This document shows positions 1 to 61,048 of a stretch of DNA of 61,048 nucleotides, in pieces. The notes beneath the pieces are model-generated. The model was not told the origin of the DNA. It saw only the letters and a program-made list of their open reading frames with translations, and did not search any database. The first letter of the stretch is position 1; each line of letters begins with the position of its first letter. The stretch spans positions 1 to 61,048 of the forward strand of contig JAICEW010000003.1 of the NCBI GenBank assembly GCA_025923995.1, given 5' to 3'. The DNA is from Vicinamibacteria bacterium. GTDB taxonomy: Bacteria; Acidobacteriota; Vicinamibacteria; Fen-336. Both the position numbers and the translations under genes were made by a program.

Positions 1-236
1 GGATCACCAACGACGTGCTGCCGTCCACCACGCACCGCGTGAGCCCGCCGCGGGAGGCGGCCCTGCGCCGGCAGGCGCGTGTCTCCTTCCCGATGGCGGT
101 CTACCTGTGGGAGGACGAGGTGCTCGAGGTGCTGCCCGGCCTGGGCGCGCCGCGCTACGAGCCCATCCGCGCCATCGAGTTCCACACGCGGACGACCAGC
201 AAGTTCTACGGTGACGACTACGCCGTCCGGGGCTGA
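1..236 (+). CDS. 2OG-Fe(II) oxygenase (isopenicillin N synthase-like family), C-terminal fragment, 5' truncated by the window
   Basis: ITNDVLPSTTHRV...RVSFP matches the distal His (STxHRV) and the RxS 2-oxoglutarate-binding motif. Confidence 0.65.
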   Translation, partial: ITNDVLPSTTHRVSPPREAALRRQARVSFPMAVYLWEDEVLEVLPGLGAPRYEPIRAIEFHTRTTSKFYGDDYAVRG

Positions 237-1551
237 GGGCCCCGAGGCGGACACGAGCCGGCCGCGTCTGCGGCGCACGCTGCGCACGGGCGACGGTCTG
301 GCCGTCGTCGTCGGCATCATGATCGGCTCGGGCATCTTCCGGACGCCGGGGCTGGTGGCCGCCGAGCTGGGGCGCGCGGACCTGACCTTCGTGGCCTGGG
401 TCCTGGGCGGCGGGCTGGCCCTGCTGGGCGCGCTGGTGTTCGCGGAGCTCTCGACCCGCCATCCGGAGGCGGGCGGCAAGTACGTCTACGCGCGGGAGGC
501 CTTCGGACCACGCGCGGGCTTCGTGGTCGGCTGGACGGAGGCCCTCACGTACTGCGCGGCGATCGCGGCCCTGGCCGTCGTCGCCGGCGAGTACCTGGCG
601 CGCCTCATGGGCTGGCCGGACGCGAGCGCGCGGCTGCTGGGGGTGGTGTTCGTCACGCTCTGCGCCCTGCTCAACCTCGGCGGCGTCGCGCTCGCGCGCT
701 GGACCCAGAACCTGGCGACCTCGGCCAAGGTCCTGGCGCTGGCGGCGGTCGTGGTGGCTGCGGCGCTGGCGGGCGACGGCGCCGGCTGGCAGGCCGCGGC
801 GCGCGAGACGCCGGCCGCGCTGGGGGCGCTCGCGATCGCCTTCCAGGCCGTGATCTGGACGTACTACGGCTATCCCGACGCGTCCAAGATCGCCGAGGAG
901 GTGGTCGAGCCCGGACGCACGCTGCCGCGCGTGTACGTGGCCGCCATCGGGCTGGTGACGGCACTGTACCTGCTGCTCAACGCGGCGTTCCTCTACGTGC
1001 TGCCCTTCGAGCGGATCGCGGGCTCCACGCTGGTCGCGGCCGACGTCATGCACGCGCTGTTCGGCGCGCGGGCCGGCGCGCTCATGGCGGGCCTGGCGCT
1101 GCTCGTCGTCCTGGCGTCCGTCAACGGCAACGTCTTCGTCACGCCGCGCGTGGTCTTCGGGCTGGCCCGCGACGGGCTGGCCCCGCGCGTCCTCTCCCGC
1201 GTGGGCGCGTCGGGCACGCCCTGGACGGCGACCATCCTGGTCGGCGCCGTCGCCGCGGGCCTGGCCGCCACCGGAACCTTCGAGCGCCTGCTGTCCTTCG
1301 CGATCGTGCTCGTCCTGCTGACGGACGGCTTCATGGTGGTCGTGCTGTTCCGCCTCCGCGCGCGGGGCCCGCGCGGCCGCTTCCGCGTCCCGGGATACCC
1401 GGCGGTGCCGCTGGTCTTCCTGGGGGTCTACGCCGCGCTCTTCGCGGCCACGGCGCGCGAGCAGCCGCGGCTGGTGGCGCTCACGCTCGCGGCGCTCGCG
1501 GTCGCGTACCTGCTCGGGGCCGCGACGGCCGGCCGGGCCGTTCAGGCGTAG
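211..1551 (+). CDS. APC-family amino acid permease
   Basis: VVGIMIGSGIF, ELSTRHPEAGGKYVYAREAFG, YYGY..AEEVVEPGRTLPR, ~12 hydrophobic segments; start moved to GTG at 211. Confidence 0.9.
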   Translation: MTTTPSGAEGPEADTSRPRLRRTLRTGDGLAVVVGIMIGSGIFRTPGLVAAELGRADLTFVAWVLGGGLALLGALVFAELSTRHPEAGGKYVYAREAFGPRAGFVVGWTEALTYCAAIAALAVVAGEYLARLMGWPDASARLLGVVFVTLCALLNLGGVALARWTQNLATSAKVLALAAVVVAAALAGDGAGWQAAARETPAALGALAIAFQAVIWTYYGYPDASKIAEEVVEPGRTLPRVYVAAIGLVTALYLLLNAAFLYVLPFERIAGSTLVAADVMHALFGARAGALMAGLALLVVLASVNGNVFVTPRVVFGLARDGLAPRVLSRVGASGTPWTATILVGAVAAGLAATGTFERLLSFAIVLVLLTDGFMVVVLFRLRARGPRGRFRVPGYPAVPLVFLGVYAALFAATAREQPRLVALTLAALAVAYLLGAATAGRAVQA

Positions 1552-2414
1552 CGGCGGGCGATCGAGAGCGCCTGCGGCCCGTAGTGGCCGCCGAACAGGA
1601 GGAAGTGGTTGAGCAGGTGGTAGAGCTGGTAGAGCGGGTTGCGCTTCCGCCAGCCCGCGGGCAGCGGCCACGCCTCATCGTAGGCGTCGAAGCAGCGCTC
1701 CGGGAACCCCCCGAACAGCGTCATCATCCCCAGCTCCATCTCGCGGTCCGCGTACGCGCAAGCGGGATCCACCAGCGCGGGCCCCCGCGTGCTGCCCAGC
1801 GCGTTGCCGGACCAGAGATCGCCGTGGATCAGGGCCGGAGGACCGTCGCCCACCACGTCCGGCAGCCGGGCGACGACGCGCTCGTAGACGCCGCGTTCGG
1901 CGGAGGACAGCCCGCGCTTCTCCGCGATCCGCGCGACCAGCGGCTCCAGGCGCCGTCGCGCGTAGAACTCCGCCCACGAGTCGAGCGGCGCGTTGGGCTG
2001 CACCGTGGTGCCGCAGTAGGTGTCCGCGTCGAACCCGAACCGCGGCGCGCTCAGGCGGTGCATCGCCGCGAGCCCCCGGCCCAGCGCCTCGCCGTCCAGC
2101 GGTCCCGGCTCCAGCAGGTCCATGACGATGAGCGCGGGCACGCCCGGCGCCGGCCCGCGCGCGACGATCACGGCGGGGATGGCGAGGCCCGAGCCCGCAC
2201 GCGCCATCGCGCGCAGGCCGTCCGCCTCGCGCAGGAAGAGGTCCGGCGGGCCCGAGTCGTTCCACTTCGCGAAGAACCGGCCGGCGGTGGTGTCGATGCG
2301 CGCGGCCGGGCTGATGCAGCCGCCGCCCACGCCCTGGGCGCCCAGGACCTCCAGCCGTGGGTCCGCCAGCGCCTCGCGCAGGGCCTCCTGGAGGGCCGCG
2401 CGCGGGCCCTGCAT
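1542..2414 (-). CDS. Fructosamine/ribulosamine-3-kinase family protein
   Basis: GGGCIS, FFAKWN, LIHGDLWSGN, DPACAYADREMEL, YQLYHLLNH. Confidence 0.92.
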   Translation of the reverse strand: MQGPRAALQEALREALADPRLEVLGAQGVGGGCISPAARIDTTAGRFFAKWNDSGPPDLFLREADGLRAMARAGSGLAIPAVIVARGPAPGVPALIVMDLLEPGPLDGEALGRGLAAMHRLSAPRFGFDADTYCGTTVQPNAPLDSWAEFYARRRLEPLVARIAEKRGLSSAERGVYERVVARLPDVVGDGPPALIHGDLWSGNALGSTRGPALVDPACAYADREMELGMMTLFGGFPERCFDAYDEAWPLPAGWRKRNPLYQLYHLLNHFLLFGGHYGPQALSIARRYA

Positions 2415-2908
2415 CAGGCCGGACCCGCGCCGCGGGCGGAGGTCGCGTCGCGCTCGAGCAGCGCGTCGAGCAGCTTCCGGCAGCAGACCTGGAGGACCTG
2501 GTACATGCGCTCGAAGCCGTCCATGCCGCCGTAGTAGGGATCGTCCACGTCGGGGCTCGCGCCCGGCGCGTCGTAGCTGCGCATCAGGCGGATCTTGTGG
2601 CGGTGCTCGGGCGGGCTGAGCCGCGCGAGCTCGCGCTCGTGCCCGCGGTCCATGGCCAGGATCAGGTCAGCGCGCGCGATGTCGGAGGTGTCGATCTCGC
2701 GCGCGATGCTGGTCACCTCGACCCCGTGCGCGGCGCCGAGGCGGCGCGTCCGCGGGTCCGCGGCCTCGCCCTCGTGGTACCCGTGGAGGCCCACCGAGTC
2801 GACCTCGAACCGGTCGAGCACCCCCCTCTCGCGCGCCATGTGCACGAAGAGGGCCTCGGCCATCGGCGAGCGGCAGATGTTCCCGGAGCAGACGAAGAGG
2901 ACGCGCAT
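2414..2908 (-). CDS. Low-molecular-weight protein-tyrosine phosphatase family
   Basis: VLFVCSGNICRSPMAE P-loop and DVDDPYYG; 1-nt overlap with the kinase start. Confidence 0.93.
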   Translation of the reverse strand: MRVLFVCSGNICRSPMAEALFVHMARERGVLDRFEVDSVGLHGYHEGEAADPRTRRLGAAHGVEVTSIAREIDTSDIARADLILAMDRGHERELARLSPPEHRHKIRLMRSYDAPGASPDVDDPYYGGMDGFERMYQVLQVCCRKLLDALLERDATSARGAGPA

Positions 2909-2920
2909 GCGCGGGCGATT

Positions 2921-3421
2921 CTAGCGGATCGGGACCTCGAGCACGGTGCCCACCACCAGCGGCCGCGTGGCGTCGGTCGCGGGCCACAGCGACGTCCAGT
3001 TGCGCCCGTCTCCCGTCAGGGCCGCCGCGATGCGCCAGAGGCTGTCGCCGGGCTGGACGCGGTACGAGACGACGCGCGGCGGGGCGCCCCTCGCGGATGA
3101 CGGAACGGTCGTCGGCGGAGGCGTTGCCGGCGCGGTGGCGGGGACGGAGGCCGGCACGGTGCGCAGCGACGCGGCGCTCTCGTCCGGCGCGTGCGCCGTG
3201 CCCGTCAGGAAACGGAGCGCCACGGACGCCACGATGGCGCCCGCGAGCGCCGCGAGGGCCAGGTGCCGCCGCGGCCGCGGCTCCGGCGGAGCGGAGCGAC
3301 CCGCCGCCTGCTCGAAGGGCCACCAGGCCGCGAGGGGCGTCTCGCAGCGGAAGCACTCCTCGGGCGGCGCGTCGTAGGCCTCCGAGCAGACGGGACAGCG
3401 CACCCGTGCGTCAGTTCCCAT
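2921..3421 (-). CDS. Zinc-ribbon / single TM / LysM membrane protein
   Basis: CPVC...CFRC, hydrophobic LALAALAGAIVASVAL, Pro/Thr linker, YRVQPGDSLWRIA...LVVGTVLEVP LysM; ATG at 3421 overlaps the Hsp70 end. Confidence 0.8.
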   Translation of the reverse strand: MGTDARVRCPVCSEAYDAPPEECFRCETPLAAWWPFEQAAGRSAPPEPRPRRHLALAALAGAIVASVALRFLTGTAHAPDESAASLRTVPASVPATAPATPPPTTVPSSARGAPPRVVSYRVQPGDSLWRIAAALTGDGRNWTSLWPATDATRPLVVGTVLEVPIR

Positions 3422-5654
3422 GGCGGGGCATGTCCTTCGGCACCACCAGGTCGGGTGCGGCATCGACGAGCGCGTCCGAGTCCTGCCAGGAGTCCCAGGC
3501 CGCGCTGCCCTCGGCGCGCAGCGCCGTGAGGGCGGCCTGCGCCTGCCTGACGGCCGACGCGTCGTTCGCCGCGAGCGCGTCGCGCAGCGTGAGCGACGCG
3601 CGACGCAGGCCGGCGCACAGCCGGGTCGGCATGCCCAGCAGGAACGACTCGCGGAAGCCCTGGATGGCCGCGCCCGCCGCGTCGTCCGTCTCCAGCGCTT
3701 CGCGGACGCGCGCGAAGCGTCCCTCGAGCGCCTCGGGGGGCGCGCCCGTCTGGAGCATCACGCGCAGGGCGCGCAGCCCTTCGACCGCCGTGTCGCGCGT
3801 CGCCGGGGGCAGCACGTTCCAGAAGGCGGGCAGCAGCTCCTGCTCGAGGAGCGCGATCCAACCCGAGATCCGCTGGCGCACCCGCTCGGCGGTGGGCTCG
3901 CCGGCAGTGCGTGCCCACTGCTGGCGATCCTCGATCTGGTCCCGCACGTCCTCCAGCAGCCGCAGCGCCGTCTCGGCGTGCGAGTGGGACCGGGACTGAA
4001 GCGCCGCGCGCGAGGCGTCGAAGCCCGCTCGAAGGCGCGAGACGAGCCCGCCGTCGGCCTCCTGGTTGGCCTCGAGCACCGCGGCGGCCTCCAGGTTCGC
4101 GTCGAGCACCTCGCTGAACAGCATGCGGCCCTGCTTGTCCAGGCTGTCGAGCGTGATGGGTTGCGAGTGCCCGTCGACGTGGCACACCGCCTGGACGGTC
4201 TTGTTCTCGTCGAGCCAGATCTCGACGTCCACGCGCGTGCCCTGCGCGGTCGGAGGCAGGTCGCGCCCGAACAGGCGCTGCGTCTGGAGCGGCACCTTGA
4301 CCCCGCTGCGCTCCGCGAAGGAGGACAGCGTGAGCCGGTAGATGGTCTGCGCGGGATAGCGCGTGAACGCGGGCAGGCCGAAGTGGGCGAAGTCCGGCGT
4401 GGGGACCTCGGAGTTGGCCTGGATGAGCTCGGTCCGCGAGCCGTCCTCGTGCAGCACGTCGAAGCCGTACGGGCAGATGCGCGCCAGCGTGGGCTTGGTG
4501 TTCGCGAAGATGGCCGCGCCCAGGGCGACGGAGTGCATCGGGTCCACGTCGTCGTGCAGGCGGGCCTGCGGGAGCAGGGCCTGCAGAGCCGTCCGAAAGG
4601 CGGGGATCCGGCTCGACCCGCCGACGAGCAGCACCTTGCCGATGCGGTCGCGCGCGACGTCGCGGTGCTCGAGGCACCGCGTGACCGTGTCCACCGCGAT
4701 CTCCATGAGGGTGGCGGTGGCACCCTCCAGCTCCGCCCGCGAGAGGGTGACGGCCGGCCAGCGCACCGGCGCGTTCGAGTCGGGGTCGAGCAGGCGCGGT
4801 GCCTCCACCAGCGTCTCGTCCCTGGAGCTGAGCGCCTCCTTGGCCCTCCGGGCCGTGCGCCGCAGCTCGTGCTGGTTCGCTTCGTCGCGCAGCAGGTCGT
4901 CGTCGAGGCGCGCCTTGCGCAGGGCGAGGCGCGCCACGAGCAGGTCGATGTCGTCGCCGCCCAGCGTGAGGTCGCCGTCGATCGCGATCTGCTGCCACTC
5001 GCGGCCGTCGCTCACCTGCACCGTGACGTCCAGCGTGCCCCCGCCCCAGTCGACGATCAGGATCGGCTCGTGCAGGCCGAAACCCACGATGTTGCCGAAC
5101 GCGAGCGCCGCCGCGCTGGGCTCGTCCAGCACGTGGCCGACGACCTCCAGACCCGCGAGCCGCGCCGCGTCCAGCGTGGCCTCCCGGTGCGGGTCGCCGA
5201 AGTACGCGGGCACGGTGATGGTCGCGCCGGTCACCGCCCGCTTGAGGCACCGCTCCGCGTGCGCCCTGGCCTCGCGCAGGATGTGCGCCTGGATCTCGTG
5301 CGGCCAGAAGCGCTTCGGCTGCGGCCAGCCCGCGTTCACCTCGAGCTGCAGGTCGCCCGCCAGCGCCTGCACGAGGCGGCCGCCTCCGCCTCCGGCGAAG
5401 AGCCGCTCGCTTCCCTCCTCGATCGCTCCCTCGTAGGTGCGACCCATCAGGCGCTTGATCGAGCGGATGGCGGCCGGCATGCGGTCGGCCTCGTCCCCCA
5501 CCTTGGGCGGGCCCGTGCTCCCCCGCTCGAAGCCGACGACGCTCGGGATGATGACGCCGCTGCCGCGCGGCATCACGTGCGGGCCGTCGTCGTAGACCAT
5601 GGCCACGACCGTGTTGGTGGTGCCCAGGTCGATCCCGATGGTCGTCGCAGTCAT
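3411..5654 (-). CDS. Non-canonical Hsp70 (DnaK-like) chaperone, 747 aa
   Basis: IGIDLGTTNT, TVPAYF, DEPSAAALAFG, VDWGGGTLDV, LGGDDID, VLLVGGSSRIP, DPMHSVALGAA; linker and substrate-binding domain diverged, long helical C-terminus. Confidence 0.9.
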   Translation of the reverse strand: MTATTIGIDLGTTNTVVAMVYDDGPHVMPRGSGVIIPSVVGFERGSTGPPKVGDEADRMPAAIRSIKRLMGRTYEGAIEEGSERLFAGGGGGRLVQALAGDLQLEVNAGWPQPKRFWPHEIQAHILREARAHAERCLKRAVTGATITVPAYFGDPHREATLDAARLAGLEVVGHVLDEPSAAALAFGNIVGFGLHEPILIVDWGGGTLDVTVQVSDGREWQQIAIDGDLTLGGDDIDLLVARLALRKARLDDDLLRDEANQHELRRTARRAKEALSSRDETLVEAPRLLDPDSNAPVRWPAVTLSRAELEGATATLMEIAVDTVTRCLEHRDVARDRIGKVLLVGGSSRIPAFRTALQALLPQARLHDDVDPMHSVALGAAIFANTKPTLARICPYGFDVLHEDGSRTELIQANSEVPTPDFAHFGLPAFTRYPAQTIYRLTLSSFAERSGVKVPLQTQRLFGRDLPPTAQGTRVDVEIWLDENKTVQAVCHVDGHSQPITLDSLDKQGRMLFSEVLDANLEAAAVLEANQEADGGLVSRLRAGFDASRAALQSRSHSHAETALRLLEDVRDQIEDRQQWARTAGEPTAERVRQRISGWIALLEQELLPAFWNVLPPATRDTAVEGLRALRVMLQTGAPPEALEGRFARVREALETDDAAGAAIQGFRESFLLGMPTRLCAGLRRASLTLRDALAANDASAVRQAQAALTALRAEGSAAWDSWQDSDALVDAAPDLVVPKDMPRHGN

Positions 5655-6079
5655 CGAGCCTCCGGTTCGTCGATCACGACCTCCGCGACGCGCAGGCGCG
5701 TTTCTCCCAGCAGGACGCCGGACCGCATCACCCCCGTCACGCGCGGACGGTCCAGGCCCGCGCGCCGCCGGGTCTTCACGACCCGATGGCGCGAGAGGTC
5801 CAGCGCCTCGCCGGCCGTGCCGTCCAGGCGGAGACCGGCCCGCTCCAGGCGCTCCTGCGCGGACCGGCGGACGAGGTCCAGCGCCCGGCGGGCGTCCTCG
5901 GGAAGCTCCGCGCCGTACTGCGAGACCGCGTCGCCGAGGAGCTCGTGGGCCTCGACCGCGGCCAGGGCCAGCTCGTGGAGCGCCTTTCGCTGCGACGCCA
6001 GGTCGCGCGTCGCGTCGCGGTGGCGCCGGGCCATGTCGCGGAACATCTCGCGGCCGCGATCGAGCGCGTCGTCGTTCAT
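5651..6079 (-). CDS. grpE: GrpE-like nucleotide exchange factor
   Basis: Helical N-terminus, then GEALDLSRHRVV...VTGVMRSGVLLGETRLRVAEVVI (GrpE GexFDPxxHxA...RxAxVxV pattern); AGGAG SD; ATGA overlaps on both sides. Confidence 0.7.
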   Translation of the reverse strand: MNDDALDRGREMFRDMARRHRDATRDLASQRKALHELALAAVEAHELLGDAVSQYGAELPEDARRALDLVRRSAQERLERAGLRLDGTAGEALDLSRHRVVKTRRRAGLDRPRVTGVMRSGVLLGETRLRVAEVVIDEPEAR

Positions 6080-7689
6080 TCGAGGCTCCTCAGGAAGAGC
6101 CGACACTCGTCGGGCGTCGGAGGGGCGAGCTGCGCGAACGTGACACGCACGAGGTCGACGAGGGGCCGTTCCAGGCCGGCCTCGTTCCCCAGCACCCAGA
6201 AGGGCGCCAGCGCCTCGGCGACGTCGGGCCGCTCGAGCACGAGGCGCAGCTTGCGGAACTCCTGCAGGCGTCCGCTCGCCTGCAGCGCGTGCTGCGCCTC
6301 CGCGCGCTGCGCGCCGAGCAGCCCGTACGGCGTGTCCAGCGCGAGGCTGGGCTCCGGCAGCTCGCGCAGCTGCCGGTAGACCGCGTCCGCCTGCTTCGAC
6401 GGGAGGTCGGCGGGCAGGGTGGCGGCGTCGAGGCCGCCGTGGATCGCGCGCGCCAGAGCGGTGCGGGCCTCGTCGAGCGCGGGCGGGGTGCGGCTCGCCC
6501 CCAGCGCGGACAGCGCGTTCATCGCGTGCCCACCCAACGCGTGCACGGCGGCGAGCGCCAGGCCGTCGTGGAGGAAGACCTCCCGGACAAGTCCCTGGCC
6601 GCCGGCGATCAGGCGCCACAGCGCCGTGGAGACGGCGCGCGTGTCGGGTCCGCCCCACTCCGCGGGCCAGGGCGCGGACGGCAGGCGCGTCGCCGGCGCC
6701 GCTTCCGCCGGCTCGCGGCCGTGCACGATCGCGTGCAGCTCGCCCGCTTCCTTCTCGTCGAGGGACCGGCTTCCCCACGACGGGATGCGCGCCTGCCGCC
6801 CGAGGAGGCGCAGGTCGCCCATGATCCCGCGCCGCACGTCGGTGGCGATCAGCGCGGCCGTCAGGTGCGCCGTGCCCACCACGTGTCCCGCGTCGGCGAG
6901 CGCGCGGCGGGCCAGCAGCAGCGGCTTCCAGGCCTCGGCGACCGGGGCGCCGCCGCGGCGCGGCGACGGCACGATCTTGTGCAGCGCTTCCGGAAGGAAG
7001 ACGCCCGCGAGCGCGGCACGCAGCACCAGCACGCGCACGAGCCCCGCCCCGTCCTTGATCCGGCGCGCCCGGCGCAGGGTCGCGCTCACCGTCGAGAGGG
7101 CGCGCGCGGGTCCGTCGTGCGTCACGAGCGCGGCCGCGGCGAGGGGCATGGCCTCCAGCGCTTCGGCCGAGCCGGCCCAGCGCTCCGTGTTCCGGCCCAG
7201 CCAGGAGAGGACTCCGAGCCAGCTCGCGCCCTCGCCCGTCGCGTCCAGCAGACGCGCGCGCAGCCAGTCGGCGACGGGGTCGGCGCCCCAGCGCGCCGGC
7301 AGCCGGTCGCGACCCACCGCGACCGCGATCGTCCTCTCGACCGAGGGGCGCTGCGGGTCGTCGTGCGGAACCGTGTCGAGCAGGGCCTGGGCCACGTCGA
7401 GTGCCTCGTCAAGCGCGCGGGCCTGGAGCAGCGCGACGAGCGAGACCGCGAGGGGGCCCCGAGGCCGGCGCTGCCGGACCGCGTCGTGGCGCACCTCGGG
7501 CGACGCCGTGGCCAGCGCCAGACGGCGCACCGCGGGCGGCTCGACGGCGAAGGCGGATCGATCGAGGGAGGACGTGTCCGGAACCGCGCCATGCCCGAAC
7601 GCGTCCCCAGCCGATCGGACGGACACAGGGGCCCGCGTCCTCCACCGCCCGCGCCGCACGACGGGGGGCCGTCGGAACAGGCCTACCGT
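6076..7689 (-). CDS. Hypothetical protein (~520-540 aa) in the Hsp70 operon; start uncertain (ACG 7689 or GTG 7626)
   Basis: Open frame filling the gap between coupled genes; stop overlaps the GrpE ATG; Ala/Leu-rich helical composition. Confidence 0.6.
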   Translation of the reverse strand, partial: TVGLFRRPPVVRRGRWRTRAPVSVRSAGDAFGHGAVPDTSSLDRSAFAVEPPAVRRLALATASPEVRHDAVRQRRPRGPLAVSLVALLQARALDEALDVAQALLDTVPHDDPQRPSVERTIAVAVGRDRLPARWGADPVADWLRARLLDATGEGASWLGVLSWLGRNTERWAGSAEALEAMPLAAAALVTHDGPARALSTVSATLRRARRIKDGAGLVRVLVLRAALAGVFLPEALHKIVPSPRRGGAPVAEAWKPLLLARRALADAGHVVGTAHLTAALIATDVRRGIMGDLRLLGRQARIPSWGSRSLDEKEAGELHAIVHGREPAEAAPATRLPSAPWPAEWGGPDTRAVSTALWRLIAGGQGLVREVFLHDGLALAAVHALGGHAMNALSALGASRTPPALDEARTALARAIHGGLDAATLPADLPSKQADAVYRQLRELPEPSLALDTPYGLLGAQRAEAQHALQASGRLQEFRKLRLVLERPDVAEALAPFWVLGNEAGLERPLVDLVRVTFAQLAPPTPDECRLFLRSLE

Positions 7690-8204
7690 ATGCCCCTCCT
7701 CATCTCGCGCAGCGTGCGACGCACCTGCTCGAACGGCTCCACGATCGTGAACGGGGCCATCTCGGCGATCGCGCGCTCGACGTGGCCACGCGCGCCGTCC
7801 TGCGCGCCCCGGCTCACCCAGAGGGCGAAGCCGTCGCCGCCGGCCGGCGCGATCGGCTCCCAGGCGGCCTCCTTCACCGCGCCGCTCTCCAGCGCGACCA
7901 CCACGACCGGCAGGTCGGTGGCGGTGCGGCGCAGCAGCAGCGAGGTGTCGTCGACCAGGAGCACGCTCGGCCGCACCTTCGCCTGGGCGACGAGGGCCGG
8001 CATCATGACGCGCGCCAGGAGATAGGCCTCGGTCCGCGGGCCGAGCAGGAAGCGCTCCAGCGGGCTCAGCGAGACGGCCTCGGTGTAGGCGAAGTCGAGC
8101 GGGTCCCCCTCGGGACCGACCACGAAGAGGCCGCCGACCCACGAGTGCCCGTCGCCCACCTGGGCCAGGTAGCCCAGCGCGCCGTCCCGGCCTGCGTCTG
8201 CCAT
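7683..8204 (-). CDS. Conserved-looking hypothetical protein, first gene of the Hsp70 operon
   Basis: GGAGG SD; globular sequence GGLFVVGPEGDPLDFAYTE...EPFEQVRRTL resembles an uncharacterised family (from memory, not searched). Confidence 0.7.
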   Translation of the reverse strand: MADAGRDGALGYLAQVGDGHSWVGGLFVVGPEGDPLDFAYTEAVSLSPLERFLLGPRTEAYLLARVMMPALVAQAKVRPSVLLVDDTSLLLRRTATDLPVVVVALESGAVKEAAWEPIAPAGGDGFALWVSRGAQDGARGHVERAIAEMAPFTIVEPFEQVRRTLREMRRGIR

Positions 8205-8356
8205 GTCCTCCCCGACGAGCCTCCCGCCCGCGTGAGCAGCTTGCCAGTATCGGCGCCTCGAGGCCAGCCGGGGTCCGTTCCGAGCGGCGAATGGCCATGG
8301 TGTGTCGCCTGCGAGTGGTCATTGCCGGCGGGGACGGCTGGGCCGATCGTGGTGTC

Positions 8357-9160
8357 GTGCGGTCCCTCGTCGCGTCCGTGCTGCCTGCCGCCCTCGCGTG
8401 GGCCTCCGCGTTCGGGGCGACCGCCGGCGGAGGTTCGTCGATGCCCGGTACCTGCTGTCCCGTCCTCGAGCTGCGCCAGTACACGCTCAAGCCCGGCGGC
8501 CGCGACGTCCTCATCGCGCTGTTCGAGGACCGGTTCGTGGAGTCCCAGGAAGAGCTGGGCATGCGGATCGCGGGCACGTTCCGCGACGCGGCGCGGCCCG
8601 ACCGGTTCGTATGGCTCCGCGGGTTCACCGACATGGAGTCGCGGCGCTCCGCGCTCGAGGCCTTCTACACGGGCCCGGCCTGGAAGGAGAGCCGGGAGGC
8701 CGCGAACGCGACCATGATCGATGTGTCCGACGTCCTCCTGCTGCGGCCCGCCGGCAGCGGCGCCCTGGATCTGCCCGCGACACGCGCGGCGCGCGGCGAG
8801 GAACCGGGGCCCGCGCGCGTGATCGTGGCGACGGTCCACTCCTTCCCCGGGCCGGTCGAGAGCACCTTCCCCACCTGGTTCGAGGCGCAGGCGGTCCCGC
8901 TGCTAGCGAAGGCGGGCGCACGGGTGCTGGGCCAGTACGTGACCGAGCCGGCGGCCAATACGTTTCCGAGGCTGCCGGTGCGCGAAGGGGAGAACGTCTT
9001 CGTCTGGTTCGCGGCCTACACCGACAGGGCGGGCGCATCGGCGCCGCTCGAATCGGTTCCCGGGTGGCGCGAGCGCATCGAGCCGCGTCTGCTCGGCGTC
9101 ACGAAAGGCCCGCTCCAGCGGATCGTGCTCGAGCCGACTCCGCGCTCGCTGCTCCGATAG
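8357..9160 (+). CDS. NIPSNAP-family protein (two domains), possible signal peptide
   Basis: CCPVLELRQYTLKPG, FVWLRGF, FYTGPAWK, LEPTPRSLLR; start uncertain (8291/8357/8441). Confidence 0.85.
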   Translation: MRSLVASVLPAALAWASAFGATAGGGSSMPGTCCPVLELRQYTLKPGGRDVLIALFEDRFVESQEELGMRIAGTFRDAARPDRFVWLRGFTDMESRRSALEAFYTGPAWKESREAANATMIDVSDVLLLRPAGSGALDLPATRAARGEEPGPARVIVATVHSFPGPVESTFPTWFEAQAVPLLAKAGARVLGQYVTEPAANTFPRLPVREGENVFVWFAAYTDRAGASAPLESVPGWRERIEPRLLGVTKGPLQRIVLEPTPRSLLR

Positions 9161-9170
9161 GGGTCCAAGC

Positions 9171-10778
9171 CTATTCCACCGGCAGCTCGTACGCGGCTGC
9201 CTCGCGATCGTTGCGGACGACGAGAAGCCGGCCCGCCAGCGCGGGCGGGTTCCACGTCTTGCCCTCGAGCGCCTGGAAACGCGTCAGCTCTCGCAGCCCG
9301 TCCGGGGACGGATCGATGAGGACGATCTCGCCGTCCTCGGTCTGCACGATCAACAGCCGGCCCGCCAGCAGCATCTGGCCGTGACCGTACCGGCCGTCCT
9401 TCCATCGCCGCTCGCCCGAGGCCGGATCGATGCACGTGAGGACGCCGTCGTCCAGGCCGTACACGAGGCCCTCGTGGCGGATCAGGTTCCCGAACTTGGA
9501 CTTGAGCCGCGGGCTCTCCCATTCCATGGTCGCGGCCATCGCGCCCCCGTTCGCGGCCACGCGATACGACTTGCTGCCGACCCCGTATCCGACCGAGACC
9601 AGCAGCCGGTCGCCGCCCAGCGGCAGCGGCATGGTCACGTTCGGCTGCCCGCTGGGGAACGGGTGCTCCCACAGCATCGCGCCGGTGCTCGGATCGTGCG
9701 CGGCGAGCGAGCCCTGGTTGAGGATCACCACCTGCCGCCGTCCGGCGAGTGTCAGCAGCAGGGGCGAGCTGTAGCTGGACCGGTCGGAGCCGCCGGCCCA
9801 CGCCGGCTCGCCGCTGGCGGCGTCGTAGGCCACGAGCGAGCGGCCGCCCTGCCCGCCCGCGCTCACGATCACGCGGCCGTCGACCACCAGCGGCGACGCG
9901 CTCTTGCCCCACTCGGGTGACGTCGCGTCGTGCTCCGCGAGCACGTCGTGCCGCCAGAGGCGGCGGCCGGTGGCGAGGTCGAGCGCGTTCAGGACGCCGG
10001 TCGCGCCCATCGTGAAGACGCGCCCCCGGTCGATCGTCGGCGTCGCGCGCGGACCCACGCCCGCGATCGTCGTCGCGTAGCGCACCGCGTCACCGTGAGA
10101 CCAGAGGGCGCGTCCGCTGGCCACGTCGTAGGCGACCACCCGCTCGTCCGGCCCGCGCTGCTCCTGGGTGATCGCCACGCCGTCGGCGACCGCGAACCCG
10201 GACCAGCCTTCTCCCACCGGCTGGCGCCAGCGCTCGCGCGGCGGGTGCGCGCGCCAGTCGCGCGCCAGCCGGGGGGCGTCGATCGTCGCGTCGCGGTCCG
10301 GGCCCAGGTACTGCGGGAACGCGGGCCGGTCGGAGGACGCGGCCGGAGCAGGACTCGCGAGCGTGGGCGGCGGCGCGGGCGCCTCCGGAGCGGAGGGCGT
10401 CGCGGCGGGAGATGGAGTTGGCGTCGCGAGGGGTGCGGCCGGCGGAACCGTCGGAAGGGGCGGCAGCGCGTCGCCGTGCTCGGCCCAGCGGGACTCGAAG
10501 ACCGGCAGCAGGTCCCCCGTCACGCCGCGGACGCGGAAGAGCGCGGCGAAGACGGCCCCGGCCAGCGCCACGCCTCCCAGCCCGGCCAGGCGCACGCGCC
10601 ACGGCAGGCGCGACAGGAAGGCCAGCCACAGCGTGAGCAGCAGGCACGCCAGGATCACCACCGCGCCGGTGCGCGTGTTGCGCTGCTGCCCGCTCGCCTC
10701 GCCGACGGACCAGATGACGGCGACCGCGCCGAGCGCCAGGGCGAGGACGAGGAGTGCCGGCCAGAGGCGTGGTTTCAC
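9171..10778 (-). CDS. Membrane-anchored PQQ-like beta-propeller repeat protein (BamB-like)
   Basis: 3 N-terminal TMs, FPQYLGPDRD, GPRATPTI, SYSSP, KTWNPPALAG; only the 3' part of ORF 9171..13307 is real. Confidence 0.85.
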   Translation of the reverse strand: MKPRLWPALLVLALALGAVAVIWSVGEASGQQRNTRTGAVVILACLLLTLWLAFLSRLPWRVRLAGLGGVALAGAVFAALFRVRGVTGDLLPVFESRWAEHGDALPPLPTVPPAAPLATPTPSPAATPSAPEAPAPPPTLASPAPAASSDRPAFPQYLGPDRDATIDAPRLARDWRAHPPRERWRQPVGEGWSGFAVADGVAITQEQRGPDERVVAYDVASGRALWSHGDAVRYATTIAGVGPRATPTIDRGRVFTMGATGVLNALDLATGRRLWRHDVLAEHDATSPEWGKSASPLVVDGRVIVSAGGQGGRSLVAYDAASGEPAWAGGSDRSSYSSPLLLTLAGRRQVVILNQGSLAAHDPSTGAMLWEHPFPSGQPNVTMPLPLGGDRLLVSVGYGVGSKSYRVAANGGAMAATMEWESPRLKSKFGNLIRHEGLVYGLDDGVLTCIDPASGERRWKDGRYGHGQMLLAGRLLIVQTEDGEIVLIDPSPDGLRELTRFQALEGKTWNPPALAGRLLVVRNDREAAAYELPVE

Positions 10779-10810
10779 GCGGGCAAGCGTAGCCGAAGAC
10801 GAGGCGAGGC

Positions 10811-12502
10811 TCAGAACCGGGATGCGCTCAGCTTCACGTCCGAGCGCGCCCAGGCCTTCGCGAGCCGGGCTTCCACGAGCGCCGCGTCCGCGTCGCGTTT
10901 CTGCGCGCGGAGCGCCAGCGAGAGGCCGAAGAGCGACCAGCCGTTCTCGGGGTTGCGCCGCAGGTCGTCCCAGTAGACCGTCTCGGCCTCCCGCGGCCGG
11001 CCGGCCTCCAGCAGCACGGCCGCGAGGGCGTGGCGGACCGGGTAGTGCCACTCCGCGGGCTCCGTGTAGACGAGCCCGTCCTCCAGGCGCACGCCGCGCT
11101 CCAGGTGGGCGATGGCGCGGTCGTAGTCCTTGCGCTTCGCGGCCAGCTCCCCCGCCAGCACCTCCGGCGCGATCGCGAAGATGGCCGCGGCCTTGTTGGG
11201 CGAGAAGAGCGTGAAGTCCAGTGCCGGGTCGGCGGCGATGCGGCGCACCTCGGCCAGGTCCTTCTCCGCCTCCTCGATCTGGCCCTTGCCCGCGTGCGCC
11301 AGGCCGCGGGCGTACTGCCACGTGCCCTTCAGGTAGAGGAAGCGGTCGGGCGGCGCGGTCTCCGCCAGCATCTCGTCCCATCGCCCGAAGCGCGTGAGCG
11401 CGTAGTACGGCACCAGCTTGAAGCCGGCCAGCAGGGGCAGGCCGTCCATCGCCTCGTCGGTCACCTTCGCCGCGACCTTGCGCGCGGCGTCGATCGCCGC
11501 CTGGCTGCGGCCCTCCATGCTCGCGGCCGACCAGAGGAAGTGGATGTTGTGCGGGTAGTAGCCCATGGGGTAGATGCCCTGGGCCCGGCACTGCGCGATG
11601 TAGTCCTCGTCCGCGAGGATCGCCTTCTCGTTCGCGGCGGACGCGTCCGCGTAGCGGCCGACGCGCATGTAGATGTGCGATGGCATGTGCACGATGTGTC
11701 CCGCGCCTGGCATCAGCGCGAGCAGGCGGTCGGCGGCGGCCTCGGCGCGGGCGGCCTGCGCGGTCGGCTCCAGCAGGTGGATGTAGAGGTGGTTCGCTCC
11801 CGGATGGCTCGGATTGCGCTTCAGGACGGACTCGACGACCGCGACCGCCTCGGGCGTCTCGGCGTAGGCCGTGCCGTCCGGCATCCAGTAGCCCCACGGC
11901 CGCAGGTCCATCACCGCCTCGGCGTAGAGCGTCGCCGCATCGAGGTCCGCCGGGTAGCGCTTCATCACGGACTTCATGGCGTCCGCGTAGGCGCGGTCGC
12001 GCGCCGCGCGGTCCTCCGCCCTGCCGGAATACCGTTGCGCCACGGCGTCGATGTACGCGCGCTCGCGCGGCGTCGCGTTCGCCTGCAGCGACACCGCCTT
12101 CTGCGCGAGCTCGTGCGCCTTGGGCTCGTCCTCCGGCGCCATTGGCACGTTGATGTTCGGGCCCAGGACGAGGGCCTGCCCCCAGTAAGCCATCGCGCAC
12201 GCCGGATCGAGCCGCGCGGCTTCGCGGAACGAGCGGCCGGCCTCCGCGTGGTTGAAGCCGTACGAGAGGCGCAGCCCCTGGTCGACGAACCGCTGCGCCT
12301 GGCGCGAGCGGGTCGTGACCGGGAACGTGTGCGTGCCGAGGTTCTGCAGGCGCGGGGCCAGCTCGCCGGTCGGGGCCGGCTTCTCCGTCTCGGCGGTCGA
12401 CTCGTAGTGCTTGTGCTGGGTGGTCTGGGCGGTCGCGCTGGGGGCCAGGGCCAGCGCGGCGATCGCCAGGGCGGAGACGAGGGCCGACGGGGAGGACTTC
12501 AT
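10811..12502 (-). CDS. Secreted TPR-containing protein with His-rich motifs
   Basis: Signal peptide; YGFNHAEA, HPGANHLYIH, HIVHMPSHIY, PENGWSLFGL. Confidence 0.8.
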   Translation of the reverse strand: MKSSPSALVSALAIAALALAPSATAQTTQHKHYESTAETEKPAPTGELAPRLQNLGTHTFPVTTRSRQAQRFVDQGLRLSYGFNHAEAGRSFREAARLDPACAMAYWGQALVLGPNINVPMAPEDEPKAHELAQKAVSLQANATPRERAYIDAVAQRYSGRAEDRAARDRAYADAMKSVMKRYPADLDAATLYAEAVMDLRPWGYWMPDGTAYAETPEAVAVVESVLKRNPSHPGANHLYIHLLEPTAQAARAEAAADRLLALMPGAGHIVHMPSHIYMRVGRYADASAANEKAILADEDYIAQCRAQGIYPMGYYPHNIHFLWSAASMEGRSQAAIDAARKVAAKVTDEAMDGLPLLAGFKLVPYYALTRFGRWDEMLAETAPPDRFLYLKGTWQYARGLAHAGKGQIEEAEKDLAEVRRIAADPALDFTLFSPNKAAAIFAIAPEVLAGELAAKRKDYDRAIAHLERGVRLEDGLVYTEPAEWHYPVRHALAAVLLEAGRPREAETVYWDDLRRNPENGWSLFGLSLALRAQKRDADAALVEARLAKAWARSDVKLSASRF

Positions 12503-12538
12503 GGGCGTGAAGTCTAGCCCGCCGGCCCCGGGTTGCGG

Positions 12539-13321
12539 CTAGTCGAGGTGCAGGCCGCCGTTGCGCGTCTCGATGCGCAGGGGCGCGCCGCCTCGCCCCA
12601 GGTCGACGTCGAGCTTCTTGCCGTCGAACTGGCGGCGCAGGTCCTCCGGGGCATGGATGCCGCCGTTGACCGTGCTGGTCCGCAGGTGGGCGTTGTAGTC
12701 GTCGGGGATCTGCACGTGCACGCCGCCGTTCGCCGTCTCGATGTCGAGCGACTCGCCGTCCCAGGAGTCGCCGCTGAGCTGCACGTGCACGCCGCCGTTC
12801 TGGGTCCGCGCGGTGACCTTGCCGCCCATGGCGTCGAGGTGCACGCCGCCGTTGACGGTGCGCGCGTCCACCGTTCCGGCCAGGCCACGCAGATGGAGGC
12901 CGCCGTTCTTCGACTCGAGCGACAGCGTCGACCCGCGGGGGACCTCCAGGCGGAAGCTGGCCCAGGCCCGGCCGGCCGTCGTCGCCCGGATCACGTCCTC
13001 GGTCGCGACGCGCACCGCGGCCGCGTGCGACTTCGCCTCCGCCAACGTGTCGGCGTCCGCGACCACCTTCACGCGCAGCCGGACCTCGTTGCGGTCCCAG
13101 CCCACGACCTCGATGCCGCCGTTGGGCATCGAGTCCACGGCGATCGGCGCGCCGGTGGCCGCCCAGGTGGCCTCGCGCACCTCGCAGTGGCGCTCCCTGG
13201 AGGAGCCCCAACCCTTGTCGTGGCACCATTCGGCGTCCGGCACCGTACGGAACGCGACCTCCGCGGAGGCCGGCAGGCCCAGGCCCAGCATCGCGACGAA
13301 CGTCCAAAGGACAGAACGCAT
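12539..13321 (-). CDS. DUF4097-type beta-strand repeat (putative adhesin) secreted protein
   Basis: Signal peptide; repeated TxNGGVHL/I units. Confidence 0.8.
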   Translation of the reverse strand: MRSVLWTFVAMLGLGLPASAEVAFRTVPDAEWCHDKGWGSSRERHCEVREATWAATGAPIAVDSMPNGGIEVVGWDRNEVRLRVKVVADADTLAEAKSHAAAVRVATEDVIRATTAGRAWASFRLEVPRGSTLSLESKNGGLHLRGLAGTVDARTVNGGVHLDAMGGKVTARTQNGGVHVQLSGDSWDGESLDIETANGGVHVQIPDDYNAHLRTSTVNGGIHAPEDLRRQFDGKKLDVDLGRGGAPLRIETRNGGLHLD

Positions 13322-13359
13322 GGCTCGCCTCCTCCGCGGTTTCGCGACCGCCGAACGTG

Positions 13360-13386
13360 AGACGCCCGGACCGGTCGAGGGGTTGC
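13360..13386 (-). promoter_or_regulatory. Putative ECF-sigma promoter for the DUF4097 gene
   Basis: GCAACC-N16-CGTCT on the minus strand, upstream of a GGAGGAGG SD. Confidence 0.5.
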
Positions 13387-13387
13387 C

Positions 13388-14350
13388 TCAGTCCTGGAGG
13401 CGGGATCTCAGGGCGGCCAGGTCGTCGTCCTTGAGGGCCTGGGCCCGGAGCCTGGGGTTCAGGGACAGCGCGCGCTGCAGCACGGTCCAGGCCTCGTCGC
13501 CCACGCCGTTGGCCTGGAGGATGACCGCCAGGTCGTAGAGGACCTCCGGAAGCATCGACGGCGTCTTCTCGGCCATCTCGGCCGTCCGTCGCTGCCAGCG
13601 CAGCGCCTCCGGGTACTGCCTGCTGGTGAACGCGGTCCAGCCCCGGGTCCAGGTGTCGTTCACGATCGCGAGACGCGTCACCCGCGCGATCTCGGACATG
13701 GGGTCGGGATGGTCGTCCACGCGCACGTCCACCGCGCGGTCGGTGAAGCCGTTGTAGCCGCCGCGGGCGCGTGCCACCAGCACCGCGGCCGACTGGCGTC
13801 CGCGCGCGTCGCCGCCGGCGGCATCCCCCGCCAGCAGGGCCTCGAGCAGCCGCTCCGCGAGCGGCCTCCCCTTCGTCTCCAGGAACCGCTTCTCGAGGGC
13901 GGCCACGACCGCCTCACCCGCGAGGATGTTGCCCTGAACCGCGTACCCCGGGCCGGTGCGCCCACCCGCCCACGCGGTGCTGCGGGGGCCGGTGTGCGTG
14001 GCCGATGCCCCGTCCGCCGCCACGATGCCCACCTGCCGGCCGTCGCGTCCGTCGTCCGCGCGCAGGAGCACGTCGAGCGTTTCGCGGGCCGACGCACCGC
14101 GCTCGAGCAGCTCGAGCCCGCGTGGCCCGAACGTCGTGTTGGCGTTGGACTGCGTCGCCACCGCGCCCACGCCCGCTTTGGCCCAGGGCACGACCGACCC
14201 CACGGCGAAGAACCGGCTGGCGACCGCCACCCCGACCTCTCCCGCCTCGGGGTCGGCGGCCACGATCGAGAAGGTGGAAGGCCGCGGGGGCTCGGCCAGG
14301 GCGGACGCCGCGAGGCCGGTCGCGGCCAGGAGAAACGCGATCCTCTTCAT
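13388..14350 (-). CDS. DUF1028 (Ntn-hydrolase-like) protein with signal peptide and C-terminal TPR
   Basis: STFSIVA, GVGAVATQS, QGNILAG, GGDARGRQSAA, VRVDDHPDP; start MKRIAF at 14350. Confidence 0.87.
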   Translation of the reverse strand: MKRIAFLLAATGLAASALAEPPRPSTFSIVAADPEAGEVGVAVASRFFAVGSVVPWAKAGVGAVATQSNANTTFGPRGLELLERGASARETLDVLLRADDGRDGRQVGIVAADGASATHTGPRSTAWAGGRTGPGYAVQGNILAGEAVVAALEKRFLETKGRPLAERLLEALLAGDAAGGDARGRQSAAVLVARARGGYNGFTDRAVDVRVDDHPDPMSEIARVTRLAIVNDTWTRGWTAFTSRQYPEALRWQRRTAEMAEKTPSMLPEVLYDLAVILQANGVGDEAWTVLQRALSLNPRLRAQALKDDDLAALRSRLQD

Positions 14351-14516
14351 GGCGCGGCACACTACCACCGGACCGCGAACCGTGATAAGCTCCGTGCCTG
14401 CATAGTTGCCGTTGCTAAGGCGCGCCGAAACGCCCGTCCACTGTGGCCGGTCCCGCTCGTGAACGCCCGTAGAAACGCTGACAACTAGGCGAAGGGTCGA
14501 AGGAGGCCCGTCGTTC

Positions 14517-14717
14517 ATGATCGAAGGTACCGTCAAGTGGTTCAACGAGTCCAAGGGTTTTGGTTTCCTGTCGCGTGAGGGTGGTCCGGACGTGTTCGTC
14601 CACCACTCCGAGATCCGCGCGGAGGGTTTCCGCACCCTGAACGAGGGTGATCGTGTGCGTTTCGACGTGGTGGACAGCCCCAAGGGGCCGCGCGCCGCCA
14701 ACGTCCAGCGCGTCTGA
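14517..14717 (+). CDS. cspA: Cold-shock protein
   Basis: [30 protein letters not shown]; GGAGG SD and long 5' intergenic region. Confidence 0.95.
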
Positions 14718-14739
14718 CGCTCTCGTAGGAGCTCGTTCC

Positions 14740-14777
14740 GAAAACGGCCGGGGCCGGCGCCCCGGCCGTTTTCTTTT
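14740..14777 (+). terminator. Rho-independent terminator after csp
   Basis: 14-bp perfect stem GAAAACGGCCGGGG / CCCCGGCCGTTTTC with 6-nt loop, followed by TTTT. Confidence 0.85.
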
Positions 14778-14801
14778 GCATGCGAGAGTTCCGGGGATTC
14801 C

Positions 14802-16739
14802 GTGAAGTACTGCGATACCTGCCACTCGGCCTACCCCGACGACTTCAACATCTGTCCGCGCGACCAGGGCGCGCTGCGCCAGGCGGCCGACCTCGTCCCC
14901 GGCATGGTGATCCGCGGCAAGTACGAGGTCCTCTCGAAGGTCGGTAGCGGCGGGATGGCGTCGGTCTACAAGGCGCGCCACGTCGCGTTCGGCGAGGTGG
15001 TGGCGCTCAAGCTGGTCGGCACCCGGCTCTCGGGCGACGCCGACTTCCTGAAGCGTTTCCGCAACGAGGCCGTGATCACGCGCCGGCTGCAGCACCCCAA
15101 CGCGGTGCGGGTCGAGGACCTGGACGCGACCGAGGACGGCCGCCCCTTCATCGTCATGGAGTACGTGGACGGCCGCAGCCTGCGCGAGCTGGTGCGCAGC
15201 GAGGGGCCGCAGCCGCTGGCCCGCGCCGTTTCGGTTTCGCGCCAGGTGTGCGCCGCCCTGGCGGCCGCGCACGCGCTGGGCATCACCCATCGCGACATCA
15301 AGCCCGATAACATCCTGCTCGGGCGCGGGCCCGACGGCGCCGAGCACGTGAAGGTGCTCGACTTCGGCATCGCGAAGGTGCGCGAGGCCTCCGAGGGCGC
15401 GGGCGAGGGGTACACCCCGACGCGCACGGGCATGATCGTGGGCACGCCGCAGTACATCTCCCCCGAGCAGGCCATGGGCAAGCGTGGGGACGAGGTGGAC
15501 GGCCGCGCCGACCTGTACTCGCTCGGCGTCGTGCTGTACGAGATGGTCACGGGCCGGCTGCCCTTCCACTCCGACACCGCGATGGGCATGCTGCTGCACC
15601 ACCTGCAGACGGCCCCCACTCCGCCCAACCTGGCCCGGCCGGACCTCGAGATCCCGGCGCCCCTCACCGACGTGCTCATGCGCGCGCTGCAGAAGGACCG
15701 CGACCAGCGCTACGGGAGCGCGACCGAGATGCTGGCGGCGCTCGACAGCGTGGCGGCGATGCCGCTGCCCGAGGCGCCTCCCCTGGTCTGGCCCGCGGTC
15801 CCGGTGATGACTCCCCCGCCCGTGCGCACGCCGGCCGGGACCTCGACGCCGCGGCCGCTCACGCCGACGGAGCTCGCCCAGATCGAGGCGCAGCCGACGA
15901 AGATGATGCCGTCCACGCCCACGCCGGCGCCCACGATGATGCAGGGCACGCCGACCGTGATGCAGCCGCCGCAGGCGCAGCGCCGGCGTCCGTGGTGGCA
16001 GTGGGTGGCCGCCAGCGGCGTCATCGTGTTCGCCATGTGCTCGGGGCTCTGCGCGCGCGCGTGCTCCGACCACGACGAGCGGCCGTCGGCCACCGCGCCG
16101 TCCGTGGCCGAGGTGGTCAAGGAAGCGATGCAGGAGGTCGACGACGACGGCATCAAGGACGCGGTCGAGGAGCGCCTGGAGGCCTCGAAGGCGACGTCCG
16201 AGTACGGGTTCTCCGTGCGGGTCGAGGCGGGCGTGGTGACGCTGGGAGGCGAGGCGCCGTCCTCCACGATCGCCCAGGTGGCGGAGGCGCTGGCCGAGAC
16301 CGTCCCCGGGGTCAAGAGCGTGACCAACCAGATCCGTTCACCCGACGAAGGACGCGGGGCGGGTGCCTCCGGGCGTCACAGGGGCGTGCCGCCGCCGGGC
16401 CCGGTCGGGCCCGTACCACGCGTCTCGCGCGCGCCGGGGACGCCTCCGATCGACCCGAACTCGCCCGAAGGCGAGGCGCTGCGTGAGCTGCTCAAGCGCG
16501 GCCGTGAGGCGCTGGCGGCCGACAAGCCCGAGGAGGCCCTCCGCCACTACGGCACCGCCATGTCGCTCGATCCGGGCAACGAGGAGGCCAACGAGGGCAT
16601 GCAGAAGGCCGCGGCCGCCTGGGGCAGGACGTGGCAGCGCCGCATCCCCTTCCCCCTCGGCCCGCGGGCACGGCCGCAGCCACCCGCCACACCGCCGCCC
16701 GCGCCCCTGCCCTCGCCCAGCCCGACGCCGGAGCCCTGA
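14802..16739 (+). CDS. Transmembrane Ser/Thr protein kinase: N-terminal Cys ribbon, kinase, TM, BON domain, TPR-like
   Basis: CDTC..CPRD; GSGGMASVY, HRDIKPDN, DFGIAK, GTPQYISPEQ; GVVTLGG...VPGVKSVTNQI BON pattern. Confidence 0.92.
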   Translation: MKYCDTCHSAYPDDFNICPRDQGALRQAADLVPGMVIRGKYEVLSKVGSGGMASVYKARHVAFGEVVALKLVGTRLSGDADFLKRFRNEAVITRRLQHPNAVRVEDLDATEDGRPFIVMEYVDGRSLRELVRSEGPQPLARAVSVSRQVCAALAAAHALGITHRDIKPDNILLGRGPDGAEHVKVLDFGIAKVREASEGAGEGYTPTRTGMIVGTPQYISPEQAMGKRGDEVDGRADLYSLGVVLYEMVTGRLPFHSDTAMGMLLHHLQTAPTPPNLARPDLEIPAPLTDVLMRALQKDRDQRYGSATEMLAALDSVAAMPLPEAPPLVWPAVPVMTPPPVRTPAGTSTPRPLTPTELAQIEAQPTKMMPSTPTPAPTMMQGTPTVMQPPQAQRRRPWWQWVAASGVIVFAMCSGLCARACSDHDERPSATAPSVAEVVKEAMQEVDDDGIKDAVEERLEASKATSEYGFSVRVEAGVVTLGGEAPSSTIAQVAEALAETVPGVKSVTNQIRSPDEGRGAGASGRHRGVPPPGPVGPVPRVSRAPGTPPIDPNSPEGEALRELLKRGREALAADKPEEALRHYGTAMSLDPGNEEANEGMQKAAAAWGRTWQRRIPFPLGPRARPQPPATPPPAPLPSPSPTPEP

Positions 16740-16746
16740 CTCGCGG

Positions 16747-19038
<2,292 letters not shown>

Positions 19039-19051
19039 GGGAACGGCTAGT

Positions 19052-20167
19052 CTAACGCCTCTCCTGGGCCGGATCGCCGCCGACGCAGATCGCGTCTTCC
19101 GGGATCCGCTTGCGATAGTCGTCGCCGCGCTGGTACGCCGACACGTGCACCCGCGGCTGCCTCGGCCAGGTGCGCCGCCGCCACAGGTTCATGCGCCGTC
19201 CCCAACGTCCCCTGGCCATGTCGTAGTGCTTCTTCCAGACCAGCTCGGCGACGTGCCAGAAGCCCTTCAGCGACTCGTGCATCGGAGCAGGCGTCGCGGG
19301 TTGCGGTGCGCCCGGCGCCAGGAGGGCGTCGCGACGTCCGCGATCACAGATGAGGCCCGCCTTCTCGGCCTCCTCCACCATCCAGCGCAGCGCCACGTCG
19401 GAAAGGCCTGTCTCGGCGTACCCGCCACCGACGTCGCAGTGGACGCCCGGGAACCAGACCTGCTCCTCGTCCACGGGGCCGTGCTCCTTCATCGACGGCG
19501 ACCGTCGCCAGAGGTTCGTGCGGAAGAACGCGCGCCGTTCGTCGATCGCGATCGCGTGGCGGCCGATGTGGATGCTGGGGTTGTCCGACACGAACGGCAG
19601 CTTGAGGGGGTTCTCCACCCAGCCGACCGAGCTCACGGTGTCCCACACGCCGACGAAGTGCGGCGCGCACCCCGTCCAGGACATGTCCTTCTTGAAGGCC
19701 TCGGCCAGCTCGAAGTACTGCTTGCGGGCCTGCTCGTCGCGCCCCTCGCTCCGCTTGATGCCCATCAGCATGCGGATGGCGTAGGGCACGAGCGGCTCGT
19801 TGTCGGGCCGGATGAGCCCGTACATGTGGAGCAGCGACGCGACCGCGCGGACCGTGTAGGCGCCGCGGCTGAACCCGAACAGGTACACGCGGTCGCCGGG
19901 CTGGTAGGTCCGCATCAAGAAGACGTAGGCGTCTCGCATATCGTCCGCGAGGCCGTAGCCGAAGGCGAGCCCCATGGCCTTGGTGACCTTGCGCGCGAAG
20001 GAGGTGAGCGCGCCCGCCGGCTCCCTCGTGCCCAGGCCCGGGTGGTAGTAGGAGACCTGCGTCTGCGGTTCGTGGGCGAGGATCGAGTAGAGCTTGACGA
20101 CGTTCGTGTTGTTCCTGGCGAACTCGTTCGCCGTACCGTCACAGCACACGACGATGTTCCTGGGCAT
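19052..20167 (-). CDS. DUF2235 (Tle1-like) alpha/beta hydrolase
   Basis: IVVCCDGT, YHPGLGT, LFGFSRGA, GVWDTV, HAIAIDERR, WFPGVHCDVGG. Confidence 0.9.
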   Translation of the reverse strand: MPRNIVVCCDGTANEFARNNTNVVKLYSILAHEPQTQVSYYHPGLGTREPAGALTSFARKVTKAMGLAFGYGLADDMRDAYVFLMRTYQPGDRVYLFGFSRGAYTVRAVASLLHMYGLIRPDNEPLVPYAIRMLMGIKRSEGRDEQARKQYFELAEAFKKDMSWTGCAPHFVGVWDTVSSVGWVENPLKLPFVSDNPSIHIGRHAIAIDERRAFFRTNLWRRSPSMKEHGPVDEEQVWFPGVHCDVGGGYAETGLSDVALRWMVEEAEKAGLICDRGRRDALLAPGAPQPATPAPMHESLKGFWHVAELVWKKHYDMARGRWGRRMNLWRRRTWPRQPRVHVSAYQRGDDYRKRIPEDAICVGGDPAQERR

Positions 20168-20270
20168 GGGATCCCCTCCAAGCTGCGCGCCGCTGCTGGG
20201 CCGCACATCACGGCCGGCTCACATTTTGGTCCATTCGGGAGAAGGGCGCCCCGGGCCGCGGGGCGGCGGA

Positions 20271-21602
20271 TCAGCGGGCGCCGATCGCGAACAGGTGCTT
20301 GAGCCCGCGCACGAACAGCACGCCGTCCGAGATGGCGGGGCTCGCCATCAGGACCTCGCCCATCGGGTTGGTCGCCAGCCACTCGGGCTTGCGCCCGGCG
20401 CGGACCACGAACACGTCGCCGTCCTCGCCGAGCAGGTAGAGCTTGCCGTCGGCCGCGACCGGCGAGGCGCTGAAGGCTCCGCCCTTCCCCGCCACGCGCT
20501 CCTGGTACAGCCGCTCGCCCGTCTTCGCGTCGTACGCGCTCAGAACGCCCTGGTTGGAGAGGAGGTACAGCAGGTCCTCGTAGACGACCGGCGTCGGCGT
20601 GTAGACCCCGCCGCGCTGCGAGCTCCAGGCGATGAAGTCGCTCGACGTCTTCTCGGCCGGGAGCGTGAGGTCGCCCGTCCCGCCCGGCTTGATGGCGTAG
20701 ATGGGCTGGATGCCGCGGTACCCGTTCGTCACGTAGATGAGGCCGTGGGCCACGATGGGCGTCGGCGTCGTGATCTCGGAGTTGGGGCCCAGCCGCCACA
20801 GCTCCTTGCCGGTCGCCGGGTCGTAAGCGCGGATGAACTTCGTGCCGTGCGTGACGATCTCGTCGCGCGGCGGGCCCTGGTAGACGGTCGGCGATCCCCA
20901 CGACGGGATCTCGTCGCGCTCGGTGCGCCAGGCCTGCGTGCCGTCCTTCAGGCGATACGCGGCGATGAACGAGTCCTTCTGCCGGTCCGCCTGCACGATC
21001 ACCAGGTCCTTGTAGACGACCGGCGAGCTGGCCGCGCCCCACTCGTAGTCGGGGTCGAAGAACCAGCCGGCGTCGATGCGCCCCAGGTCCTGCTTCCAGA
21101 GCAGCTTCCCCTCGAGGTCGTACGCGTACAGGCCCTCGGATGCGAAGTACGCGATCACGACCTTGCCGTCGGTCACCGGCGTGCACGAGGCCTGGCTCGA
21201 CTTGGGATGGCGCTTGGTCTTCGGGACCCCCTCGTGCGCGACGCGGTCCCACTTGAGCTTGCCCGTCCGCTTGTCGATCGCCAGCAGGCGCCAGGAGTGC
21301 TTCGTGACGTCGGCCGAGGGCTCGACGTCGCCGTACAGGCCGTGGCGGAACACTGCGCTCGGGTCGCTGCTCACGGCCGTGGTGACGAACACGGTGTCGC
21401 CCCACACGATCGGGCTCGAGACGGCCAGGCCCGGGATCTCCGTCTTCCAAAGGATGCCGGACGCCTTCGTCGCGTCCCACGTCGTCGCGGTGGGCTTGCC
21501 CAGCGCCACGCCGGACGCGTTGGGTCCCCGGAACGACGGCCAGTCCTGCGCGTGGGCGGCCGCCGGGAAGGCCAGCGCGAGGACGGGCAGCCAGCGCGTC
21601 AT
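20271..21602 (-). CDS. Secreted PQQ-like beta-propeller repeat protein
   Basis: Signal peptide, DWPSFRGPN, SSPIVWG, SASPVAADGK. Confidence 0.87.
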   Translation of the reverse strand: MTRWLPVLALAFPAAAHAQDWPSFRGPNASGVALGKPTATTWDATKASGILWKTEIPGLAVSSPIVWGDTVFVTTAVSSDPSAVFRHGLYGDVEPSADVTKHSWRLLAIDKRTGKLKWDRVAHEGVPKTKRHPKSSQASCTPVTDGKVVIAYFASEGLYAYDLEGKLLWKQDLGRIDAGWFFDPDYEWGAASSPVVYKDLVIVQADRQKDSFIAAYRLKDGTQAWRTERDEIPSWGSPTVYQGPPRDEIVTHGTKFIRAYDPATGKELWRLGPNSEITTPTPIVAHGLIYVTNGYRGIQPIYAIKPGGTGDLTLPAEKTSSDFIAWSSQRGGVYTPTPVVYEDLLYLLSNQGVLSAYDAKTGERLYQERVAGKGGAFSASPVAADGKLYLLGEDGDVFVVRAGRKPEWLATNPMGEVLMASPAISDGVLFVRGLKHLFAIGAR

Positions 21603-22408
21603 GGTTTCGCCTCCGGCACGCGGACGTAGCGCGTCTCGCCTCCGATCGCCGTCGCCGTCGCGCCCACGACCTTCTCGCCCTCCAACCGGATCTCGTAGGT
21701 CACGCCGACGGCCTCCCTGTGCTGGAACCGCTGGGCGTCGATCGCTCCCAGCTTGAACGACCGCTCACCGAGCTTCGCGGTCAGCACGCCGTCCGCCACC
21801 GCCAGCGCGAGCTCCTCCGTCCCGCCCTCCTCGCGGTAGCGGCCCGCGTAGCGCGCGAGTATCGCCGGATCCACGACCGCCTCCGGCCTGGGGGGCGGCA
21901 CCGCGCCCGCCTTGCGCAGGCGCTCGGCGATGTCCTTGTTCGGATTCCGCTCGGCCGCCTCCAGCACGTAGGACAGGTCGCGCGCGCTGACCGTGCCGCT
22001 CGCGAGTACCACGTCCACGACCTCCGGCTTCTCCGCGAAGACGGCGCCCAGCAGCGCGGGCCCGCCGCCCCTCCTGGTCCGCTCCAGGAGCAGGCGGACG
22101 ACGTCCGCGTGGCCCTTGTAGGCGGCCCACCCCAGCGCCGTGTTCTTGTAGAACGTGTCGAGCGCATCGACGTCGGCGCCGCGATCGAGCAGCAGCCTCA
22201 CGATCGCCACGTCGCCACGGTCGGCCGCGAAGGACAGCGCCGTGCGGTCGTAGCGGAACTTCGTGTCGACAGGCACGCCGTCGTCGAGCAGGGCCTTGAC
22301 CGCGGCCGCGTCGCTCTTGCGGACGGCATCCAGCAGCGCGTCCTCGCGCGTCCCGGCCGGCAGGGGCGCCGTCAGGGGGATGACGAGCGCGAGCGCCGCG
22401 AGCTTCAT
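21599..22408 (-). CDS. Ankyrin-repeat protein with signal peptide
   Basis: TALSFAADRG, TALGWAAYKGH; start MKLAAL with GGAGG SD. Confidence 0.85.
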   Translation of the reverse strand: MKLAALALVIPLTAPLPAGTREDALLDAVRKSDAAAVKALLDDGVPVDTKFRYDRTALSFAADRGDVAIVRLLLDRGADVDALDTFYKNTALGWAAYKGHADVVRLLLERTRRGGGPALLGAVFAEKPEVVDVVLASGTVSARDLSYVLEAAERNPNKDIAERLRKAGAVPPPRPEAVVDPAILARYAGRYREEGGTEELALAVADGVLTAKLGERSFKLGAIDAQRFQHREAVGVTYEIRLEGEKVVGATATAIGGETRYVRVPEAKP

Positions 22409-22451
22409 GCGATCGAACCTCCGCCGGCCTTCGACCATACCACGCGTCCCT

Positions 22452-23627
22452 TCAGCTGGCCGCCACCCGGCCCAGCCGGACCATGGACAGGGCGCCCAGG
22501 AACGGGCCGATCGCGAGCGTCGTGAACACCCATCGCCATCCCAGGTGCGCGGCCAGCAGCGGCAGGACCTGCAGCGAGACCACGGTCACGGCGAACCCGA
22601 TGCCGTTCTGGACGGTGAGCGCGGTCGCGGTGTACTCGGGCGGCGCGTAGCGGGCCGCGAGCGCCGAGAACTGCGGCGAGTCGGCCACGACCACGACGCC
22701 CCAGGCCACGAGGTAGGCGTAGAGCGCCGGAGCCGGCAGCGCGTGCGCGAACCCGGAGAGCAGGCACAACGTGCCGCTGGCGAGGAGCGCGGCCAGCGCC
22801 ACGCGCCGCTCGCCGACGCGGCGCGAGATCCAGCCCCCGCCCGCGCAGCCCAGGAAGCCGGCGGCGACGGTGGCGAAGCAGACGAGGGCGATCTCGGGCC
22901 GCGCGGCCTTCCCCGCCAGGAAGAAGCCGACCAGGCCCCACAGCGCGTACAGCTCCCACATGTGCCCGAAGTAGCCCAGCGCGGTGTAGCGGAAGGCGGG
23001 ATCGCGGAAGACGCGGCCGGCGGCGCGCGCGTCGAACGGCGCCCGCGTGCGCAGGTACGGGCCGTCGCTCAGGAGGACGACCAGGAGGCCGCCCGCCACG
23101 GCGGAGACGGAGGCGACGCCCGCCAGCAGGCGCCAGTCGCGCCCGGCGCCGACCGCCTGGATCAGGTACGGCGAGGCGGTGCCGAGCGCGAGCGCGCCGA
23201 CCAGGACGCCGAGGCGCCAACCCAGCCCCTCGCGAAACCAGGACGCCACGATCTTCATCCCGACCGGGTACACGCCCGCCAGCGTGACGCCGGCGAGGAA
23301 CCGGAACACGAGCGCGGTGCCCAGCCCGGACGTGACCCAGGCGAAACACGCGTTGAACGCGGCGCCCAGCAGCGCCGAGACCAGGAACACGCGCCGCGCG
23401 TTGAACACGTCGGCGATGTTGAGTACGGAGTACAGGAACGTCCCGCTGATGAACCCCAGCTGCACCGCGACCGTGAGCCAGGCCGCCTGCGCGTCCGACA
23501 GCGCCCACAGCTCGCGCAGCGCGGGCATGGCCGCGGTGCCCGAGAACCAGATGGAGCCCGCCAGGAGCACCGCGAGCGAGACGACGGCCAGCGCGCGGCC
23601 GGCCGCGCCGTCCTCGGCCGGCGTCAC
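22452..23627 (-). CDS. MFS transporter
   Basis: ~12 TMs, LAGVYPVGMK, GHMWELYA, VADSPQFSA; GTGA overlap with the upstream gene. Confidence 0.88.
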   Translation of the reverse strand: MTPAEDGAAGRALAVVSLAVLLAGSIWFSGTAAMPALRELWALSDAQAAWLTVAVQLGFISGTFLYSVLNIADVFNARRVFLVSALLGAAFNACFAWVTSGLGTALVFRFLAGVTLAGVYPVGMKIVASWFREGLGWRLGVLVGALALGTASPYLIQAVGAGRDWRLLAGVASVSAVAGGLLVVLLSDGPYLRTRAPFDARAAGRVFRDPAFRYTALGYFGHMWELYALWGLVGFFLAGKAARPEIALVCFATVAAGFLGCAGGGWISRRVGERRVALAALLASGTLCLLSGFAHALPAPALYAYLVAWGVVVVADSPQFSALAARYAPPEYTATALTVQNGIGFAVTVVSLQVLPLLAAHLGWRWVFTTLAIGPFLGALSMVRLGRVAAS

Positions 23628-25363
23628 TCTCCCAGCGCCTGGTAGCGGACGAGGCGGTAGCGGTAGCGCTCGGTCGCGCGCATCGAGCGTCCCAGCCGCT
23701 CGTGCAGGTCCTCGGTCCAGGCGTCGTAGCGGTCGACGAACGCGTCGGCCGCCGCCTTGTCGCCCGCGGCCTGGATGGCGAGCACCTTCTCGAGCATCGA
23801 GCCCACGACCGCGGGGTAGCGGGCGTAGTGGATCTTGAGCCGCCCGGTCCCGGAGTCGAGCTGCAGCAGCCCGCCCTCCAGGAACCAGTTCATCTGCATC
23901 AGCTGCATCGTCTGGTAGGGCTGGCCGCGCCGCGGCTGGCTCTTCTGGAGCACGCGCAGGATCCCCGCCGCGTGGACGTCCTTGAGGCGCGCGTCGTCGA
24001 AGTCGCCGCTCGCGCGCAGCGCCTGCGCCGCGAACAGCGAGACGAGGTCGGACTTCAGCTCCTCGAACAGGTCCGCGTTCTCCTGCAGCGCGACGGCCAG
24101 GTCGCGCCCGCTGCGGTCGCGGTCGGGACCGAGGTAGTGGCCGATCTCGTGCCACAGCGTCCGGTAGAAGCTGCCCTCGCTGCCCAGGTCGCCCGTGTGC
24201 TCCGGCGCCACCGCCGCCGCCCACGTGGCCTGCGAGATCGCGAACAGGTCGGGGTGCGTCATGATGTTGGAGCGCAGCAGGATCGTGCGCCCGTACTTGC
24301 GCGTGATGCGCGCCTCGTTGGGCAGGATCGAGGCGGTGTTGGTGCCGCGCGCCTGGCCGAAGTCGGCCACCACGTTGTAGACGCCGACCGGCAGGTTCTC
24401 GCGCACCCTGCGGTGCGGCTCGTACGGCAGCGCGTCCTCGATCGACTGGATGCCGCGCAGCGCGGCGCGCAGGGTGCGCGTCCGCTCGGCGTCGCGGATC
24501 AGCACGCTGTGGCTCATGAAGGACTTCACGCCCAGCAGCTCGTCGTCGTACGTCTCGAAGGAGCCGATCTGGGCGTTCAGGTTCCCGAACGACCCCATGA
24601 TCCAGGACGCGTCGCCCGACTCGTAGGCGTTCGTGAGGAAGTCGCGCCGGCGATTCTCGAGGTAGTCCGCCAGGTCCTCGTCCTCCCGTCGCACGGCAGC
24701 CGCGGCTTCCTCCAGGCGCGCGCCCGCCTCGTCCAGGTCGTCCGCGTACGCGAGCGCGTACGGGATCGCGTAGAAGCCGGCGGCCCCGGCACGGATGTGC
24801 GCCTCCAGGGCCGGGTGCAGCGCCGCCAGCGCGGGACGCGCCGCCAGCGCGGTGAGGTCGGCCGGGATGTCCGCGGCCTCGCGCACCACGGTGCGGCCGT
24901 TCAGGATGTCATCCCTGGCCTCACCGTGCTCCTCCAGGAACGACTCGAGGCGTGCCTTGTCGATGCCCCACGGGTACACGTTCTTGCCCGGCACGATCGG
25001 GTCGACGGGCAGGAACGGCTCGCGCTCGTTGTCGAGCGTGGTTGCGATCGGCCCCTGCCAGAGCCGGTACAGCGTGAGCAGGTCCTCCCGGCGCGGCTGG
25101 CGCGCGGCCAGGGCACGGTGGGCCTCCAGCGCCTGGCGATGGTTCTGCCGTTCGTAGATCCGCTGCAGCGGCGGCCCTGCCGCGAGCAATGCGTCCAGGG
25201 CGCGGCGCTCGCCCGGCGTGAGCGCTTCCAGCGAGGGCGCGAGCGTGAGGACGAGCGTCTTGTCGAGGATCGGGCGGGTCTGCTCCGGACCCCACTCGCG
25301 CACGGCCCCCAGGGCCGCCGCGGAGGTCAGGACCAGCCCCGCGAGGACGTGGCGCACGCGCAT
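23624..25363 (-). CDS. Secreted M49-family (dipeptidyl peptidase III-like) zinc peptidase
   Basis: ETYDDEL, ASILPNE, HEIGH (HExxH), EELKSD; signal peptide from MRVRHV. Confidence 0.8.
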   Translation of the reverse strand: MRVRHVLAGLVLTSAAALGAVREWGPEQTRPILDKTLVLTLAPSLEALTPGERRALDALLAAGPPLQRIYERQNHRQALEAHRALAARQPRREDLLTLYRLWQGPIATTLDNEREPFLPVDPIVPGKNVYPWGIDKARLESFLEEHGEARDDILNGRTVVREAADIPADLTALAARPALAALHPALEAHIRAGAAGFYAIPYALAYADDLDEAGARLEEAAAAVRREDEDLADYLENRRRDFLTNAYESGDASWIMGSFGNLNAQIGSFETYDDELLGVKSFMSHSVLIRDAERTRTLRAALRGIQSIEDALPYEPHRRVRENLPVGVYNVVADFGQARGTNTASILPNEARITRKYGRTILLRSNIMTHPDLFAISQATWAAAVAPEHTGDLGSEGSFYRTLWHEIGHYLGPDRDRSGRDLAVALQENADLFEELKSDLVSLFAAQALRASGDFDDARLKDVHAAGILRVLQKSQPRRGQPYQTMQLMQMNWFLEGGLLQLDSGTGRLKIHYARYPAVVGSMLEKVLAIQAAGDKAAADAFVDRYDAWTEDLHERLGRSMRATERYRYRLVRYQALGE

Positions 25364-25397
25364 AGGCCTCCCGGGTGGACGGAGCCCCGAGGATAGC

Positions 25398-26060
25398 TCA
25401 GTGGCCGGAGCTTCCCCACAGCTCCTGGAGCCGCGCGTCGCGCCCGCAGCCGGTGCGGTACAGGCGGTACTGCATCGGGTTCTTCTTGTAGTAGTCCTGG
25501 TGGTACTCCTCGGCCGGCCAGAACGGGCCCGCCTCCTCGATGGGCGTGACGAGCGGCTGCTTGAAGCGCTTCGTGCGCTCGACCTCGCCCTTCGACGCCT
25601 CCGCGGCCTTCCGCTGCGCGGCGTCGTGCACGAAGATGCCGCTGCGGTACTGCTCGCCCACGTCGCAGAACTGCCGGTTGCGCACGGTGGGGTCGATGTT
25701 GTGCCAGAACACCTCGAGCAGCTTCTCGTAGCCGACCTTGGTCGGATCGAACACGATCCGCACCGCCTCCGCATGGCCCGTGCCGCCCGAGGAGACCTGC
25801 TCGTAGGAGGGGTCCTGCTGGGGGCCGCCGGTGTACCCCGAGGTGACCGAGAGCACGCCGGGGATCTTCTCGAAGGGCGGCTCCATGCACCAGAAGCAGC
25901 CGCCGGCGAAGGTCGCGATGGCGGCGCCGGGCGGCACCGCGGGCATCGCCGCCTTGGGTTTCCCGTTTCCCGCCGGCCCCTTCGCCGCGCCACTCCCCAC
26001 CAGCAGCGCCACCCCGACGGCGACCGCCAGGGCGGTCATGATCCCCAGACGCATCCTCAT
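25398..26060 (-). CDS. msrA: Peptide methionine sulfoxide reductase A, exported
   Basis: FAGGCFWCME, SGYTGG, AEEYHQDYY; N-terminal signal/TM. Confidence 0.95.
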   Translation of the reverse strand: MRMRLGIMTALAVAVGVALLVGSGAAKGPAGNGKPKAAMPAVPPGAAIATFAGGCFWCMEPPFEKIPGVLSVTSGYTGGPQQDPSYEQVSSGGTGHAEAVRIVFDPTKVGYEKLLEVFWHNIDPTVRNRQFCDVGEQYRSGIFVHDAAQRKAAEASKGEVERTKRFKQPLVTPIEEAGPFWPAEEYHQDYYKKNPMQYRLYRTGCGRDARLQELWGSSGH

Positions 26061-26076
26061 GCAGACCCTCCCAGAC

Positions 26077-26172
26077 GGTGGAACGCCGCCGGCGGCCTTC
26101 CTCATCCCGCCGCCTCGTCCTATGATCCCCCGAGGGGCCGGGAATCCAAGACCCGTCCCTTGGCGTTCCACC
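26077..26172. promoter_or_regulatory. Divergent ECF-type promoters for msrA and msrB
   Basis: Identical 11-mer GGCGTTCCACC on each strand (26077-26087 minus, 26162-26172 plus), each ~20 nt downstream of CGGGA. Confidence 0.55.
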
Positions 26173-26176
26173 CTGT

Positions 26177-26719
26177 ATGAAGAAGATCCTGCTGGCGGTC
26201 CTCGTCCTCCTCGGCGCGTCGAGTGCCTTCCTCCTCCGCGCGGGCGGGTCGGACAAGAAGGCGGGCCCGGTCGCGGGCACGACCGTCCGGCTGTACTCGG
26301 AGGAGACGAAGGGCTACGTGAGCCTGCCCGCGGTCGTGAAGACGGCCGCCGAGTGGAAGGAGCAGCTCAGCCCGCTCCAGTTCCAGGTGACGCGCGAGGC
26401 CGGCACCGAGCGCGCCTTCACCGGCGAGCTGTGGAACAACCACCGCAAGGGCCTCTACCGCTGCGTCGCGTGTGGAACCGACCTGTTCCGGTCGGAGACC
26501 AAGTTCGAGTCGGGGACCGGCTGGCCGAGCTTCTGGAAGCCGATCGCGCGCGAGAACGTCGAGGAGCGCAGCGACTGGTCGATGGGCATGCAGCGCACGG
26601 AGGTGCTCTGCCGCCGCTGCGGCGCGCACCTGGGCCACGTCTTCGACGACGGACCCCGGCCCACGGGCCTGCGCTACTGCATGAACTCCGCGGCGCTGCG
26701 GTTCGTGCCCGGCGAGTAG
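26177..26719 (+). CDS. msrB: Peptide methionine sulfoxide reductase B, exported, Zn-binding
   Basis: GTERAF, CVAC and [26 protein letters not shown]; signal peptide. Confidence 0.95.
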
Positions 26720-26721
26720 CC

Positions 26722-27285
26722 CTGGATCCCGGCCACCGCCCCGCGCCGGCGGACCTGCGCGCAGCCCTCTCCCGCCGGCTGCCCGATGTCATCGGCCCGG
26801 GCCTGCGCGTGCTGTTCTGCGGCATCAATCCCGGCGTGTACTCGGCCGCCGTCGGCCACCAGTTCGCGCGGCCCGGGAACCGCTTCTGGAAGGCGCTGCA
26901 CGGGTCGGGCTTCACCGATCGTCTGGTCTCGCCCTTCGAGGACCAGACGCTCGTCTCCGTCGGCCTGGGCATCACGAACCTGTGCCCGCGCACCACGGCC
27001 CGGGCCGAGGAGCTGGACGAGGCCGAGCTGCGGCGCGGCGCGCGCGCTCTCGCCGCCAAGGTGCGTCGCTACCGGCCGGTGTGGCTGGCGGTGCTGGGGG
27101 TGGGCGCGTACCGGATCGCGTTCGGCCGGCCGCGAGCGGCGCTCGGTCCCCAGGCGGAGCCCCTCGGGCTCGCCCGCGTCTGGGTCCTGCCCAACCCCAG
27201 CGGGCTCAACGCCCACTACCCCCTCGCCGACCTCGTCCGCCAGTTCGCCGACCTGCGCCGGGCGGCGGGTTTCCAATCCCCCTGA
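26722..27285 (+). CDS. mug: G/U mismatch-specific uracil DNA glycosylase; probable CTG start
   Basis: LPDVIGPGLRVLFCGINPG, NRFW, WVLPNPSGLNAH. Confidence 0.9.
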   Translation: MDPGHRPAPADLRAALSRRLPDVIGPGLRVLFCGINPGVYSAAVGHQFARPGNRFWKALHGSGFTDRLVSPFEDQTLVSVGLGITNLCPRTTARAEELDEAELRRGARALAAKVRRYRPVWLAVLGVGAYRIAFGRPRAALGPQAEPLGLARVWVLPNPSGLNAHYPLADLVRQFADLRRAAGFQSP

Positions 27286-27351
27286 TCTTGTGGAACTCTG
27301 CTTGGGGCTCAGGGCAAGACGCTAGCGGAGCCGGGAAGACCAAGGAGCCAG

Positions 27352-27939
27352 GTGGAGCCGACCGACGCGGACGCACCCGAGCTGCTGAGGCGCTCGGCCG
27401 AGGGAGACGAGGAGGCTTTCGTGGCGCTGTACCGCCGCTTCCAGGGCGGCATCTACCGCTTCGCCTGGCGCATGACCGGATCGCGCGAGGCGGCGGAGGA
27501 CGTCACCCAGGAGACCTTCCTCGTGGTCGTCCGCGGACCCAACCGGTACGACCAGGGCCGCGGCGCCTTCGGCCCGTACCTGTACGGGATCGCGCGCAAC
27601 CTCATGATGAAGCGAGCGGGCCGGGAGCGGCCGTTCACGACTCTGGGCGACGAGCAGGAGGCGCTGCCCTCCGCTCTCGACCCGACGGCGGACCTGGAGC
27701 AGCGCCAGGCGGTCGAGGTGGTGAGGCGGGCGGTCCTGACGCTGCCCGAGCACTACCGCGAGGTGGTCGTGCTGGCCGAGCTGCAGGGGCTGCCCTACGA
27801 AGAGGTCGCGGCCGCGATCGGGTGCCCGGTGGGCACGGTGCGCTCGCGGCTGCATCGGGCGCGCGCGCTGCTGGCGCAGCGGCTCCGGGGACGTGGCGGC
27901 GCGCCACAGTGGACGGCGCGCGTGGTGGAGACGGCATGA
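27352..27939 (+). CDS. ECF RNA polymerase sigma factor
   Basis: AAEDVTQETF, YLYGIARN, YEEVAAAIGCPVGTVRSRLHRAR. Confidence 0.93.
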   Translation: MEPTDADAPELLRRSAEGDEEAFVALYRRFQGGIYRFAWRMTGSREAAEDVTQETFLVVVRGPNRYDQGRGAFGPYLYGIARNLMMKRAGRERPFTTLGDEQEALPSALDPTADLEQRQAVEVVRRAVLTLPEHYREVVVLAELQGLPYEEVAAAIGCPVGTVRSRLHRARALLAQRLRGRGGAPQWTARVVETA

Positions 27940-28565
27940 GCAGGTACAGGCCGGGCCCGGCCGACGATCGGCTGGTGAGCGAGGCGCTCGCGGCGCTCGC
28001 GCACGAGACCGACGCCCTGGAAGCGCCGCCGGCGGTCGAAGCGCGCCTGCGCGCCGCGTTCCGTCAGGCGAACGGCGTCCCCGTCGCGGCTCCGTCCGCG
28101 CGCTCGAACACGTGGAAGTGGGTGGCGGCGGTGGGCGCGGCGGCCGGCCTGATCTGGGTCGCCTACGCCTCGATGCGCACGCAGCCGAAGCGACCCGATC
28201 CGCGCGAGGTCGTCCGGTCGCAGGAGCCGGAGCCCACGATCGCTCCGCGCGCGGTCGAAAGCGCGACACCCGCGCCGGTGATCGCGCGCGAGACGCCTCG
28301 GGTGCAGCGCGTGGCCTCCACGGCCTCGCGCCGCGAGGTACGGCGGCCGGCTCCCCCTCGCGTGGAGCGGTTCGAGCCGCTCTACCCCGGCGATCCTCTG
28401 GCCGACCTGGACGCGGTGCACCTGATGCGCGTGTCCGTGCCGCGCTCGGCGCTCGGATCGCTGGGATGGCCGTCGCGCCCCGGCCTGCGCGACGACCGGG
28501 TGGAGCTGGAAGCGATGGTCGGGCCCGACGGCATGACGAGGGCGGTGCGGTTCATCAGCCAATAG
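27936..28565 (+). CDS. Putative single-TM anti-sigma factor
   Basis: ATGA overlap with sigma; APPAVEARLRAAF, TM, C-terminal MRVSVPRSAL...VGPDGMTRAVRF. Confidence 0.75.
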   Translation: MSRYRPGPADDRLVSEALAALAHETDALEAPPAVEARLRAAFRQANGVPVAAPSARSNTWKWVAAVGAAAGLIWVAYASMRTQPKRPDPREVVRSQEPEPTIAPRAVESATPAPVIARETPRVQRVASTASRREVRRPAPPRVERFEPLYPGDPLADLDAVHLMRVSVPRSALGSLGWPSRPGLRDDRVELEAMVGPDGMTRAVRFISQ

Positions 28566-28587
28566 CGACGGGGGTTGAGGGAGAGCG

Positions 28588-29481
28588 ATGAAGATTCGAA
28601 CGAACGCACTCACGCTGGGAGCCTGCCTGCTGGCGGGCGCGGCCCTGGCCGACGAGAGCCGGAGCGCGACCGCGAGCCGGGACGAGACCTTCACGATGGC
28701 CGTGCCGCATCCGGGCGCGGGCGCCGGGTTCATGGTCCACCACGCGCTCGAGGGCTTCGAGGCGAAGGTGGTGAAGGGGGCGCCCTACTCGGCGGAGTCC
28801 GTGACCGAGATGACGCAGGCGCTCGCCGACGGCAACAAGATCGTCCGCACCACGCGCGGCTCGGTGGCCCGGGACGGCGAGGGCCGCACGCGGCGGGAGC
28901 AGACGCTGGGCGCGCTGGGGCCCCTCATGGCGGACAACGCGCCGCGCGCGATCTTCATCAACGACCCGGTCGCGGGCGTGCACTACGTCCTCGAGCCGGA
29001 CGAGAAGATCGCACGCAAGATGCCGGTGCTCGGGATGTTCATGGGCGAGGCCGGCACGCGGCACGTGACGCGGTTCCAGAAGCGCGTGGTCGTGAACGGG
29101 GCCGAGGTCGAGAACGTCGACGAGGAGCGGGTCCACCACGCCCACCCGGAGGGCGGCCGTCCGAAGACCGAGTCGCTGGGCGAGAAGACGATCGAGGGCG
29201 TGACGGCCGAGGGGACGCGCACCGTCATCACCATCCCGGCCGGCAAGATCGGGAACGAGCGCGAGCTGGAGATCGTGTCCGAGCGCTGGTACTCCCCGCA
29301 GCTGCAGGCGGTCGTGATGAGCAGCCACAAGGATCCCCGCTTCGGCGAGACCGTGTTCCGCCTCACGAACGTCAGCCGCGACGAGCCGGACAGCGCGCTC
29401 TTCACGGTGCCCGCGGACTTCACGGTCAAGGAGGGACCGCGGGGCGACGTGATCAAGGCGATCCGCCGCCACCGCGACTAG
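28588..29481 (+). CDS. Secreted hypothetical protein in the ECF operon
   Basis: Signal peptide, VKGAPYSAE, RDGEGRTRRE, ERWYSPQL, DPRFGE; GAGGGAG SD. Confidence 0.78.
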   Translation: MKIRTNALTLGACLLAGAALADESRSATASRDETFTMAVPHPGAGAGFMVHHALEGFEAKVVKGAPYSAESVTEMTQALADGNKIVRTTRGSVARDGEGRTRREQTLGALGPLMADNAPRAIFINDPVAGVHYVLEPDEKIARKMPVLGMFMGEAGTRHVTRFQKRVVVNGAEVENVDEERVHHAHPEGGRPKTESLGEKTIEGVTAEGTRTVITIPAGKIGNERELEIVSERWYSPQLQAVVMSSHKDPRFGETVFRLTNVSRDEPDSALFTVPADFTVKEGPRGDVIKAIRRHRD

Positions 29482-29533
29482 GCCGGCCTCCTTCCAGCGC
29501 GCACGCGGGCGGGCTTCCCTGGTTCGACGTCGA

Positions 29534-30190
29534 TCAGGGAGTCCGCCCGCGCCGTTTCGGGCGCGTGAGCGCGGCTCGCGCCCTCTCGACCACGGGACGC
29601 GCGTGGCACCCCTCGAAGTGGTCGTTCACCAGGCCCATCGCCTGCATGAACGCGTAGACCGTGGTCGGTCCCACGAAGGTCCAGCCGCGGCGCTTCAGCT
29701 CCTTGCCCAAACGGATCGAGTCCGGGGTCGTGGCCATGGCCATGACCGCCGCGCGCGTGACGCGCCGCGGGCGCGCGGACGGCTCGGGCTCGAACCCCCA
29801 GAAGAACGCGGCCAGCGATCCGAACTCGTCCCGCATCTCGAGCGCCCGTTTCGCGTTGTGGATCACGGACTCGATCTTGCCCTGGTGCCGCACGATGCCG
29901 GCGTCCTGGAGCAGCGCCGTGACCCGCCGCCGGTCGTAGCGCGCCACCTTCTGGAAGTCGAACCCGTCGAACGCGCGCCGGAAGGCGTGCCGCTTGCGCA
30001 GGATCGTGATCCAGCTCAGGCCGTCCTGGAACCCTTCGAGGCAGATCTTCTCGAACAGCCGGCGATCCCGGGTCACCGGCGTGCCCCACTCGCGGTCGTG
30101 GTAGCTGACGTAGTCGGGTGTCGAGGCGCCCCACGAGCAGCGCACGAGACCGTCCTCGCCGCGCACGAGGCCGTCGGCGATCTCCGACAC
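29534..30190 (-). CDS. tag: DNA-3-methyladenine glycosylase I
   Basis: RCSW, YHDREWG, LEGFQDGLSWITIL, FVGPTTVYAFMQAMGLVNDH..C. Confidence 0.93.
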   Translation of the reverse strand: MSEIADGLVRGEDGLVRCSWGASTPDYVSYHDREWGTPVTRDRRLFEKICLEGFQDGLSWITILRKRHAFRRAFDGFDFQKVARYDRRRVTALLQDAGIVRHQGKIESVIHNAKRALEMRDEFGSLAAFFWGFEPEPSARPRRVTRAAVMAMATTPDSIRLGKELKRRGWTFVGPTTVYAFMQAMGLVNDHFEGCHARPVVERARAALTRPKRRGRTP

Positions 30191-30195
30191 GTCGG

Positions 30196-31122
30196 TCAGC
30201 TCCGGGCCCGCCGCTCGGCGGGCAGCAGCGCGGCGTACAGGAACGCGTTGACCGGCACCGGCACGCCGGCTTCGGGCCCGAGGCGCGCGATGGCCCCGTT
30301 CTGCTGCTCCAGCTCGGACGGCCGCCCGTCCATGATGTCGCGCTGCATGGAGGCGGTGGCGTCGGCCGGCAGGCCGTCCACGTAGCGCATGTTGCGCGCC
30401 ACCGCGGCGTCGGGCAGGTTCACTCCCTTCGCGCGCGCGAGCGCCGCCACCTCGAACATCGCGCGCTCGATCAGCTCGCGCGTCTGCGGGACCTCCCGCA
30501 TGACGCCGACCGGCGCCCGCGTGACCGCGCCGACGCCGCTCACGGGCGCGATGAACAGGAACTTCTCCCAGATGGCGGCCTCGACGTCGTCGGGCACCAC
30601 GGCCGAGAGCCCCTGGGCCCGCTCGAACGCGGCGCGCAGCGCTTCCACCCGATCGCTCTTCCTGCCGTCGCGCTCTCCGAGCTCGACGCGCGGCGCCACC
30701 CCCGAGTGGCGCACGTGGCCGGGGCCGACGATCGCGCTCACGATCTTGCACAGCCCGCCGATCACGCGCTCGCGTCCCAGCACGCCCGCCAGCTGGTCGG
30801 CCGCCTCCACGCCGTTCTGCAGCGGCACCACGAACGTGGCCGGACCCAGCAGCGGCCCCAGCGTGCGCGCCGTCTCGGTCACCTGCCAGGCCTTCACGCC
30901 GACCAGCACCACGTCGACGGGACCGATGCGGGCCGGGTCGTCGGAGGCCTCGACCGGCGCGATCACGAAGTCGCCGGCCACGCTGTCGACACGCAGGCCG
31001 TGCGCGCGCATCGCCTGCAGGTGCGCGCCGCGGGCCACGAACGCGACCGACTCTCCCGCCTGGGCCAGGCGCCCGCCGAAGTAGGCGCCGACGCCGCCCG
31101 TGCCGACCACCGCGATCCTCAT
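30196..31122 (-). CDS. panE: 2-dehydropantoate 2-reductase (ketopantoate reductase family)
   Basis: IAVVGTGGVG, VKAW, LQNGV, WEKF, SMQRDIMDGRPSELE. Confidence 0.9.
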   Translation of the reverse strand: MRIAVVGTGGVGAYFGGRLAQAGESVAFVARGAHLQAMRAHGLRVDSVAGDFVIAPVEASDDPARIGPVDVVLVGVKAWQVTETARTLGPLLGPATFVVPLQNGVEAADQLAGVLGRERVIGGLCKIVSAIVGPGHVRHSGVAPRVELGERDGRKSDRVEALRAAFERAQGLSAVVPDDVEAAIWEKFLFIAPVSGVGAVTRAPVGVMREVPQTRELIERAMFEVAALARAKGVNLPDAAVARNMRYVDGLPADATASMQRDIMDGRPSELEQQNGAIARLGPEAGVPVPVNAFLYAALLPAERRARS

Positions 31123-31197
31123 CCCCGTGTCCTCGGCTCCCCCGTAGCACCCCATTCTCCATCATCGACGGCGCGCCGCTTGTGCTACTTTCGGCCC

Positions 31198-32010
31198 GTG
31201 ACTCGCGAGCGGTTCGGCCCGCCGCACTCCCTGGTCGGCGCGGTGCACGTGGCGGCCCTGCCGGGCACCCCACGCGCCTCGCTGGCGCTCGAGCGCATCG
31301 TGGAGATGGCGGTGGCCGACGCGCGCGCCTACGCGGACGCGGGCCTCGACGCCGTGATCGTCGAGAACATGCACGACCGGCCCTACCTGCCCCGCACCGC
31401 CGGGCCCGAGATCGTGGCCGCCATGACGATGGTGACGGCGGCCGTGAGAGGCGCCATCCGCGTCCCGTTGGGCGTCCAGATCCTCGCCGGCGCGGATCAC
31501 CAGGCGATCGCGGTGGCCCACGCGGCCGGCGCGTCCTTCGTGCGCGTGGAGTGCTTCGCCTTCGCGCACGTGGGCGACGAGGGGATCCACCAGAGCAACG
31601 CGGCGGAGCTGCTGCGCTACCGCAAGGCCATCGGGGCCGACGGCGTGCGCGTGATCGCGGACGTCAAGAAGAAGCACTCGGCGCACGCGCTCACCGCGGA
31701 CGTGGACGTCGCCACCGCCGCCCACGCGGCCGAGTTCTTCCTGGCCGACGGCGTGATCGTGACGGGCGTCGCCAGCGGGCTGCCGGCGACGCCCGAGGAC
31801 GTGGCGAGCGTCGCCCGCGCGGTCCACGTCCCGGTGCTGGTCGGTTCGGGCATCACGGCCGCGAACCTCGCGCAGTACGCGAGCGCCGACGGCTTCATCG
31901 TCGGGACGTCGCTCAAGCGGGACGGCGACTGGACGCAGCCGGTCGATCCCGCGCGGGCGCGCGCGCTCGTGACGGCGCGGGACGCGCTCCCCGCCTCGCG
32001 ACGCGGGTGA
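31198..32010 (+). CDS. btpA: BtpA/SgcQ-family TIM-barrel protein
   Basis: GAVHVAALPGTP, IVENMHDRPY, ADVKKKHS, ADGVIVTG, VLVGSG, IVGTSLK. Confidence 0.9.
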   Translation: MTRERFGPPHSLVGAVHVAALPGTPRASLALERIVEMAVADARAYADAGLDAVIVENMHDRPYLPRTAGPEIVAAMTMVTAAVRGAIRVPLGVQILAGADHQAIAVAHAAGASFVRVECFAFAHVGDEGIHQSNAAELLRYRKAIGADGVRVIADVKKKHSAHALTADVDVATAAHAAEFFLADGVIVTGVASGLPATPEDVASVARAVHVPVLVGSGITAANLAQYASADGFIVGTSLKRDGDWTQPVDPARARALVTARDALPASRRG

Positions 32011-32900
32011 CCCCGGACCTGGTCGTCCTCGGGAACCTGCTGGTGGACGACATCGTGTTCGCCGACGGGCGCACGCGCATGGGCGAGGCCGGCGGCGCCA
32101 CGCTCTACGGTGCTTTGACCGCCACGCTGTGGGGCGTGCCGGTCGGGATCGCGTCGCTGCGCGGGCCCGAGTATCCGCAGCGGGTGCTCGACGCACTGGC
32201 CGCGCGGGGGGCGGACCTCGCGGGCGTCACCGCGCTGCCCACGAACCTGCGCACGTGGCTGCTTTACGAGGGGCCGCGCCGGCGCCTGGTCCACCACCTC
32301 GACTCCCCCACGCACACGCAGGCCTCGCCGGTGCCGGACGGCGTCCCCGCCGCGTGGCGCGCGGCGCGCGTGTTCCACCTGGCGCCGATGCCGCTCGCGG
32401 TGCAGCACGACCTGGTGGCCAGCCTGACCGGTGGCCCCGGCCTGGTCTCGCTCGATCCCCACAACCCGATCGAGGCGACGTCGCTGGACGGCTGGCGGCC
32501 GGTGCTGGACCGGACCGACGTGCTCTGGCTCGGACGCGAGGAGCTGGAGCTGGGCGACGAGGACGACCCGCTCCCGACGCTGCGAGGGCTCGCCGGCGGG
32601 CGCCTGCGCTTCATCCTCTGGAAGCGCGGTCCGCGCGGCGGATGGCTCTACGACGTTCGCGCCGACCGGCTCGAGTCGTGGGCGCCGCGCACGGAGGCGG
32701 TCGTCGATCCGACCGGCGCCGGGGACGCGTTCGCGGTCGGGTTCCTGTGCGGGCTCCTGCACGGCGAGCCGACCACGCAGGCGCTGGGCCGAGCCGTGGT
32801 CTCGGCCAGCTTCGCGGTCGAGGACTGGGGCGCGGCTGCACTGCTGCGTGCGACGCCGGAAGAGGCGCACGAACGGCTTCGCGATTGGTTTCGCGCATGA
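32007..32900 (+). CDS. PfkB-family carbohydrate/nucleoside kinase
   Basis: [22 protein letters not shown]; GTGA overlap with btpA. Confidence 0.88.
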
Positions 32901-33811
32901 ATCCCCTGTTGCACGTCTCCGACGAGGTCGCGCGCACGCTCGCGGCCCGCGGCCCGGTGGTGGCGCTGGAGACGACCGTGGTCACGCACGGGCTCCCCCA
33001 TCCCGAGGGCCTGCGCGTCGCGGCGGAGCTCGAGGAGGAGGTGCGCGCGTCGGGCGCGACACCCGCGACGATCGGCGTCCTCGACGGTCGGCTCTGCGTC
33101 GGCCTGTCGCAGGAGGACCTGGCGCGGCTGGCGCAGACACCGGGCGTTCCGAAGCTCAACCTCTCGAACCTCGCGCTCCACGTCGCGGCCGGGGGATCCG
33201 GCTCGACCACGGTGGCGGCCACCCTCCACGCCGCGCATGCGGCCGGGATCGCGGTGATGGCGACCGGCGGCATCGGCGGCGTGCACCGCGAGGTGGAGCA
33301 GACGGGCGACGTGTCGGGCGACCTGGGCGCGCTCGCGCGCTATCCGGTCGCGGTCGTCTGCGCCGGCGCCAAGGCGGTGCTCGACCTCCCTCGCACGCTC
33401 GAGATGCTGGAGACGCTGGGCGTGCCCGTCGTCGGGTTCGCGACGGATCGCTTCCCTGCGTTCTACAGGCGCGACAGCAGCCTTTCCCTGGATGGCCGCT
33501 GCGACGACGTGGACGCGCTGGCCGCGGCGGTGCGCGCACACCGCGCGCTGGGCCTGGGCACCGGGATGGTGGTCGCGAACCCCGTGCCGGTCGCGCACGA
33601 GATGCCTCGCGAGATGTACGACGCGGCCCTCTCGGGGGCGCTGGAGGACGCCGCGCGTGCCGGCATCCGCGGCCGCGAGGTGACGCCGTTCCTTCTGGAT
33701 CGGCTGCGCGAGCGGACGAGCGGCGGCAGCACCTTCTCCAACACGGCCCTCCTGCGTGCGAACGCGCGCCTGGCCGGGGCCCTGGCCGCGTCGCTGGCGG
33801 GACAGGCCTGA
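32897..33811 (+). CDS. psuG: Pseudouridine-5'-phosphate glycosidase family
   Basis: [51 protein letters not shown]. Confidence 0.9.
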
Positions 33812-33828
33812 CGCGGTACACTCGAACC

Positions 33829-34488
<660 letters not shown>

Positions 34489-34492
34489 GCCG

Positions 34493-35542
34493 ACGCCGAC
34501 ATTCGTACTCTCGTTCCACGCGGCCTGGCGGTGCGCGTCGTCCGGCGCCTGCTGCACGTCGGGCTGGGACATCCCCGTGGAGCCGGACGTGGAGGTGCGC
34601 CTGCGTGACGCCCTTCGCGCGCGCCGGCTCGACGTCGCGGCCCCGACGTTCCTGGTCGAGGGCGGCCGCACGCTCCTGGCGAGCGACGCGAGCGGACGCT
34701 GCGCGTTCTTCGAGCCCGAGACGCGCACGTGCGCCGTCCATCGGCGCCTGGGCCACGACGCGCTGCCGGTGTCCTGCCGGCAGTTCCCGCGCGTGTGCCT
34801 GCTGACGCCGCGCGGCGCGTTCGTCACGCTCTCGAGCTACTGCCCGACCGCCGCGGCGCTGCTCTTCTCGGACACCGGGCCGCCGGGTGTCGTGACCAGC
34901 CCGCCCGGCTTCCCGGAGGGCGCGCACTACGAAGGACTCGACGCCCGATCCGGTCCGCCGCCGCTGCTCCGGCCGGGCGTGTGGCTGGGCTGGGACGGCC
35001 ACGAACGGTGGGAGCGCCACGTGCTCGACGTGCTCGCCCGCGACGGCCGACCGGAGGACGCGCTGGCGCGGCTGGCCGCCCAGGCGGAGAGCGCGCGGAG
35101 CTGGACCGTCGACCGCGGCCCCTTCCTCGACTTCCTGGAGGACGTCCTGGGCGGGCCGCTCCGCACTTCGGCGCCGCCTGGAGGTCGCGTGCTCCGCGAG
35201 GAGGTGCGCGAGGCCATCCCGCCCGCGATCCGTCCCCCGGCGACCGAAGCGGGCGACGTGACCCTGGACGGCTTCGAAGCGCCGGTCCGCCGCTACCTCG
35301 CGGCGCGAGCGTTCGGGAGCTGGGCCGCGGTCCAGGGCTCCGGGCTGCGCACCGCGGTGCGGGCGCTCCAGGCCGCGCTCGCGGTCCTGCGCGGTGAGGC
35401 CGCGCGCCTGGCGGCCGCGGCGGGAGGTCCCCTCGACGCCCCTCTGCTGAAGGAGGCCATCCGCCGGACAGACCTGCGACTCGTGCACCTCGCGTCCCCC
35501 GAGGCGCTGGCCATCGCGCTCAGCCGCTGCGAGGCGGCTTGA
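34493..35542 (+). CDS. YkgJ/FliB-like Cys-cluster (putative Fe-S/Zn) protein; probable ACG start
   Basis: [17 protein letters not shown] lies upstream of the track start (34577); CAFF, CAVH, CRQFPR, SYCP. Confidence 0.75.
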
Positions 35543-35566
35543 CAAAACGAACGATCGTGCTATTTT
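35539..35566 (+). promoter_or_regulatory. Sigma70 promoter of tetR with an operator in the spacer
   Basis: TTGACA-N16-TATTTT, 7 nt before GTG; operator CGAACGATCGTGCT at 35548-35561. Confidence 0.75.
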
Positions 35567-35573
35567 CTGGAGC

Positions 35574-36212
35574 GTGGGCAAAGGCGAGCTGACCCGGCAG
35601 GCCATCCTGGAGCACGCGCTGGGCCTGGCCACGCGCGTCGGCCTGGGCGGCGTGAGCATCGGCCAGCTGGCCAGCGACCTGGGCCTCTCCAAGAGCGGCC
35701 TGTTCGCGCACTTCCAGTCCAAGGAGGCCCTGCAGCTCCAGGTGCTGGAGCTGGCCTCGAGCCGCTTCGTCGACACCGTGCTGCGCCCCTCGCTGGCCGC
35801 GCCCCGGGGCGAGCCGCGGCTGCGCGAGATGATGGAGCGGTGGCGCGACTGGTCGCACCTGCACTCGCTCCCCGGCGGCTGCCTCTTCGTGGCCGCGGCC
35901 ATCGAGCTGGACGACCAGCCGGGGCCGACGCGCGACCGGCTGGTCTCCCTCCAGAAGGACTGGCTGGACGCGCTGGCCCACGCGGTGCGGGTGGCGATCG
36001 ACGAGGGGCACTTCCGCCCGGACGTGGACCCGATGCAGTTCGCGCACGACCTGAACGCGATCGCGCTCGGCTACCACTGGTCCTCCCGCCTCATGCGCGA
36101 CCCGCGCGCCGAGGAGCGCGCCATCAGCGCGTTCGAGGCGCTGTGCGCGGCCGCGCGCACGCCTTCCTCGCAGGCCCGCCGCACGAAGCACTCGCGCGCC
36201 CGCGCGTCCTGA
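35574..36212 (+). CDS. TetR/AcrR-family regulator
   Basis: TRQAILEHA...SIGQLASDLGLSKSGLFAHFQSKEAL; PGGCLF. Confidence 0.93.
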   Translation: MGKGELTRQAILEHALGLATRVGLGGVSIGQLASDLGLSKSGLFAHFQSKEALQLQVLELASSRFVDTVLRPSLAAPRGEPRLREMMERWRDWSHLHSLPGGCLFVAAAIELDDQPGPTRDRLVSLQKDWLDALAHAVRVAIDEGHFRPDVDPMQFAHDLNAIALGYHWSSRLMRDPRAEERAISAFEALCAAARTPSSQARRTKHSRARAS

Positions 36213-36259
36213 CCGCAGTGGCGATCCGCACCGAGGGGGTTCGATCTGTTCGATGAAAA

Positions 36260-36273
36260 AGCACGATCGTTCG
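36260..36273. promoter_or_regulatory. Second copy of the putative TetR operator
   Basis: AGCACGATCGTTCG is the exact reverse complement of 35548-35561. Confidence 0.7.
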
Positions 36274-36299
36274 ATCGTCAGGGGGCCAGGAGAAGGACC

Positions 36300-37256
36300 A
36301 TGAACGCAGAACGCGCGGTGCGCGCCGCATTCGAGATGCTGGACCGCGGGGCGCCGGGGCTGGCCGCCCGGCTGGCACAGAGGATGTTCTTCACGCCGCC
36401 GCGCACGCGGCGCTCTCCGCGCATCGAGGCCCTGCTCGCCACCGCGCGCCGCCGCGACGTCGACGCGGACGGCACGCGCATCGCGGCCTGGGCCTGGGGC
36501 GAGGGCCCGACCGTGTACCTGGTGCACGGCTGGGCGGGCCTGGGCGGACAGCTGGGAGCGTTCGTGCGGCCGCTCGTCGAGCAGGGCTTCCAGGTGGTGA
36601 CGTTCGACGGCCCTGCGCACGGCCGCTCGTCGGGCCGGCGCGCGTCCATCGTGCACTTCGCACGCGCTCTCTCCGCGGTCGGGAAGGTCTTCGGGCCCGG
36701 CCACGGCCTGATCGCCCACTCGCTGGGCGGGCCCGCCGCCGCCTTCGCGATGAGCCGAGGCTTCCCCGTCGAGCGCGCGGTGTTCGTCGCGCCGCCGGCC
36801 GACCCGGGCGACTGGTCCATGCAGTTCGCGCGCCGCCTGGGCCTGTCGCCGCGTGTCATGGCGGCGATGCGCGTACGCAGCGAGCGCTGGCTCGGCGTCT
36901 CCTGGGGCGACGTCTCGCTGACGGGCCTGGCGGTGGGACAATCCGCGCCCCTGCTGGTCATCCACGACCAGGACGATCGCGACGTTCCCCTGCGCCACGG
37001 CGCGGCCGTCGCCGCCAGCTGGCCGGGGGCACGGCTGGTCGAGACCACCGGCCTGGGGCACAACCGCATCCTTCGGGACGCCGGCGTGGTGGCGCAGGCG
37101 GTTTCGTTCATCGCGTGCGCGCCCACCCGGGTGGGCGCCGGGCAGGCGCCTGTCCACTGCCTGACGGGCCTGGCCTCGCTCGAGCGCTACCTCGACGACC
37201 GCGAGTCGCGCTGGGCCCTGCTGGCCGGGGAGTCGACGGCGCAGTACGCGATGTAA
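36300..37256 (+). CDS. Alpha/beta hydrolase
   Basis: LVHGW, DGPAHG, AHSLG nucleophile elbow, HDQDD, GLGHNRIL. Confidence 0.9.
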   Translation: MNAERAVRAAFEMLDRGAPGLAARLAQRMFFTPPRTRRSPRIEALLATARRRDVDADGTRIAAWAWGEGPTVYLVHGWAGLGGQLGAFVRPLVEQGFQVVTFDGPAHGRSSGRRASIVHFARALSAVGKVFGPGHGLIAHSLGGPAAAFAMSRGFPVERAVFVAPPADPGDWSMQFARRLGLSPRVMAAMRVRSERWLGVSWGDVSLTGLAVGQSAPLLVIHDQDDRDVPLRHGAAVAASWPGARLVETTGLGHNRILRDAGVVAQAVSFIACAPTRVGAGQAPVHCLTGLASLERYLDDRESRWALLAGESTAQYAM

Positions 37257-37316
37257 CGCCGCGCTTGAGGTCCGCTCCCTCCGGACGCAGAATCGTCCGG
37301 GGGGGAGGAGGAGCCC

Positions 37317-38447
37317 ATGTCGCGCCGCGCGTTCACCCGGGGAGCCCTCGCCACTGCGGTCGCCGCGGCCGTCCCGGCTCGCACGGGAGCGGCAGCCCCG
37401 GCGCCGGCCGCAGCGGACGCGCTCGACGAAGCGCTCGAGATGCTGTCGCGGAGCGGGTTCGAGTACCACGGAGGCCTTGCGAACCACGGCCCCATGGCGG
37501 CGGAAGCGCTGGTCGAGCTCGGGCGTCCCGCGGCGGTGCGTCACTGGGTCGAGGGCTACAGGCGCAACCTGCAGGAGCGCGGCTCGCCTCGCGAGCACCT
37601 CGCGCCCCGCGACTGGCGCGACGCGCTGGGCGACTTCCGCCGCGCCCCCGACTGGGGGCAGATGTTCGAGCGCGAACTGATGGAGGGTCCCTGGCCCGCC
37701 GTCCTCGATCGCTGGACCGAGCGCCTCGCGCCGGGCCTCGTCGGTGCGGCCACGCACGGGCTCATCCGCACCGGCCATGCCGCGCGCGCGCTCGCGGCAC
37801 GCGATACGGCCGAGCGGCGGCGTGAGCTGGCCCAGGGTCTGGCGTACTGGGCGGCCCGTTTCCAGGCGCTGCCGGAGGATCGCCGCCGGGCGGGCACCGA
37901 GCGGCCCGCGGCCGCCCTGGCCCGGGTCGAGCGGCTTCCCGTCGAGCAGCGGAGACGGCCCGGGCTCATCGCGGACAGCCTGCGGGCCCTCGACGGCTGG
38001 GCGCCGTTCCGGCCGGTGGCCGACCTCGCCGACACGTCGATCGATCCTTCCGAGTTCCTGGCCGACCTGACCGCCCGCTTCGCGCAGGTGTACTTGGAGG
38101 AGGCGAACGACTTCGGCCGCGTGATCGGCTTCATCCACTCCGTCACCGGCCCCAGCGCCGTGCGCCTGATCCTTCCCCACCTGGGCCCGTCCGCGTCACG
38201 CGCGTTGCTGCGCTACGCGTGGCAAGCCGCGGCAGGCCTCTACGCGGCGCTCTCGCGTGCGGGGCAGGCGGCTCCGGTGCCCGCGGTCGCGGACACCTGG
38301 GATGCGCTGGTGGACCGGGCGGTCGAGGCCGGGGACGAGCACGCGATCAAGTTCGCGGAGGCCTGCCGGCGCGAGGACGCCGTCCGGCCGGCCGCCATCT
38401 ACAGGCACGCGGCACGCGACGCGGCCGATCGGCTCCGGCGAGCGTGA
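37317..38447 (+). CDS. Questin oxidase-like (DUF4243) protein with Tat signal
   Basis: MSRRAFTRG twin-Arg; LANHGPMA, HGLIRTGHA, HSVTG, GDEHAIK. Confidence 0.78.
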   Translation: MSRRAFTRGALATAVAAAVPARTGAAAPAPAAADALDEALEMLSRSGFEYHGGLANHGPMAAEALVELGRPAAVRHWVEGYRRNLQERGSPREHLAPRDWRDALGDFRRAPDWGQMFERELMEGPWPAVLDRWTERLAPGLVGAATHGLIRTGHAARALAARDTAERRRELAQGLAYWAARFQALPEDRRRAGTERPAAALARVERLPVEQRRRPGLIADSLRALDGWAPFRPVADLADTSIDPSEFLADLTARFAQVYLEEANDFGRVIGFIHSVTGPSAVRLILPHLGPSASRALLRYAWQAAAGLYAALSRAGQAAPVPAVADTWDALVDRAVEAGDEHAIKFAEACRREDAVRPAAIYRHAARDAADRLRRA

Positions 38448-39448
38448 GCGGCCTCCGGCCGTACGACGCGCTCCTGCTCGTCTCGTTCGGAGGACCCGAG
38501 GGGATGGACGACGTGCGTCCGTTCCTGGCCAACGTCCTGCGCGGCCGGCCCGTCCCTCCCGAGCGCGTCGAGGAGGTCGTTCGCCACTACGAGCGCTTCG
38601 GCGGGGTGAGCCCCATCAACGGCCAGAACCGCGCGCTGCTCGCGGCGCTGCGCGCGCGCCTGGAGGACGCCGGGCCGCGCGGCCTGCCCGTCTACTGGGG
38701 CAACCGGAACTGGACGCCGTACCTGGCCGACACCGTGCGTGAGATGCAGCGCGACGGGGTGCGGCGGGCGCTGGCGTTCGTGACCTCCGCCTTCAGCTCG
38801 TACTCGGGCTGCCGGCAGTACCTGGAGGACCTCGAGCGCGCGCGCGCCGAAGCCGGGCCGGAGGCGCCCGTCATCGAGAAGCTGCGGCCCTTCTACAACC
38901 ACCCGCGCTTCATCGCGGCCAACGTGGACCACGTGCGGGCCGGGCTCGAGAGGGCGGGCTCGTCCGCTCGAATCGTCTTCACGGCGCACAGCATCCCGGT
39001 CGCGATGGCGTCCGGCTGCGACTACGAGGCGCAGCTGCGCGAGGCGGGCGCGCTGGTGGCGCACGCGGTCGGGCACGAGCGGTGGGATCTCGTCTACCAG
39101 AGCCGCAGCGGTCCGCCCAGCCAGCCCTGGCTCGAGCCCGACATCCTGGCCCACCTCGACGCGATGGCGCGCGAAGGCGTGCGCGACGTCGTCGTCTCCC
39201 CCATCGGCTTCGTCTCCGACCACCTCGAGGTCCTGTACGACCTCGACACCGAGGCGCAGGACCGCGCGCGGGCGCTCGGGCTGCGTCTGGTGCGCGTCCC
39301 GACCGTGTCGAACCACCCCGGCTACGTCGAGATGGTGCGCGAGCTGATCGTCGAGCGCATGGAGGGGCCGCTGCGGGCCACGGTCGGCCCCAGCCCCGCC
39401 TGGCCCGACGCCTGCGCGTCGGGCTGCTGCCCGCGCGTGCGGCCGTAG
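38444..39448 (+). CDS. hemH: Ferrochelatase with C-terminal CxxxCC [2Fe-2S] motif
   Basis: LLVSFGGPE, FTAHSIP, YQSRSGP, WLEP, GFVSDHLEVLYDLD, CASGCC. Confidence 0.93.
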   Translation: MSGLRPYDALLLVSFGGPEGMDDVRPFLANVLRGRPVPPERVEEVVRHYERFGGVSPINGQNRALLAALRARLEDAGPRGLPVYWGNRNWTPYLADTVREMQRDGVRRALAFVTSAFSSYSGCRQYLEDLERARAEAGPEAPVIEKLRPFYNHPRFIAANVDHVRAGLERAGSSARIVFTAHSIPVAMASGCDYEAQLREAGALVAHAVGHERWDLVYQSRSGPPSQPWLEPDILAHLDAMAREGVRDVVVSPIGFVSDHLEVLYDLDTEAQDRARALGLRLVRVPTVSNHPGYVEMVRELIVERMEGPLRATVGPSPAWPDACASGCCPRVRP

Positions 39449-39452
39449 GCCG

Positions 39453-40709
39453 TCAGCGTGCCCCTGCGGTCTCCAGCTTCTTCGCCACGTCCTCGTGCTT
39501 GCCGTCCCGGGCGAGCTGCAGCGCGGTCTTGCCCCTGCGGTCCTGCACGTTGAGGTCGGGCTTGCCCCAGAAGAGGATCGCGTCGACCGTGGACTGGTAG
39601 CCGTGGTCGGCCGCGCGCATGAGCGCCGTGCGCCCGGAGTCGTCCTGGAGGTTGGCGTTCGCGTTGCCGTGCATCAGCAGGTCCGTGACCACGCTCCCGT
39701 CGGTGCACTCGGCGCCGTAGATGAGGGCCGTGCGCCCGTCGTTCGATCGCTGGTTGACGCGCGCCCCCCCGGAGCGCAGCTTGCCGACCGCTCCCGACTT
39801 GCAGGCCTTCGCCGCCAGCATGAGCGGCGTCATCCGCTCGTAGCCGAACTCGCGGTTGGGATCGGCGTCCGAGTCCAGGAGCAGGTCGATGGCGTTCTCC
39901 TTGCCGGCCTCGGCCGCGAGGGCCAGCGCGGTCCGGCCGCCGCCGCCCGTCTCCTCGACGTTCACGCCTGCCTTGATCAGGGCCTTCATGAGCTCGGTCG
40001 CATCGGAGCTGGCAGCCAGCATCAGCGGCGTGCTGCCCGAGCCGTCGCGCGCGTCGATGTCGGCTCCCGCGTCGATGAGGGCCAGGGCCAGCCGAGCGTG
40101 CCCGTTGCCGGCCGCCAGCAGCAGGGGCGTCGCGCCCCGCTCGATGCGGGCCTCCAGGTTGGCCTTGGCCCCGATCAGCTCCAGCGCGACCGAGCTGCGT
40201 CCCTTCTGCGCGGCCTCCAGCAGGGCCGTCCAGCCGTCGTCGTCGACCGCGTCCACTTCGGCCCCGTTCTTGAGGAGGAGCGCGACCAGCGGCGCGTCGT
40301 CCTTCTTCGACGCCTCCATGAGCGCGGTATTGCCCTCCTTGTCCGCGACGTTCACGTCCGCCCTGGCCTCGACGAGCGCGCGGGCCACGTCCCCCTTGCC
40401 GCGCTTGCACGCCTCGACCAGCGCGGTGCGCGCGTCCTTGTCCGCCACGTCGGGCGCGGCCCCGGCCGCCAGCAGGGCCTTGACCGCCGGCAGCTTGCCC
40501 TCGCGGGTGGCCTCGATGAGCGGCGTGCGTCCGTCCTTGTTGCGCGCGTTCACGTTGGCGCCGGCGCCGACGAGCGCCTCGATCTTCGCGACGTCGCCCT
40601 TCTTCGCGGCCTTCAGCAGCTCCTCGTCCGCCTTCGCGGACTGCGCGCGCGAGGTGCCGGCGACACCGATCAGGCAGCCCAGGACCAGCCCGGCCGCACG
40701 CCCCCTCAT
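39453..40709 (-). CDS. Secreted ankyrin-repeat protein (~11 repeats)
   Basis: Repeated GxTPL/TAL..A...G units; signal peptide. Confidence 0.9.
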   Translation of the reverse strand: MRGRAAGLVLGCLIGVAGTSRAQSAKADEELLKAAKKGDVAKIEALVGAGANVNARNKDGRTPLIEATREGKLPAVKALLAAGAAPDVADKDARTALVEACKRGKGDVARALVEARADVNVADKEGNTALMEASKKDDAPLVALLLKNGAEVDAVDDDGWTALLEAAQKGRSSVALELIGAKANLEARIERGATPLLLAAGNGHARLALALIDAGADIDARDGSGSTPLMLAASSDATELMKALIKAGVNVEETGGGGRTALALAAEAGKENAIDLLLDSDADPNREFGYERMTPLMLAAKACKSGAVGKLRSGGARVNQRSNDGRTALIYGAECTDGSVVTDLLMHGNANANLQDDSGRTALMRAADHGYQSTVDAILFWGKPDLNVQDRRGKTALQLARDGKHEDVAKKLETAGAR

Positions 40710-40737
40710 GAGTCCTCCCCTTCCTCGATGACGGAAG

Positions 40738-42018
40738 TCACTTCGGCAGCGGCGTGCGCAGCACGACCGGACCCGCCAGCCGGGTCTCGTCGAGGGTGCC
40801 GTCACGCCGGAAATGTGCGTACTGGCTGTTGGCCACGAAGTACAGGTCCGGGCCGACCACCACCCCCAGGGTGGGCTCGTCGAACACGCGGTGCCCGCGC
40901 TCGAGCGTTCGCGCCTCCGCGACCGCCGCGCCGGCGGCGTCGAGCCGCAGGCCGACCACGCGGTGCGGGTTGATGCCGTTCTGGATGCCGACCAGCCAGC
41001 TCCCCGCCAGCACGAGCCCGTCGATGCCCGTGACCGCGACCGTGTCGGGCACCCCGACCCACGTGACGGACCCGTCCGCCACGCCGACGCGCGCGATGCC
41101 TCGCGCGTAGTCCGCGACGTAGAGCGTGCGGCCGTCGGGCGTGAGCGCCATGCCCTGCGCCGAACGCAGCAGGCCCTTCTCCACGAGCGTCCGGAAGGAC
41201 CCGCTTCCGGGGGCGAGCACGTGGACGCGCCCGTTCTCGGGATCCGCGGCGTACACGGTCCCGTCGCCCGCGACCGTGAGGTCCGCGACCATGCCGCCCT
41301 CGGGCGCCAGGACGGTCCGGCGCTGGCGGCGGGTGTCCACGTCGTACTCCGCGAGGAACGCGCGCCCCTCGGGCTCGCCCGGCTTGAAGCCCGCCATCTG
41401 GGCCGTGGCCCGGGAGGAGACCCACAGCGCGCGGCGCGGCGCGTCCACCGCGACCGCGAGCGCGGCCTGGAGGGAGTCCTGACCCTCGGCGACGAAGTCG
41501 GACGCCTGGCCGTCCGGCGTCACCCGGACGATCTTGCGGTGCCTCACGCTGGTCACGAAGAACGCCCCCGTCTTCGGGTCGTACGCGACGCCTTCCGGGA
41601 TCAGGTCCTTCTGATCGATCGAGAAGGCCGGCTTCGCCTGCCCCACGGGGGTCGAGAGCGCATCCATCCGGCGCTGGACCTCCGCAAAGTCCTCCCGCTC
41701 GCGCAGGGCCGCGAGGTCGTCGTCTCCCGCGAGGTCGAACGCCACCTCCTGGGCGGCCAGGCGCTCCAGGATGCGCATCGCGGCGGCGGGCTCGCCGATG
41801 AGCGCGTGCGCGCACGCGAGGTTGTAGCGGGCGCGCGTGCTCCAGGGCACGAGCTCGGCCAACGCCTGGCTGTGCTTCAGGAAGCCCGCGTGGTCCTTCG
41901 CGCGGTAGGCCGCGGTGGCCTGGTCGTTGAGGGCCCGGACGGGATCGTCCTGGGCCGAGGCCACGGCCGCCGCCAGGCACAGCACCGCACCGCTCGCCGC
42001 TCGCCGCCAGGATGTCAT
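40738..42018 (-). CDS. Secreted TPR + SMP-30/gluconolactonase-like beta-propeller protein
   Basis: Signal peptide, YNLACAHAL, LIPEGVAYD, LYVADY, GIDGL. Confidence 0.75.
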   Translation of the reverse strand: MTSWRRAASGAVLCLAAAVASAQDDPVRALNDQATAAYRAKDHAGFLKHSQALAELVPWSTRARYNLACAHALIGEPAAAMRILERLAAQEVAFDLAGDDDLAALREREDFAEVQRRMDALSTPVGQAKPAFSIDQKDLIPEGVAYDPKTGAFFVTSVRHRKIVRVTPDGQASDFVAEGQDSLQAALAVAVDAPRRALWVSSRATAQMAGFKPGEPEGRAFLAEYDVDTRRQRRTVLAPEGGMVADLTVAGDGTVYAADPENGRVHVLAPGSGSFRTLVEKGLLRSAQGMALTPDGRTLYVADYARGIARVGVADGSVTWVGVPDTVAVTGIDGLVLAGSWLVGIQNGINPHRVVGLRLDAAGAAVAEARTLERGHRVFDEPTLGVVVGPDLYFVANSQYAHFRRDGTLDETRLAGPVVLRTPLPK

Positions 42019-42064
42019 TCGTGACCTCTCCCGATACCCCGCGCGGGATTGTACGGCCGGCGTG

Positions 42065-43003
42065 TCAGGAACGAGCGCGGCGCGCCGGGTGTGTTACCAG
42101 CCGCTCCCGGAAGTCGGGCGGGTAGGGGCTCGTGATCGCGAGGGGCGCCCCGCTCACGGGGTGGACCAGCTCGAGCCGGTGCGCATGGAGCAGGACCCGG
42201 GGCACGTTCCGATCTCGCGGGGCGCCGTAGCGCGCGTCGCCCAGGATCGGCAGCCCGCCCTCCGCGAGCTGGATCCGGATCTGGTGCTTGCGGCCCGTGG
42301 ACGGGCGCGCCTCGACCAGCAGCGCGTGCGGCAGGGTCCGCAAGAGGTGGAACGACGTGTCCGCCCGCGGCCCGTCACCCCCCAGCGGGCCGCTCACCCG
42401 CCATCGCTCGGGGACACGGCGGGCGGGACGCGCGCAGAGCGCGTGGTAGGTCTTGGCCACGCCGACGCCCGTCGCGAACGCTCGCGCCAGCGGCGCGTTG
42501 GCTGCGGGGTCGAGCGTGAACAGCACGACGCCCGAGGTCTCCCGGTCCAGCCGCTGATGGAGGCCCAGGTACGCCTCCCCGCCGCGCAAAGACAGCTGCG
42601 CCTTCACGAGGTCGTAGAGGTTCGGCCGCGCGGCGTCCGCGGTCGCGTGCATCGGCAGTCCGGACGGCTTGTCCACCGCCAGCAGGAAGGGGTCGCGATA
42701 CAGGAAGCGCTCCGGTCCGAAGCGGAGGGCGGTCTCTCGCTCCGCGGGTGCGGGCCCCAGCCGGTCGGGGTCGACCAGGACCTCGATGCGGGTGCCGGCT
42801 CGGACCGGCCCGCCTGGCCTCCGCAGCGGCTGGCCCGCGACCCGGACCGCGCCCGCCATCACCAGCCGGCGCACGGCCGCGCGCGACACCGGTCGTTCGA
42901 GGGCCGCCGCGACCCAGGCCTCGACCAGTCGATCCAGCCTCAGGCCTGCCTCGTCCGCCGACACCGTCCGCCCGATGCGTCGCGTGGACGCGGCCCTTCC
43001 CAT
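42065..43003 (-). CDS. RluA/RluD-family RNA pseudouridine synthase with S4 domain
   Basis: RLDRL, VDKPSG, HQRLDRETSG, TGRKHQIR, ILGDARYG, LLHA. Confidence 0.92.
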   Translation of the reverse strand: MGRAASTRRIGRTVSADEAGLRLDRLVEAWVAAALERPVSRAAVRRLVMAGAVRVAGQPLRRPGGPVRAGTRIEVLVDPDRLGPAPAERETALRFGPERFLYRDPFLLAVDKPSGLPMHATADAARPNLYDLVKAQLSLRGGEAYLGLHQRLDRETSGVVLFTLDPAANAPLARAFATGVGVAKTYHALCARPARRVPERWRVSGPLGGDGPRADTSFHLLRTLPHALLVEARPSTGRKHQIRIQLAEGGLPILGDARYGAPRDRNVPRVLLHAHRLELVHPVSGAPLAITSPYPPDFRERLVTHPARRARS

Positions 43004-43055
43004 GGCGGCGGCAGCATACAGCGGGGGTGCCCCGGCTTCGCTAGAATGGCAGGAG

Positions 43056-43370
43056 ATGGCCGAGCGTGACGGAAAGACCGACGGACAGGTCCTGGAGAAG
43101 ACGCGGACGCGGACGAAGAAGCCCCAGCTCTTCCGCGTCATCCTGCACAACGACGACTACACGACGATGCAGTTCGTGATCGAGGTGCTGGAGGGCATCT
43201 TCCACAAGTCGCCGGCCGAGGCGCACCGGATCATGATGCACGTGCACACCCAGGGGCACGGCGTGTGCGGCGCGTACCCCTACGAAGTGGCCGAGACCAA
43301 GGTGGGCCAGGTGCACGAAAACGCCCGGTCCCAGGGCTTCCCCCTGCGGGCCAGCCTGGAAGAGGAGTAG
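43056..43370 (+). CDS. clpS: ATP-dependent Clp protease adaptor
   Basis: VILHNDDYTTMQFV, MHVHTQG, FPLRASLE. Confidence 0.96.
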   Translation: MAERDGKTDGQVLEKTRTRTKKPQLFRVILHNDDYTTMQFVIEVLEGIFHKSPAEAHRIMMHVHTQGHGVCGAYPYEVAETKVGQVHENARSQGFPLRASLEEE

Positions 43371-43380
43371 CGGCGAAGCG

Positions 43381-45675
<2,295 letters not shown>

Positions 45676-45701
45676 CCCGGGAGCCGTCCGCCCGGGCGGC
45701 G

Positions 45702-46391
45702 ATGCCCATCTACCGGCTCGACGAGCGGCTGCTGTTCCCGCCGGCCGAGGAGGCCGAGGACGGCCTGCTGGCGGTGGGAGGGGACCTCCGCCCCGAGCGG
45801 CTGCTGCTCGCCTACTCGCAGGGCATCTTCCCCTGGTACGAGCAGGGCCAGCCCATCCTGTGGCACTCCCCGGATCCGCGCATGGTCCTGCTCGCGTCCG
45901 CGCTGCACGTCCCGCGCAGCCTGGGCAAGACTCTCCGTCGCGGGACGTACACGTTCACCCTCGACACCGCGTTCGACGACGTGATCGCGGCCTGCGCGTC
46001 CGCGCACCGCCCCGGGCAGCGGACGACCTGGATCACCCCGGCCATGCGCAAGGCCTACGGCGCACTGCATGGCCGCGGCCTCGCCCACTCGGTCGAGGCC
46101 TGGCGCGGCGGGAAGCTGGCGGGCGGGCTCTACGGCGTCTCGCTCGGCGCCGCCTTCTTCGGCGAGTCGATGTTCACGCGCGAGCCGGACGCGTCCAAGG
46201 CGGCCTTCGTCACGCTCGTCGGCCAGCTCGTGCGCTGGGGCATCGAGCTGATCGACAGCCAGGTCTACACGGAGCACCTGGCCCGCTTCGGGGCGGAGGA
46301 GTGGACCCGACGGCGCTACCTGCGCACGCTGGCCAAGGCGCTCGAGGCGCCCACGCGGCCGGGTCCCTGGCGGTTCGAGGCCAACGCCTAG
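45702..46391 (+). CDS. aat: Leucyl/phenylalanyl-tRNA-protein transferase
   Basis: GLLAVGGDL, AYSQGIFPW, HSVEAW, GGLYG, FFGESMF. Confidence 0.95.
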   Translation: MPIYRLDERLLFPPAEEAEDGLLAVGGDLRPERLLLAYSQGIFPWYEQGQPILWHSPDPRMVLLASALHVPRSLGKTLRRGTYTFTLDTAFDDVIAACASAHRPGQRTTWITPAMRKAYGALHGRGLAHSVEAWRGGKLAGGLYGVSLGAAFFGESMFTREPDASKAAFVTLVGQLVRWGIELIDSQVYTEHLARFGAEEWTRRRYLRTLAKALEAPTRPGPWRFEANA

Positions 46392-47140
46392 GAGCGGACC
46401 TCCCAGCTCCCGTCCGCGCGCAGCAGCTCGCACGGACGATAGCCCGCCTTGTACTCCATCGTCCTGGCGCCGGCCACGTAGTACCCGAGGTAGACGTACG
46501 CCATCCCTCGCCTTCGCGCCTCGCGCAGGAGCCACAACACGTTGAACGTGCCCAGCCCGCGAACGGGAAGGTCGGCCGCGAAGTAGCAGTAGACGGCGGA
46601 CAGCGCGCGTGGCTCCACGTCCGCGATGCCCACCGCGACGAGCCGGCCGTCCAACCGATAGCAGACCTCGAGCGTCTCGATGCCGGAGACGTAGAGGAAG
46701 CCCTCCAGCTCTTCGCGCGATCCGCTCATCTGCCCGTCGTGGCGCTCCCGCAGGTAGAGCTCGTACAACGCGAGCTTCTCGTCGGTGAGCCGCGGAGGGC
46801 CCGTCGCGATCTCGAGGTCGCGATTCGTGGCCAGGCAGCGGCGTTGCGACCGCGAGGGCGCGAACGTCGCCACCGGAACCCGCAGCTGCCGGCACTCCGC
46901 GCAGGCGTCGCAGGCCGGCCGGTACACGAGCGGGCCCAGGCGGCGGAAGTTGAGGTCCATGAGGCCGCTGTAGAGGCCCGGCGGGCACGTCGTCGCCAGC
47001 AGCGTCTGGTGGCGCGCCTGCCGGCCGTCGAGGTACGGGCACGGGAACCCGGGACCGGGAGCGGGCCGCCGGCGCAGCGATCGGCGCAGGTGCTCGCGCT
47101 GGCGGTCGGTCCAGTCCGACCGCTCCGCGTCCGCGCTCAC
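46388..47140 (-). CDS. bpt: Ate1/Bpt-family aminoacyl-tRNA-protein transferase
   Basis: CPYL, FRRLG, YRPACDAC..C, LSAVYCYF, LGTF, YLGYYV, MEYK. Confidence 0.88.
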   Translation of the reverse strand: MSADAERSDWTDRQREHLRRSLRRRPAPGPGFPCPYLDGRQARHQTLLATTCPPGLYSGLMDLNFRRLGPLVYRPACDACAECRQLRVPVATFAPSRSQRRCLATNRDLEIATGPPRLTDEKLALYELYLRERHDGQMSGSREELEGFLYVSGIETLEVCYRLDGRLVAVGIADVEPRALSAVYCYFAADLPVRGLGTFNVLWLLREARRRGMAYVYLGYYVAGARTMEYKAGYRPCELLRADGSWEVRS

Positions 47141-48222
47141 GAGGCTCGTGCGCGCCGCGACGGTGCGACGTCCGCGTACACGGCATGCAGGCGGGCCATG
47201 AGCGGCTCGCGCTCGAATCCGGCCGGTGCTTCCGCGCGGCATCCGGCCAGCGCGCGGATGGCGCGCGCCAGCGCGGGCACGTCGCCCCACGACACGAGCC
47301 CGTCGCCGGGATGCCACTCGCGCACTCCCCCGCTGTCCCACGCGGCCACCGGCACGCCGCTCGCGAGCGCTTCGAGCCCCGCGATGCCGAACGGCTCCTG
47401 CCAGCGCGAGGCCATGACCAGCACACGCGCGTGCGCATGCAGCGCGGCCAGCCCGTCGCGGCCCACCCAGCCGACCACGCGCGCGCCCAGACGCTCGAGC
47501 TCCGGCCGCAGCGGGCCCGCGCCGGCGACGACGAGCGGAAGGTCCACGCCCGACTCGCGCCAGGCACGGGCGGCTTCGAGCGGGCCCTTGCCCGCGACCA
47601 GGCGGCCCACGAACAGCACGCAGCCGGGCCCGTCCGGCGCGACTCGCGGAAGGCTCCGCACGAACGGTGCGACGACAGTCACGCGCGCGCCCTCCAGGCC
47701 CGCCGCCACCAGCTCGTCGCGCATGTACCGCGAGAGCACGACGACGCGCAGCCCCGCGAGCGCCTCGAACCGCTCGCGGGTGACGCCCCGGATCTCCTCG
47801 AAGTAGGACGCGTCCTCGAAGCACGTCGCGCAGGCCTCGGGCGACGGCGCGACGCGGCAGACCTCGCCTGTGAGCGTCCACTTGCCGCGCCCGGGGCAGA
47901 AGTAGCGATGGTCCTGCACCGTGATCACGGCGTCGTGTCCGCTCGCCCAGCGCAGCACCGCCGGGTTGACCACGGTGTGCAGGTGGATCACCTCGGGCTC
48001 CAGCTCGTCAGCGAGCGCATCGAGCTCGACGGATACGCTCGTCCGCGCGTCGAGCCCCGGGACCGTGCGCACCGGGCAGGGGGATGCGATTCCCTCTTCG
48101 GCCCCTCCGACCGCGAGCGTGACCTCGTGCTCCTGCTCGACCTGCGCTTCCACCACGCCGAGCAGGTGCTGGTACGCGCCGCCGCGGGCGCTGAGGCGGT
48201 CGCCCAGGTGCAGGATGCGCAT
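47137..48222 (-). CDS. GT4-family glycosyltransferase
   Basis: MRILHL, LFVGRL..KG, EPFGIAGLEALASGVPV. Confidence 0.9.
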   Translation of the reverse strand: MRILHLGDRLSARGGAYQHLLGVVEAQVEQEHEVTLAVGGAEEGIASPCPVRTVPGLDARTSVSVELDALADELEPEVIHLHTVVNPAVLRWASGHDAVITVQDHRYFCPGRGKWTLTGEVCRVAPSPEACATCFEDASYFEEIRGVTRERFEALAGLRVVVLSRYMRDELVAAGLEGARVTVVAPFVRSLPRVAPDGPGCVLFVGRLVAGKGPLEAARAWRESGVDLPLVVAGAGPLRPELERLGARVVGWVGRDGLAALHAHARVLVMASRWQEPFGIAGLEALASGVPVAAWDSGGVREWHPGDGLVSWGDVPALARAIRALAGCRAEAPAGFEREPLMARLHAVYADVAPSRRARAS

Positions 48223-48270
48223 CGCGACCATGATGCCATGCGCGGCGGCCCGTTCGCGGATAATCCGCCC

Positions 48271-49881
48271 ATGCCCGAGGCGCCGCGGACCGAGGCGACG
48301 GTCGTGATCGAGGAGGGGCGCCGTCTCTCGGAGTCGCTCATCTGGCGGCTGCAGCGCGGCTTCTACGCGCGCGCGGGGCTGGCCGCCTGGAAGCCGAAGG
48401 CGGTCCCGTTCTACATCACCAGCAACGCGTTCACGGCGCGCGCCTACGCGCGCACCGTGGCCGGGTTCCTGCGCGACCTGGTGGCCGCCGGGCAGGTCGA
48501 CCGCACGGCGCCGGTCCACCTGGTCGAGCTGGCGGCGGGCTCGGGCCAGTTCGCCTGCTTCTTCCTCCGCCGGCTGGCCGAGATCCAGGAGGAGGTGCCG
48601 TCCCTCGCCGGCCTGGACCTCCGCTACGTCATGACCGACTTCGCGGAGAGCAACGTCGCGGCGTGGGAGGCGCACGAGAGGCTGGCTCCGTTCCAGGACC
48701 AGGGGCGGCTCGACTTCGCGCTGTTCGACCTGGAGCGCGACCGCGAGCTGCGGCTGCGCCGCGCCGGGGTCACGCTGTCGGCGGGATCCGTGGCCAACCC
48801 GATGGTGCTCCTCGCGAACTACGCGTTCGACTCGACCACCCAGGACGCCTTCCAGGTGCAGGACGGCGTCCTCCACGAGCGGCTGGCGCGCGTGCTCTCG
48901 ACCCAGGAGGAGCGGGACCTGGACGATCCCGGCCTGCTCCAGCGCATCCAGGTGCGCTACGACCTGGCGCCGGTGGACGAGACCAAGCGCTACGAGGACC
49001 CGCGCCTGCGCTCCCTGCTCGAGGGATACCGGCGCGACTACGCGGAAGCCTCGTTCCTCCTCCCGCTGGGCGCGTTCCGCTGCGTGCGCACCTTCGAGGC
49101 CCTGTGCGGCGGGCGGCTCCTGCTGCTGACCGGGGACAAGGCGATCACGCGCGACGACGAGATCGAGCACGCGAAGGACCCGACGTTCTACATCCACGCG
49201 GGCGGCGCGTTCTCGTTCCTGGCCAACCTGCACGCGCTCGCACGCGGCTTCGAGCAGGCCGGCGGCACCGCCCTCGTGGTGGACCGCCGGGACCAGCGGC
49301 TGAAGGTGGCCGCCCTGCTCACGGCGTTCCCCGGCGTGGAGTGGGACGAGACGCGGCTCGCCTTCCGCCGCTCGCAGGAGGACTTCGGGCCCGCGGACTA
49401 CCACGCGCTCGTGTTCGGGCTGCGCCAGCAGAACGCGACGATGCCGCTGCAGGTGATCCTCTCGCAGCTGCGCCTGGGTGGCTGGGACTACGAGCTCGTC
49501 TTCTCCTGGCGGGACCCGATCGTGAAGCTGGCGCCGCAGGCGCCGGCGTGGCAGCAGGCCGACCTGGCCGACGCGCTCGAGCGCGTGTGGGAGGAGTACT
49601 ACCCGCTCCAGCGCGACCTGGCGTTCGAGCTGGCGCGCATCTTCGTCGTCCTCAAGCGACCCCAGCAGGCCCTGCGCTTCGCCCACGAGTCCCTGCGGAC
49701 GCACGGCCCGCACGAGCTCACGTACCTTTCGATCGCCTACTCGTGCGTGCTGCTGGGCCGCCACGCCGAGGCCGTCTCCTGGCTCGACCGTGCGCTGGAG
49801 CTCACGCCCGACAACCCCGCGGTCGCCTCGCTGCGGGCGACCCTGCTCAAGGGCAGCGCGGGTTCCGGGCCGGACGCCTAG
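48271..49881 (+). CDS. SAM-dependent methyltransferase (MidA/NDUFAF7-like) with C-terminal TPR
   Basis: VPFYITSN, LVELAAGSGQF, YVMTDF, ANYAFDS; TPR tail ALELTPDN. Confidence 0.7.
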   Translation: MPEAPRTEATVVIEEGRRLSESLIWRLQRGFYARAGLAAWKPKAVPFYITSNAFTARAYARTVAGFLRDLVAAGQVDRTAPVHLVELAAGSGQFACFFLRRLAEIQEEVPSLAGLDLRYVMTDFAESNVAAWEAHERLAPFQDQGRLDFALFDLERDRELRLRRAGVTLSAGSVANPMVLLANYAFDSTTQDAFQVQDGVLHERLARVLSTQEERDLDDPGLLQRIQVRYDLAPVDETKRYEDPRLRSLLEGYRRDYAEASFLLPLGAFRCVRTFEALCGGRLLLLTGDKAITRDDEIEHAKDPTFYIHAGGAFSFLANLHALARGFEQAGGTALVVDRRDQRLKVAALLTAFPGVEWDETRLAFRRSQEDFGPADYHALVFGLRQQNATMPLQVILSQLRLGGWDYELVFSWRDPIVKLAPQAPAWQQADLADALERVWEEYYPLQRDLAFELARIFVVLKRPQQALRFAHESLRTHGPHELTYLSIAYSCVLLGRHAEAVSWLDRALELTPDNPAVASLRATLLKGSAGSGPDA

Positions 49882-50624
49882 GGCTGTGGCTGGCGCAGCC
49901 GGCGCGAGATCCAGACCGTCCGGTGCGCTGCGGTCACGAACGTTCCGGCGGCGATGAGGGCCAGGATCCAGGTGGAGAGGCTCCCCAGCGGCAGGCCCCA
50001 CCGCGCGGCCACCATGCGGTCCAGCCAGCAGGACAGGATGGTCAGCACCAGCCGCTCGGCGCGCTGCATGAGCCCTTCCTTGCAGAGCACGCCCAGCGAC
50101 TCGCCGCGCGCGCGCGTGTAGCTCACGAGGAGCGAGCCGGCCATGGCGGCCGCGGCGATTGCGGAGCCGTACGGCGTCCGGCGCAGGAACACCGCGAAGC
50201 CGAGCAGCGCGAACACCTCGACGAAGCGGTCGAGCGTGCTGTCGATGAACTTGCCGTACTTCGAGTCGACCTTGGTGGCTCGCGCCACCCGGCCGTCCAT
50301 GATGTCGCACACGCCGCCCGCCGCGATGGCCCAGCCGCCCGCTTCCAGGTGGCCCAGGGCGATCAGGACGCCGCTCACGGCCCCGCACACGAGGCCCGCG
50401 ACGTTGAACACGTCCGGCCCCCAGCCCGCGCGCAGGGCCAGGCGGTCGAGCGGGCCCAGCACCCACATGAACCAGTGCACGAGGAAGTTGCCCGCTCCCA
50501 GGGCGAACTGCGCGCCCTTGCGCTCGGCGTCGGCGTCCACGCGGCGGCCGGCCACGGCGTAGGCGGCCATCGACACCAGGGCCAGCCCCAGCACGACCAC
50601 GAACGCCAGCACGCTCCCCTGCAT
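49878..50624 (-). CDS. CDP-alcohol phosphatidyltransferase (PIP-synthase-like)
   Basis: DIMDGRVAR...GKFIDSTLDRF; SYTRARGESLG...GLMQRAERL. Confidence 0.9.
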   Translation of the reverse strand: MQGSVLAFVVVLGLALVSMAAYAVAGRRVDADAERKGAQFALGAGNFLVHWFMWVLGPLDRLALRAGWGPDVFNVAGLVCGAVSGVLIALGHLEAGGWAIAAGGVCDIMDGRVARATKVDSKYGKFIDSTLDRFVEVFALLGFAVFLRRTPYGSAIAAAAMAGSLLVSYTRARGESLGVLCKEGLMQRAERLVLTILSCWLDRMVAARWGLPLGSLSTWILALIAAGTFVTAAHRTVWISRRLRQPQP

Positions 50625-51604
50625 CAGCGGTCCTTGTGGCGGAAGTAGCGGAAGACGCGCGGCCACAGGAACAGGAGCGGAAGCCGCCGCTCCCGTGGCG
50701 TCAGCTCGATGTCCTGGCCGCTGTGGCGGCGGACCTTGCGCAGGATGAACTCCAGCCAGTCGTCGAAGGTCACGACGTACTTGGCCCAGCGTGCGGTCGC
50801 ACGCACCTTGGACCACTTGAAGTAGAACGCGAGCCGCAGCCGCTCGAGCCGCCCGGCCGGCTCCGCCACGGCGAAGACGCCCGGCTCCACCTCCCGCAGC
50901 GCTCCGCTCGCGCACAGCTCGCGCAGCAGGACGCCGTAGACCGGCCGCAGGTAGTCCTGCTGCGCCTCGAACAGCGCGCGGGTGCGGTCGCTCGACTCGG
51001 GGCGGAACTCCGCGGCGAAGGAGACCCGCAGCATCGTCCGGCAGTACTCTTCCACGTCGAAGCGCGCGGGCAGCCACGGCCGCGCCCACTCGTACGTGAG
51101 GGCGTGCGCGCCGGCCAGGGCGTCCACCACCTCCTCGCGCGCGGCCTGCTCCGGGGCCGCCGCGATCTCGGTCTGCTGGCACAGCCGGCCCAGGAAGAAG
51201 TGGTCGTGCCGCCGGCGCGACGTCTCGCGCAGGAACGCGGACAGCGACACCACCGCGCACTTGGCCCGCGCACCGCGCCCGTCCGGCAGCGTCATCGTGA
51301 TCCCGATCTGGTTGGGCGGCAGAGGCGCGTTCAGCGCGGCGACCAGCCACGCGGGGCGCCGGAGCGCGCCGTGGGCGCGCAGCGACGCGTAGAAGGGGCC
51401 GTACCCGCGCACGATCACGAAGAAGTCGTACGCGCTCCAGGCGTCCGGACTGGCGCGCGACTTGCGCGAGCCGAAGAACACGACCGCCGCCACCGACCCG
51501 CCGCCGCGCTGGCACAGGCCTGCCGCCAGCTCCGCCGCGTCGCCCCTGGGCGTTCCGCACACCCGCTGGCGCACGGCCTCGCGCAGGGCGTCAAGCGGCG
51601 CCAT
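50624..51604 (-). CDS. Tam41/Mmp37-like lipid-phosphate cytidylyltransferase (NTase fold)
   Basis: FFGS..YDFFVIV; AKCAVVS...FFLGRLCQ; VSFAAEFR.E parallel the Tam41 motifs YGS, IDF, KYGVVS, LAGRLQK, LSYxGDxR. Confidence 0.65.
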   Translation of the reverse strand: MAPLDALREAVRQRVCGTPRGDAAELAAGLCQRGGGSVAAVVFFGSRKSRASPDAWSAYDFFVIVRGYGPFYASLRAHGALRRPAWLVAALNAPLPPNQIGITMTLPDGRGARAKCAVVSLSAFLRETSRRRHDHFFLGRLCQQTEIAAAPEQAAREEVVDALAGAHALTYEWARPWLPARFDVEEYCRTMLRVSFAAEFRPESSDRTRALFEAQQDYLRPVYGVLLRELCASGALREVEPGVFAVAEPAGRLERLRLAFYFKWSKVRATARWAKYVVTFDDWLEFILRKVRRHSGQDIELTPRERRLPLLFLWPRVFRYFRHKDR

Positions 51605-52361
51605 CGGCCCTCATCCGCGAGAGGTGCTCCTGGATGCGCGCGCGCAGCTCCTGCACGAACGCGGGCACGTCCTCTTCGCGCGCCGGAGGCGCGACGGTGC
51701 CGAGCGCGTCGGTGCGCACTGTCAGCCCATGCACGTTGAACACGAAGTCCACCAGCCGGCGCGTCTTCCAGCCTCCGTCGGTCACCACGATCTGTACGGG
51801 CATGGGGTGGGCCCCCAGCGTGGCCTGCGCTCCGCCCGTCTTGAACGGCTGGACCTCGCCGTCCTTGCTGCGGTGTCCCTCCGGGAACAGTATCAGGCCG
51901 TGGCGCTGCCGCGGCGCCGCCTCGCGCACGGCGGCCAGCGATCCGCGCGGGTCGCGCTTGGGGTCCACGATGGGCCCGCCCAGCATGCGCACGCAGGGCG
52001 ACACCGCGGGGATGAACCGCGCGTAGCGCGAGCGCGTGACGAACGCGGGCACGTACGGCTCCGACATCATGGTGAGGCTCAGGATGTCGACGAGCGACTG
52101 GTGGTTCATGACGATCAGGACGGGCGACTCGGTGCGGATGACGCCTGTGCGCACGAAATGGGCGCCCCCCAGGCGCAGCAGGTGCAGGAGGCCGCCCGCC
52201 ATGATCTTCATGTAGCGCGAGAGGTAGGCGCGCTGTCGCGAGGGCCGCAGCAGCGCGGCGGGCCGCAGCCACAGGTACATCATCAAGGGGCCTGGGATGA
52301 CGAGGTAGATGAGGACCGCCAGGACCGACAGGACGCTCCTGAGCGCTCGGAGGAGGGCCAC
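51591..52361 (-). CDS. PlsC-family lysophospholipid acyltransferase
   Basis: NHQSLVD (HxxxxD), LFPEGHRS, FKTG. Confidence 0.88.
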   Translation of the reverse strand: MALLRALRSVLSVLAVLIYLVIPGPLMMYLWLRPAALLRPSRQRAYLSRYMKIMAGGLLHLLRLGGAHFVRTGVIRTESPVLIVMNHQSLVDILSLTMMSEPYVPAFVTRSRYARFIPAVSPCVRMLGGPIVDPKRDPRGSLAAVREAAPRQRHGLILFPEGHRSKDGEVQPFKTGGAQATLGAHPMPVQIVVTDGGWKTRRLVDFVFNVHGLTVRTDALGTVAPPAREEDVPAFVQELRARIQEHLSRMRADGAA

Positions 52362-52372
52362 GCCGCTCCCCG

Positions 52373-53281
52373 CTAGGCGCCGGCGGACGCCGGCACCAGG
52401 ACGCGCAGCGCGCGCGGCAGCGTCTCGATCTCGAGCTCGGCGCTCTGGGCCTGGTTCCACTCGCCGTCCGTCTCGTAGGCCGGCGGGCGGTCGAAGCGGA
52501 GGCGGAACGACGTCCCGGCGAAGCTGGCGACGCTCGCGGCGCGCGCGTGCGTGCCGCGCAGCAGGCGCACCAGCAGCTCCACGCGCCCGGGCAGGCGAGC
52601 GTTGCCGAACGAGCTCACGTCCAGCCTCCCGTCGCCCAGGTCGGCCCCGGGCGCGATCTTGAAGCCGCCGCCGAAGACGCGGCCGTTCGCGAGGATCAGC
52701 ATCAGCAGGTCCCGCCTGCCCTGGCTCACGCCGTCCGCCTCGACCTCGACCGAGAAGCCCCGGTACGAGCCCAGCTGCTTGAGCGCGCAGTACAGGTACA
52801 GCAGCTCGCCCTGCAGCCACGTGACCCGCCAGGAGTCCTCGATGACCGCGATGTCGTAGCCGAAGCCGGCGCAGTTGAGGAAGTATCGTCCCTCGATGCG
52901 CCCGACGTCGATCGCGCGCACCACGCCGTCGTGCACGATGGCGGCGCAGGCCGCCACGTCCTTCGGGGGGATGCCGAGCGACTTGGCCAGGTCGCAGCCG
53001 GTGCCGCCCGGCACCAGCCCCAGGGCCACGGGCTGCCCCGAGCGCAGGACGCCGCGGGCCACGTTGCTCCACGTGCCGTCACCGCCCACCGCGACCACCT
53101 TGCGGAACCCGCTGGCCACGGCGCGCTCCGCCAGCTCCGCCTCGTGCCCGGCCTGCGCCGTGAGCGCGTGCTCGATGGTCGTGCCCGGACGCGCGAGCGC
53201 CTCCAGCACCGGCCGCACCAGGCGTGCGCCGCGCCCCTTCCCGGACCTGGGGTTGAAGACGACGAAGACCGGCTCGCCCAA
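52373..53281 (-). CDS. Diacylglycerol/sphingosine/ceramide kinase family lipid kinase
   Basis: NPRSG, VGGDGT, PGGTGCDLA, NGRVFGGG, TDGE. Confidence 0.92.
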   Translation of the reverse strand: MGEPVFVVFNPRSGKGRGARLVRPVLEALARPGTTIEHALTAQAGHEAELAERAVASGFRKVVAVGGDGTWSNVARGVLRSGQPVALGLVPGGTGCDLAKSLGIPPKDVAACAAIVHDGVVRAIDVGRIEGRYFLNCAGFGYDIAVIEDSWRVTWLQGELLYLYCALKQLGSYRGFSVEVEADGVSQGRRDLLMLILANGRVFGGGFKIAPGADLGDGRLDVSSFGNARLPGRVELLVRLLRGTHARAASVASFAGTSFRLRFDRPPAYETDGEWNQAQSAELEIETLPRALRVLVPASAGA

Positions 53282-53291
53282 GCGGACGGCC

Positions 53292-53969
53292 TTACGAGGC
53301 TGTCTCGAGCGTGACCAAAGGATCGAAGGTCTGCTGGCCGTCCCGCATCCACAGCTCGCGGAACGGGACCTCGTAGACCTCGGAGATCATCAGGTCCTTG
53401 TTGAAGGGATGGTCGAAGAGCTGGATGCGGCCCGTCTCCTCCTCGTGCTCGCTCTGGCTGCCTTCCATCACGATGTTGGCCAGGAACGCGCCCTCCTCGT
53501 CCTTCATGAACGACTGGTAGAGGTGGCTCACGGGGTTCCAGGAGTGGTCGGAGATGGTCATCTCCGCGACGGGAGCGCCGCCCACGCCCACGCTGGCCGT
53601 GATGCGGCGGCCCTCGTGCGCGAAGGACATCTGGACGTCCTCCATCCAGTGCGGCAGGTGCCAGCGCTCGATGGCGTGCTCGCGCGCGGCCCTGGTGGTC
53701 GTCCCCACCAGGTAGGGGTAGAACGCGGACTTGGGCAGCCGCTCGCCCGGCTTCACCAGCGGGGCCACGATCACCGACATCACGACCTCGCCGTACGTGC
53801 CGACCATGCTCTCGGTGAAGTCGAACGCGGTCATCGAGAAGATGCTGGTGCCGTGGTGCAGCTCGACCGGCTCCAGGTGCGAGGGCAGGATGCGGCGCGC
53901 GTTTTCGGTCGGAAACTCGAAGAAGCCGCTGATGGCGTGCTTGTAGCCGTAGCGCGTCAGGTCCGACAC
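53292..53969 (-). CDS. Acetoacetate-decarboxylase-fold protein lacking the Schiff-base Lys
   Basis: ARRILPSHLEP, VGTYGEV, AIERWHLPH (ADC pattern GRExWGxPK with K replaced by H). Confidence 0.6.
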   Translation of the reverse strand: MSDLTRYGYKHAISGFFEFPTENARRILPSHLEPVELHHGTSIFSMTAFDFTESMVGTYGEVVMSVIVAPLVKPGERLPKSAFYPYLVGTTTRAAREHAIERWHLPHWMEDVQMSFAHEGRRITASVGVGGAPVAEMTISDHSWNPVSHLYQSFMKDEEGAFLANIVMEGSQSEHEEETGRIQLFDHPFNKDLMISEVYEVPFRELWMRDGQQTFDPLVTLETAS

Positions 53970-55240
53970 ACGCCCTCTTCGCGGAGCACGCCGGCGATCA
54001 CCTGCGCGGCGCGCTCGAGCTGCCCCTCGGTGTGGGCGGCCGACACGGAAACGCGCAGCCGCGACTTGTGCTTGGGCACGGCGGGATACGTCACGGGCTG
54101 CAGGTACAGGCCGCGGTCCTGCACCTTCTCGGCGACCGCGAACACCTTGCTGTCGTTGTTCACCAGCACCGGCATCACCTGGGAGGTGGACTTGCCGATG
54201 TCGACGCCCTCCTCGGCGAAGCGGCGGCGGAGGTAGGCCACGTTGCTCCACAGCTTCGTGCGCAGCTGCGGCTCGTCCTCGACGATCTTCATCCCCGCGA
54301 GCAGGCCGGCCGCGACCGGCGGCGCCAGGTTGCAGGAGAAGAACCGCGAGCGCCCGAACGCGTTCACGTAGTCGATCAGGTCCTTCGAGCCGCAGACGAA
54401 CCCGCCCTGGCCGCCCAGGCTCTTCGAGAACGTGCCCAGGTGGAAGTCCACTTCCTTGTCGAGGCCGAAGTGCTCGGCCACGCCGCGCCCGTTGGGCCCG
54501 AACAGGAAGGTGGAGTGCGCCTCGTCGATCAGGAGGCGCGCGCCATGGCGCTTCGCCACCTCGACGATCTCGGGCAGCACGCAGACGTCGCCGTCCATGG
54601 AGTAGACGCCCTCGACGACGACGAGCTTCTTGCCGCGGACGCCCTTGATCTTGCGCTCCAGGTCGAGCGGGTTGTTGTGGCGGAAGAACACCGTCTTCGA
54701 CTTGGCCAGGATGGCGCCGTCCACGACCGAAGCGTGCGCGTACTGGTCGCAGAAGATGGTGTCGCCCGAGCGCATCAGCGCGGAGATGAAGCCGACGTTC
54801 GCGCTGTACCCGGTCGGGAAGACGATGGCCGCTTCCTTGTCCTTGAAATCCGCCACGGCCTTCGCCAGCTGGTTGTGGACCTCGAGCGTGCCCGAGAGGA
54901 TCGGCGAGCCCGAGGCGCCGAGGCCGTACTGGCGCGTGGCCTCGATGGCCGCCTCCTTGACCTCTTCGCGCGTCGAGATGCCCAGGTAGTTGTAGGACGC
55001 GAGGTTCAACAGGTCCTGGACCTCGCCCGTCTTCCGGTTCCGGACGCGCACCTCGGTGGTGGGCGCGCTCTGCAGCGGCTCGGAGTACAGGTAGTACCCG
55101 GCCGGCAACGCCTCCTTGTACCAGGTACTGAACGGCTTCAGCAGGTTGACCGGGTCGTCCCCGGCGCCGTAGTAGAAGTTGCTGTAGTCGTAGTCCGAGA
55201 AGACGGATCTTTCGGGGTCCTGTTTGGGGGCCGCGCTCAT
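53957..55240 (-). CDS. spt: Serine palmitoyltransferase-like PLP alpha-oxoamine synthase
   Basis: NLASYNYLG, HASVVDG, EGVYSMDGD, DEAHS, GTFSKSLG; lipid-gene context; ATG 55240 preferred over GTG 55327 because of promoter position. Confidence 0.78.
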   Translation of the reverse strand: MSAAPKQDPERSVFSDYDYSNFYYGAGDDPVNLLKPFSTWYKEALPAGYYLYSEPLQSAPTTEVRVRNRKTGEVQDLLNLASYNYLGISTREEVKEAAIEATRQYGLGASGSPILSGTLEVHNQLAKAVADFKDKEAAIVFPTGYSANVGFISALMRSGDTIFCDQYAHASVVDGAILAKSKTVFFRHNNPLDLERKIKGVRGKKLVVVEGVYSMDGDVCVLPEIVEVAKRHGARLLIDEAHSTFLFGPNGRGVAEHFGLDKEVDFHLGTFSKSLGGQGGFVCGSKDLIDYVNAFGRSRFFSCNLAPPVAAGLLAGMKIVEDEPQLRTKLWSNVAYLRRRFAEEGVDIGKSTSQVMPVLVNNDSKVFAVAEKVQDRGLYLQPVTYPAVPKHKSRLRVSVSAAHTEGQLERAAQVIAGVLREEGVCRT

Positions 55241-55330
55241 ATTCCAGTTCTCTCCCGTGGTCCCGACTGCCTCGGTCACCCTCTTGGCAGTGGGCGTGAG
55301 TTCCGAAAGGCGGTCCGGCGTAAACACGGA

Positions 55331-55358
55331 AGTGTAGCAGGGCGCGCCGCGATCTCAA
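55331..55358 (-). promoter_or_regulatory. Sigma70 promoter for the spt operon
   Basis: TTGAGA-N16-TACACT with extended TG. Confidence 0.6.
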
Positions 55359-55384
55359 AGCCCCATTGGTTGGGGCCTTGAGGG

Positions 55385-56173
55385 TCAGTGCCCCTGCGGG
55401 CTGGGCTGGAAGAGCTTCGCGCCGATCCGGCGGACGAGCCAGCCGGGCGTGAGGGGGACGAGCGCCGACAAGACGCGGTTGGAGAGCCCAGGCACCACGC
55501 GCAGGCTGCCGCGCTCGATCCCGCGTATGGACGCGGCCGCGACCGCGGCCGGTGTCATCGATCCCGTGCGGTTGAAGGGCACGCGGTCGGTGCCGGCGAC
55601 TCCCTGGAACTCGGTGGCGGTGAGCCCAGGGCACAGCGCCTGGACGATCACCCCCGTGTCCTTGAGCTCCGTCGCCAGCGCCTCCGTGAGCGAGAGCAGG
55701 AACGCCTTGCTCGCACCGTACACCGCGAGGAACGGGACGGGCTGGAACGCCGACGTGGAGACGACGTTCACCACGACGCCCTGGCGCCTGGCGACCATGT
55801 CCGGAAGGAACAGACGCGTCATCATCATCGCGGCGCGCGCGTTGACGTCCAGGATGTTCTGGATCGCGGCCAGGGGCTCCTGCTCGAAGCGGCCGGTGTG
55901 CCCGAGGCCCGCGTTGTTCACGAGCACGTCGACCGCGAGGCCGCGGGCGCGGACCCCTTCGTACACGCGCTGGGGCCCCTCGGGCGCGGCCAGGTCCGCC
56001 GCCACCACCTGCACGTCCCCGCCCAGCTCGCTCGCCAGGGCGCGCAGGCGCTCCTCGCGGCGCGCGACCAGCACCAGCGCACATCCCCGTGCGTGGAGAG
56101 CCCGCGCGTAGGCCTCGCCGATGCCGCTGCTGGCCCCCGTGACCAGGGCCCGGCGGCCCGCGAGGCGGCTCAC
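55385..56173 (-). CDS. Classical SDR oxidoreductase
   Basis: TGASSGIG, ARR (NADPH preference), NNAG, YGASK; GTGA overlap with the radical SAM gene. Confidence 0.9.
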   Translation of the reverse strand: MSRLAGRRALVTGASSGIGEAYARALHARGCALVLVARREERLRALASELGGDVQVVAADLAAPEGPQRVYEGVRARGLAVDVLVNNAGLGHTGRFEQEPLAAIQNILDVNARAAMMMTRLFLPDMVARRQGVVVNVVSTSAFQPVPFLAVYGASKAFLLSLTEALATELKDTGVIVQALCPGLTATEFQGVAGTDRVPFNRTGSMTPAAVAAASIRGIERGSLRVVPGLSNRVLSALVPLTPGWLVRRIGAKLFQPSPQGH

Positions 56174-57195
56174 CCGGCGAGCACCTCGTCCTTGCGGCCC
56201 GCCGGCGCCGTGCCGACCGGCGCGGCCGCCTGCGCCTTCTGGGGGCTGCGCCAGTTGTCGAACAGCGCGACGCGCTGCGCGCAGTTGACCGTGCAGAAGG
56301 GCGCGCAGCTCTTCGGCGTGTCGTACTCGCGGCGCAGATCGCCCTTGGTGTAGGCCTCGAGCGGGATCCCCGGGCTGCCGCGCATCTGCGAGCAGTAGCT
56401 CACGAGCCCGGACTCGTCGACGTACAGGTAGCGCGAGCCCGCCCGGCAGCTCCAGCTGTTGGACCGCCCCGCCGCCAGGTTGTCCTGGAACCTCGCGTTG
56501 GCGCGCGTGTCGCCGCGGCTGCCGAACTGCTTCAGCCCCTCGTAGACCGCGAGCTCGCGTGCGGAGAGGGGCTTGAGCTGCCCGTGGCCGTCGTGGAGGA
56601 TGCCGACGGAGCTGGTGAAGCCCAGCTCGCGCGCGCGGCGCGCCACCGCCAGCGCGTCCTCGGGGTGGCTGACGCCGGCGCCCACGACCGAGTTGATGTT
56701 GACGCCGAACAGCGCGAGCTCGGCCAGCCACTTGAGCTTGGGCTCCAGCAGGCGGAGGCTCTTGAGCGACACCTCGTCGGGCTCCACGTTGTCCACGCTG
56801 ATCTGCAGGTAGTCCAGCCCGGACCGGTTGAGGCGCTCGATGCGCTCGGGCGAGAGGTGGTAGCCGTTGGTGATGATCGACGAGATCATGCGGCGCTCGC
56901 GCGCGTGGGCGATCATCGCGTCCAGCTCCGGGTGGAGCATCGGCTCCCCGCCGCTGAACGTGATCATGGACGTGCCGAGCGCGGCCAGCAGGTCCAGCCG
57001 GCGCAGGACCAGCGGCAGCGGCACCGGCTTCGACACCGCGTCGTACTCGTTGCAGTAGGTGCAGGACAGGTTGCAGCGGCGGATCGGCACCACGTGCGCC
57101 AGCAGCGGGTGACGCCGATCGAGGAAGGCCCACGCGACCTTGCCCGCGACGCGGGTCAGGCGCGACGCACGGCGCAGCAATCTCCGGTTCGTCAG
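56170..57195 (-). CDS. Radical SAM enzyme with C-terminal Cys-rich (twitch/SPASM-like) domain
   Basis: CNLSCTYC, SGGEP, TNG; CRAG...YCSQ...CAPFCTVNC; probable CTG start 7 nt after GGAGG (TTG 57180 is an alternative). Confidence 0.88.
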   Translation of the reverse strand: MTNRRLLRRASRLTRVAGKVAWAFLDRRHPLLAHVVPIRRCNLSCTYCNEYDAVSKPVPLPLVLRRLDLLAALGTSMITFSGGEPMLHPELDAMIAHARERRMISSIITNGYHLSPERIERLNRSGLDYLQISVDNVEPDEVSLKSLRLLEPKLKWLAELALFGVNINSVVGAGVSHPEDALAVARRARELGFTSSVGILHDGHGQLKPLSARELAVYEGLKQFGSRGDTRANARFQDNLAAGRSNSWSCRAGSRYLYVDESGLVSYCSQMRGSPGIPLEAYTKGDLRREYDTPKSCAPFCTVNCAQRVALFDNWRSPQKAQAAAPVGTAPAGRKDEVLAG

Positions 57196-57359
57196 CTTGG
57201 GTCCTCCACTTCGGGTGAGGTTTCGATGATATAGCACATGCCGCGCGCACGCCGCCGCGTCGCGAGTTCTTGACGCGGCAGACCCGGGGCGGCTATCGTC
57301 CGGCGTTTTGGGACGACGCCGCGGGGCGCGTCGGTCGACCGGAGGCACGAAGGCAGCGC

Positions 57360-57974
57360 ATGGGACTGTTCGCGAAGCTGGTCGAGCGCATCTCGGACAA
57401 CCCGGTGCTGTTCATCCTCTGCCGGCGCATCCTCGAGAACGACTTCAAGGCCATCCGCGCCCTGATCCGCCGCGACCTCAAGGTGCGCGCCGGGCTGCGC
57501 ACGCTCGACCTCGGCTGCGGACCCGGCGCCTTCGCCCACATCTTCGAGGGCGACCCCTACGTCGGCGCCGATCTGAACGCCCGCTACATCGCGCACGCCC
57601 AGCGCAAGTGCCCGGGCACCTTCGTCGTGGGCGACGCGCGGAAGCTCGACCTGCCCGGCCGCTCGTTCGACCAGGTGCTCATCTTCGGGATGCTCCACCA
57701 CCTCTCGGACGACGACGCGCGCGCGGTCCTGGGCGAGGTGGTGCGCCTGCTGGTCCCCGGCGGGCGCCTGCTCGTGATCGAGGACATCCCCGCCGTCTCG
57801 AAGCTCAACCTGATCGGCCACCTGATCCACAACGTCGAGAACGGCGAGCACATCCGGCCGACCGAGGAGTACCGCCGCCTCTACTCTGAGGCCGCGCGGG
57901 TCGAGCGCGAGGAGATCCTGCAGAGCGGGATCTGCGACTACTACGCCGCCGTGCTCGTGACGCCCACCAGCTGA
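57360..57974 (+). CDS. Class I SAM-dependent methyltransferase
   Basis: LDLGCGPG, GDA, SFDQV..LHH, LVPGG; TTGACG-N18-TATCGT upstream (57270-57299). Confidence 0.88.
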   Translation: MGLFAKLVERISDNPVLFILCRRILENDFKAIRALIRRDLKVRAGLRTLDLGCGPGAFAHIFEGDPYVGADLNARYIAHAQRKCPGTFVVGDARKLDLPGRSFDQVLIFGMLHHLSDDDARAVLGEVVRLLVPGGRLLVIEDIPAVSKLNLIGHLIHNVENGEHIRPTEEYRRLYSEAARVEREEILQSGICDYYAAVLVTPTS

Positions 57975-57978
57975 CGCC

Positions 57979-60012
57979 GTGACCGACGCGCCGAACCCGC
58001 CGGCCCGGCCGCTCCGCTCGTGGGCGGGCGCGGTGCTGCTGGTGGCCCTGGCGGCGCTGGCTCTCCCCCTCGCCGCGGCGCGAGTGGCGCGGCCGCTGCT
58101 CATCAACCTGGGGCCGAACGACGTCGACTACACGCACGGCTTCCGTGAGGACTGGGAGCGCGACGGTCGCACCCGCTTCCACTGGACCACGCTGGCCTCG
58201 ACCCTCCGCCTGCCGCTCCGACTGGACGGCGACGGACACGTGCTGCGCATGCGCGTGCGCCGCCATTTCATTGAGCCAGCTCAGGTTACATTGATCGAAT
58301 CCGGCCGCGTGTTCGCGCGGTTCGAGATCGCCGCCGACACCAAGGTTCCCTACCGGACCCTCGAGTTCCCACTCCCACGGCTCGATTCCCGCGGCCCGCT
58401 CGAGATCCAGATCCACTCCGCGTCCGAGAGCGAGCGCCCTCTCGGGCTCGCGATCGACTGGGTCGAGATCGTGCCGGCGTCTCCCTTCGCTCCGCTGCCC
58501 GCGACGCGCCTGGCGCTGCTCGCGTTCGCGCTCGCGGGGGCGCTCGCGGTCTGGGGCGCGGGTGGCGGACTGCGCTTCGGGGCGGCGGTGGGACTCCTGA
58601 GCGCGCTGGCGGGCGCCTGCGGCCTCGCGCTCGACGCGATCGCCACCGAACGTATCCTGCGCGAGGGATGCGTGGCGTACGTCGTCGTCGCCGCCCTCAC
58701 CTGCGGCGTCCTCTCCTGGCCACGCGCGCGCCGCGTGATCTCGGTCGAGCGCGGTCCGTGGTCCGCCGCGCTCGCGACGCTCGTGCTGCTGGCGCTCGCG
58801 GTCCGCCTCGTGGTCGTCCTGCACCCCGGCTTCTACTACCCCGACGTCAAGGTGCACGCGCTCTTCGCCTGGCAGCTCGCGCGCCGGGGGCTCGTCGAGT
58901 TCCTCCGCGACTTCACTGCGAACCAGTACCGCTACAGCCTGGGCCTGCAGTTCGAGTCCGGGCACTGGTACGCCTTCCCCTATCCGCCCGCGTTCTACAT
59001 CCTGACGTGGCCTCTCACCGCCTGGGCCCGCGTCCGTCCCGAGGTAGCGGTGTCGCTCGTCGCCGCCGTCGCGAACAGCCTGGAGGCGCTGGTCGTCTTC
59101 GCCATCGCGCGCCGGCTCCGTCGATCGGTCGCGGTCGCGCTCGCGGCCGCAGCGTGCCTGCCGCTGCTGCCGATCTTCCTCGTGCGCCTCAGCCTCGCGT
59201 ACTTCCCCGCCCTCGTCGGGCACGCGATCGACTCGCTGGTGCTGTTCGTGCTCGTCGCGCGGCTCCGCGAGTTCGCGCGACCCCGCGTGATCGTGGGCTT
59301 CGCGGTGCTGCTCGCGGCCGCGCTGCTCACGTATACGCAGTCGATCCTCAACTTCGCAGTGATACTTCCCCTGTTCCTGCTCGTGGAGCTCGCGACCGAG
59401 CGCCCGTGGAAGCGCATGCTCGGGCTCGCGGGCGCGAGCCTGCTCGGCGTCGTCCTCTCGCTCGCGGTGTTCTACGGCCGCTACGTGCCGATCGCGCTCG
59501 ACATGATGCGCGGCGTGCCGATGCCGGAGGAGCAGGTCCTGATCGAGAAGCAGGAGCGCGAGCGGGCCAGTCGGGCGCCCGTCGAAGAGAACGCGGAGCG
59601 CACGCCCGAGGATCCGTACGCGGGTCCCGGCGTCGATCCCGTGCGCGGGCTGCGCAAGGCGGGATGGCGGATGTGGGTGTTCTACGGACCCTTCGCGCTG
59701 GCCGTCATCGCTGGCCTGGCGCTGCTTGGGCGGACGCTCGAGGGCGCGCTGCTCCGCTTCACGATCACGTGGGCGGCGACCTACGTCGTGCTGAACCTGC
59801 TCTCGGGCGGGCTGCCGGGGCCGAACCTCGTTCGGTACAACAAGGACCACGAGGTGGTGGCGCCACTCTTCTGCGTCGCGATCGCCGTGGTGGGTGCGTG
59901 GCTCTGGAGGCGGTCGCGGTGGCTCGCGATCGCATACGCGGGTGCCTTCGTGGCGTACGCCACGATGCGCGGCTGGTCGGCCTGGATGGCGCGCTTCGTC
60001 CTCGAGCGCTGA
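57979..60012 (+). CDS. Polytopic membrane protein, putative GT-C-fold glycosyltransferase
   Basis: Many TMs, loop YYPDVKVH, FPYPPAFY; family assignment inferred. Confidence 0.55.
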   Translation: MTDAPNPPARPLRSWAGAVLLVALAALALPLAAARVARPLLINLGPNDVDYTHGFREDWERDGRTRFHWTTLASTLRLPLRLDGDGHVLRMRVRRHFIEPAQVTLIESGRVFARFEIAADTKVPYRTLEFPLPRLDSRGPLEIQIHSASESERPLGLAIDWVEIVPASPFAPLPATRLALLAFALAGALAVWGAGGGLRFGAAVGLLSALAGACGLALDAIATERILREGCVAYVVVAALTCGVLSWPRARRVISVERGPWSAALATLVLLALAVRLVVVLHPGFYYPDVKVHALFAWQLARRGLVEFLRDFTANQYRYSLGLQFESGHWYAFPYPPAFYILTWPLTAWARVRPEVAVSLVAAVANSLEALVVFAIARRLRRSVAVALAAAACLPLLPIFLVRLSLAYFPALVGHAIDSLVLFVLVARLREFARPRVIVGFAVLLAAALLTYTQSILNFAVILPLFLLVELATERPWKRMLGLAGASLLGVVLSLAVFYGRYVPIALDMMRGVPMPEEQVLIEKQERERASRAPVEENAERTPEDPYAGPGVDPVRGLRKAGWRMWVFYGPFALAVIAGLALLGRTLEGALLRFTITWAATYVVLNLLSGGLPGPNLVRYNKDHEVVAPLFCVAIAVVGAWLWRRSRWLAIAYAGAFVAYATMRGWSAWMARFVLER

Positions 60013-60026
60013 AGCGCGCGAGGCCG

Positions 60027-60861
<835 letters not shown>

Positions 60862-60869
<8 letters not shown>

Positions 60870-61048
60870 GCTCGATCACCTCCTCGCAGAGCCGGTAGTA
60901 CTCGTAGGCGCCCGTGGACTGCGGCGCGAAGGTGAAGATCGACTCCTTGTGTGCGGGGCTCTCCTCCAGGCGGATGCTCTTGCTGATCATGGTCTGGAAG
61001 ACGCGGTCCCCGAAGACCTCGGCGATGGCCTTCTGCACGTCACGCGAC
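60862..61048 (-). CDS. parA: ParA/Soj ATPase, C-terminal fragment (5' end beyond the window)
   Basis: Manual translation SRDVQKAIAEVFGDRVFQTMISKSIRLEESPAHKESIFTFAPQSTGAYEYYRLCEEVIERV*. Confidence 0.88.

Follow-up and report, generated by a model that had tools for sequence, protein, structure and literature searches.

Five genes of a soil acidobacterium (Vicinamibacteria, Acidobacteriota), here called A to E, encode a divergent Hsp70, a GrpE-like protein, a predicted membrane protein with a LysM region, a member of a large unnamed protein family and an orphan protein. All five lie on the minus strand, from position 8204 down to 2921 of a 61-kb window (the whole stretch of DNA that was analysed, 61,048 nt). 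We tentatively favour the reading that A-E are a chromosomal, vertically inherited operon of an uncultured Vicinamibacteria lineage, and that they encode an Hsp70 machine of a specialised kind that dispenses with a J-domain protein.

The five reading frames are all coding, because their GC3 values (0.92-0.96 each; 0.96 for A and 0.93 for B) match those of the neighbouring genes. Gene A (7683..8204, minus strand) encodes 173 aa and starts at an ATG with GGGGAGG ahead of it. It is followed on the same strand by gene B (6076..7659; 516-538 aa, depending on the start), gene C (5651..6079; 142 aa), gene D (3411..5654; 747 aa) and gene E (2921..3421; 166 aa, or 180 aa from an alternative ATG at 3463). 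Read from the DNA, B and C overlap by 4 nt, C and D by 4 nt, and D and E by 11 nt. An earlier note on this DNA had described these three overlaps, which stand, and a fourth of 7 nt between A and B on condition that an ACG start is right. This last overlap arises only with ACG 7689 as the start of B, and that start is unsupported and unnecessary. The other in-frame candidates are GTG 7626, GTG 7659 and CTG 7680. The database gene model of B begins at GTG 7626 (516 aa). We place the start probably at or upstream of 7659, because the gene models of 3 of 13 B relatives (P0011, P0012 and P0014) carry an Arg-rich peptide that matches the window translation upstream of 7626.

Downstream of E, after a gap of 12 nt, the same strand encodes a low-molecular-weight phosphotyrosine phosphatase (2414..2908; PF01451, 148 bits) and a fructosamine kinase (1542..2414; PF03881, 234 bits) that overlap by 1 nt. 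This pair was absent from the earlier note. No terminator-like sites were found anywhere in 1300-8700. The two genes are possibly co-transcribed with A-E, yet probably form a separate unit.

D is a complete Hsp70, with an ATPase domain, a linker, a substrate-binding beta domain and a lid. It matches Hsp70 PF00012 over residues 6-433 with 222.3 bits (cut-off 20.6), and its nucleotide-binding domain (residues 1-385; 4500..5654, minus strand) matches DnaK structures at E 7.5e-51. The alignment columns of E. coli DnaK D8, K70, E171, D194, T199 and D201 are invariant, and the catalytic residues are retained. The column of DnaK R167, a J-domain contact, holds H, P or D. Residues 386-747 (3411..4499, minus strand) comprise a shortened linker, a diverged substrate-binding beta domain, the lid and an extended helical tail. 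The linker KPT------LARICP stands opposite GDVKDVLLLDVTP of DnaK; it is six residues shorter and has LARICP for VKDVLLLDVTP. Within the region KPTLARICPYG, all 11 family members share RICPYG (R392-G397) without change. In the cleft, M404 and V436 of E. coli DnaK are replaced by D and Q, and the lid motif EAN is kept. Relative to E. coli DnaK the tail has about 110 extra helical residues; it is conserved, ends in PDLVVPKD..HGN, and finds no PDB sequence match over residues 521-747. These results bear out what the earlier note had read from the sequence: intact ATPase motifs, a missing DVLLLD linker (with TLARICP in its place), a diverged substrate-binding domain and a long helical tail. D also falls far below the cut-offs of the DnaK equivalogs NF001413 (230.5 bits against 648) and TIGR02350 (227.1 against 822.55), and of the HscA equivalog (222.4 against 708.55). 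Bona fide DnaK is described as marked by the interdomain linker DVLLLD (PMC13580251), and D lacks this conserved hydrophobic sequence. Since D is not a standard DnaK, it would need a private role.

C is a short or truncated GrpE-like protein (142 aa; E. coli GrpE has 197 aa) and the presumed nucleotide exchange factor of the set. Its score against GrpE PF01025 is 25.0 bits, under the cut-off of 25.8 (E 1.7e-5, HMM positions 35-163 of 165). In NCBIfam it matches five weak GrpE models (E 0.002-0.03), and in BLASTP its residues 64-136 align with 128-192 of E. coli GrpE, the C-terminal beta domain, at E 0.004. A phmmer search of the PDB with C returned no GrpE among the solved structures. The weak resemblance and the 4-nt overlap with D agree with the pairing of a GrpE-like gene with the Hsp70 that had been proposed before.

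By its sequence, E is a bitopic membrane protein: it has a Zn ribbon in the cytoplasm, a single transmembrane (TM) helix and a LysM domain in the periplasm. The four-Cys ribbon (3344-3397) has its Cys pairs in CPVC (residue 9) and CFRC (residue 23). The TM helix (3206-3262) corresponds to hydrophobic residues 54-72, with RPRRH just before it, and a Pro/Ala/Thr/Ser-rich linker spans residues 76-118. The LysM region (2930-3067) scores 22.2 bits against PF01476 (cut-off 20.9), a match of only 15 residues (HMM 1-15 of 43). It also gives weak matches to LysM chains in the PDB and accounts for the sole PHROG match of the five proteins (phrog_380 endolysin, E 1.7e-6). These results support the Zn ribbon-TM-LysM architecture suggested earlier. 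The presence of E in the operon is the sole basis for linking the Hsp70 set to the envelope.

Protein A finds no match in Pfam, NCBIfam, PADLOC or PHROGs. Its predicted model (pLDDT 65.9, pTM 0.57) has its best Foldseek matches in the PDB to Endonuclease V (EndoV; nfi) chains from mouse, human, Bacillus, Thermotoga, E. coli, Ciona and Streptomyces (E 8.8e-6 and higher, probability 1.00, TMq 0.29-0.55), and then to Argonaute/PIWI and UvrC-C. With moderate confidence, this model points to an Endonuclease V / RNase H-like fold. At the sequence level A lies outside the EndoV family: Pfam at E<=10, PF04493 included, gives no matches for 17 of 17 A members, and when profiles are compared by hhalign, the probabilities against E. 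coli EndoV are 0.1% and 3.8%, neither of them significant. The weak alignment sets VLLVDD of A on LVFVDG of EndoV, and EPF on PEPT. By eye only, the strand with the first catalytic Asp of EndoV reads AQVG in A, which is shorter than EndoV by about 50 residues.

A profile search from A reached 855 representative clusters (50% identity) at E<=0.001. The members of this wider family are stand-alone proteins some 175 aa long, without a Pfam, NCBIfam or PADLOC entry. A is a divergent offshoot of this large unnamed family. Most of the wider family keeps R34, H39 and C40, where the window A has D, A and Y; because the His-Cys pair and the Arg are lost, a role in binding or regulation is likelier for A than nuclease activity. 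At position 50, 71 of 99 family members have Gln. Conservation is also seen at three acidic positions, 37, 85 and 156 (D/E85 in 79/99, E156 in 95/99), which weighs against ruling out an enzymatic role. The earlier note had missed both the EndoV-like fold and the family.

B is, by its predicted model (pLDDT 72.2, pTM 0.70, helices only), an all-alpha orphan, with an Arg-rich N-terminus that is probably disordered. Invariant motifs include PWPxxWGGPD, HDGLA and RIPxWGSR. The model has no structural match in Foldseek (best E 0.097 in the PDB and 0.024 in BFVD), and the protein has no PDB profile match and no family match in Pfam, NCBIfam, PADLOC or PHROGs.

A-E are surrounded by housekeeping genes with the same GC3. 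Among the other 55 predicted genes of the window there was no DnaJ, no HrcA and no second Hsp70 or GrpE, nor any defence, peptidoglycan-synthesis or division genes. The HPD motif and the P-loop (Walker A) are absent from all five proteins A-E. The earlier statement that there is no HPD-containing DnaJ and no hrcA is thus true for the operon and for the 61-kb window.

Relatives were found for A (17), B (13) and D (12). All are metagenomic, and those with names belong to the Vicinamibacteria. Identities to the window range from 44 to 68% for B (n=13) and from 41 to 90% for residues 386-747 of D (n=12). Co-occurrence was judged by equal contig sizes among relatives and covers A, B and D. Six of the 13 B relatives lie on contigs equal in size to those of D relatives; three of the 17 A relatives match a B relative in this way and three match a D relative, and two sizes carry A, B and D. 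Identities drop in parallel: 77% for A, 67% for B and 87% for the D tail at contig size 28476, 61% for A and 60% for D at 6016, and 44% for B and 66% for D at 5839. These matches by size suggest that A, B and D travel together. The expectation that the genes would co-occur in other genomes is supported indirectly for these three, by the recurrence of equal-sized contigs; the pattern is broken by two long contigs that list two of the three, 257440 with A and B and without D, and 121184 with B and D and without A. Within one narrow lineage mean column identity is high (77% for A, 78% for D). A two-pattern scan of one genome each of 185,579 species found no true B relative. By tblastn, 72,556 plasmids gave no match to A, to two other A-family members or to the D tail, and 50,697 phage records gave no match to an A-family member.

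A specialised Hsp70 machine of this kind could work as follows. C would recycle the nucleotide of D. A and B would be private clients or adaptors of D, replacing the missing J-protein in targeting, and D would use ATP to remodel or switch the A-B assembly. Depending on the state of the peptidoglycan, E would tether or gate the activity of D at the inner membrane; by analogy it would act like DjlA, a membrane-anchored co-chaperone that uses DnaK to switch envelope signalling. The coding frames, the overlaps, the Hsp70 architecture, the scores far below DnaK and HscA, the conserved linker and tail, the GrpE likeness of C, the topology of E, the EndoV-like fold of A, the lack of a J domain in the operon and window, the few relatives of A, B and D with their shared contig sizes and the housekeeping neighbours favour this reading. 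Against it stand the score of C under the GrpE cut-off and its lack of a GrpE match in the PDB, the 15-residue LysM match, the moderate model of A, the conserved acidic positions of the A family and the two deviating contigs. A bolder version, which we hold to be improbable, is an Hsp70 switch that is independent of J-proteins and coupled to the cell wall, in which E would hold or release D, D would free the EndoV-like A from B, and the ATP cycle of D would be reset by C as its private GrpE. If true, such a switch would represent a new class of responses that are triggered by the envelope and gated by a chaperone, and the 855 clusters of the A family would point to related systems, as yet unseen, in Planctomycetota and further phyla.

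The conflict or defence role raised in the earlier note is an alternative that we now consider unlikely; the genes would then form a system of the NTPase-chaperone type. E would report damage to or breach of the wall, the Hsp70/GrpE pair would be an ATP-dependent threshold switch, and A, once released, would be a nuclease effector of the EndoV-like kind, for which B would serve as scaffold or inhibitor. The predicted fold of A is a nuclease type common to EndoV, PIWI and UvrC-C, with the acids 37, 85 and 156 conserved. There are also precedents, since about 14% of GAP1-N2 GTPase conflict neighbourhoods are reported to have HSP70 and GrpE (PMC7159879), and the Hsp70-like CnuD, with helical repeats, is described in CoCoNuT restriction systems (PMC11090510). 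However, A-E lack the GTPase and GAP1, or the McrB, that define those systems, and the window A is without the R34, H39 and C40 kept by most of its family. Co-location with defence islands, checked in the 61-kb window, revealed housekeeping surroundings: no defence genes occur among the 55 other genes, and the composition of A-E is the same as that of its neighbours. PADLOC gives A-E one marginal match (D, E 0.0045) and the 99 A-family members one stray match; PHROG matches are absent save for the LysM region of E, and the searches of plasmids and phage records were empty. Lastly, the high conservation in one narrow lineage is unlike fast-evolving, patchy defence genes.

That same housekeeping context and the vertical, conserved inheritance would suit an accessory for envelope building or cell division, in which Hsp70/GrpE would assemble a cytoplasmic A-B complex, or position it, at LysM-marked sites without signalling, much as HscA/HscB is a dedicated assembly chaperone for iron-sulfur clusters. 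E has the LysM and TM anchor for such a task, and single-task specialised Hsp70s are described (PMC13580251). The window is without peptidoglycan-synthesis or division genes, however, and the set, with no true B relative across 185,579 species, is too rare for a general envelope role; we consider this explanation doubtful, and somewhat more so than defence. It is more improbable still that A-E are not one system but functionally unrelated genes (A with B, Hsp70 with GrpE, and E) that merely share a transcript, as the phosphatase and kinase genes downstream may do. For C and E operon membership is indeed the only link, two evidently unrelated genes follow 12 nt downstream on the same strand, and two long contigs list just two of A, B and D. 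The stop/start overlaps of 4, 4 and 11 nt nevertheless join B-C, C-D and D-E, the relatives of A, B and D are similarly rare (17, 13 and 12), lie on equal-sized contigs and diverge in parallel, and D, not being a standard DnaK, calls for a private role.

The literature searched yielded no description of a system with these genes, in line with the view in the earlier note that none with this architecture had been characterised. The canonical DnaK-DnaJ-GrpE system is approached by the full Hsp70 domain order and complete ATPase residues of D, and by the GrpE-like C directly upstream with a 4-nt overlap. It differs in that the A-E operon and the window have no J-domain protein or HrcA, and in that D has a replaced linker, no R167, changed M404 and V436 positions and a tail longer by about 110 residues. 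Among specialised Hsp70s, sglK lies in one operon with the grpE homologue grpS. SglK and StkA of Myxococcus are described as specialised Hsp70s that act on surface polysaccharide and motility, and such bacterial paralogues as having particular tasks and not being induced as general heat-shock chaperones (PMC8265645; PMC13580251). DnaK derivatives have been termed unexplored 'dark matter', and HscA and HscC are presented as J-protein users with shortened lids (PMC13580251). In contrast, the lid of D is extended and its operon and window encode no J-protein, and no partners resembling A, B or E are described for HscA, HscC, SglK or StkA.

GAP1-N2 systems, in the account of Kaur et al. 2020 (PMC7159879), act near the membrane with peptidoglycan-binding domains, Zn ribbons and TM helices. 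They resemble A-E in having HSP70 and GrpE in a multi-gene neighbourhood together with such components; they differ in being found mainly in Actinobacteria and Firmicutes, and A-E is without their FNIII-DnaJ or TPR partner. Membership in the GAP1-N2 / DO-GTPase systems, which calls for a TRAFAC-clade double GTPase and a GAP1 protein with N, M and C domains, was rejected: A-E have no Walker A motif, and no GTPase or GAP1 Pfam match was found for A and B at E<=0.1 or for the other genes of the window. CnuD of CoCoNuT is likewise described as Hsp70-like, with an added helical C-terminal region (fused HEAT-like repeats) in a multi-gene operon, but with degenerate ATPase motifs and always with a McrB-like GTPase and DUF2357 (PMC11090510), whereas D retains its catalytic residues. 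CoCoNuT type III membership was rejected, the McrB-like GTPase and the DUF2357 protein (McrC N-terminal) that would adjoin CnuD being absent from operon and window. Finally, DjlA is described as a bitopic inner-membrane J-protein that brings DnaK to the membrane and switches the Rcs envelope stress pathway (PMC11709261). E is not a DjlA-like J-protein, as it has no HPD and no DnaJ Pfam match. It carries a Zn ribbon in place of the J domain, plus a periplasmic LysM, and DjlA offers by analogy a working model for how E may recruit an Hsp70 to the membrane.

Five genes follow one another in the same orientation on the minus strand, from position 8204 to position 2921 of the window, which is an entire 61,048-bp contig with 73% G+C throughout. 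Gene A (8204..7683; 173 aa), which has an ATG start with GGGGAGG in front of it, and gene B (3' end at 6076) encode unclassified proteins. They are followed by genes for a GrpE-like protein (C, 6079..5651; 142 aa), an unusual Hsp70 (D, 5654..3411; 747 aa) and a protein with a Zn ribbon, a transmembrane helix and a LysM domain (E, 3421..2921; 166 aa). The five-gene operon described in an earlier note, with overlaps of 4 nt (B/C), 4 nt (C/D) and 11 nt (D/E), can be read directly from the sequence. The G+C content at the third codon position is 0.92-0.96 in each of the five frames and equals that of the surrounding genes; thus, all five genes are translated and none looks compositionally foreign. 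Scans of the operon region identified no promoter-like site, terminator-like site or Rfam match. After a 12-nt gap, E is followed by a gene encoding a low-molecular-weight phosphotyrosine phosphatase (2414-2908, minus strand), which overlaps by 1 nt with a fructosamine kinase gene (1542-2414, minus strand), and both may share a transcript with the Hsp70 operon.

The translation start of B probably lies at 7659 or further upstream. The database gene model takes GTG 7626, and GTG 7659 is a further in-frame candidate. The Arg-rich peptide LFRRPPVVRRGRWRTRAP is encoded in frame 5' of the database start (window 7627-7689, minus strand), and among the gene models of the 13 relatives, three (P0011, P0012 and P0014) have N-termini that match it. 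Since these models cover the peptide upstream of 7626, we assign the start to 7659 or a position further upstream. As there is no ATG, GTG or TTG upstream of 7659 in this frame, B may use a rare start codon, for example CTG 7680 or ACG 7689. Use of the ACG, as the earlier note proposed, would give a 7-nt A/B overlap, but the GTG codons at 7659 and 7626 are also available.

Protein D matches the Pfam Hsp70 family with 222 bits over residues 6-433 and DnaK structures with an E value of 7.5e-51, and its alignment to Hsc70 reaches residue 524. In the alignment to E. coli DnaK the six catalytic columns (D8, K70, E171, D194, T199 and D201) are invariant, in line with the intact ATPase motifs recognized previously, and on this basis the ATPase should be functional. 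The departures from DnaK that the earlier note had pointed out also hold. In place of the DVLLLD linker, which is six residues shorter here, D has LARICP opposite DnaK VKDVLLLDVTP, and RICPYG is invariant in 11/11 family members. In the diverged substrate-binding domain, the DnaK cleft residues M404 and V436 are replaced by Asp and Gln. The long tail corresponds to ~110 extra, mostly conserved residues that follow the retained lid motif EAN and end in PDLVVPKD..HGN. The position of DnaK R167, which we take to be a J-domain contact, is His, Pro or Asp in the D alignment. For the DnaK equivalog, protein D reaches 230 bits (cut-off 648), and for HscA 222 bits (cut-off 708). Based on these scores and the changes in the alignment, we consider D a probable "DnaK derivate", in the sense in which this term is used in a 2026 review (PMC13580251), and not a housekeeping DnaK. 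In tblastn searches of plasmids, full-length D matched nothing beyond standard plasmid-borne dnaK genes (~35% identity across the ATPase domain), and its tail had no match.

Protein C covers nearly the whole Pfam GrpE model with 25.0 bits (cut-off 25.8; E 1.7e-5). Five NCBIfam GrpE models match it weakly, and BLASTP places its C-terminal 73 residues on the beta domain of E. coli GrpE (E 0.004); phmmer identified no GrpE among solved structures. We accept C as a short protein resembling GrpE in sequence, with the caveat that its score is just below the Pfam cut-off.

Protein E has the motifs CPVC and CFRC, 14 residues apart, and a single hydrophobic helix (residues 54-72) that comes after RPRRH and is succeeded by a Pro/Ala/Thr/Ser-rich stretch. 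Its C-terminal domain matches LysM with 22.2 bits (cut-off 20.9), with just 15 residues matched, and a phage endolysin family with an E value of 1.7e-6. Following the positive-inside rule, the Zn ribbon would be cytoplasmic and the LysM domain periplasmic. Complex prediction for full-length D with residues 1-53 of E, a part whose own fold is uncertain, scored 0.00 against a mark of 0.32, a value that argues neither way on binding. A role for E as an anti-sigma factor was rejected, as the ribbon is of a plain four-Cys type and no sigma factor is adjacent; the sole ECF sigma factor in the window (27352-27939) is 19 kb away.

Proteins A and B have no match in Pfam, NCBIfam, PADLOC or PHROGs, and both were rejected as GTPases because they lack a P-loop. 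The model of A, built from 17 sequences, is of moderate confidence (pLDDT 65.9, pTM 0.57). Foldseek searches with this model nevertheless point consistently to a single fold: the top matches are Endonuclease V (EndoV) chains from seven organisms (best E 8.8e-6, TMq 0.29-0.55), and Argonaute/PIWI and the UvrC C-terminal domain come after them. Thus, the fold of A probably belongs to the EndoV branch of RNase H-like folds. Sequence comparison did not identify A as a member of EndoV: Pfam gave 0 matches at E<=10 for 17/17 members scanned, and hhalign against E. coli EndoV gave probabilities of 0.1% and 3.8%. In the 3.8% alignment, VLLVDD of A falls on the EndoV LVFVDG strand and EPF on EndoV PEPT.

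Searching 1.84 billion representatives with a profile of A recovered 855 clusters (50% identity) at E<=0.001, 85 of them at 1e-10, nearly all stand-alone proteins of 160-250 aa. One match of 2930 aa (P0070) was rejected as a GST repeat artefact. Among 55 of the 150 listed matches, Pfam identified no credible family, just a sub-threshold DUF6167 and the GST repeats of P0070; NCBIfam and PADLOC, run on 99 members (97 from that list), each gave one stray match. The consensus is G-R-P-L-E-F-H-C-T..P-V ... D-L-x-E-P-F-x-R-I (alignment A4; P0047-P0195). Among the positions conserved across the 99 aligned members, P35 is found in 99, E/D37 in 91, D/E85 in 79, E156 in 95, R34 in 63, H39 in 59 and C40 in 62; the last three correspond to D34, A39 and Y40 in A of the window, which is thus a divergent offshoot that lacks part of whatever site its family has in common. 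The ESM Atlas returned unnamed Planctomycetota clusters (score 0.95), a lead suggesting that many family members come from this phylum. In tblastn searches, A and two other family members had no match in plasmids, and one family member had none in phages. With 855 clusters and a probable EndoV-like fold, yet no representation among Pfam, NCBIfam or PADLOC models, the family merits description regardless of the role of the operon.

The model of B is all-helical (pLDDT 72.2, pTM 0.70). Foldseek matched nothing in the PDB (best E 0.097) or BFVD (best E 0.024), and there was likewise nothing from a profile search of PDB sequences, from the ESM Atlas (best score 0.88) or from hhalign against the Hsp70 family. 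It was rejected as a J-like protein, having an HDG rather than an HPD motif and no DnaJ match. B is thus an all-alpha orphan.

Relatives of the set were sought by word-seeded searches of 5.8 billion proteins, leaving out the window's own entries. These gave 17 relatives of A (16 at 60-89% identity and one short fragment), 13 of B (44-68%) and 12 of the C-terminal half of D (41-90%). All are metagenomic, the three named ones are Vicinamibacteria (a class of Acidobacteriota), and the identities of A, B and D drop in parallel. As a proxy for co-occurrence of these three proteins, we used equality in the reported size of the relatives' longest contigs. By this measure, six of 13 B relatives match a D relative, and three of 17 A relatives match a B relative, as do three a D relative; sizes 28476 and 10762 carry all three. 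Against co-occurrence, size 257440 has A and B without D, 121184 has B and D without A, and 24978 (D) and 24632 (A) match no other family. A two-pattern scan for B in one genome per species (185,579 species) returned a single locus, in Micromonospora (L001, 10001-10171), which was rejected as a chance match that lies out of frame within the gene of a thiamine-pyrophosphate enzyme; high-GC genomes can give false tblastn confirmations of this kind. Therefore, within reach of the two patterns, the set is rare among sequenced species. It is narrowly distributed and apparently vertically inherited.

By Pfam, those of the 55 other predicted genes of the window that were matched have ordinary chromosomal functions, including an amino-acid permease, NIPSNAP, PQQ propellers, TPR proteins, two Ser/Thr kinases, methionine sulfoxide reductases, ClpS, ClpA, N-end-rule transferases, lipid enzymes and ParB. 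None of the 55 is a DnaJ or HrcA, whose absence had already been remarked upon, nor a second Hsp70 or GrpE.

Several neighbours deserve mention in their own right. The two kinase genes (14802-19038) are convergent, with ends 8 nt apart, and encode a BON domain (14802-16739, plus strand) and TPR repeats (16747-19038, minus strand). A gene at 19052-20167 (minus strand) encodes a full-length catalytic domain of a type VI secretion Tle1-like phospholipase (275 bits), flanked on one side by the TPR kinase and on the other by a PQQ-propeller and then an ankyrin-repeat gene; further type VI secretion genes were not recognized elsewhere in the window. The sole match of a 579-aa protein (23624-25363, minus strand) is the zincin-like MPTase-PolyVal, below threshold (25.5 bits vs 27.5). 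Two MsrA and one MsrB lie within 9 kb (25398-26719 and 33856-34488), with the ECF sigma factor between them, followed by two genes without a family match. A complete N-end-rule cluster (43056-47140) comprises ClpS, ClpA, leucyl/phenylalanyl-tRNA protein transferase and, on the opposite strand, an arginyl-transferase-like ATE.

The operon brings together tightly coupled genes for five proteins of this domain make-up, of which A, B and D are both rare and conserved. The reading that we favour, though tentatively, is that D works with private partners and is placed or gated at the inner membrane. D would be an ATP-driven remodeller that C resets; A and B would target it in place of a J-protein, and E could place or gate its activity through the peptidoglycan-binding domain. 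The conflict or defence role that the earlier note also raised seems unlikely to us. The predicted nuclease-type fold of A would suit it, and there are precedents in GAP1-N2 GTPase systems, which PMC7159879 describes as including HSP70 and GrpE near the membrane, and in CnuD of CoCoNuT systems (PMC11090510). However, the defining GTPases are absent from A to E, and genomic context, composition and conservation all oppose it: none of the 55 other window genes is a recognizable defence gene by Pfam, and the 61-kb context is one of housekeeping functions instead of a defence island. The earlier observation thus stands, and its interpretation is upheld in part, in the domain identities and gene coupling, and disfavoured in its defence option.

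The fold of A and its large unnamed family, the orphan status of B, the narrow, apparently vertical distribution and the housekeeping context are the most useful new facts. The operon is a compact, conserved study case. Its Hsp70 retains the ATPase residues, has a remodelled linker and substrate cleft, is accompanied by a presumed exchange factor of its own and by three candidate partners from neighbouring genes, and lacks a J-protein; studying it could reveal what targets and triggers an Hsp70 when there is no J domain.

Among working precedents, the scheme proposed for D and E comes closest to DjlA, a co-chaperone of DnaK that is anchored in the membrane and that, when overexpressed, switches the Rcs envelope pathway (PMC11709261). 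In Myxococcus, specialized Hsp70s act on surface functions (PMC8265645), and the 2026 review refers to bacterial Hsp70 paralogues beyond DnaK and HscA as unexplored "dark matter" (PMC13580251). The literature we found does not describe a partner set of an EndoV-like protein, an all-alpha orphan and a Zn-ribbon-TM-LysM protein, in agreement with the view that no characterized system is known to have this architecture, and supplementary tables may list such sets. As a kind, an additional Hsp70 that serves a single task and comes with a private exchange factor is known; what these papers do not describe is this partner set in combination with a remodelled linker and the lack of a J-protein.

Follow-up and report, generated by a model that had tools for sequence, protein, structure and literature searches.

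A conserved Vicinamibacteria gene cluster as a possible second phospholipid assembly line with an amino-acid-derived backbone

Caulobacter has an LCB5-type kinase, CpgB, and a PgsA-domain protein, CpgA, according to the part of the source available to us (PMC9393093), which agrees with the parallel that the initial annotation of our locus had drawn to this kinase and CDP-alcohol transferase. Ceramide phosphoglycerates are built there by CpgA together with a further protein, CpgD, described in the available sections as a cytidylyltransferase that makes CDP-glycerate, which CpgA is proposed to use (PMC9393093; PMC13228409). In soil lipidomics, five ceramides and phytoceramides are reported to correlate with a Vicinamibacteraceae ASV, an association that is no more than a correlation (PMC9969633). 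Our literature search found no paper that describes the gene cluster reported here. Reading it from the genes alone, we propose that it encodes a second phospholipid assembly line, parallel to glycerolipids and built on an amino-acid-derived long-chain backbone, a proposal that we place a little short of an even chance. Several of the cluster's enzymes belong outside all described families.

The window, the whole stretch of 61,048 nucleotides analysed here, is 73% G+C, and many spurious ORFs overlap the cluster genes for this reason. A GC3 frame plot and ORF lists bore out eight co-directional coding stretches on the minus strand, from 49878 to ~57200, as the initial annotation had claimed for a lipid cluster. 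The order from g1 to g8 is radical SAM, short-chain dehydrogenase/reductase (SDR), alpha-oxoamine synthase (AOS), ADC-fold protein, YegS-type lipid kinase, PlsC, Tam41-fold protein and CDP-alcohol transferase. Neighbouring genes overlap by 4, 13, 14 or 1 nt or lie 10 or 11 nt apart, with a single large gap, the 144 nt that separate g2 from g3, where a ~145-nt gap with a promoter had been noted. This gap does hold a predicted sigma-70-like site, TTGAGA-16-TACACT with TG ahead of the -10 (55331-55358, minus strand; a consensus match only), one of two such sites in the region, where shuffled sequences lead one to expect 0.3. Most of the 14 orthologous upstream regions in an alignment read by eye show an extended -10-like element (TGnTAnnAT) at the same relative position. 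For g1 we prefer the start at TTG 57180, which has GGAGA upstream; the alternatives are the in-frame CTG 57195, chosen previously, and GTG 57237, the furthest start, with which the cluster spans 49878-57237.

The cluster is kept across the window's order, where its named relatives are Vicinamibacteria, and homologues named as Vicinamibacteria and Acidobacteriota MAGs fit the earlier guess of a 'probable Acidobacterium'. Gene order is alike in 13 of 14 fetched relatives' stretches, and the remaining one (L024) has broken frames; conservation, on which the initial annotation had made its proposal depend, is strong. A core of AOS, ADC-fold, kinase, Tam41-like and transferase genes recurs rearranged in Gemmatimonadota. 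There, all four loci carry AOS and ADC-fold genes on the same strand with the Tam41-like and transferase genes divergent, and the kinase follows AOS and ADC-fold in the three loci not cut off by a contig edge. Among 41 relatives, g4 was detected in 37 (23/23 of the high-quality genomes) and g7 in 36 (22/23). The SDR, PlsC and radical SAM genes, originally counted as pathway parts, lie outside this core: none was found at any of the four Gemmatimonadota loci, and several Vicinamibacteria loci are also without them.

Two genomes carry smaller units. In the relative G011 (98% complete), the AOS, ADC-fold and transferase genes stand in a row with no kinase, PlsC or Tam41-like gene adjoining, and a search of its whole genome gave no g7 homologue. 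The missing kinase neighbour and Tam41-like gene speak against the strictly self-contained route first envisaged. In G005 (68% complete), the AOS and ADC-fold genes are alone on a 7.7-kb contig. That both genomes carry the pair without an adjoining kinase or Tam41-like gene counts against our best reading. It would suit a cluster of two unrelated functions, in which g5-g8 salvage glycerolipids independently of CdsA, from diacylglycerol via phosphatidic acid and CDP-DAG to PIP, and the AOS-ADC product is separate, for instance a deoxy base, an amino lipid or a signal molecule. The conserved promoter-like element is compatible with such a division, as it marks g3-g8 as one unit only, not as one pathway. 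We nevertheless consider the division unlikely, as the five core genes have remained clustered in both phyla although their arrangement differs, and the G011 transferase remains with the AOS-ADC pair, not with glycerolipid genes.

The AOS gene g3 (53957-55240, minus strand; 427 aa) matched Pfam Aminotran_1_2 at 192 bits and keeps the catalytic residues H169, D239, H242 and K273. Its closest solved relative is the Sphingobacterium Spt (3a2b, 297.7 bits). Against three curated Spt profiles it scored 359, 336 and 257 bits, where the cut-offs are 640, 500 and 670. In our tree, g3 sits in a 22-row clade without a characterised member, sister to the group with the Sphingomonas and Bacteroidota Spt references, and its tree neighbours belong to no curated family. 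On these sequence comparisons, the Spt identity originally given to g3 is not established; its scores below all Spt cut-offs and its place outside the Spt-reference group weigh against our best reading. BioF and Kbl were rejected as identities, both falling outside the 56-row clade of g3 (support 99/100), so the grouping with them that the initial annotation had named as a counter-indication was not seen. A separate true Kbl (581 bits) is encoded in the genome, in which no BioB above cut-off and no BioD were found. Vicinamibacteria loci encode g3 copies of 77-86% identity, Gemmatimonadota loci copies of 59-62%. Fusions of the types PP-binding+AOS and AMP-binding+PP-binding+AOS are among the nearest representatives of g3 at >50% identity, which points to a fatty acyl-carrier substrate. 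An N-terminal extension (residues ~14-40, YDYSNFYYGAGDDP..) is specific to the g3 clade.

At every locus, the AOS gene is adjacent to the ADC-fold gene, often with overlapping stop and start; here g4 (53292-53969, minus strand; 225 aa) overlaps the g3 stop by 13 nt. The g4 product scored 27.7 bits against Pfam ADC, slightly below the cut-off of 29.8, and the best Foldseek matches of its AF2 model (pLDDT 91.8) were MppR, Sbi00515 and ADC (E 2e-10, TM 0.58-0.68). No invariant Lys was found among 26 aligned family sequences, and the family profile recovered no ADC from PDB sequences. In structure prediction, the AOS-ADC-fold complex scored 0.70 (runs 0.70, 0.67, 0.74) versus 0.00 for the best control; in calibration, 58 of the 80 solved complexes reached the mark used, as did 2 of the 110 mismatched pairs, counts that apply only roughly to a prediction with custom alignments. 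The runs have at least 74% of contacts in common, partner pLDDT is at least 91, and the predicted g4 contacts on the AOS map to the clade-specific N-terminal extension. The model contained a single AOS chain, and its pose may clash with the AOS dimer, given that some contacts (residues 166-185) lie near what we take to be the homodimer interface of such enzymes. Instead of the peripheral tailoring enzyme first imagined, g4 is a constant neighbour of the AOS and, from this model, its predicted binding partner.

The YegS/BmrU/DgkB-type kinase g5 (52373-53281, minus strand; 302 aa) matched Pfam DAGK_cat (98.9 bits) and YegS_C (89.6 bits) and scored 160 bits against TIGR00147, above the cut-off of 118.65. 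It has GGDG at residue 66, and its PDB relatives are DgkB and YegS. The PlsC-family protein g6 (51591-52361, minus strand; 256 aa) matched Pfam Acyltransferase at 58.6 bits, with HQSLVD at residue 87, FPEG at residue 159 and a single N-terminal hydrophobic segment. Of 14 relatives' stretches, 11 carry its gene and three (L016, L021 and L050) lack it; it is an accessory gene outside the core, which leaves a weak case for the suggestion that PlsC is a new type of ceramide synthase on which the pathway depends. The order of kinase after PlsC should probably also be turned round: gene position and analogy suggest that the kinase acts before PlsC, with the base-1-phosphate as a lyso-phosphatidic acid analogue. 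The core includes no N-acyltransferase, which speaks against our best reading. Sphingomonas queries detected no bCerS or ACP homologue anywhere in the genome, extending an observation previously confined to the window.

For g7 (50624-51604, minus strand; 326 aa), no Pfam or NCBIfam match was obtained even at E 10. All five Foldseek matches of its AF2 model (pLDDT 86) at E ≤ 0.001 were Tam41 CDP-DAG synthases (6ig2, 6ig4, 7ecd; E 2.7e-7 to 5.7e-5, probability 1.0, TM 0.50-0.64). The Tam41-like call thus holds for the fold but not for sequence-level family membership. The G-S...D motif is invariant. The usual nucleotidyltransferase motif, D-x-D/E, carries two carboxylates; where the second is expected, g7 has an invariant Phe (F62). 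This residue and the lack of Tam41 sequence membership are points against our best reading. Judged by its modelled fold, g7 is a candidate CTP:lipid-phosphate cytidylyltransferase.

The precedent of CpgA with its own cytidylyltransferase (PMC9393093; PMC13228409) and the CDP-inositol route proposed for Prevotella (PMC9246714), as far as the available parts of these sources go, would allow a Kennedy-type route. Here a soluble CDP-alcohol would be the donor from which g8 places a phospho-head group on the AOS-derived base or ceramide, at its free hydroxyl, with the Tam41-fold enzyme making the CDP-alcohol and the kinase the alcohol phosphate; G011 could then take its CDP-alcohol from general metabolism. 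We regard this as improbable, as g7 matches the lipid-substrate Tam41 over its full length and not soluble-alcohol cytidylyltransferases, g5 scores above cut-off in a lipid kinase family, and g8 is nearest to CDP-lipid-donor synthases, with a score of no more than 49 bits for DIPP synthase, which uses CDP-inositol.

The transferase g8 (49878-50624, minus strand; 248 aa) matched Pfam CDP-OH_P_transf at 47.7 bits with the motif D107..DG..AR..G...D...D intact. It is PIP-synthase-like, as first called: its nearest NCBIfam families, with cut-offs of 180 and 170 bits, are archaetidylinositol-phosphate synthase and PIP synthase, for which it scored 120 and 95 bits, and its PDB relatives are mycobacterial and Renibacterium PIP synthases. 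Its scores below these cut-offs detract from our best reading, as does the fact that the characterised relatives of the kinase, PlsC, Tam41 and PIP synthase are all glycerolipid enzymes. The latter would be expected if g5-g8 served glycerolipid salvage. However, the genome (G000) already holds a canonical CdsA (181 bits) and, on contig C438, a separate MIPS-PIP-synthase operon, g8 being a second paralogue; the cluster would then duplicate the glycerolipid route, for no evident reason. MIPS was found in 38 of 41 relatives, and in 5/5 Tam41-like-carrying genomes outside the phylum versus 6/14 control genomes.

The identity of g8 to the MIPS-linked paralogue (45%) is limited to a 93-residue core. 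This divergence would fit an AOS-ADC product that is itself the acceptor alcohol, with g8 making a CDP-DAG-derived phosphatidyl conjugate of the amino alcohol from dedicated CDP-DAG given by the kinase, PlsC and Tam41-like enzyme. The minimal G011 unit also accords with it, as a CdsA such as that found in G000 could supply CDP-DAG there. We know of no such lipid and think this very improbable: MIPS co-occurs wherever tested, and the closest fused AOS relatives carry fatty-acyl-AMP ligase and carrier domains, suggesting a long chain, not a small polar head.

Among the remaining genes, g1 (56170-57180, minus strand; 336 aa) matched Pfam Radical_SAM at 77.8 bits, with every NCBIfam match far below cut-off. 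A CX3CX2C motif occupies residues 36-43, and three more cysteines cluster near the C terminus (292/296/300). Present in 7/14 relatives' stretches and 0/4 Gemmatimonadota loci, it is an accessory gene outside the core. The classical SDR g2 (55385-56173, minus strand; 262 aa; Pfam adh_short, 175 bits; no NCBIfam equivalog above cut-off) adjoins the AOS gene in 10/14 stretches and 0/4 Gemmatimonadota loci, and is by sequence a candidate 3-keto reductase. Divergently on the plus strand lie a class I SAM methyltransferase (57270-57974; 234 aa; Methyltransf_25, Methyltransf_11) and a polytopic membrane protein of no recognised family (57979-60012; 677 aa; ~13 hydrophobic segments), for which no Pfam match and no PDB sequence relative were found. 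Copies adjoin the cluster in 7/14 (56-73% identical) and 10/14 (33-53% identical) relatives' stretches, respectively. Both may be accessory genes; for the membrane protein, transport or glycosylation is a guess.

Our preferred reading, the second assembly line, would lead from long-chain base to 1-phosphate, acylation, CDP-lipid and finally an inositol-phosphate head, an order held about as tentatively as the line itself. The AOS, probably in complex with its ADC-fold partner, would condense an amino acid, with serine as the most likely candidate, and a fatty acyl thioester into a 2-amino-3-keto long-chain base, whose 3-keto group the SDR would reduce where present at the locus. After phosphorylation by the kinase, a second chain added by the cluster PlsC or a housekeeping acyltransferase would give a phosphatidic-acid analogue such as ceramide-1-phosphate. 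The Tam41-like enzyme would convert this with CTP to a CDP-lipid ('CDP-ceramide'), and g8 would move the phospholipid onto MIPS-made myo-inositol-1-phosphate. A phosphatase encoded elsewhere would finish the inositol-phosphoryl lipid, and the radical SAM protein, the methyltransferase and the 13-segment membrane protein may provide lineage-specific tailoring or export. If this is true, a soil Acidobacterium would have a sphingolipid-like phospholipid line beside its glycerol-based one.

We resolved the genes with a third-position G+C frame plot and a stop-to-stop scan and chose starts by start-codon inspection, as raw ORF lists were crowded with overlapping frames because of the 73% G+C content of the window. 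Eight consecutive minus-strand genes were found between 49878 and approximately 57200. From Pfam and NCBIfam searches, these encode a radical SAM protein (g1, 56170-57180), a classical SDR (g2, 55385-56173), an alpha-oxoamine synthase (AOS; g3, 53957-55240), a protein with a sub-threshold match to the acetoacetate decarboxylase (ADC) family (g4, 53292-53969), a YegS/BmrU-type lipid kinase (g5, 52373-53281), a PlsC-type acyltransferase (g6, 51591-52361), a protein without a Pfam or NCBIfam family even at E 10 (g7, 50624-51604), and a CDP-alcohol phosphatidyltransferase (g8, 49878-50624). The expected motifs were present in g1, g5, and g6. Adjacent genes overlap by 1-14 nt or are separated by 10-11 nt, except for a 144-nt gap upstream of g3. 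Frame plot, stop-to-stop scan, and junctions thus bore out the eight-gene cluster described in the initial annotation.

The 144-nt gap (55241-55384) contains a sigma-70-like site. An extended -10-like element, TGnTAnnAT, occupies the same relative position in most of 14 orthologous upstream regions (alignment A4), and a spacer of 100-150 nt ahead of the AOS gene is kept in relatives. Judging from the kept spacer and this element, g3-g8 probably have their own promoter, separate from g1-g2. No Rfam match was obtained at E ≤ 1 within 49000-58500.

The cluster is flanked by a plus-strand gene ending at 49881 and another starting near 57270. The former (47185-49881) converges on the cluster end and encodes a protein of 898 aa that carries TPR repeats at its C terminus and matches Methyltransf_28 weakly; it was not found adjoining the cluster in the relatives' stretches. 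On the other side, genes oriented divergently from the cluster (57270-60012, plus strand) encode a SAM methyltransferase and a membrane protein of 677 aa with some 13 hydrophobic segments. For the membrane protein, neither Pfam nor the PDB gave a relative, and in one genus (f3) it alone abuts the SDR gene. Further out lie an ordinary-looking ParB-family gene (60027-60869, minus strand) and an equally ordinary-looking ClpB-type AAA+ chaperone gene (43237-45675, plus strand).

Named homologues came from Vicinamibacteria and Acidobacteriota MAGs. Counting the window's own genome, g4 was found in 37 of 41 related genomes (23/23 of those of high quality) and g7 in 36 of 41 (22/23). Among 301 evenly sampled Acidobacteriota genomes, g4 occurred in just three, all from the window's family; the protein collection held 1502 relatives of g4. 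We compared 14 stretches from relatives by tblastn. The order AOS, ADC-fold protein, kinase, (PlsC), Tam41-like protein (g7), and transferase was found in 13 of them, the 14th having broken frames. PlsC was present in 11 stretches, the SDR in 10 with a partial copy in the broken stretch, and the radical SAM protein in seven; the methyltransferase and the 677-aa polytopic membrane protein adjoined the cluster in seven and 10, respectively. In four Gemmatimonadota loci, AOS (59-62% identity) and ADC-fold (46-48%) genes lie on one strand, followed by the kinase (38-40%) in the three loci not cut off by a contig edge, while the Tam41-like gene (36-39%) and the transferase gene (42-44%) are placed divergently. 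No SDR, PlsC, or radical SAM gene was detected near these four loci. The relatives' stretches and the Gemmatimonadota loci thus define a conserved core of five genes: AOS, ADC-fold protein, kinase, Tam41-like protein, and transferase. The SDR and the radical SAM protein, which had been counted as pathway members, fall outside it.

Reduced variants were also found. In G011, a related genome that is 98% complete, locus L081 (G011:C120, 9135-11892) carries AOS, ADC-fold, and transferase genes with homoserine dehydrogenase next in line; this genome yielded no g7 homologue. In G005 (68% complete), locus L082 (G005:C186, 1147-3065) carries AOS and ADC-fold genes on a 7.7-kb contig. The ADC-fold proteins of both variants are 43-47% identical to g4, yet their synthases are 69-82% identical to g3. 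A locus from Polyangia has a Tam41-like gene (33% identity) at a contig end, with unrelated genes downstream. A search for longer relatives of g4 gave 17 proteins, several of which join AOS, ADC, and kinase domains. We did not accept these joined proteins (653-770 aa; P0397, P0398, P0400, P0402) as real fusions: each is a single sequence, most are on long contigs, and they are shorter than a true fusion would be. They are likely to be assembly indel or frameshift errors, as in the broken frames of G012, where cluster genes are split or fused in long-contig assemblies (L024/L052, G012:C3).

The initial annotation had identified g3 as serine palmitoyltransferase (Spt). However, g3 scored 359.5, 336.3, and 257.5 bits against the curated Spt models NF047600, NF047599, and NF047603, below their respective cut-offs of 640, 500, and 670. 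It reached 359.6 bits on the bioF model (cut-off 426.45) and 329 bits on the Kbl model (cut-off 460), so that its scores on the bioF, Spt-CFB, and BioF/Kbl models were about equal and below every cut-off. Its best solved relative was Sphingobacterium Spt (297.7 bits), ahead of Thermus AOS (243), Sphingomonas Spt (237), ALAS (217), Kbl (209), and BioF (181). It is 35-38% identical to the Spt references, with which the catalytic residues H169, D239, H242, and K273 (stacking histidine, Asp and His of the DEAHS motif, and PLP lysine) align. The only other AOS in the window's genome is a clear Kbl (581 bits; cut-off 460). No BioB above cut-off and no BioD were found in this genome.

We then placed g3 phylogenetically. 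The references, taken from annotated records, were E. coli BioF and Kbl, Alicyclobacillus BioF, and three Spt-type proteins, namely Sphingomonas Spt (encoded beside ACP and a CerR-type gene) and those of Parabacteroides and Prevotella. Of 150 representatives, 137 were used, and the 13 with fewer than 320 aligned residues were left out. A careful IQ-TREE analysis was run on 66 rows hand-picked to cover every FastTree clade. BioF and Kbl fell outside a 56-row clade (99/100) that contained both g3 and the Spt references, so that the phylogenetic check against BioF/Kbl came out in favor of the original proposal. Within this clade, however, the three Spt references formed a 12-row group (85/99), whereas g3 belonged to a separate 22-row clade (100/100) without a characterised member, in which g3 and its Vicinamibacteria and Gemmatimonadota orthologues made up a nine-row clade (99/96). 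No NCBIfam model was matched above cut-off by nine sampled rows of the 22-row clade or by one row of a neighbouring clade. In a FastTree of 153 rows, Kbl fell close to the g3 superclade, though weakly supported; the IQ-TREE runs did not reproduce this, and the careful tree was preferred. As judged from sequence, g3 is an SPT-like synthase, and the narrower designation as Spt was not upheld.

An N-terminal extension is conserved within, and specific to, the g3 clade. Across 1.84 billion library representatives, there was a steep drop in identity to g3, from about 50% to about 40%. Among the few that are close are fusions of PP-binding and AOS domains and of AMP-binding, PP-binding, and AOS domains, which suggests that the acyl group may reach g3 on a carrier after fatty-acid activation. 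A metagenome scan with one such AMP-binding/PP-binding/AOS fusion (P0125) returned just fatty-acyl-AMP-ligase relatives; an AOS (35-38% identity) was present in five of 80 loci, and an ADC-fold or Tam41-like gene in none of the 80.

The constant neighbour of g3 is g4. Their genes adjoin each other everywhere, and in many cases stop and start codons overlap; the two stay paired when all else is lost. The AlphaFold2 model of g4 (pLDDT 91.8) has the double-barrel ADC fold, matching MppR, Sbi00515, and ADC at E 2e-10 with TM scores of 0.58-0.68. The structure search returned 24 PDB chains at E ≤ 0.001, and those listed were ADC, MppR, Sbi00515, or Swit_4259. By sequence, g4 scored 27.7 bits against PF06314 (gathering cut-off 29.8), its family profile matched no ADC in the PDB, and the ESM Atlas had no entry for g4 and no stored homologue. 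A Schiff-base lysine defines the acetoacetate decarboxylase family. With no invariant or near-invariant lysine among 26 aligned g4 orthologues from two phyla, this alignment indicates that the Schiff-base chemistry of the family cannot apply to g4. Thus, g4 shares the double-barrel fold with ADC, MppR, and Sbi00515 but differs from this superfamily in lacking the invariant lysine and in scoring below the Pfam cut-off. Its conserved set includes H39, H98, E101, H107, D111, H175, E176, E178, R204, and E205.

Complex prediction for g3 and g4 gave a score of 0.70 (individual runs 0.70, 0.67, and 0.74), against 0.00 for the best of three controls. Of 80 solved complexes, 58 attain this mark, as do two of 110 mismatched pairs; these counts hold roughly here because we used our own alignments. 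The runs had at least 74% of contacts in common, and partner pLDDT was at least 91. On the AOS, contacts are predicted at residues 16-36, within the clade-specific extension, at 166-185, and at 389-392, in the loop that precedes the conserved Arg; those on the ADC-fold protein include the invariant H39, H175, E176, and R204. This prediction, made with one AOS chain and not the homodimer, supports binding of g4 to g3 by docking on the N-terminal extension. We know of no solved AOS-ADC complex. As a guess, g4 may assist or complete the condensation, perhaps through decarboxylation of a beta-keto-acid intermediate with the help of a metal; it might alternatively hand over a hydrophobic substrate or product. 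The tailoring of the backbone first suggested for the ADC-fold protein is replaced by the observed pairing and predicted partnership with the AOS.

The structure of g7 was modelled with AlphaFold2 from 29 homologues (pLDDT 86). All five Foldseek chains at E ≤ 0.001 were Tam41 CDP-DAG synthases, with probability 1.0, TM scores of 0.50-0.64, and a best E of 2.7e-7; 288-310 columns aligned at 8-15% identity. As in Tam41, the fold combines a nucleotidyltransferase domain with a C-terminal helical domain, and the G-S...D nucleotidyltransferase signature is common to both. Pfam, which should include the Tam41 family model, gave no match to g7 at E ≤ 10. Tam41 (Mmp37) is the mitochondrial and Firmicutes CDP-diacylglycerol synthase, whose fold g7 shares over the whole chain. 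Unlike Tam41, g7 coexists with CdsA, a canonical copy of which is present in the genome. Because g7 lies within an AOS cluster, it may act on a substrate other than phosphatidic acid.

The motif of g8, D-x2-D-G-x2-A-R-x8-G-x3-D-x3-D, is intact (residues 107-132). Its best models were those of archaetidylinositol-phosphate and PIP synthases, all below cut-off: 120.3 bits against 180 (NF040950), 95.1 against 170 (NF045883), and 106.7 against 350 (NF052561). The genome has six CDP-alcohol transferase paralogues, two of them PIP-synthase-like. A canonical operon on another contig (L065, C438:2390-4645) places myo-inositol-phosphate synthase (MIPS; PF01658, 121.6 bits) directly beside a PIP-synthase-type transferase, which scored 149.8 and 145.4 bits, below the PIP-synthase-model cut-offs and above g8. 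MIPS was found in 38 of 41 relatives and in all five genomes outside the phylum that have a Tam41-like gene, as compared with six of 14 control genomes. Given CdsA and the MIPS-PIP-synthase operon elsewhere in the genome, the cluster appears to duplicate the steps from lipid phosphate to CDP-lipid and on to inositol-phosphate transfer, with divergent enzymes beside an AOS. The simplest reading would be a backbone-specific copy of the glycerolipid pathway.

The remaining core enzyme, g5, scored 160.1 bits against TIGR00147 (cut-off 118.65), with GGDG at residue 66. The acyltransferase g6 has the HX4D motif as HQSLVD at 87 and FPEG at 159 (Pfam 58.6 bits against 23). The order kinase, PlsC, Tam41-like, and transferase mirrors the series lyso-PA, PA, CDP-DAG, and PIP, from which we infer that the kinase would act on the free base and PlsC on base-1-phosphate. 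In such a pathway, an SPT-like synthase, with a lysine-less ADC-fold subunit on its clade-specific N-terminal extension, would perform the first step. The kinase would then act on the free base to give base-1-phosphate, the analogue of lyso-PA; PlsC-type acylation would yield the PA analogue; the Tam41-fold enzyme would convert this to a "CDP-ceramide"; and the dedicated PIP-synthase paralogue would take the CDP-lipid. The acyltransferase had been proposed to act on the reduced base as a possible ceramide synthase, a role that is wrong or unproven: g6 is present in 11 of the 14 stretches and absent from the Gemmatimonadota loci.

We consider a lipid-activated sphingoid route to a phospholipid a real possibility, with chances somewhat short of even. 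The complete scheme, in which a sphingolipid-type backbone is handled step for step like glycerol-3-phosphate through CDP-ceramide and the first step is performed by a heteromeric SPT-like enzyme with the docked lysine-less ADC-fold protein, is more doubtful. Two other readings are kept alive, one in which the AOS-ADC pair and the glycerolipid enzymes serve separate functions and one of Kennedy type, because the G011 variant has AOS, ADC-fold, and transferase genes with no g7 homologue found, and because all characterised relatives are glycerolipid-specific. Of the original interpretation, a conserved lipid-building cluster with Tam41-fold and PIP-synthase-like enzymes around an SPT-like synthase stood. 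The Spt identity, the PlsC role, the core status of the SDR and radical SAM protein, and the ADC-fold role were wrong or unproven.

We compared the cluster with known sphingolipid systems. The available portions of work on the Caulobacter crescentus ceramide phosphoglycerate system (Spt, ACP, bCerS, CerR; CpgB, CpgC, CpgA, CpgD) describe an LCB5-type ceramide kinase, a domain-less CpgC, and a PgsA-domain CpgA (PMC9393093; PMC11324152), with CpgD as CTP:phosphoglycerate cytidylyltransferase (PMC13228409). As far as these portions describe it, that system has in common with the present cluster a DAGK/LCB5-superfamily kinase for an AOS-derived lipid and a CDP-alcohol phosphatidyltransferase-family enzyme in building an anionic head group, both predicted here, as well as a domain-less protein between kinase and transferase (CpgC and g7, likened by description and not by sequence). 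The same sources have CpgD CDP-activating the head group, whereas the Tam41 fold of g7 suggests that here the lipid is activated. In addition, the ADC-fold partner is without a Caulobacter counterpart, and the AOS belongs to another clade. In Parabacteroides distasonis (L071, NZ_OY725812.1), an Spt-type gene and a gene for a "diacylglycerol kinase family protein" are arranged head to head, and the AOS-DAGK-family pairing therefore also occurs in a known sphingolipid producer.

Compared with Spt of the Sphingomonas and Bacteroidota types, g3 has the same AOS fold, catalytic residues, and major clade without BioF/Kbl; it differs in its separate clade, its N-terminal extension, and in not adjoining ACP, CerR, or bCerS. 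The absence of bCerS and ACP noted for the window extended to the whole genome at the reach of the search: tblastn with ACP and one presumed bCerS from Sphingomonas, queries of limited reach, gave no match at E ≤ 1e-3. The bCerS reference, which matches GNAT weakly, was recognised from its synteny with CC_1154, beside lptF/lptG. As for CerR, none lies beside g3, as annotated, but a generic NAD(P)H-binding NmrA-type protein on another contig (C14:36518-37474) has 37% full-length identity to the Sphingomonas CerR-type reductase.

In Bacteroides, inositol phosphate reaches ceramide via phosphatidylinositol and an AUR1-like synthase, and a CDP-inositol route is proposed for Prevotella, according to the available part of one study (PMC9246714). 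The Bacteroides thetaiotaomicron cluster (MIPS BT_1526, PIP synthase BT_1523, PgpA BT_1525, AUR1-like BT_1522) resembles the present system in having MIPS and a PIP-synthase-type enzyme; g8 scored 107 bits against the BT_1523-type model NF052561. The end product would likely be of the same class, an inositol-phosphoryl sphingolipid. Unlike in Bacteroides, the PIP-synthase paralogue here has an AOS, a kinase, and the Tam41-fold enzyme as neighbours, an arrangement that suggests a CDP-activated sphingoid lipid as the direct donor. As set out in the available parts of these sources, a Tam41-fold enzyme and an ADC-fold partner are both missing from the Caulobacter and Bacteroides systems. No description of this gene cluster was found in the literature on acidobacterial and gemmatimonad sphingolipids, Tam41, ADC, and Vicinamibacteraceae polar lipids, with the supplementary Spt-like lists (by phylum) of Ding et al. 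2024 lying outside that search.

Soil commonly harbours relatives of this genome: 16 metagenome runs from soil or roots, spread over 10 studies, contained half or more of the sampled words of the stretch. Four RNA runs contained 5-12% of the sampled words, which we did not count as expression. In the available part of a soil lipidomics study (PMC9969633), ceramides are reported to correlate with a Vicinamibacteraceae ASV, and the question is raised whether sphingolipids are made by Acidobacteriota. If the proposed pathway is true, some of the soil ceramides and inositol lipids that lack an explanation would be assigned to a source organism and its genes, and the bacterial Tam41-fold family that coexists with CdsA would gain its first function. 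The ADC-fold protein would be a new accessory subunit of an alpha-oxoamine synthase. The cluster would then encode the first lipid-activated (CDP-ceramide) route to a phosphosphingolipid, a third way of placing a phospho-head group on a sphingoid lipid besides phosphatidylinositol transfer and CDP-head-group routes.
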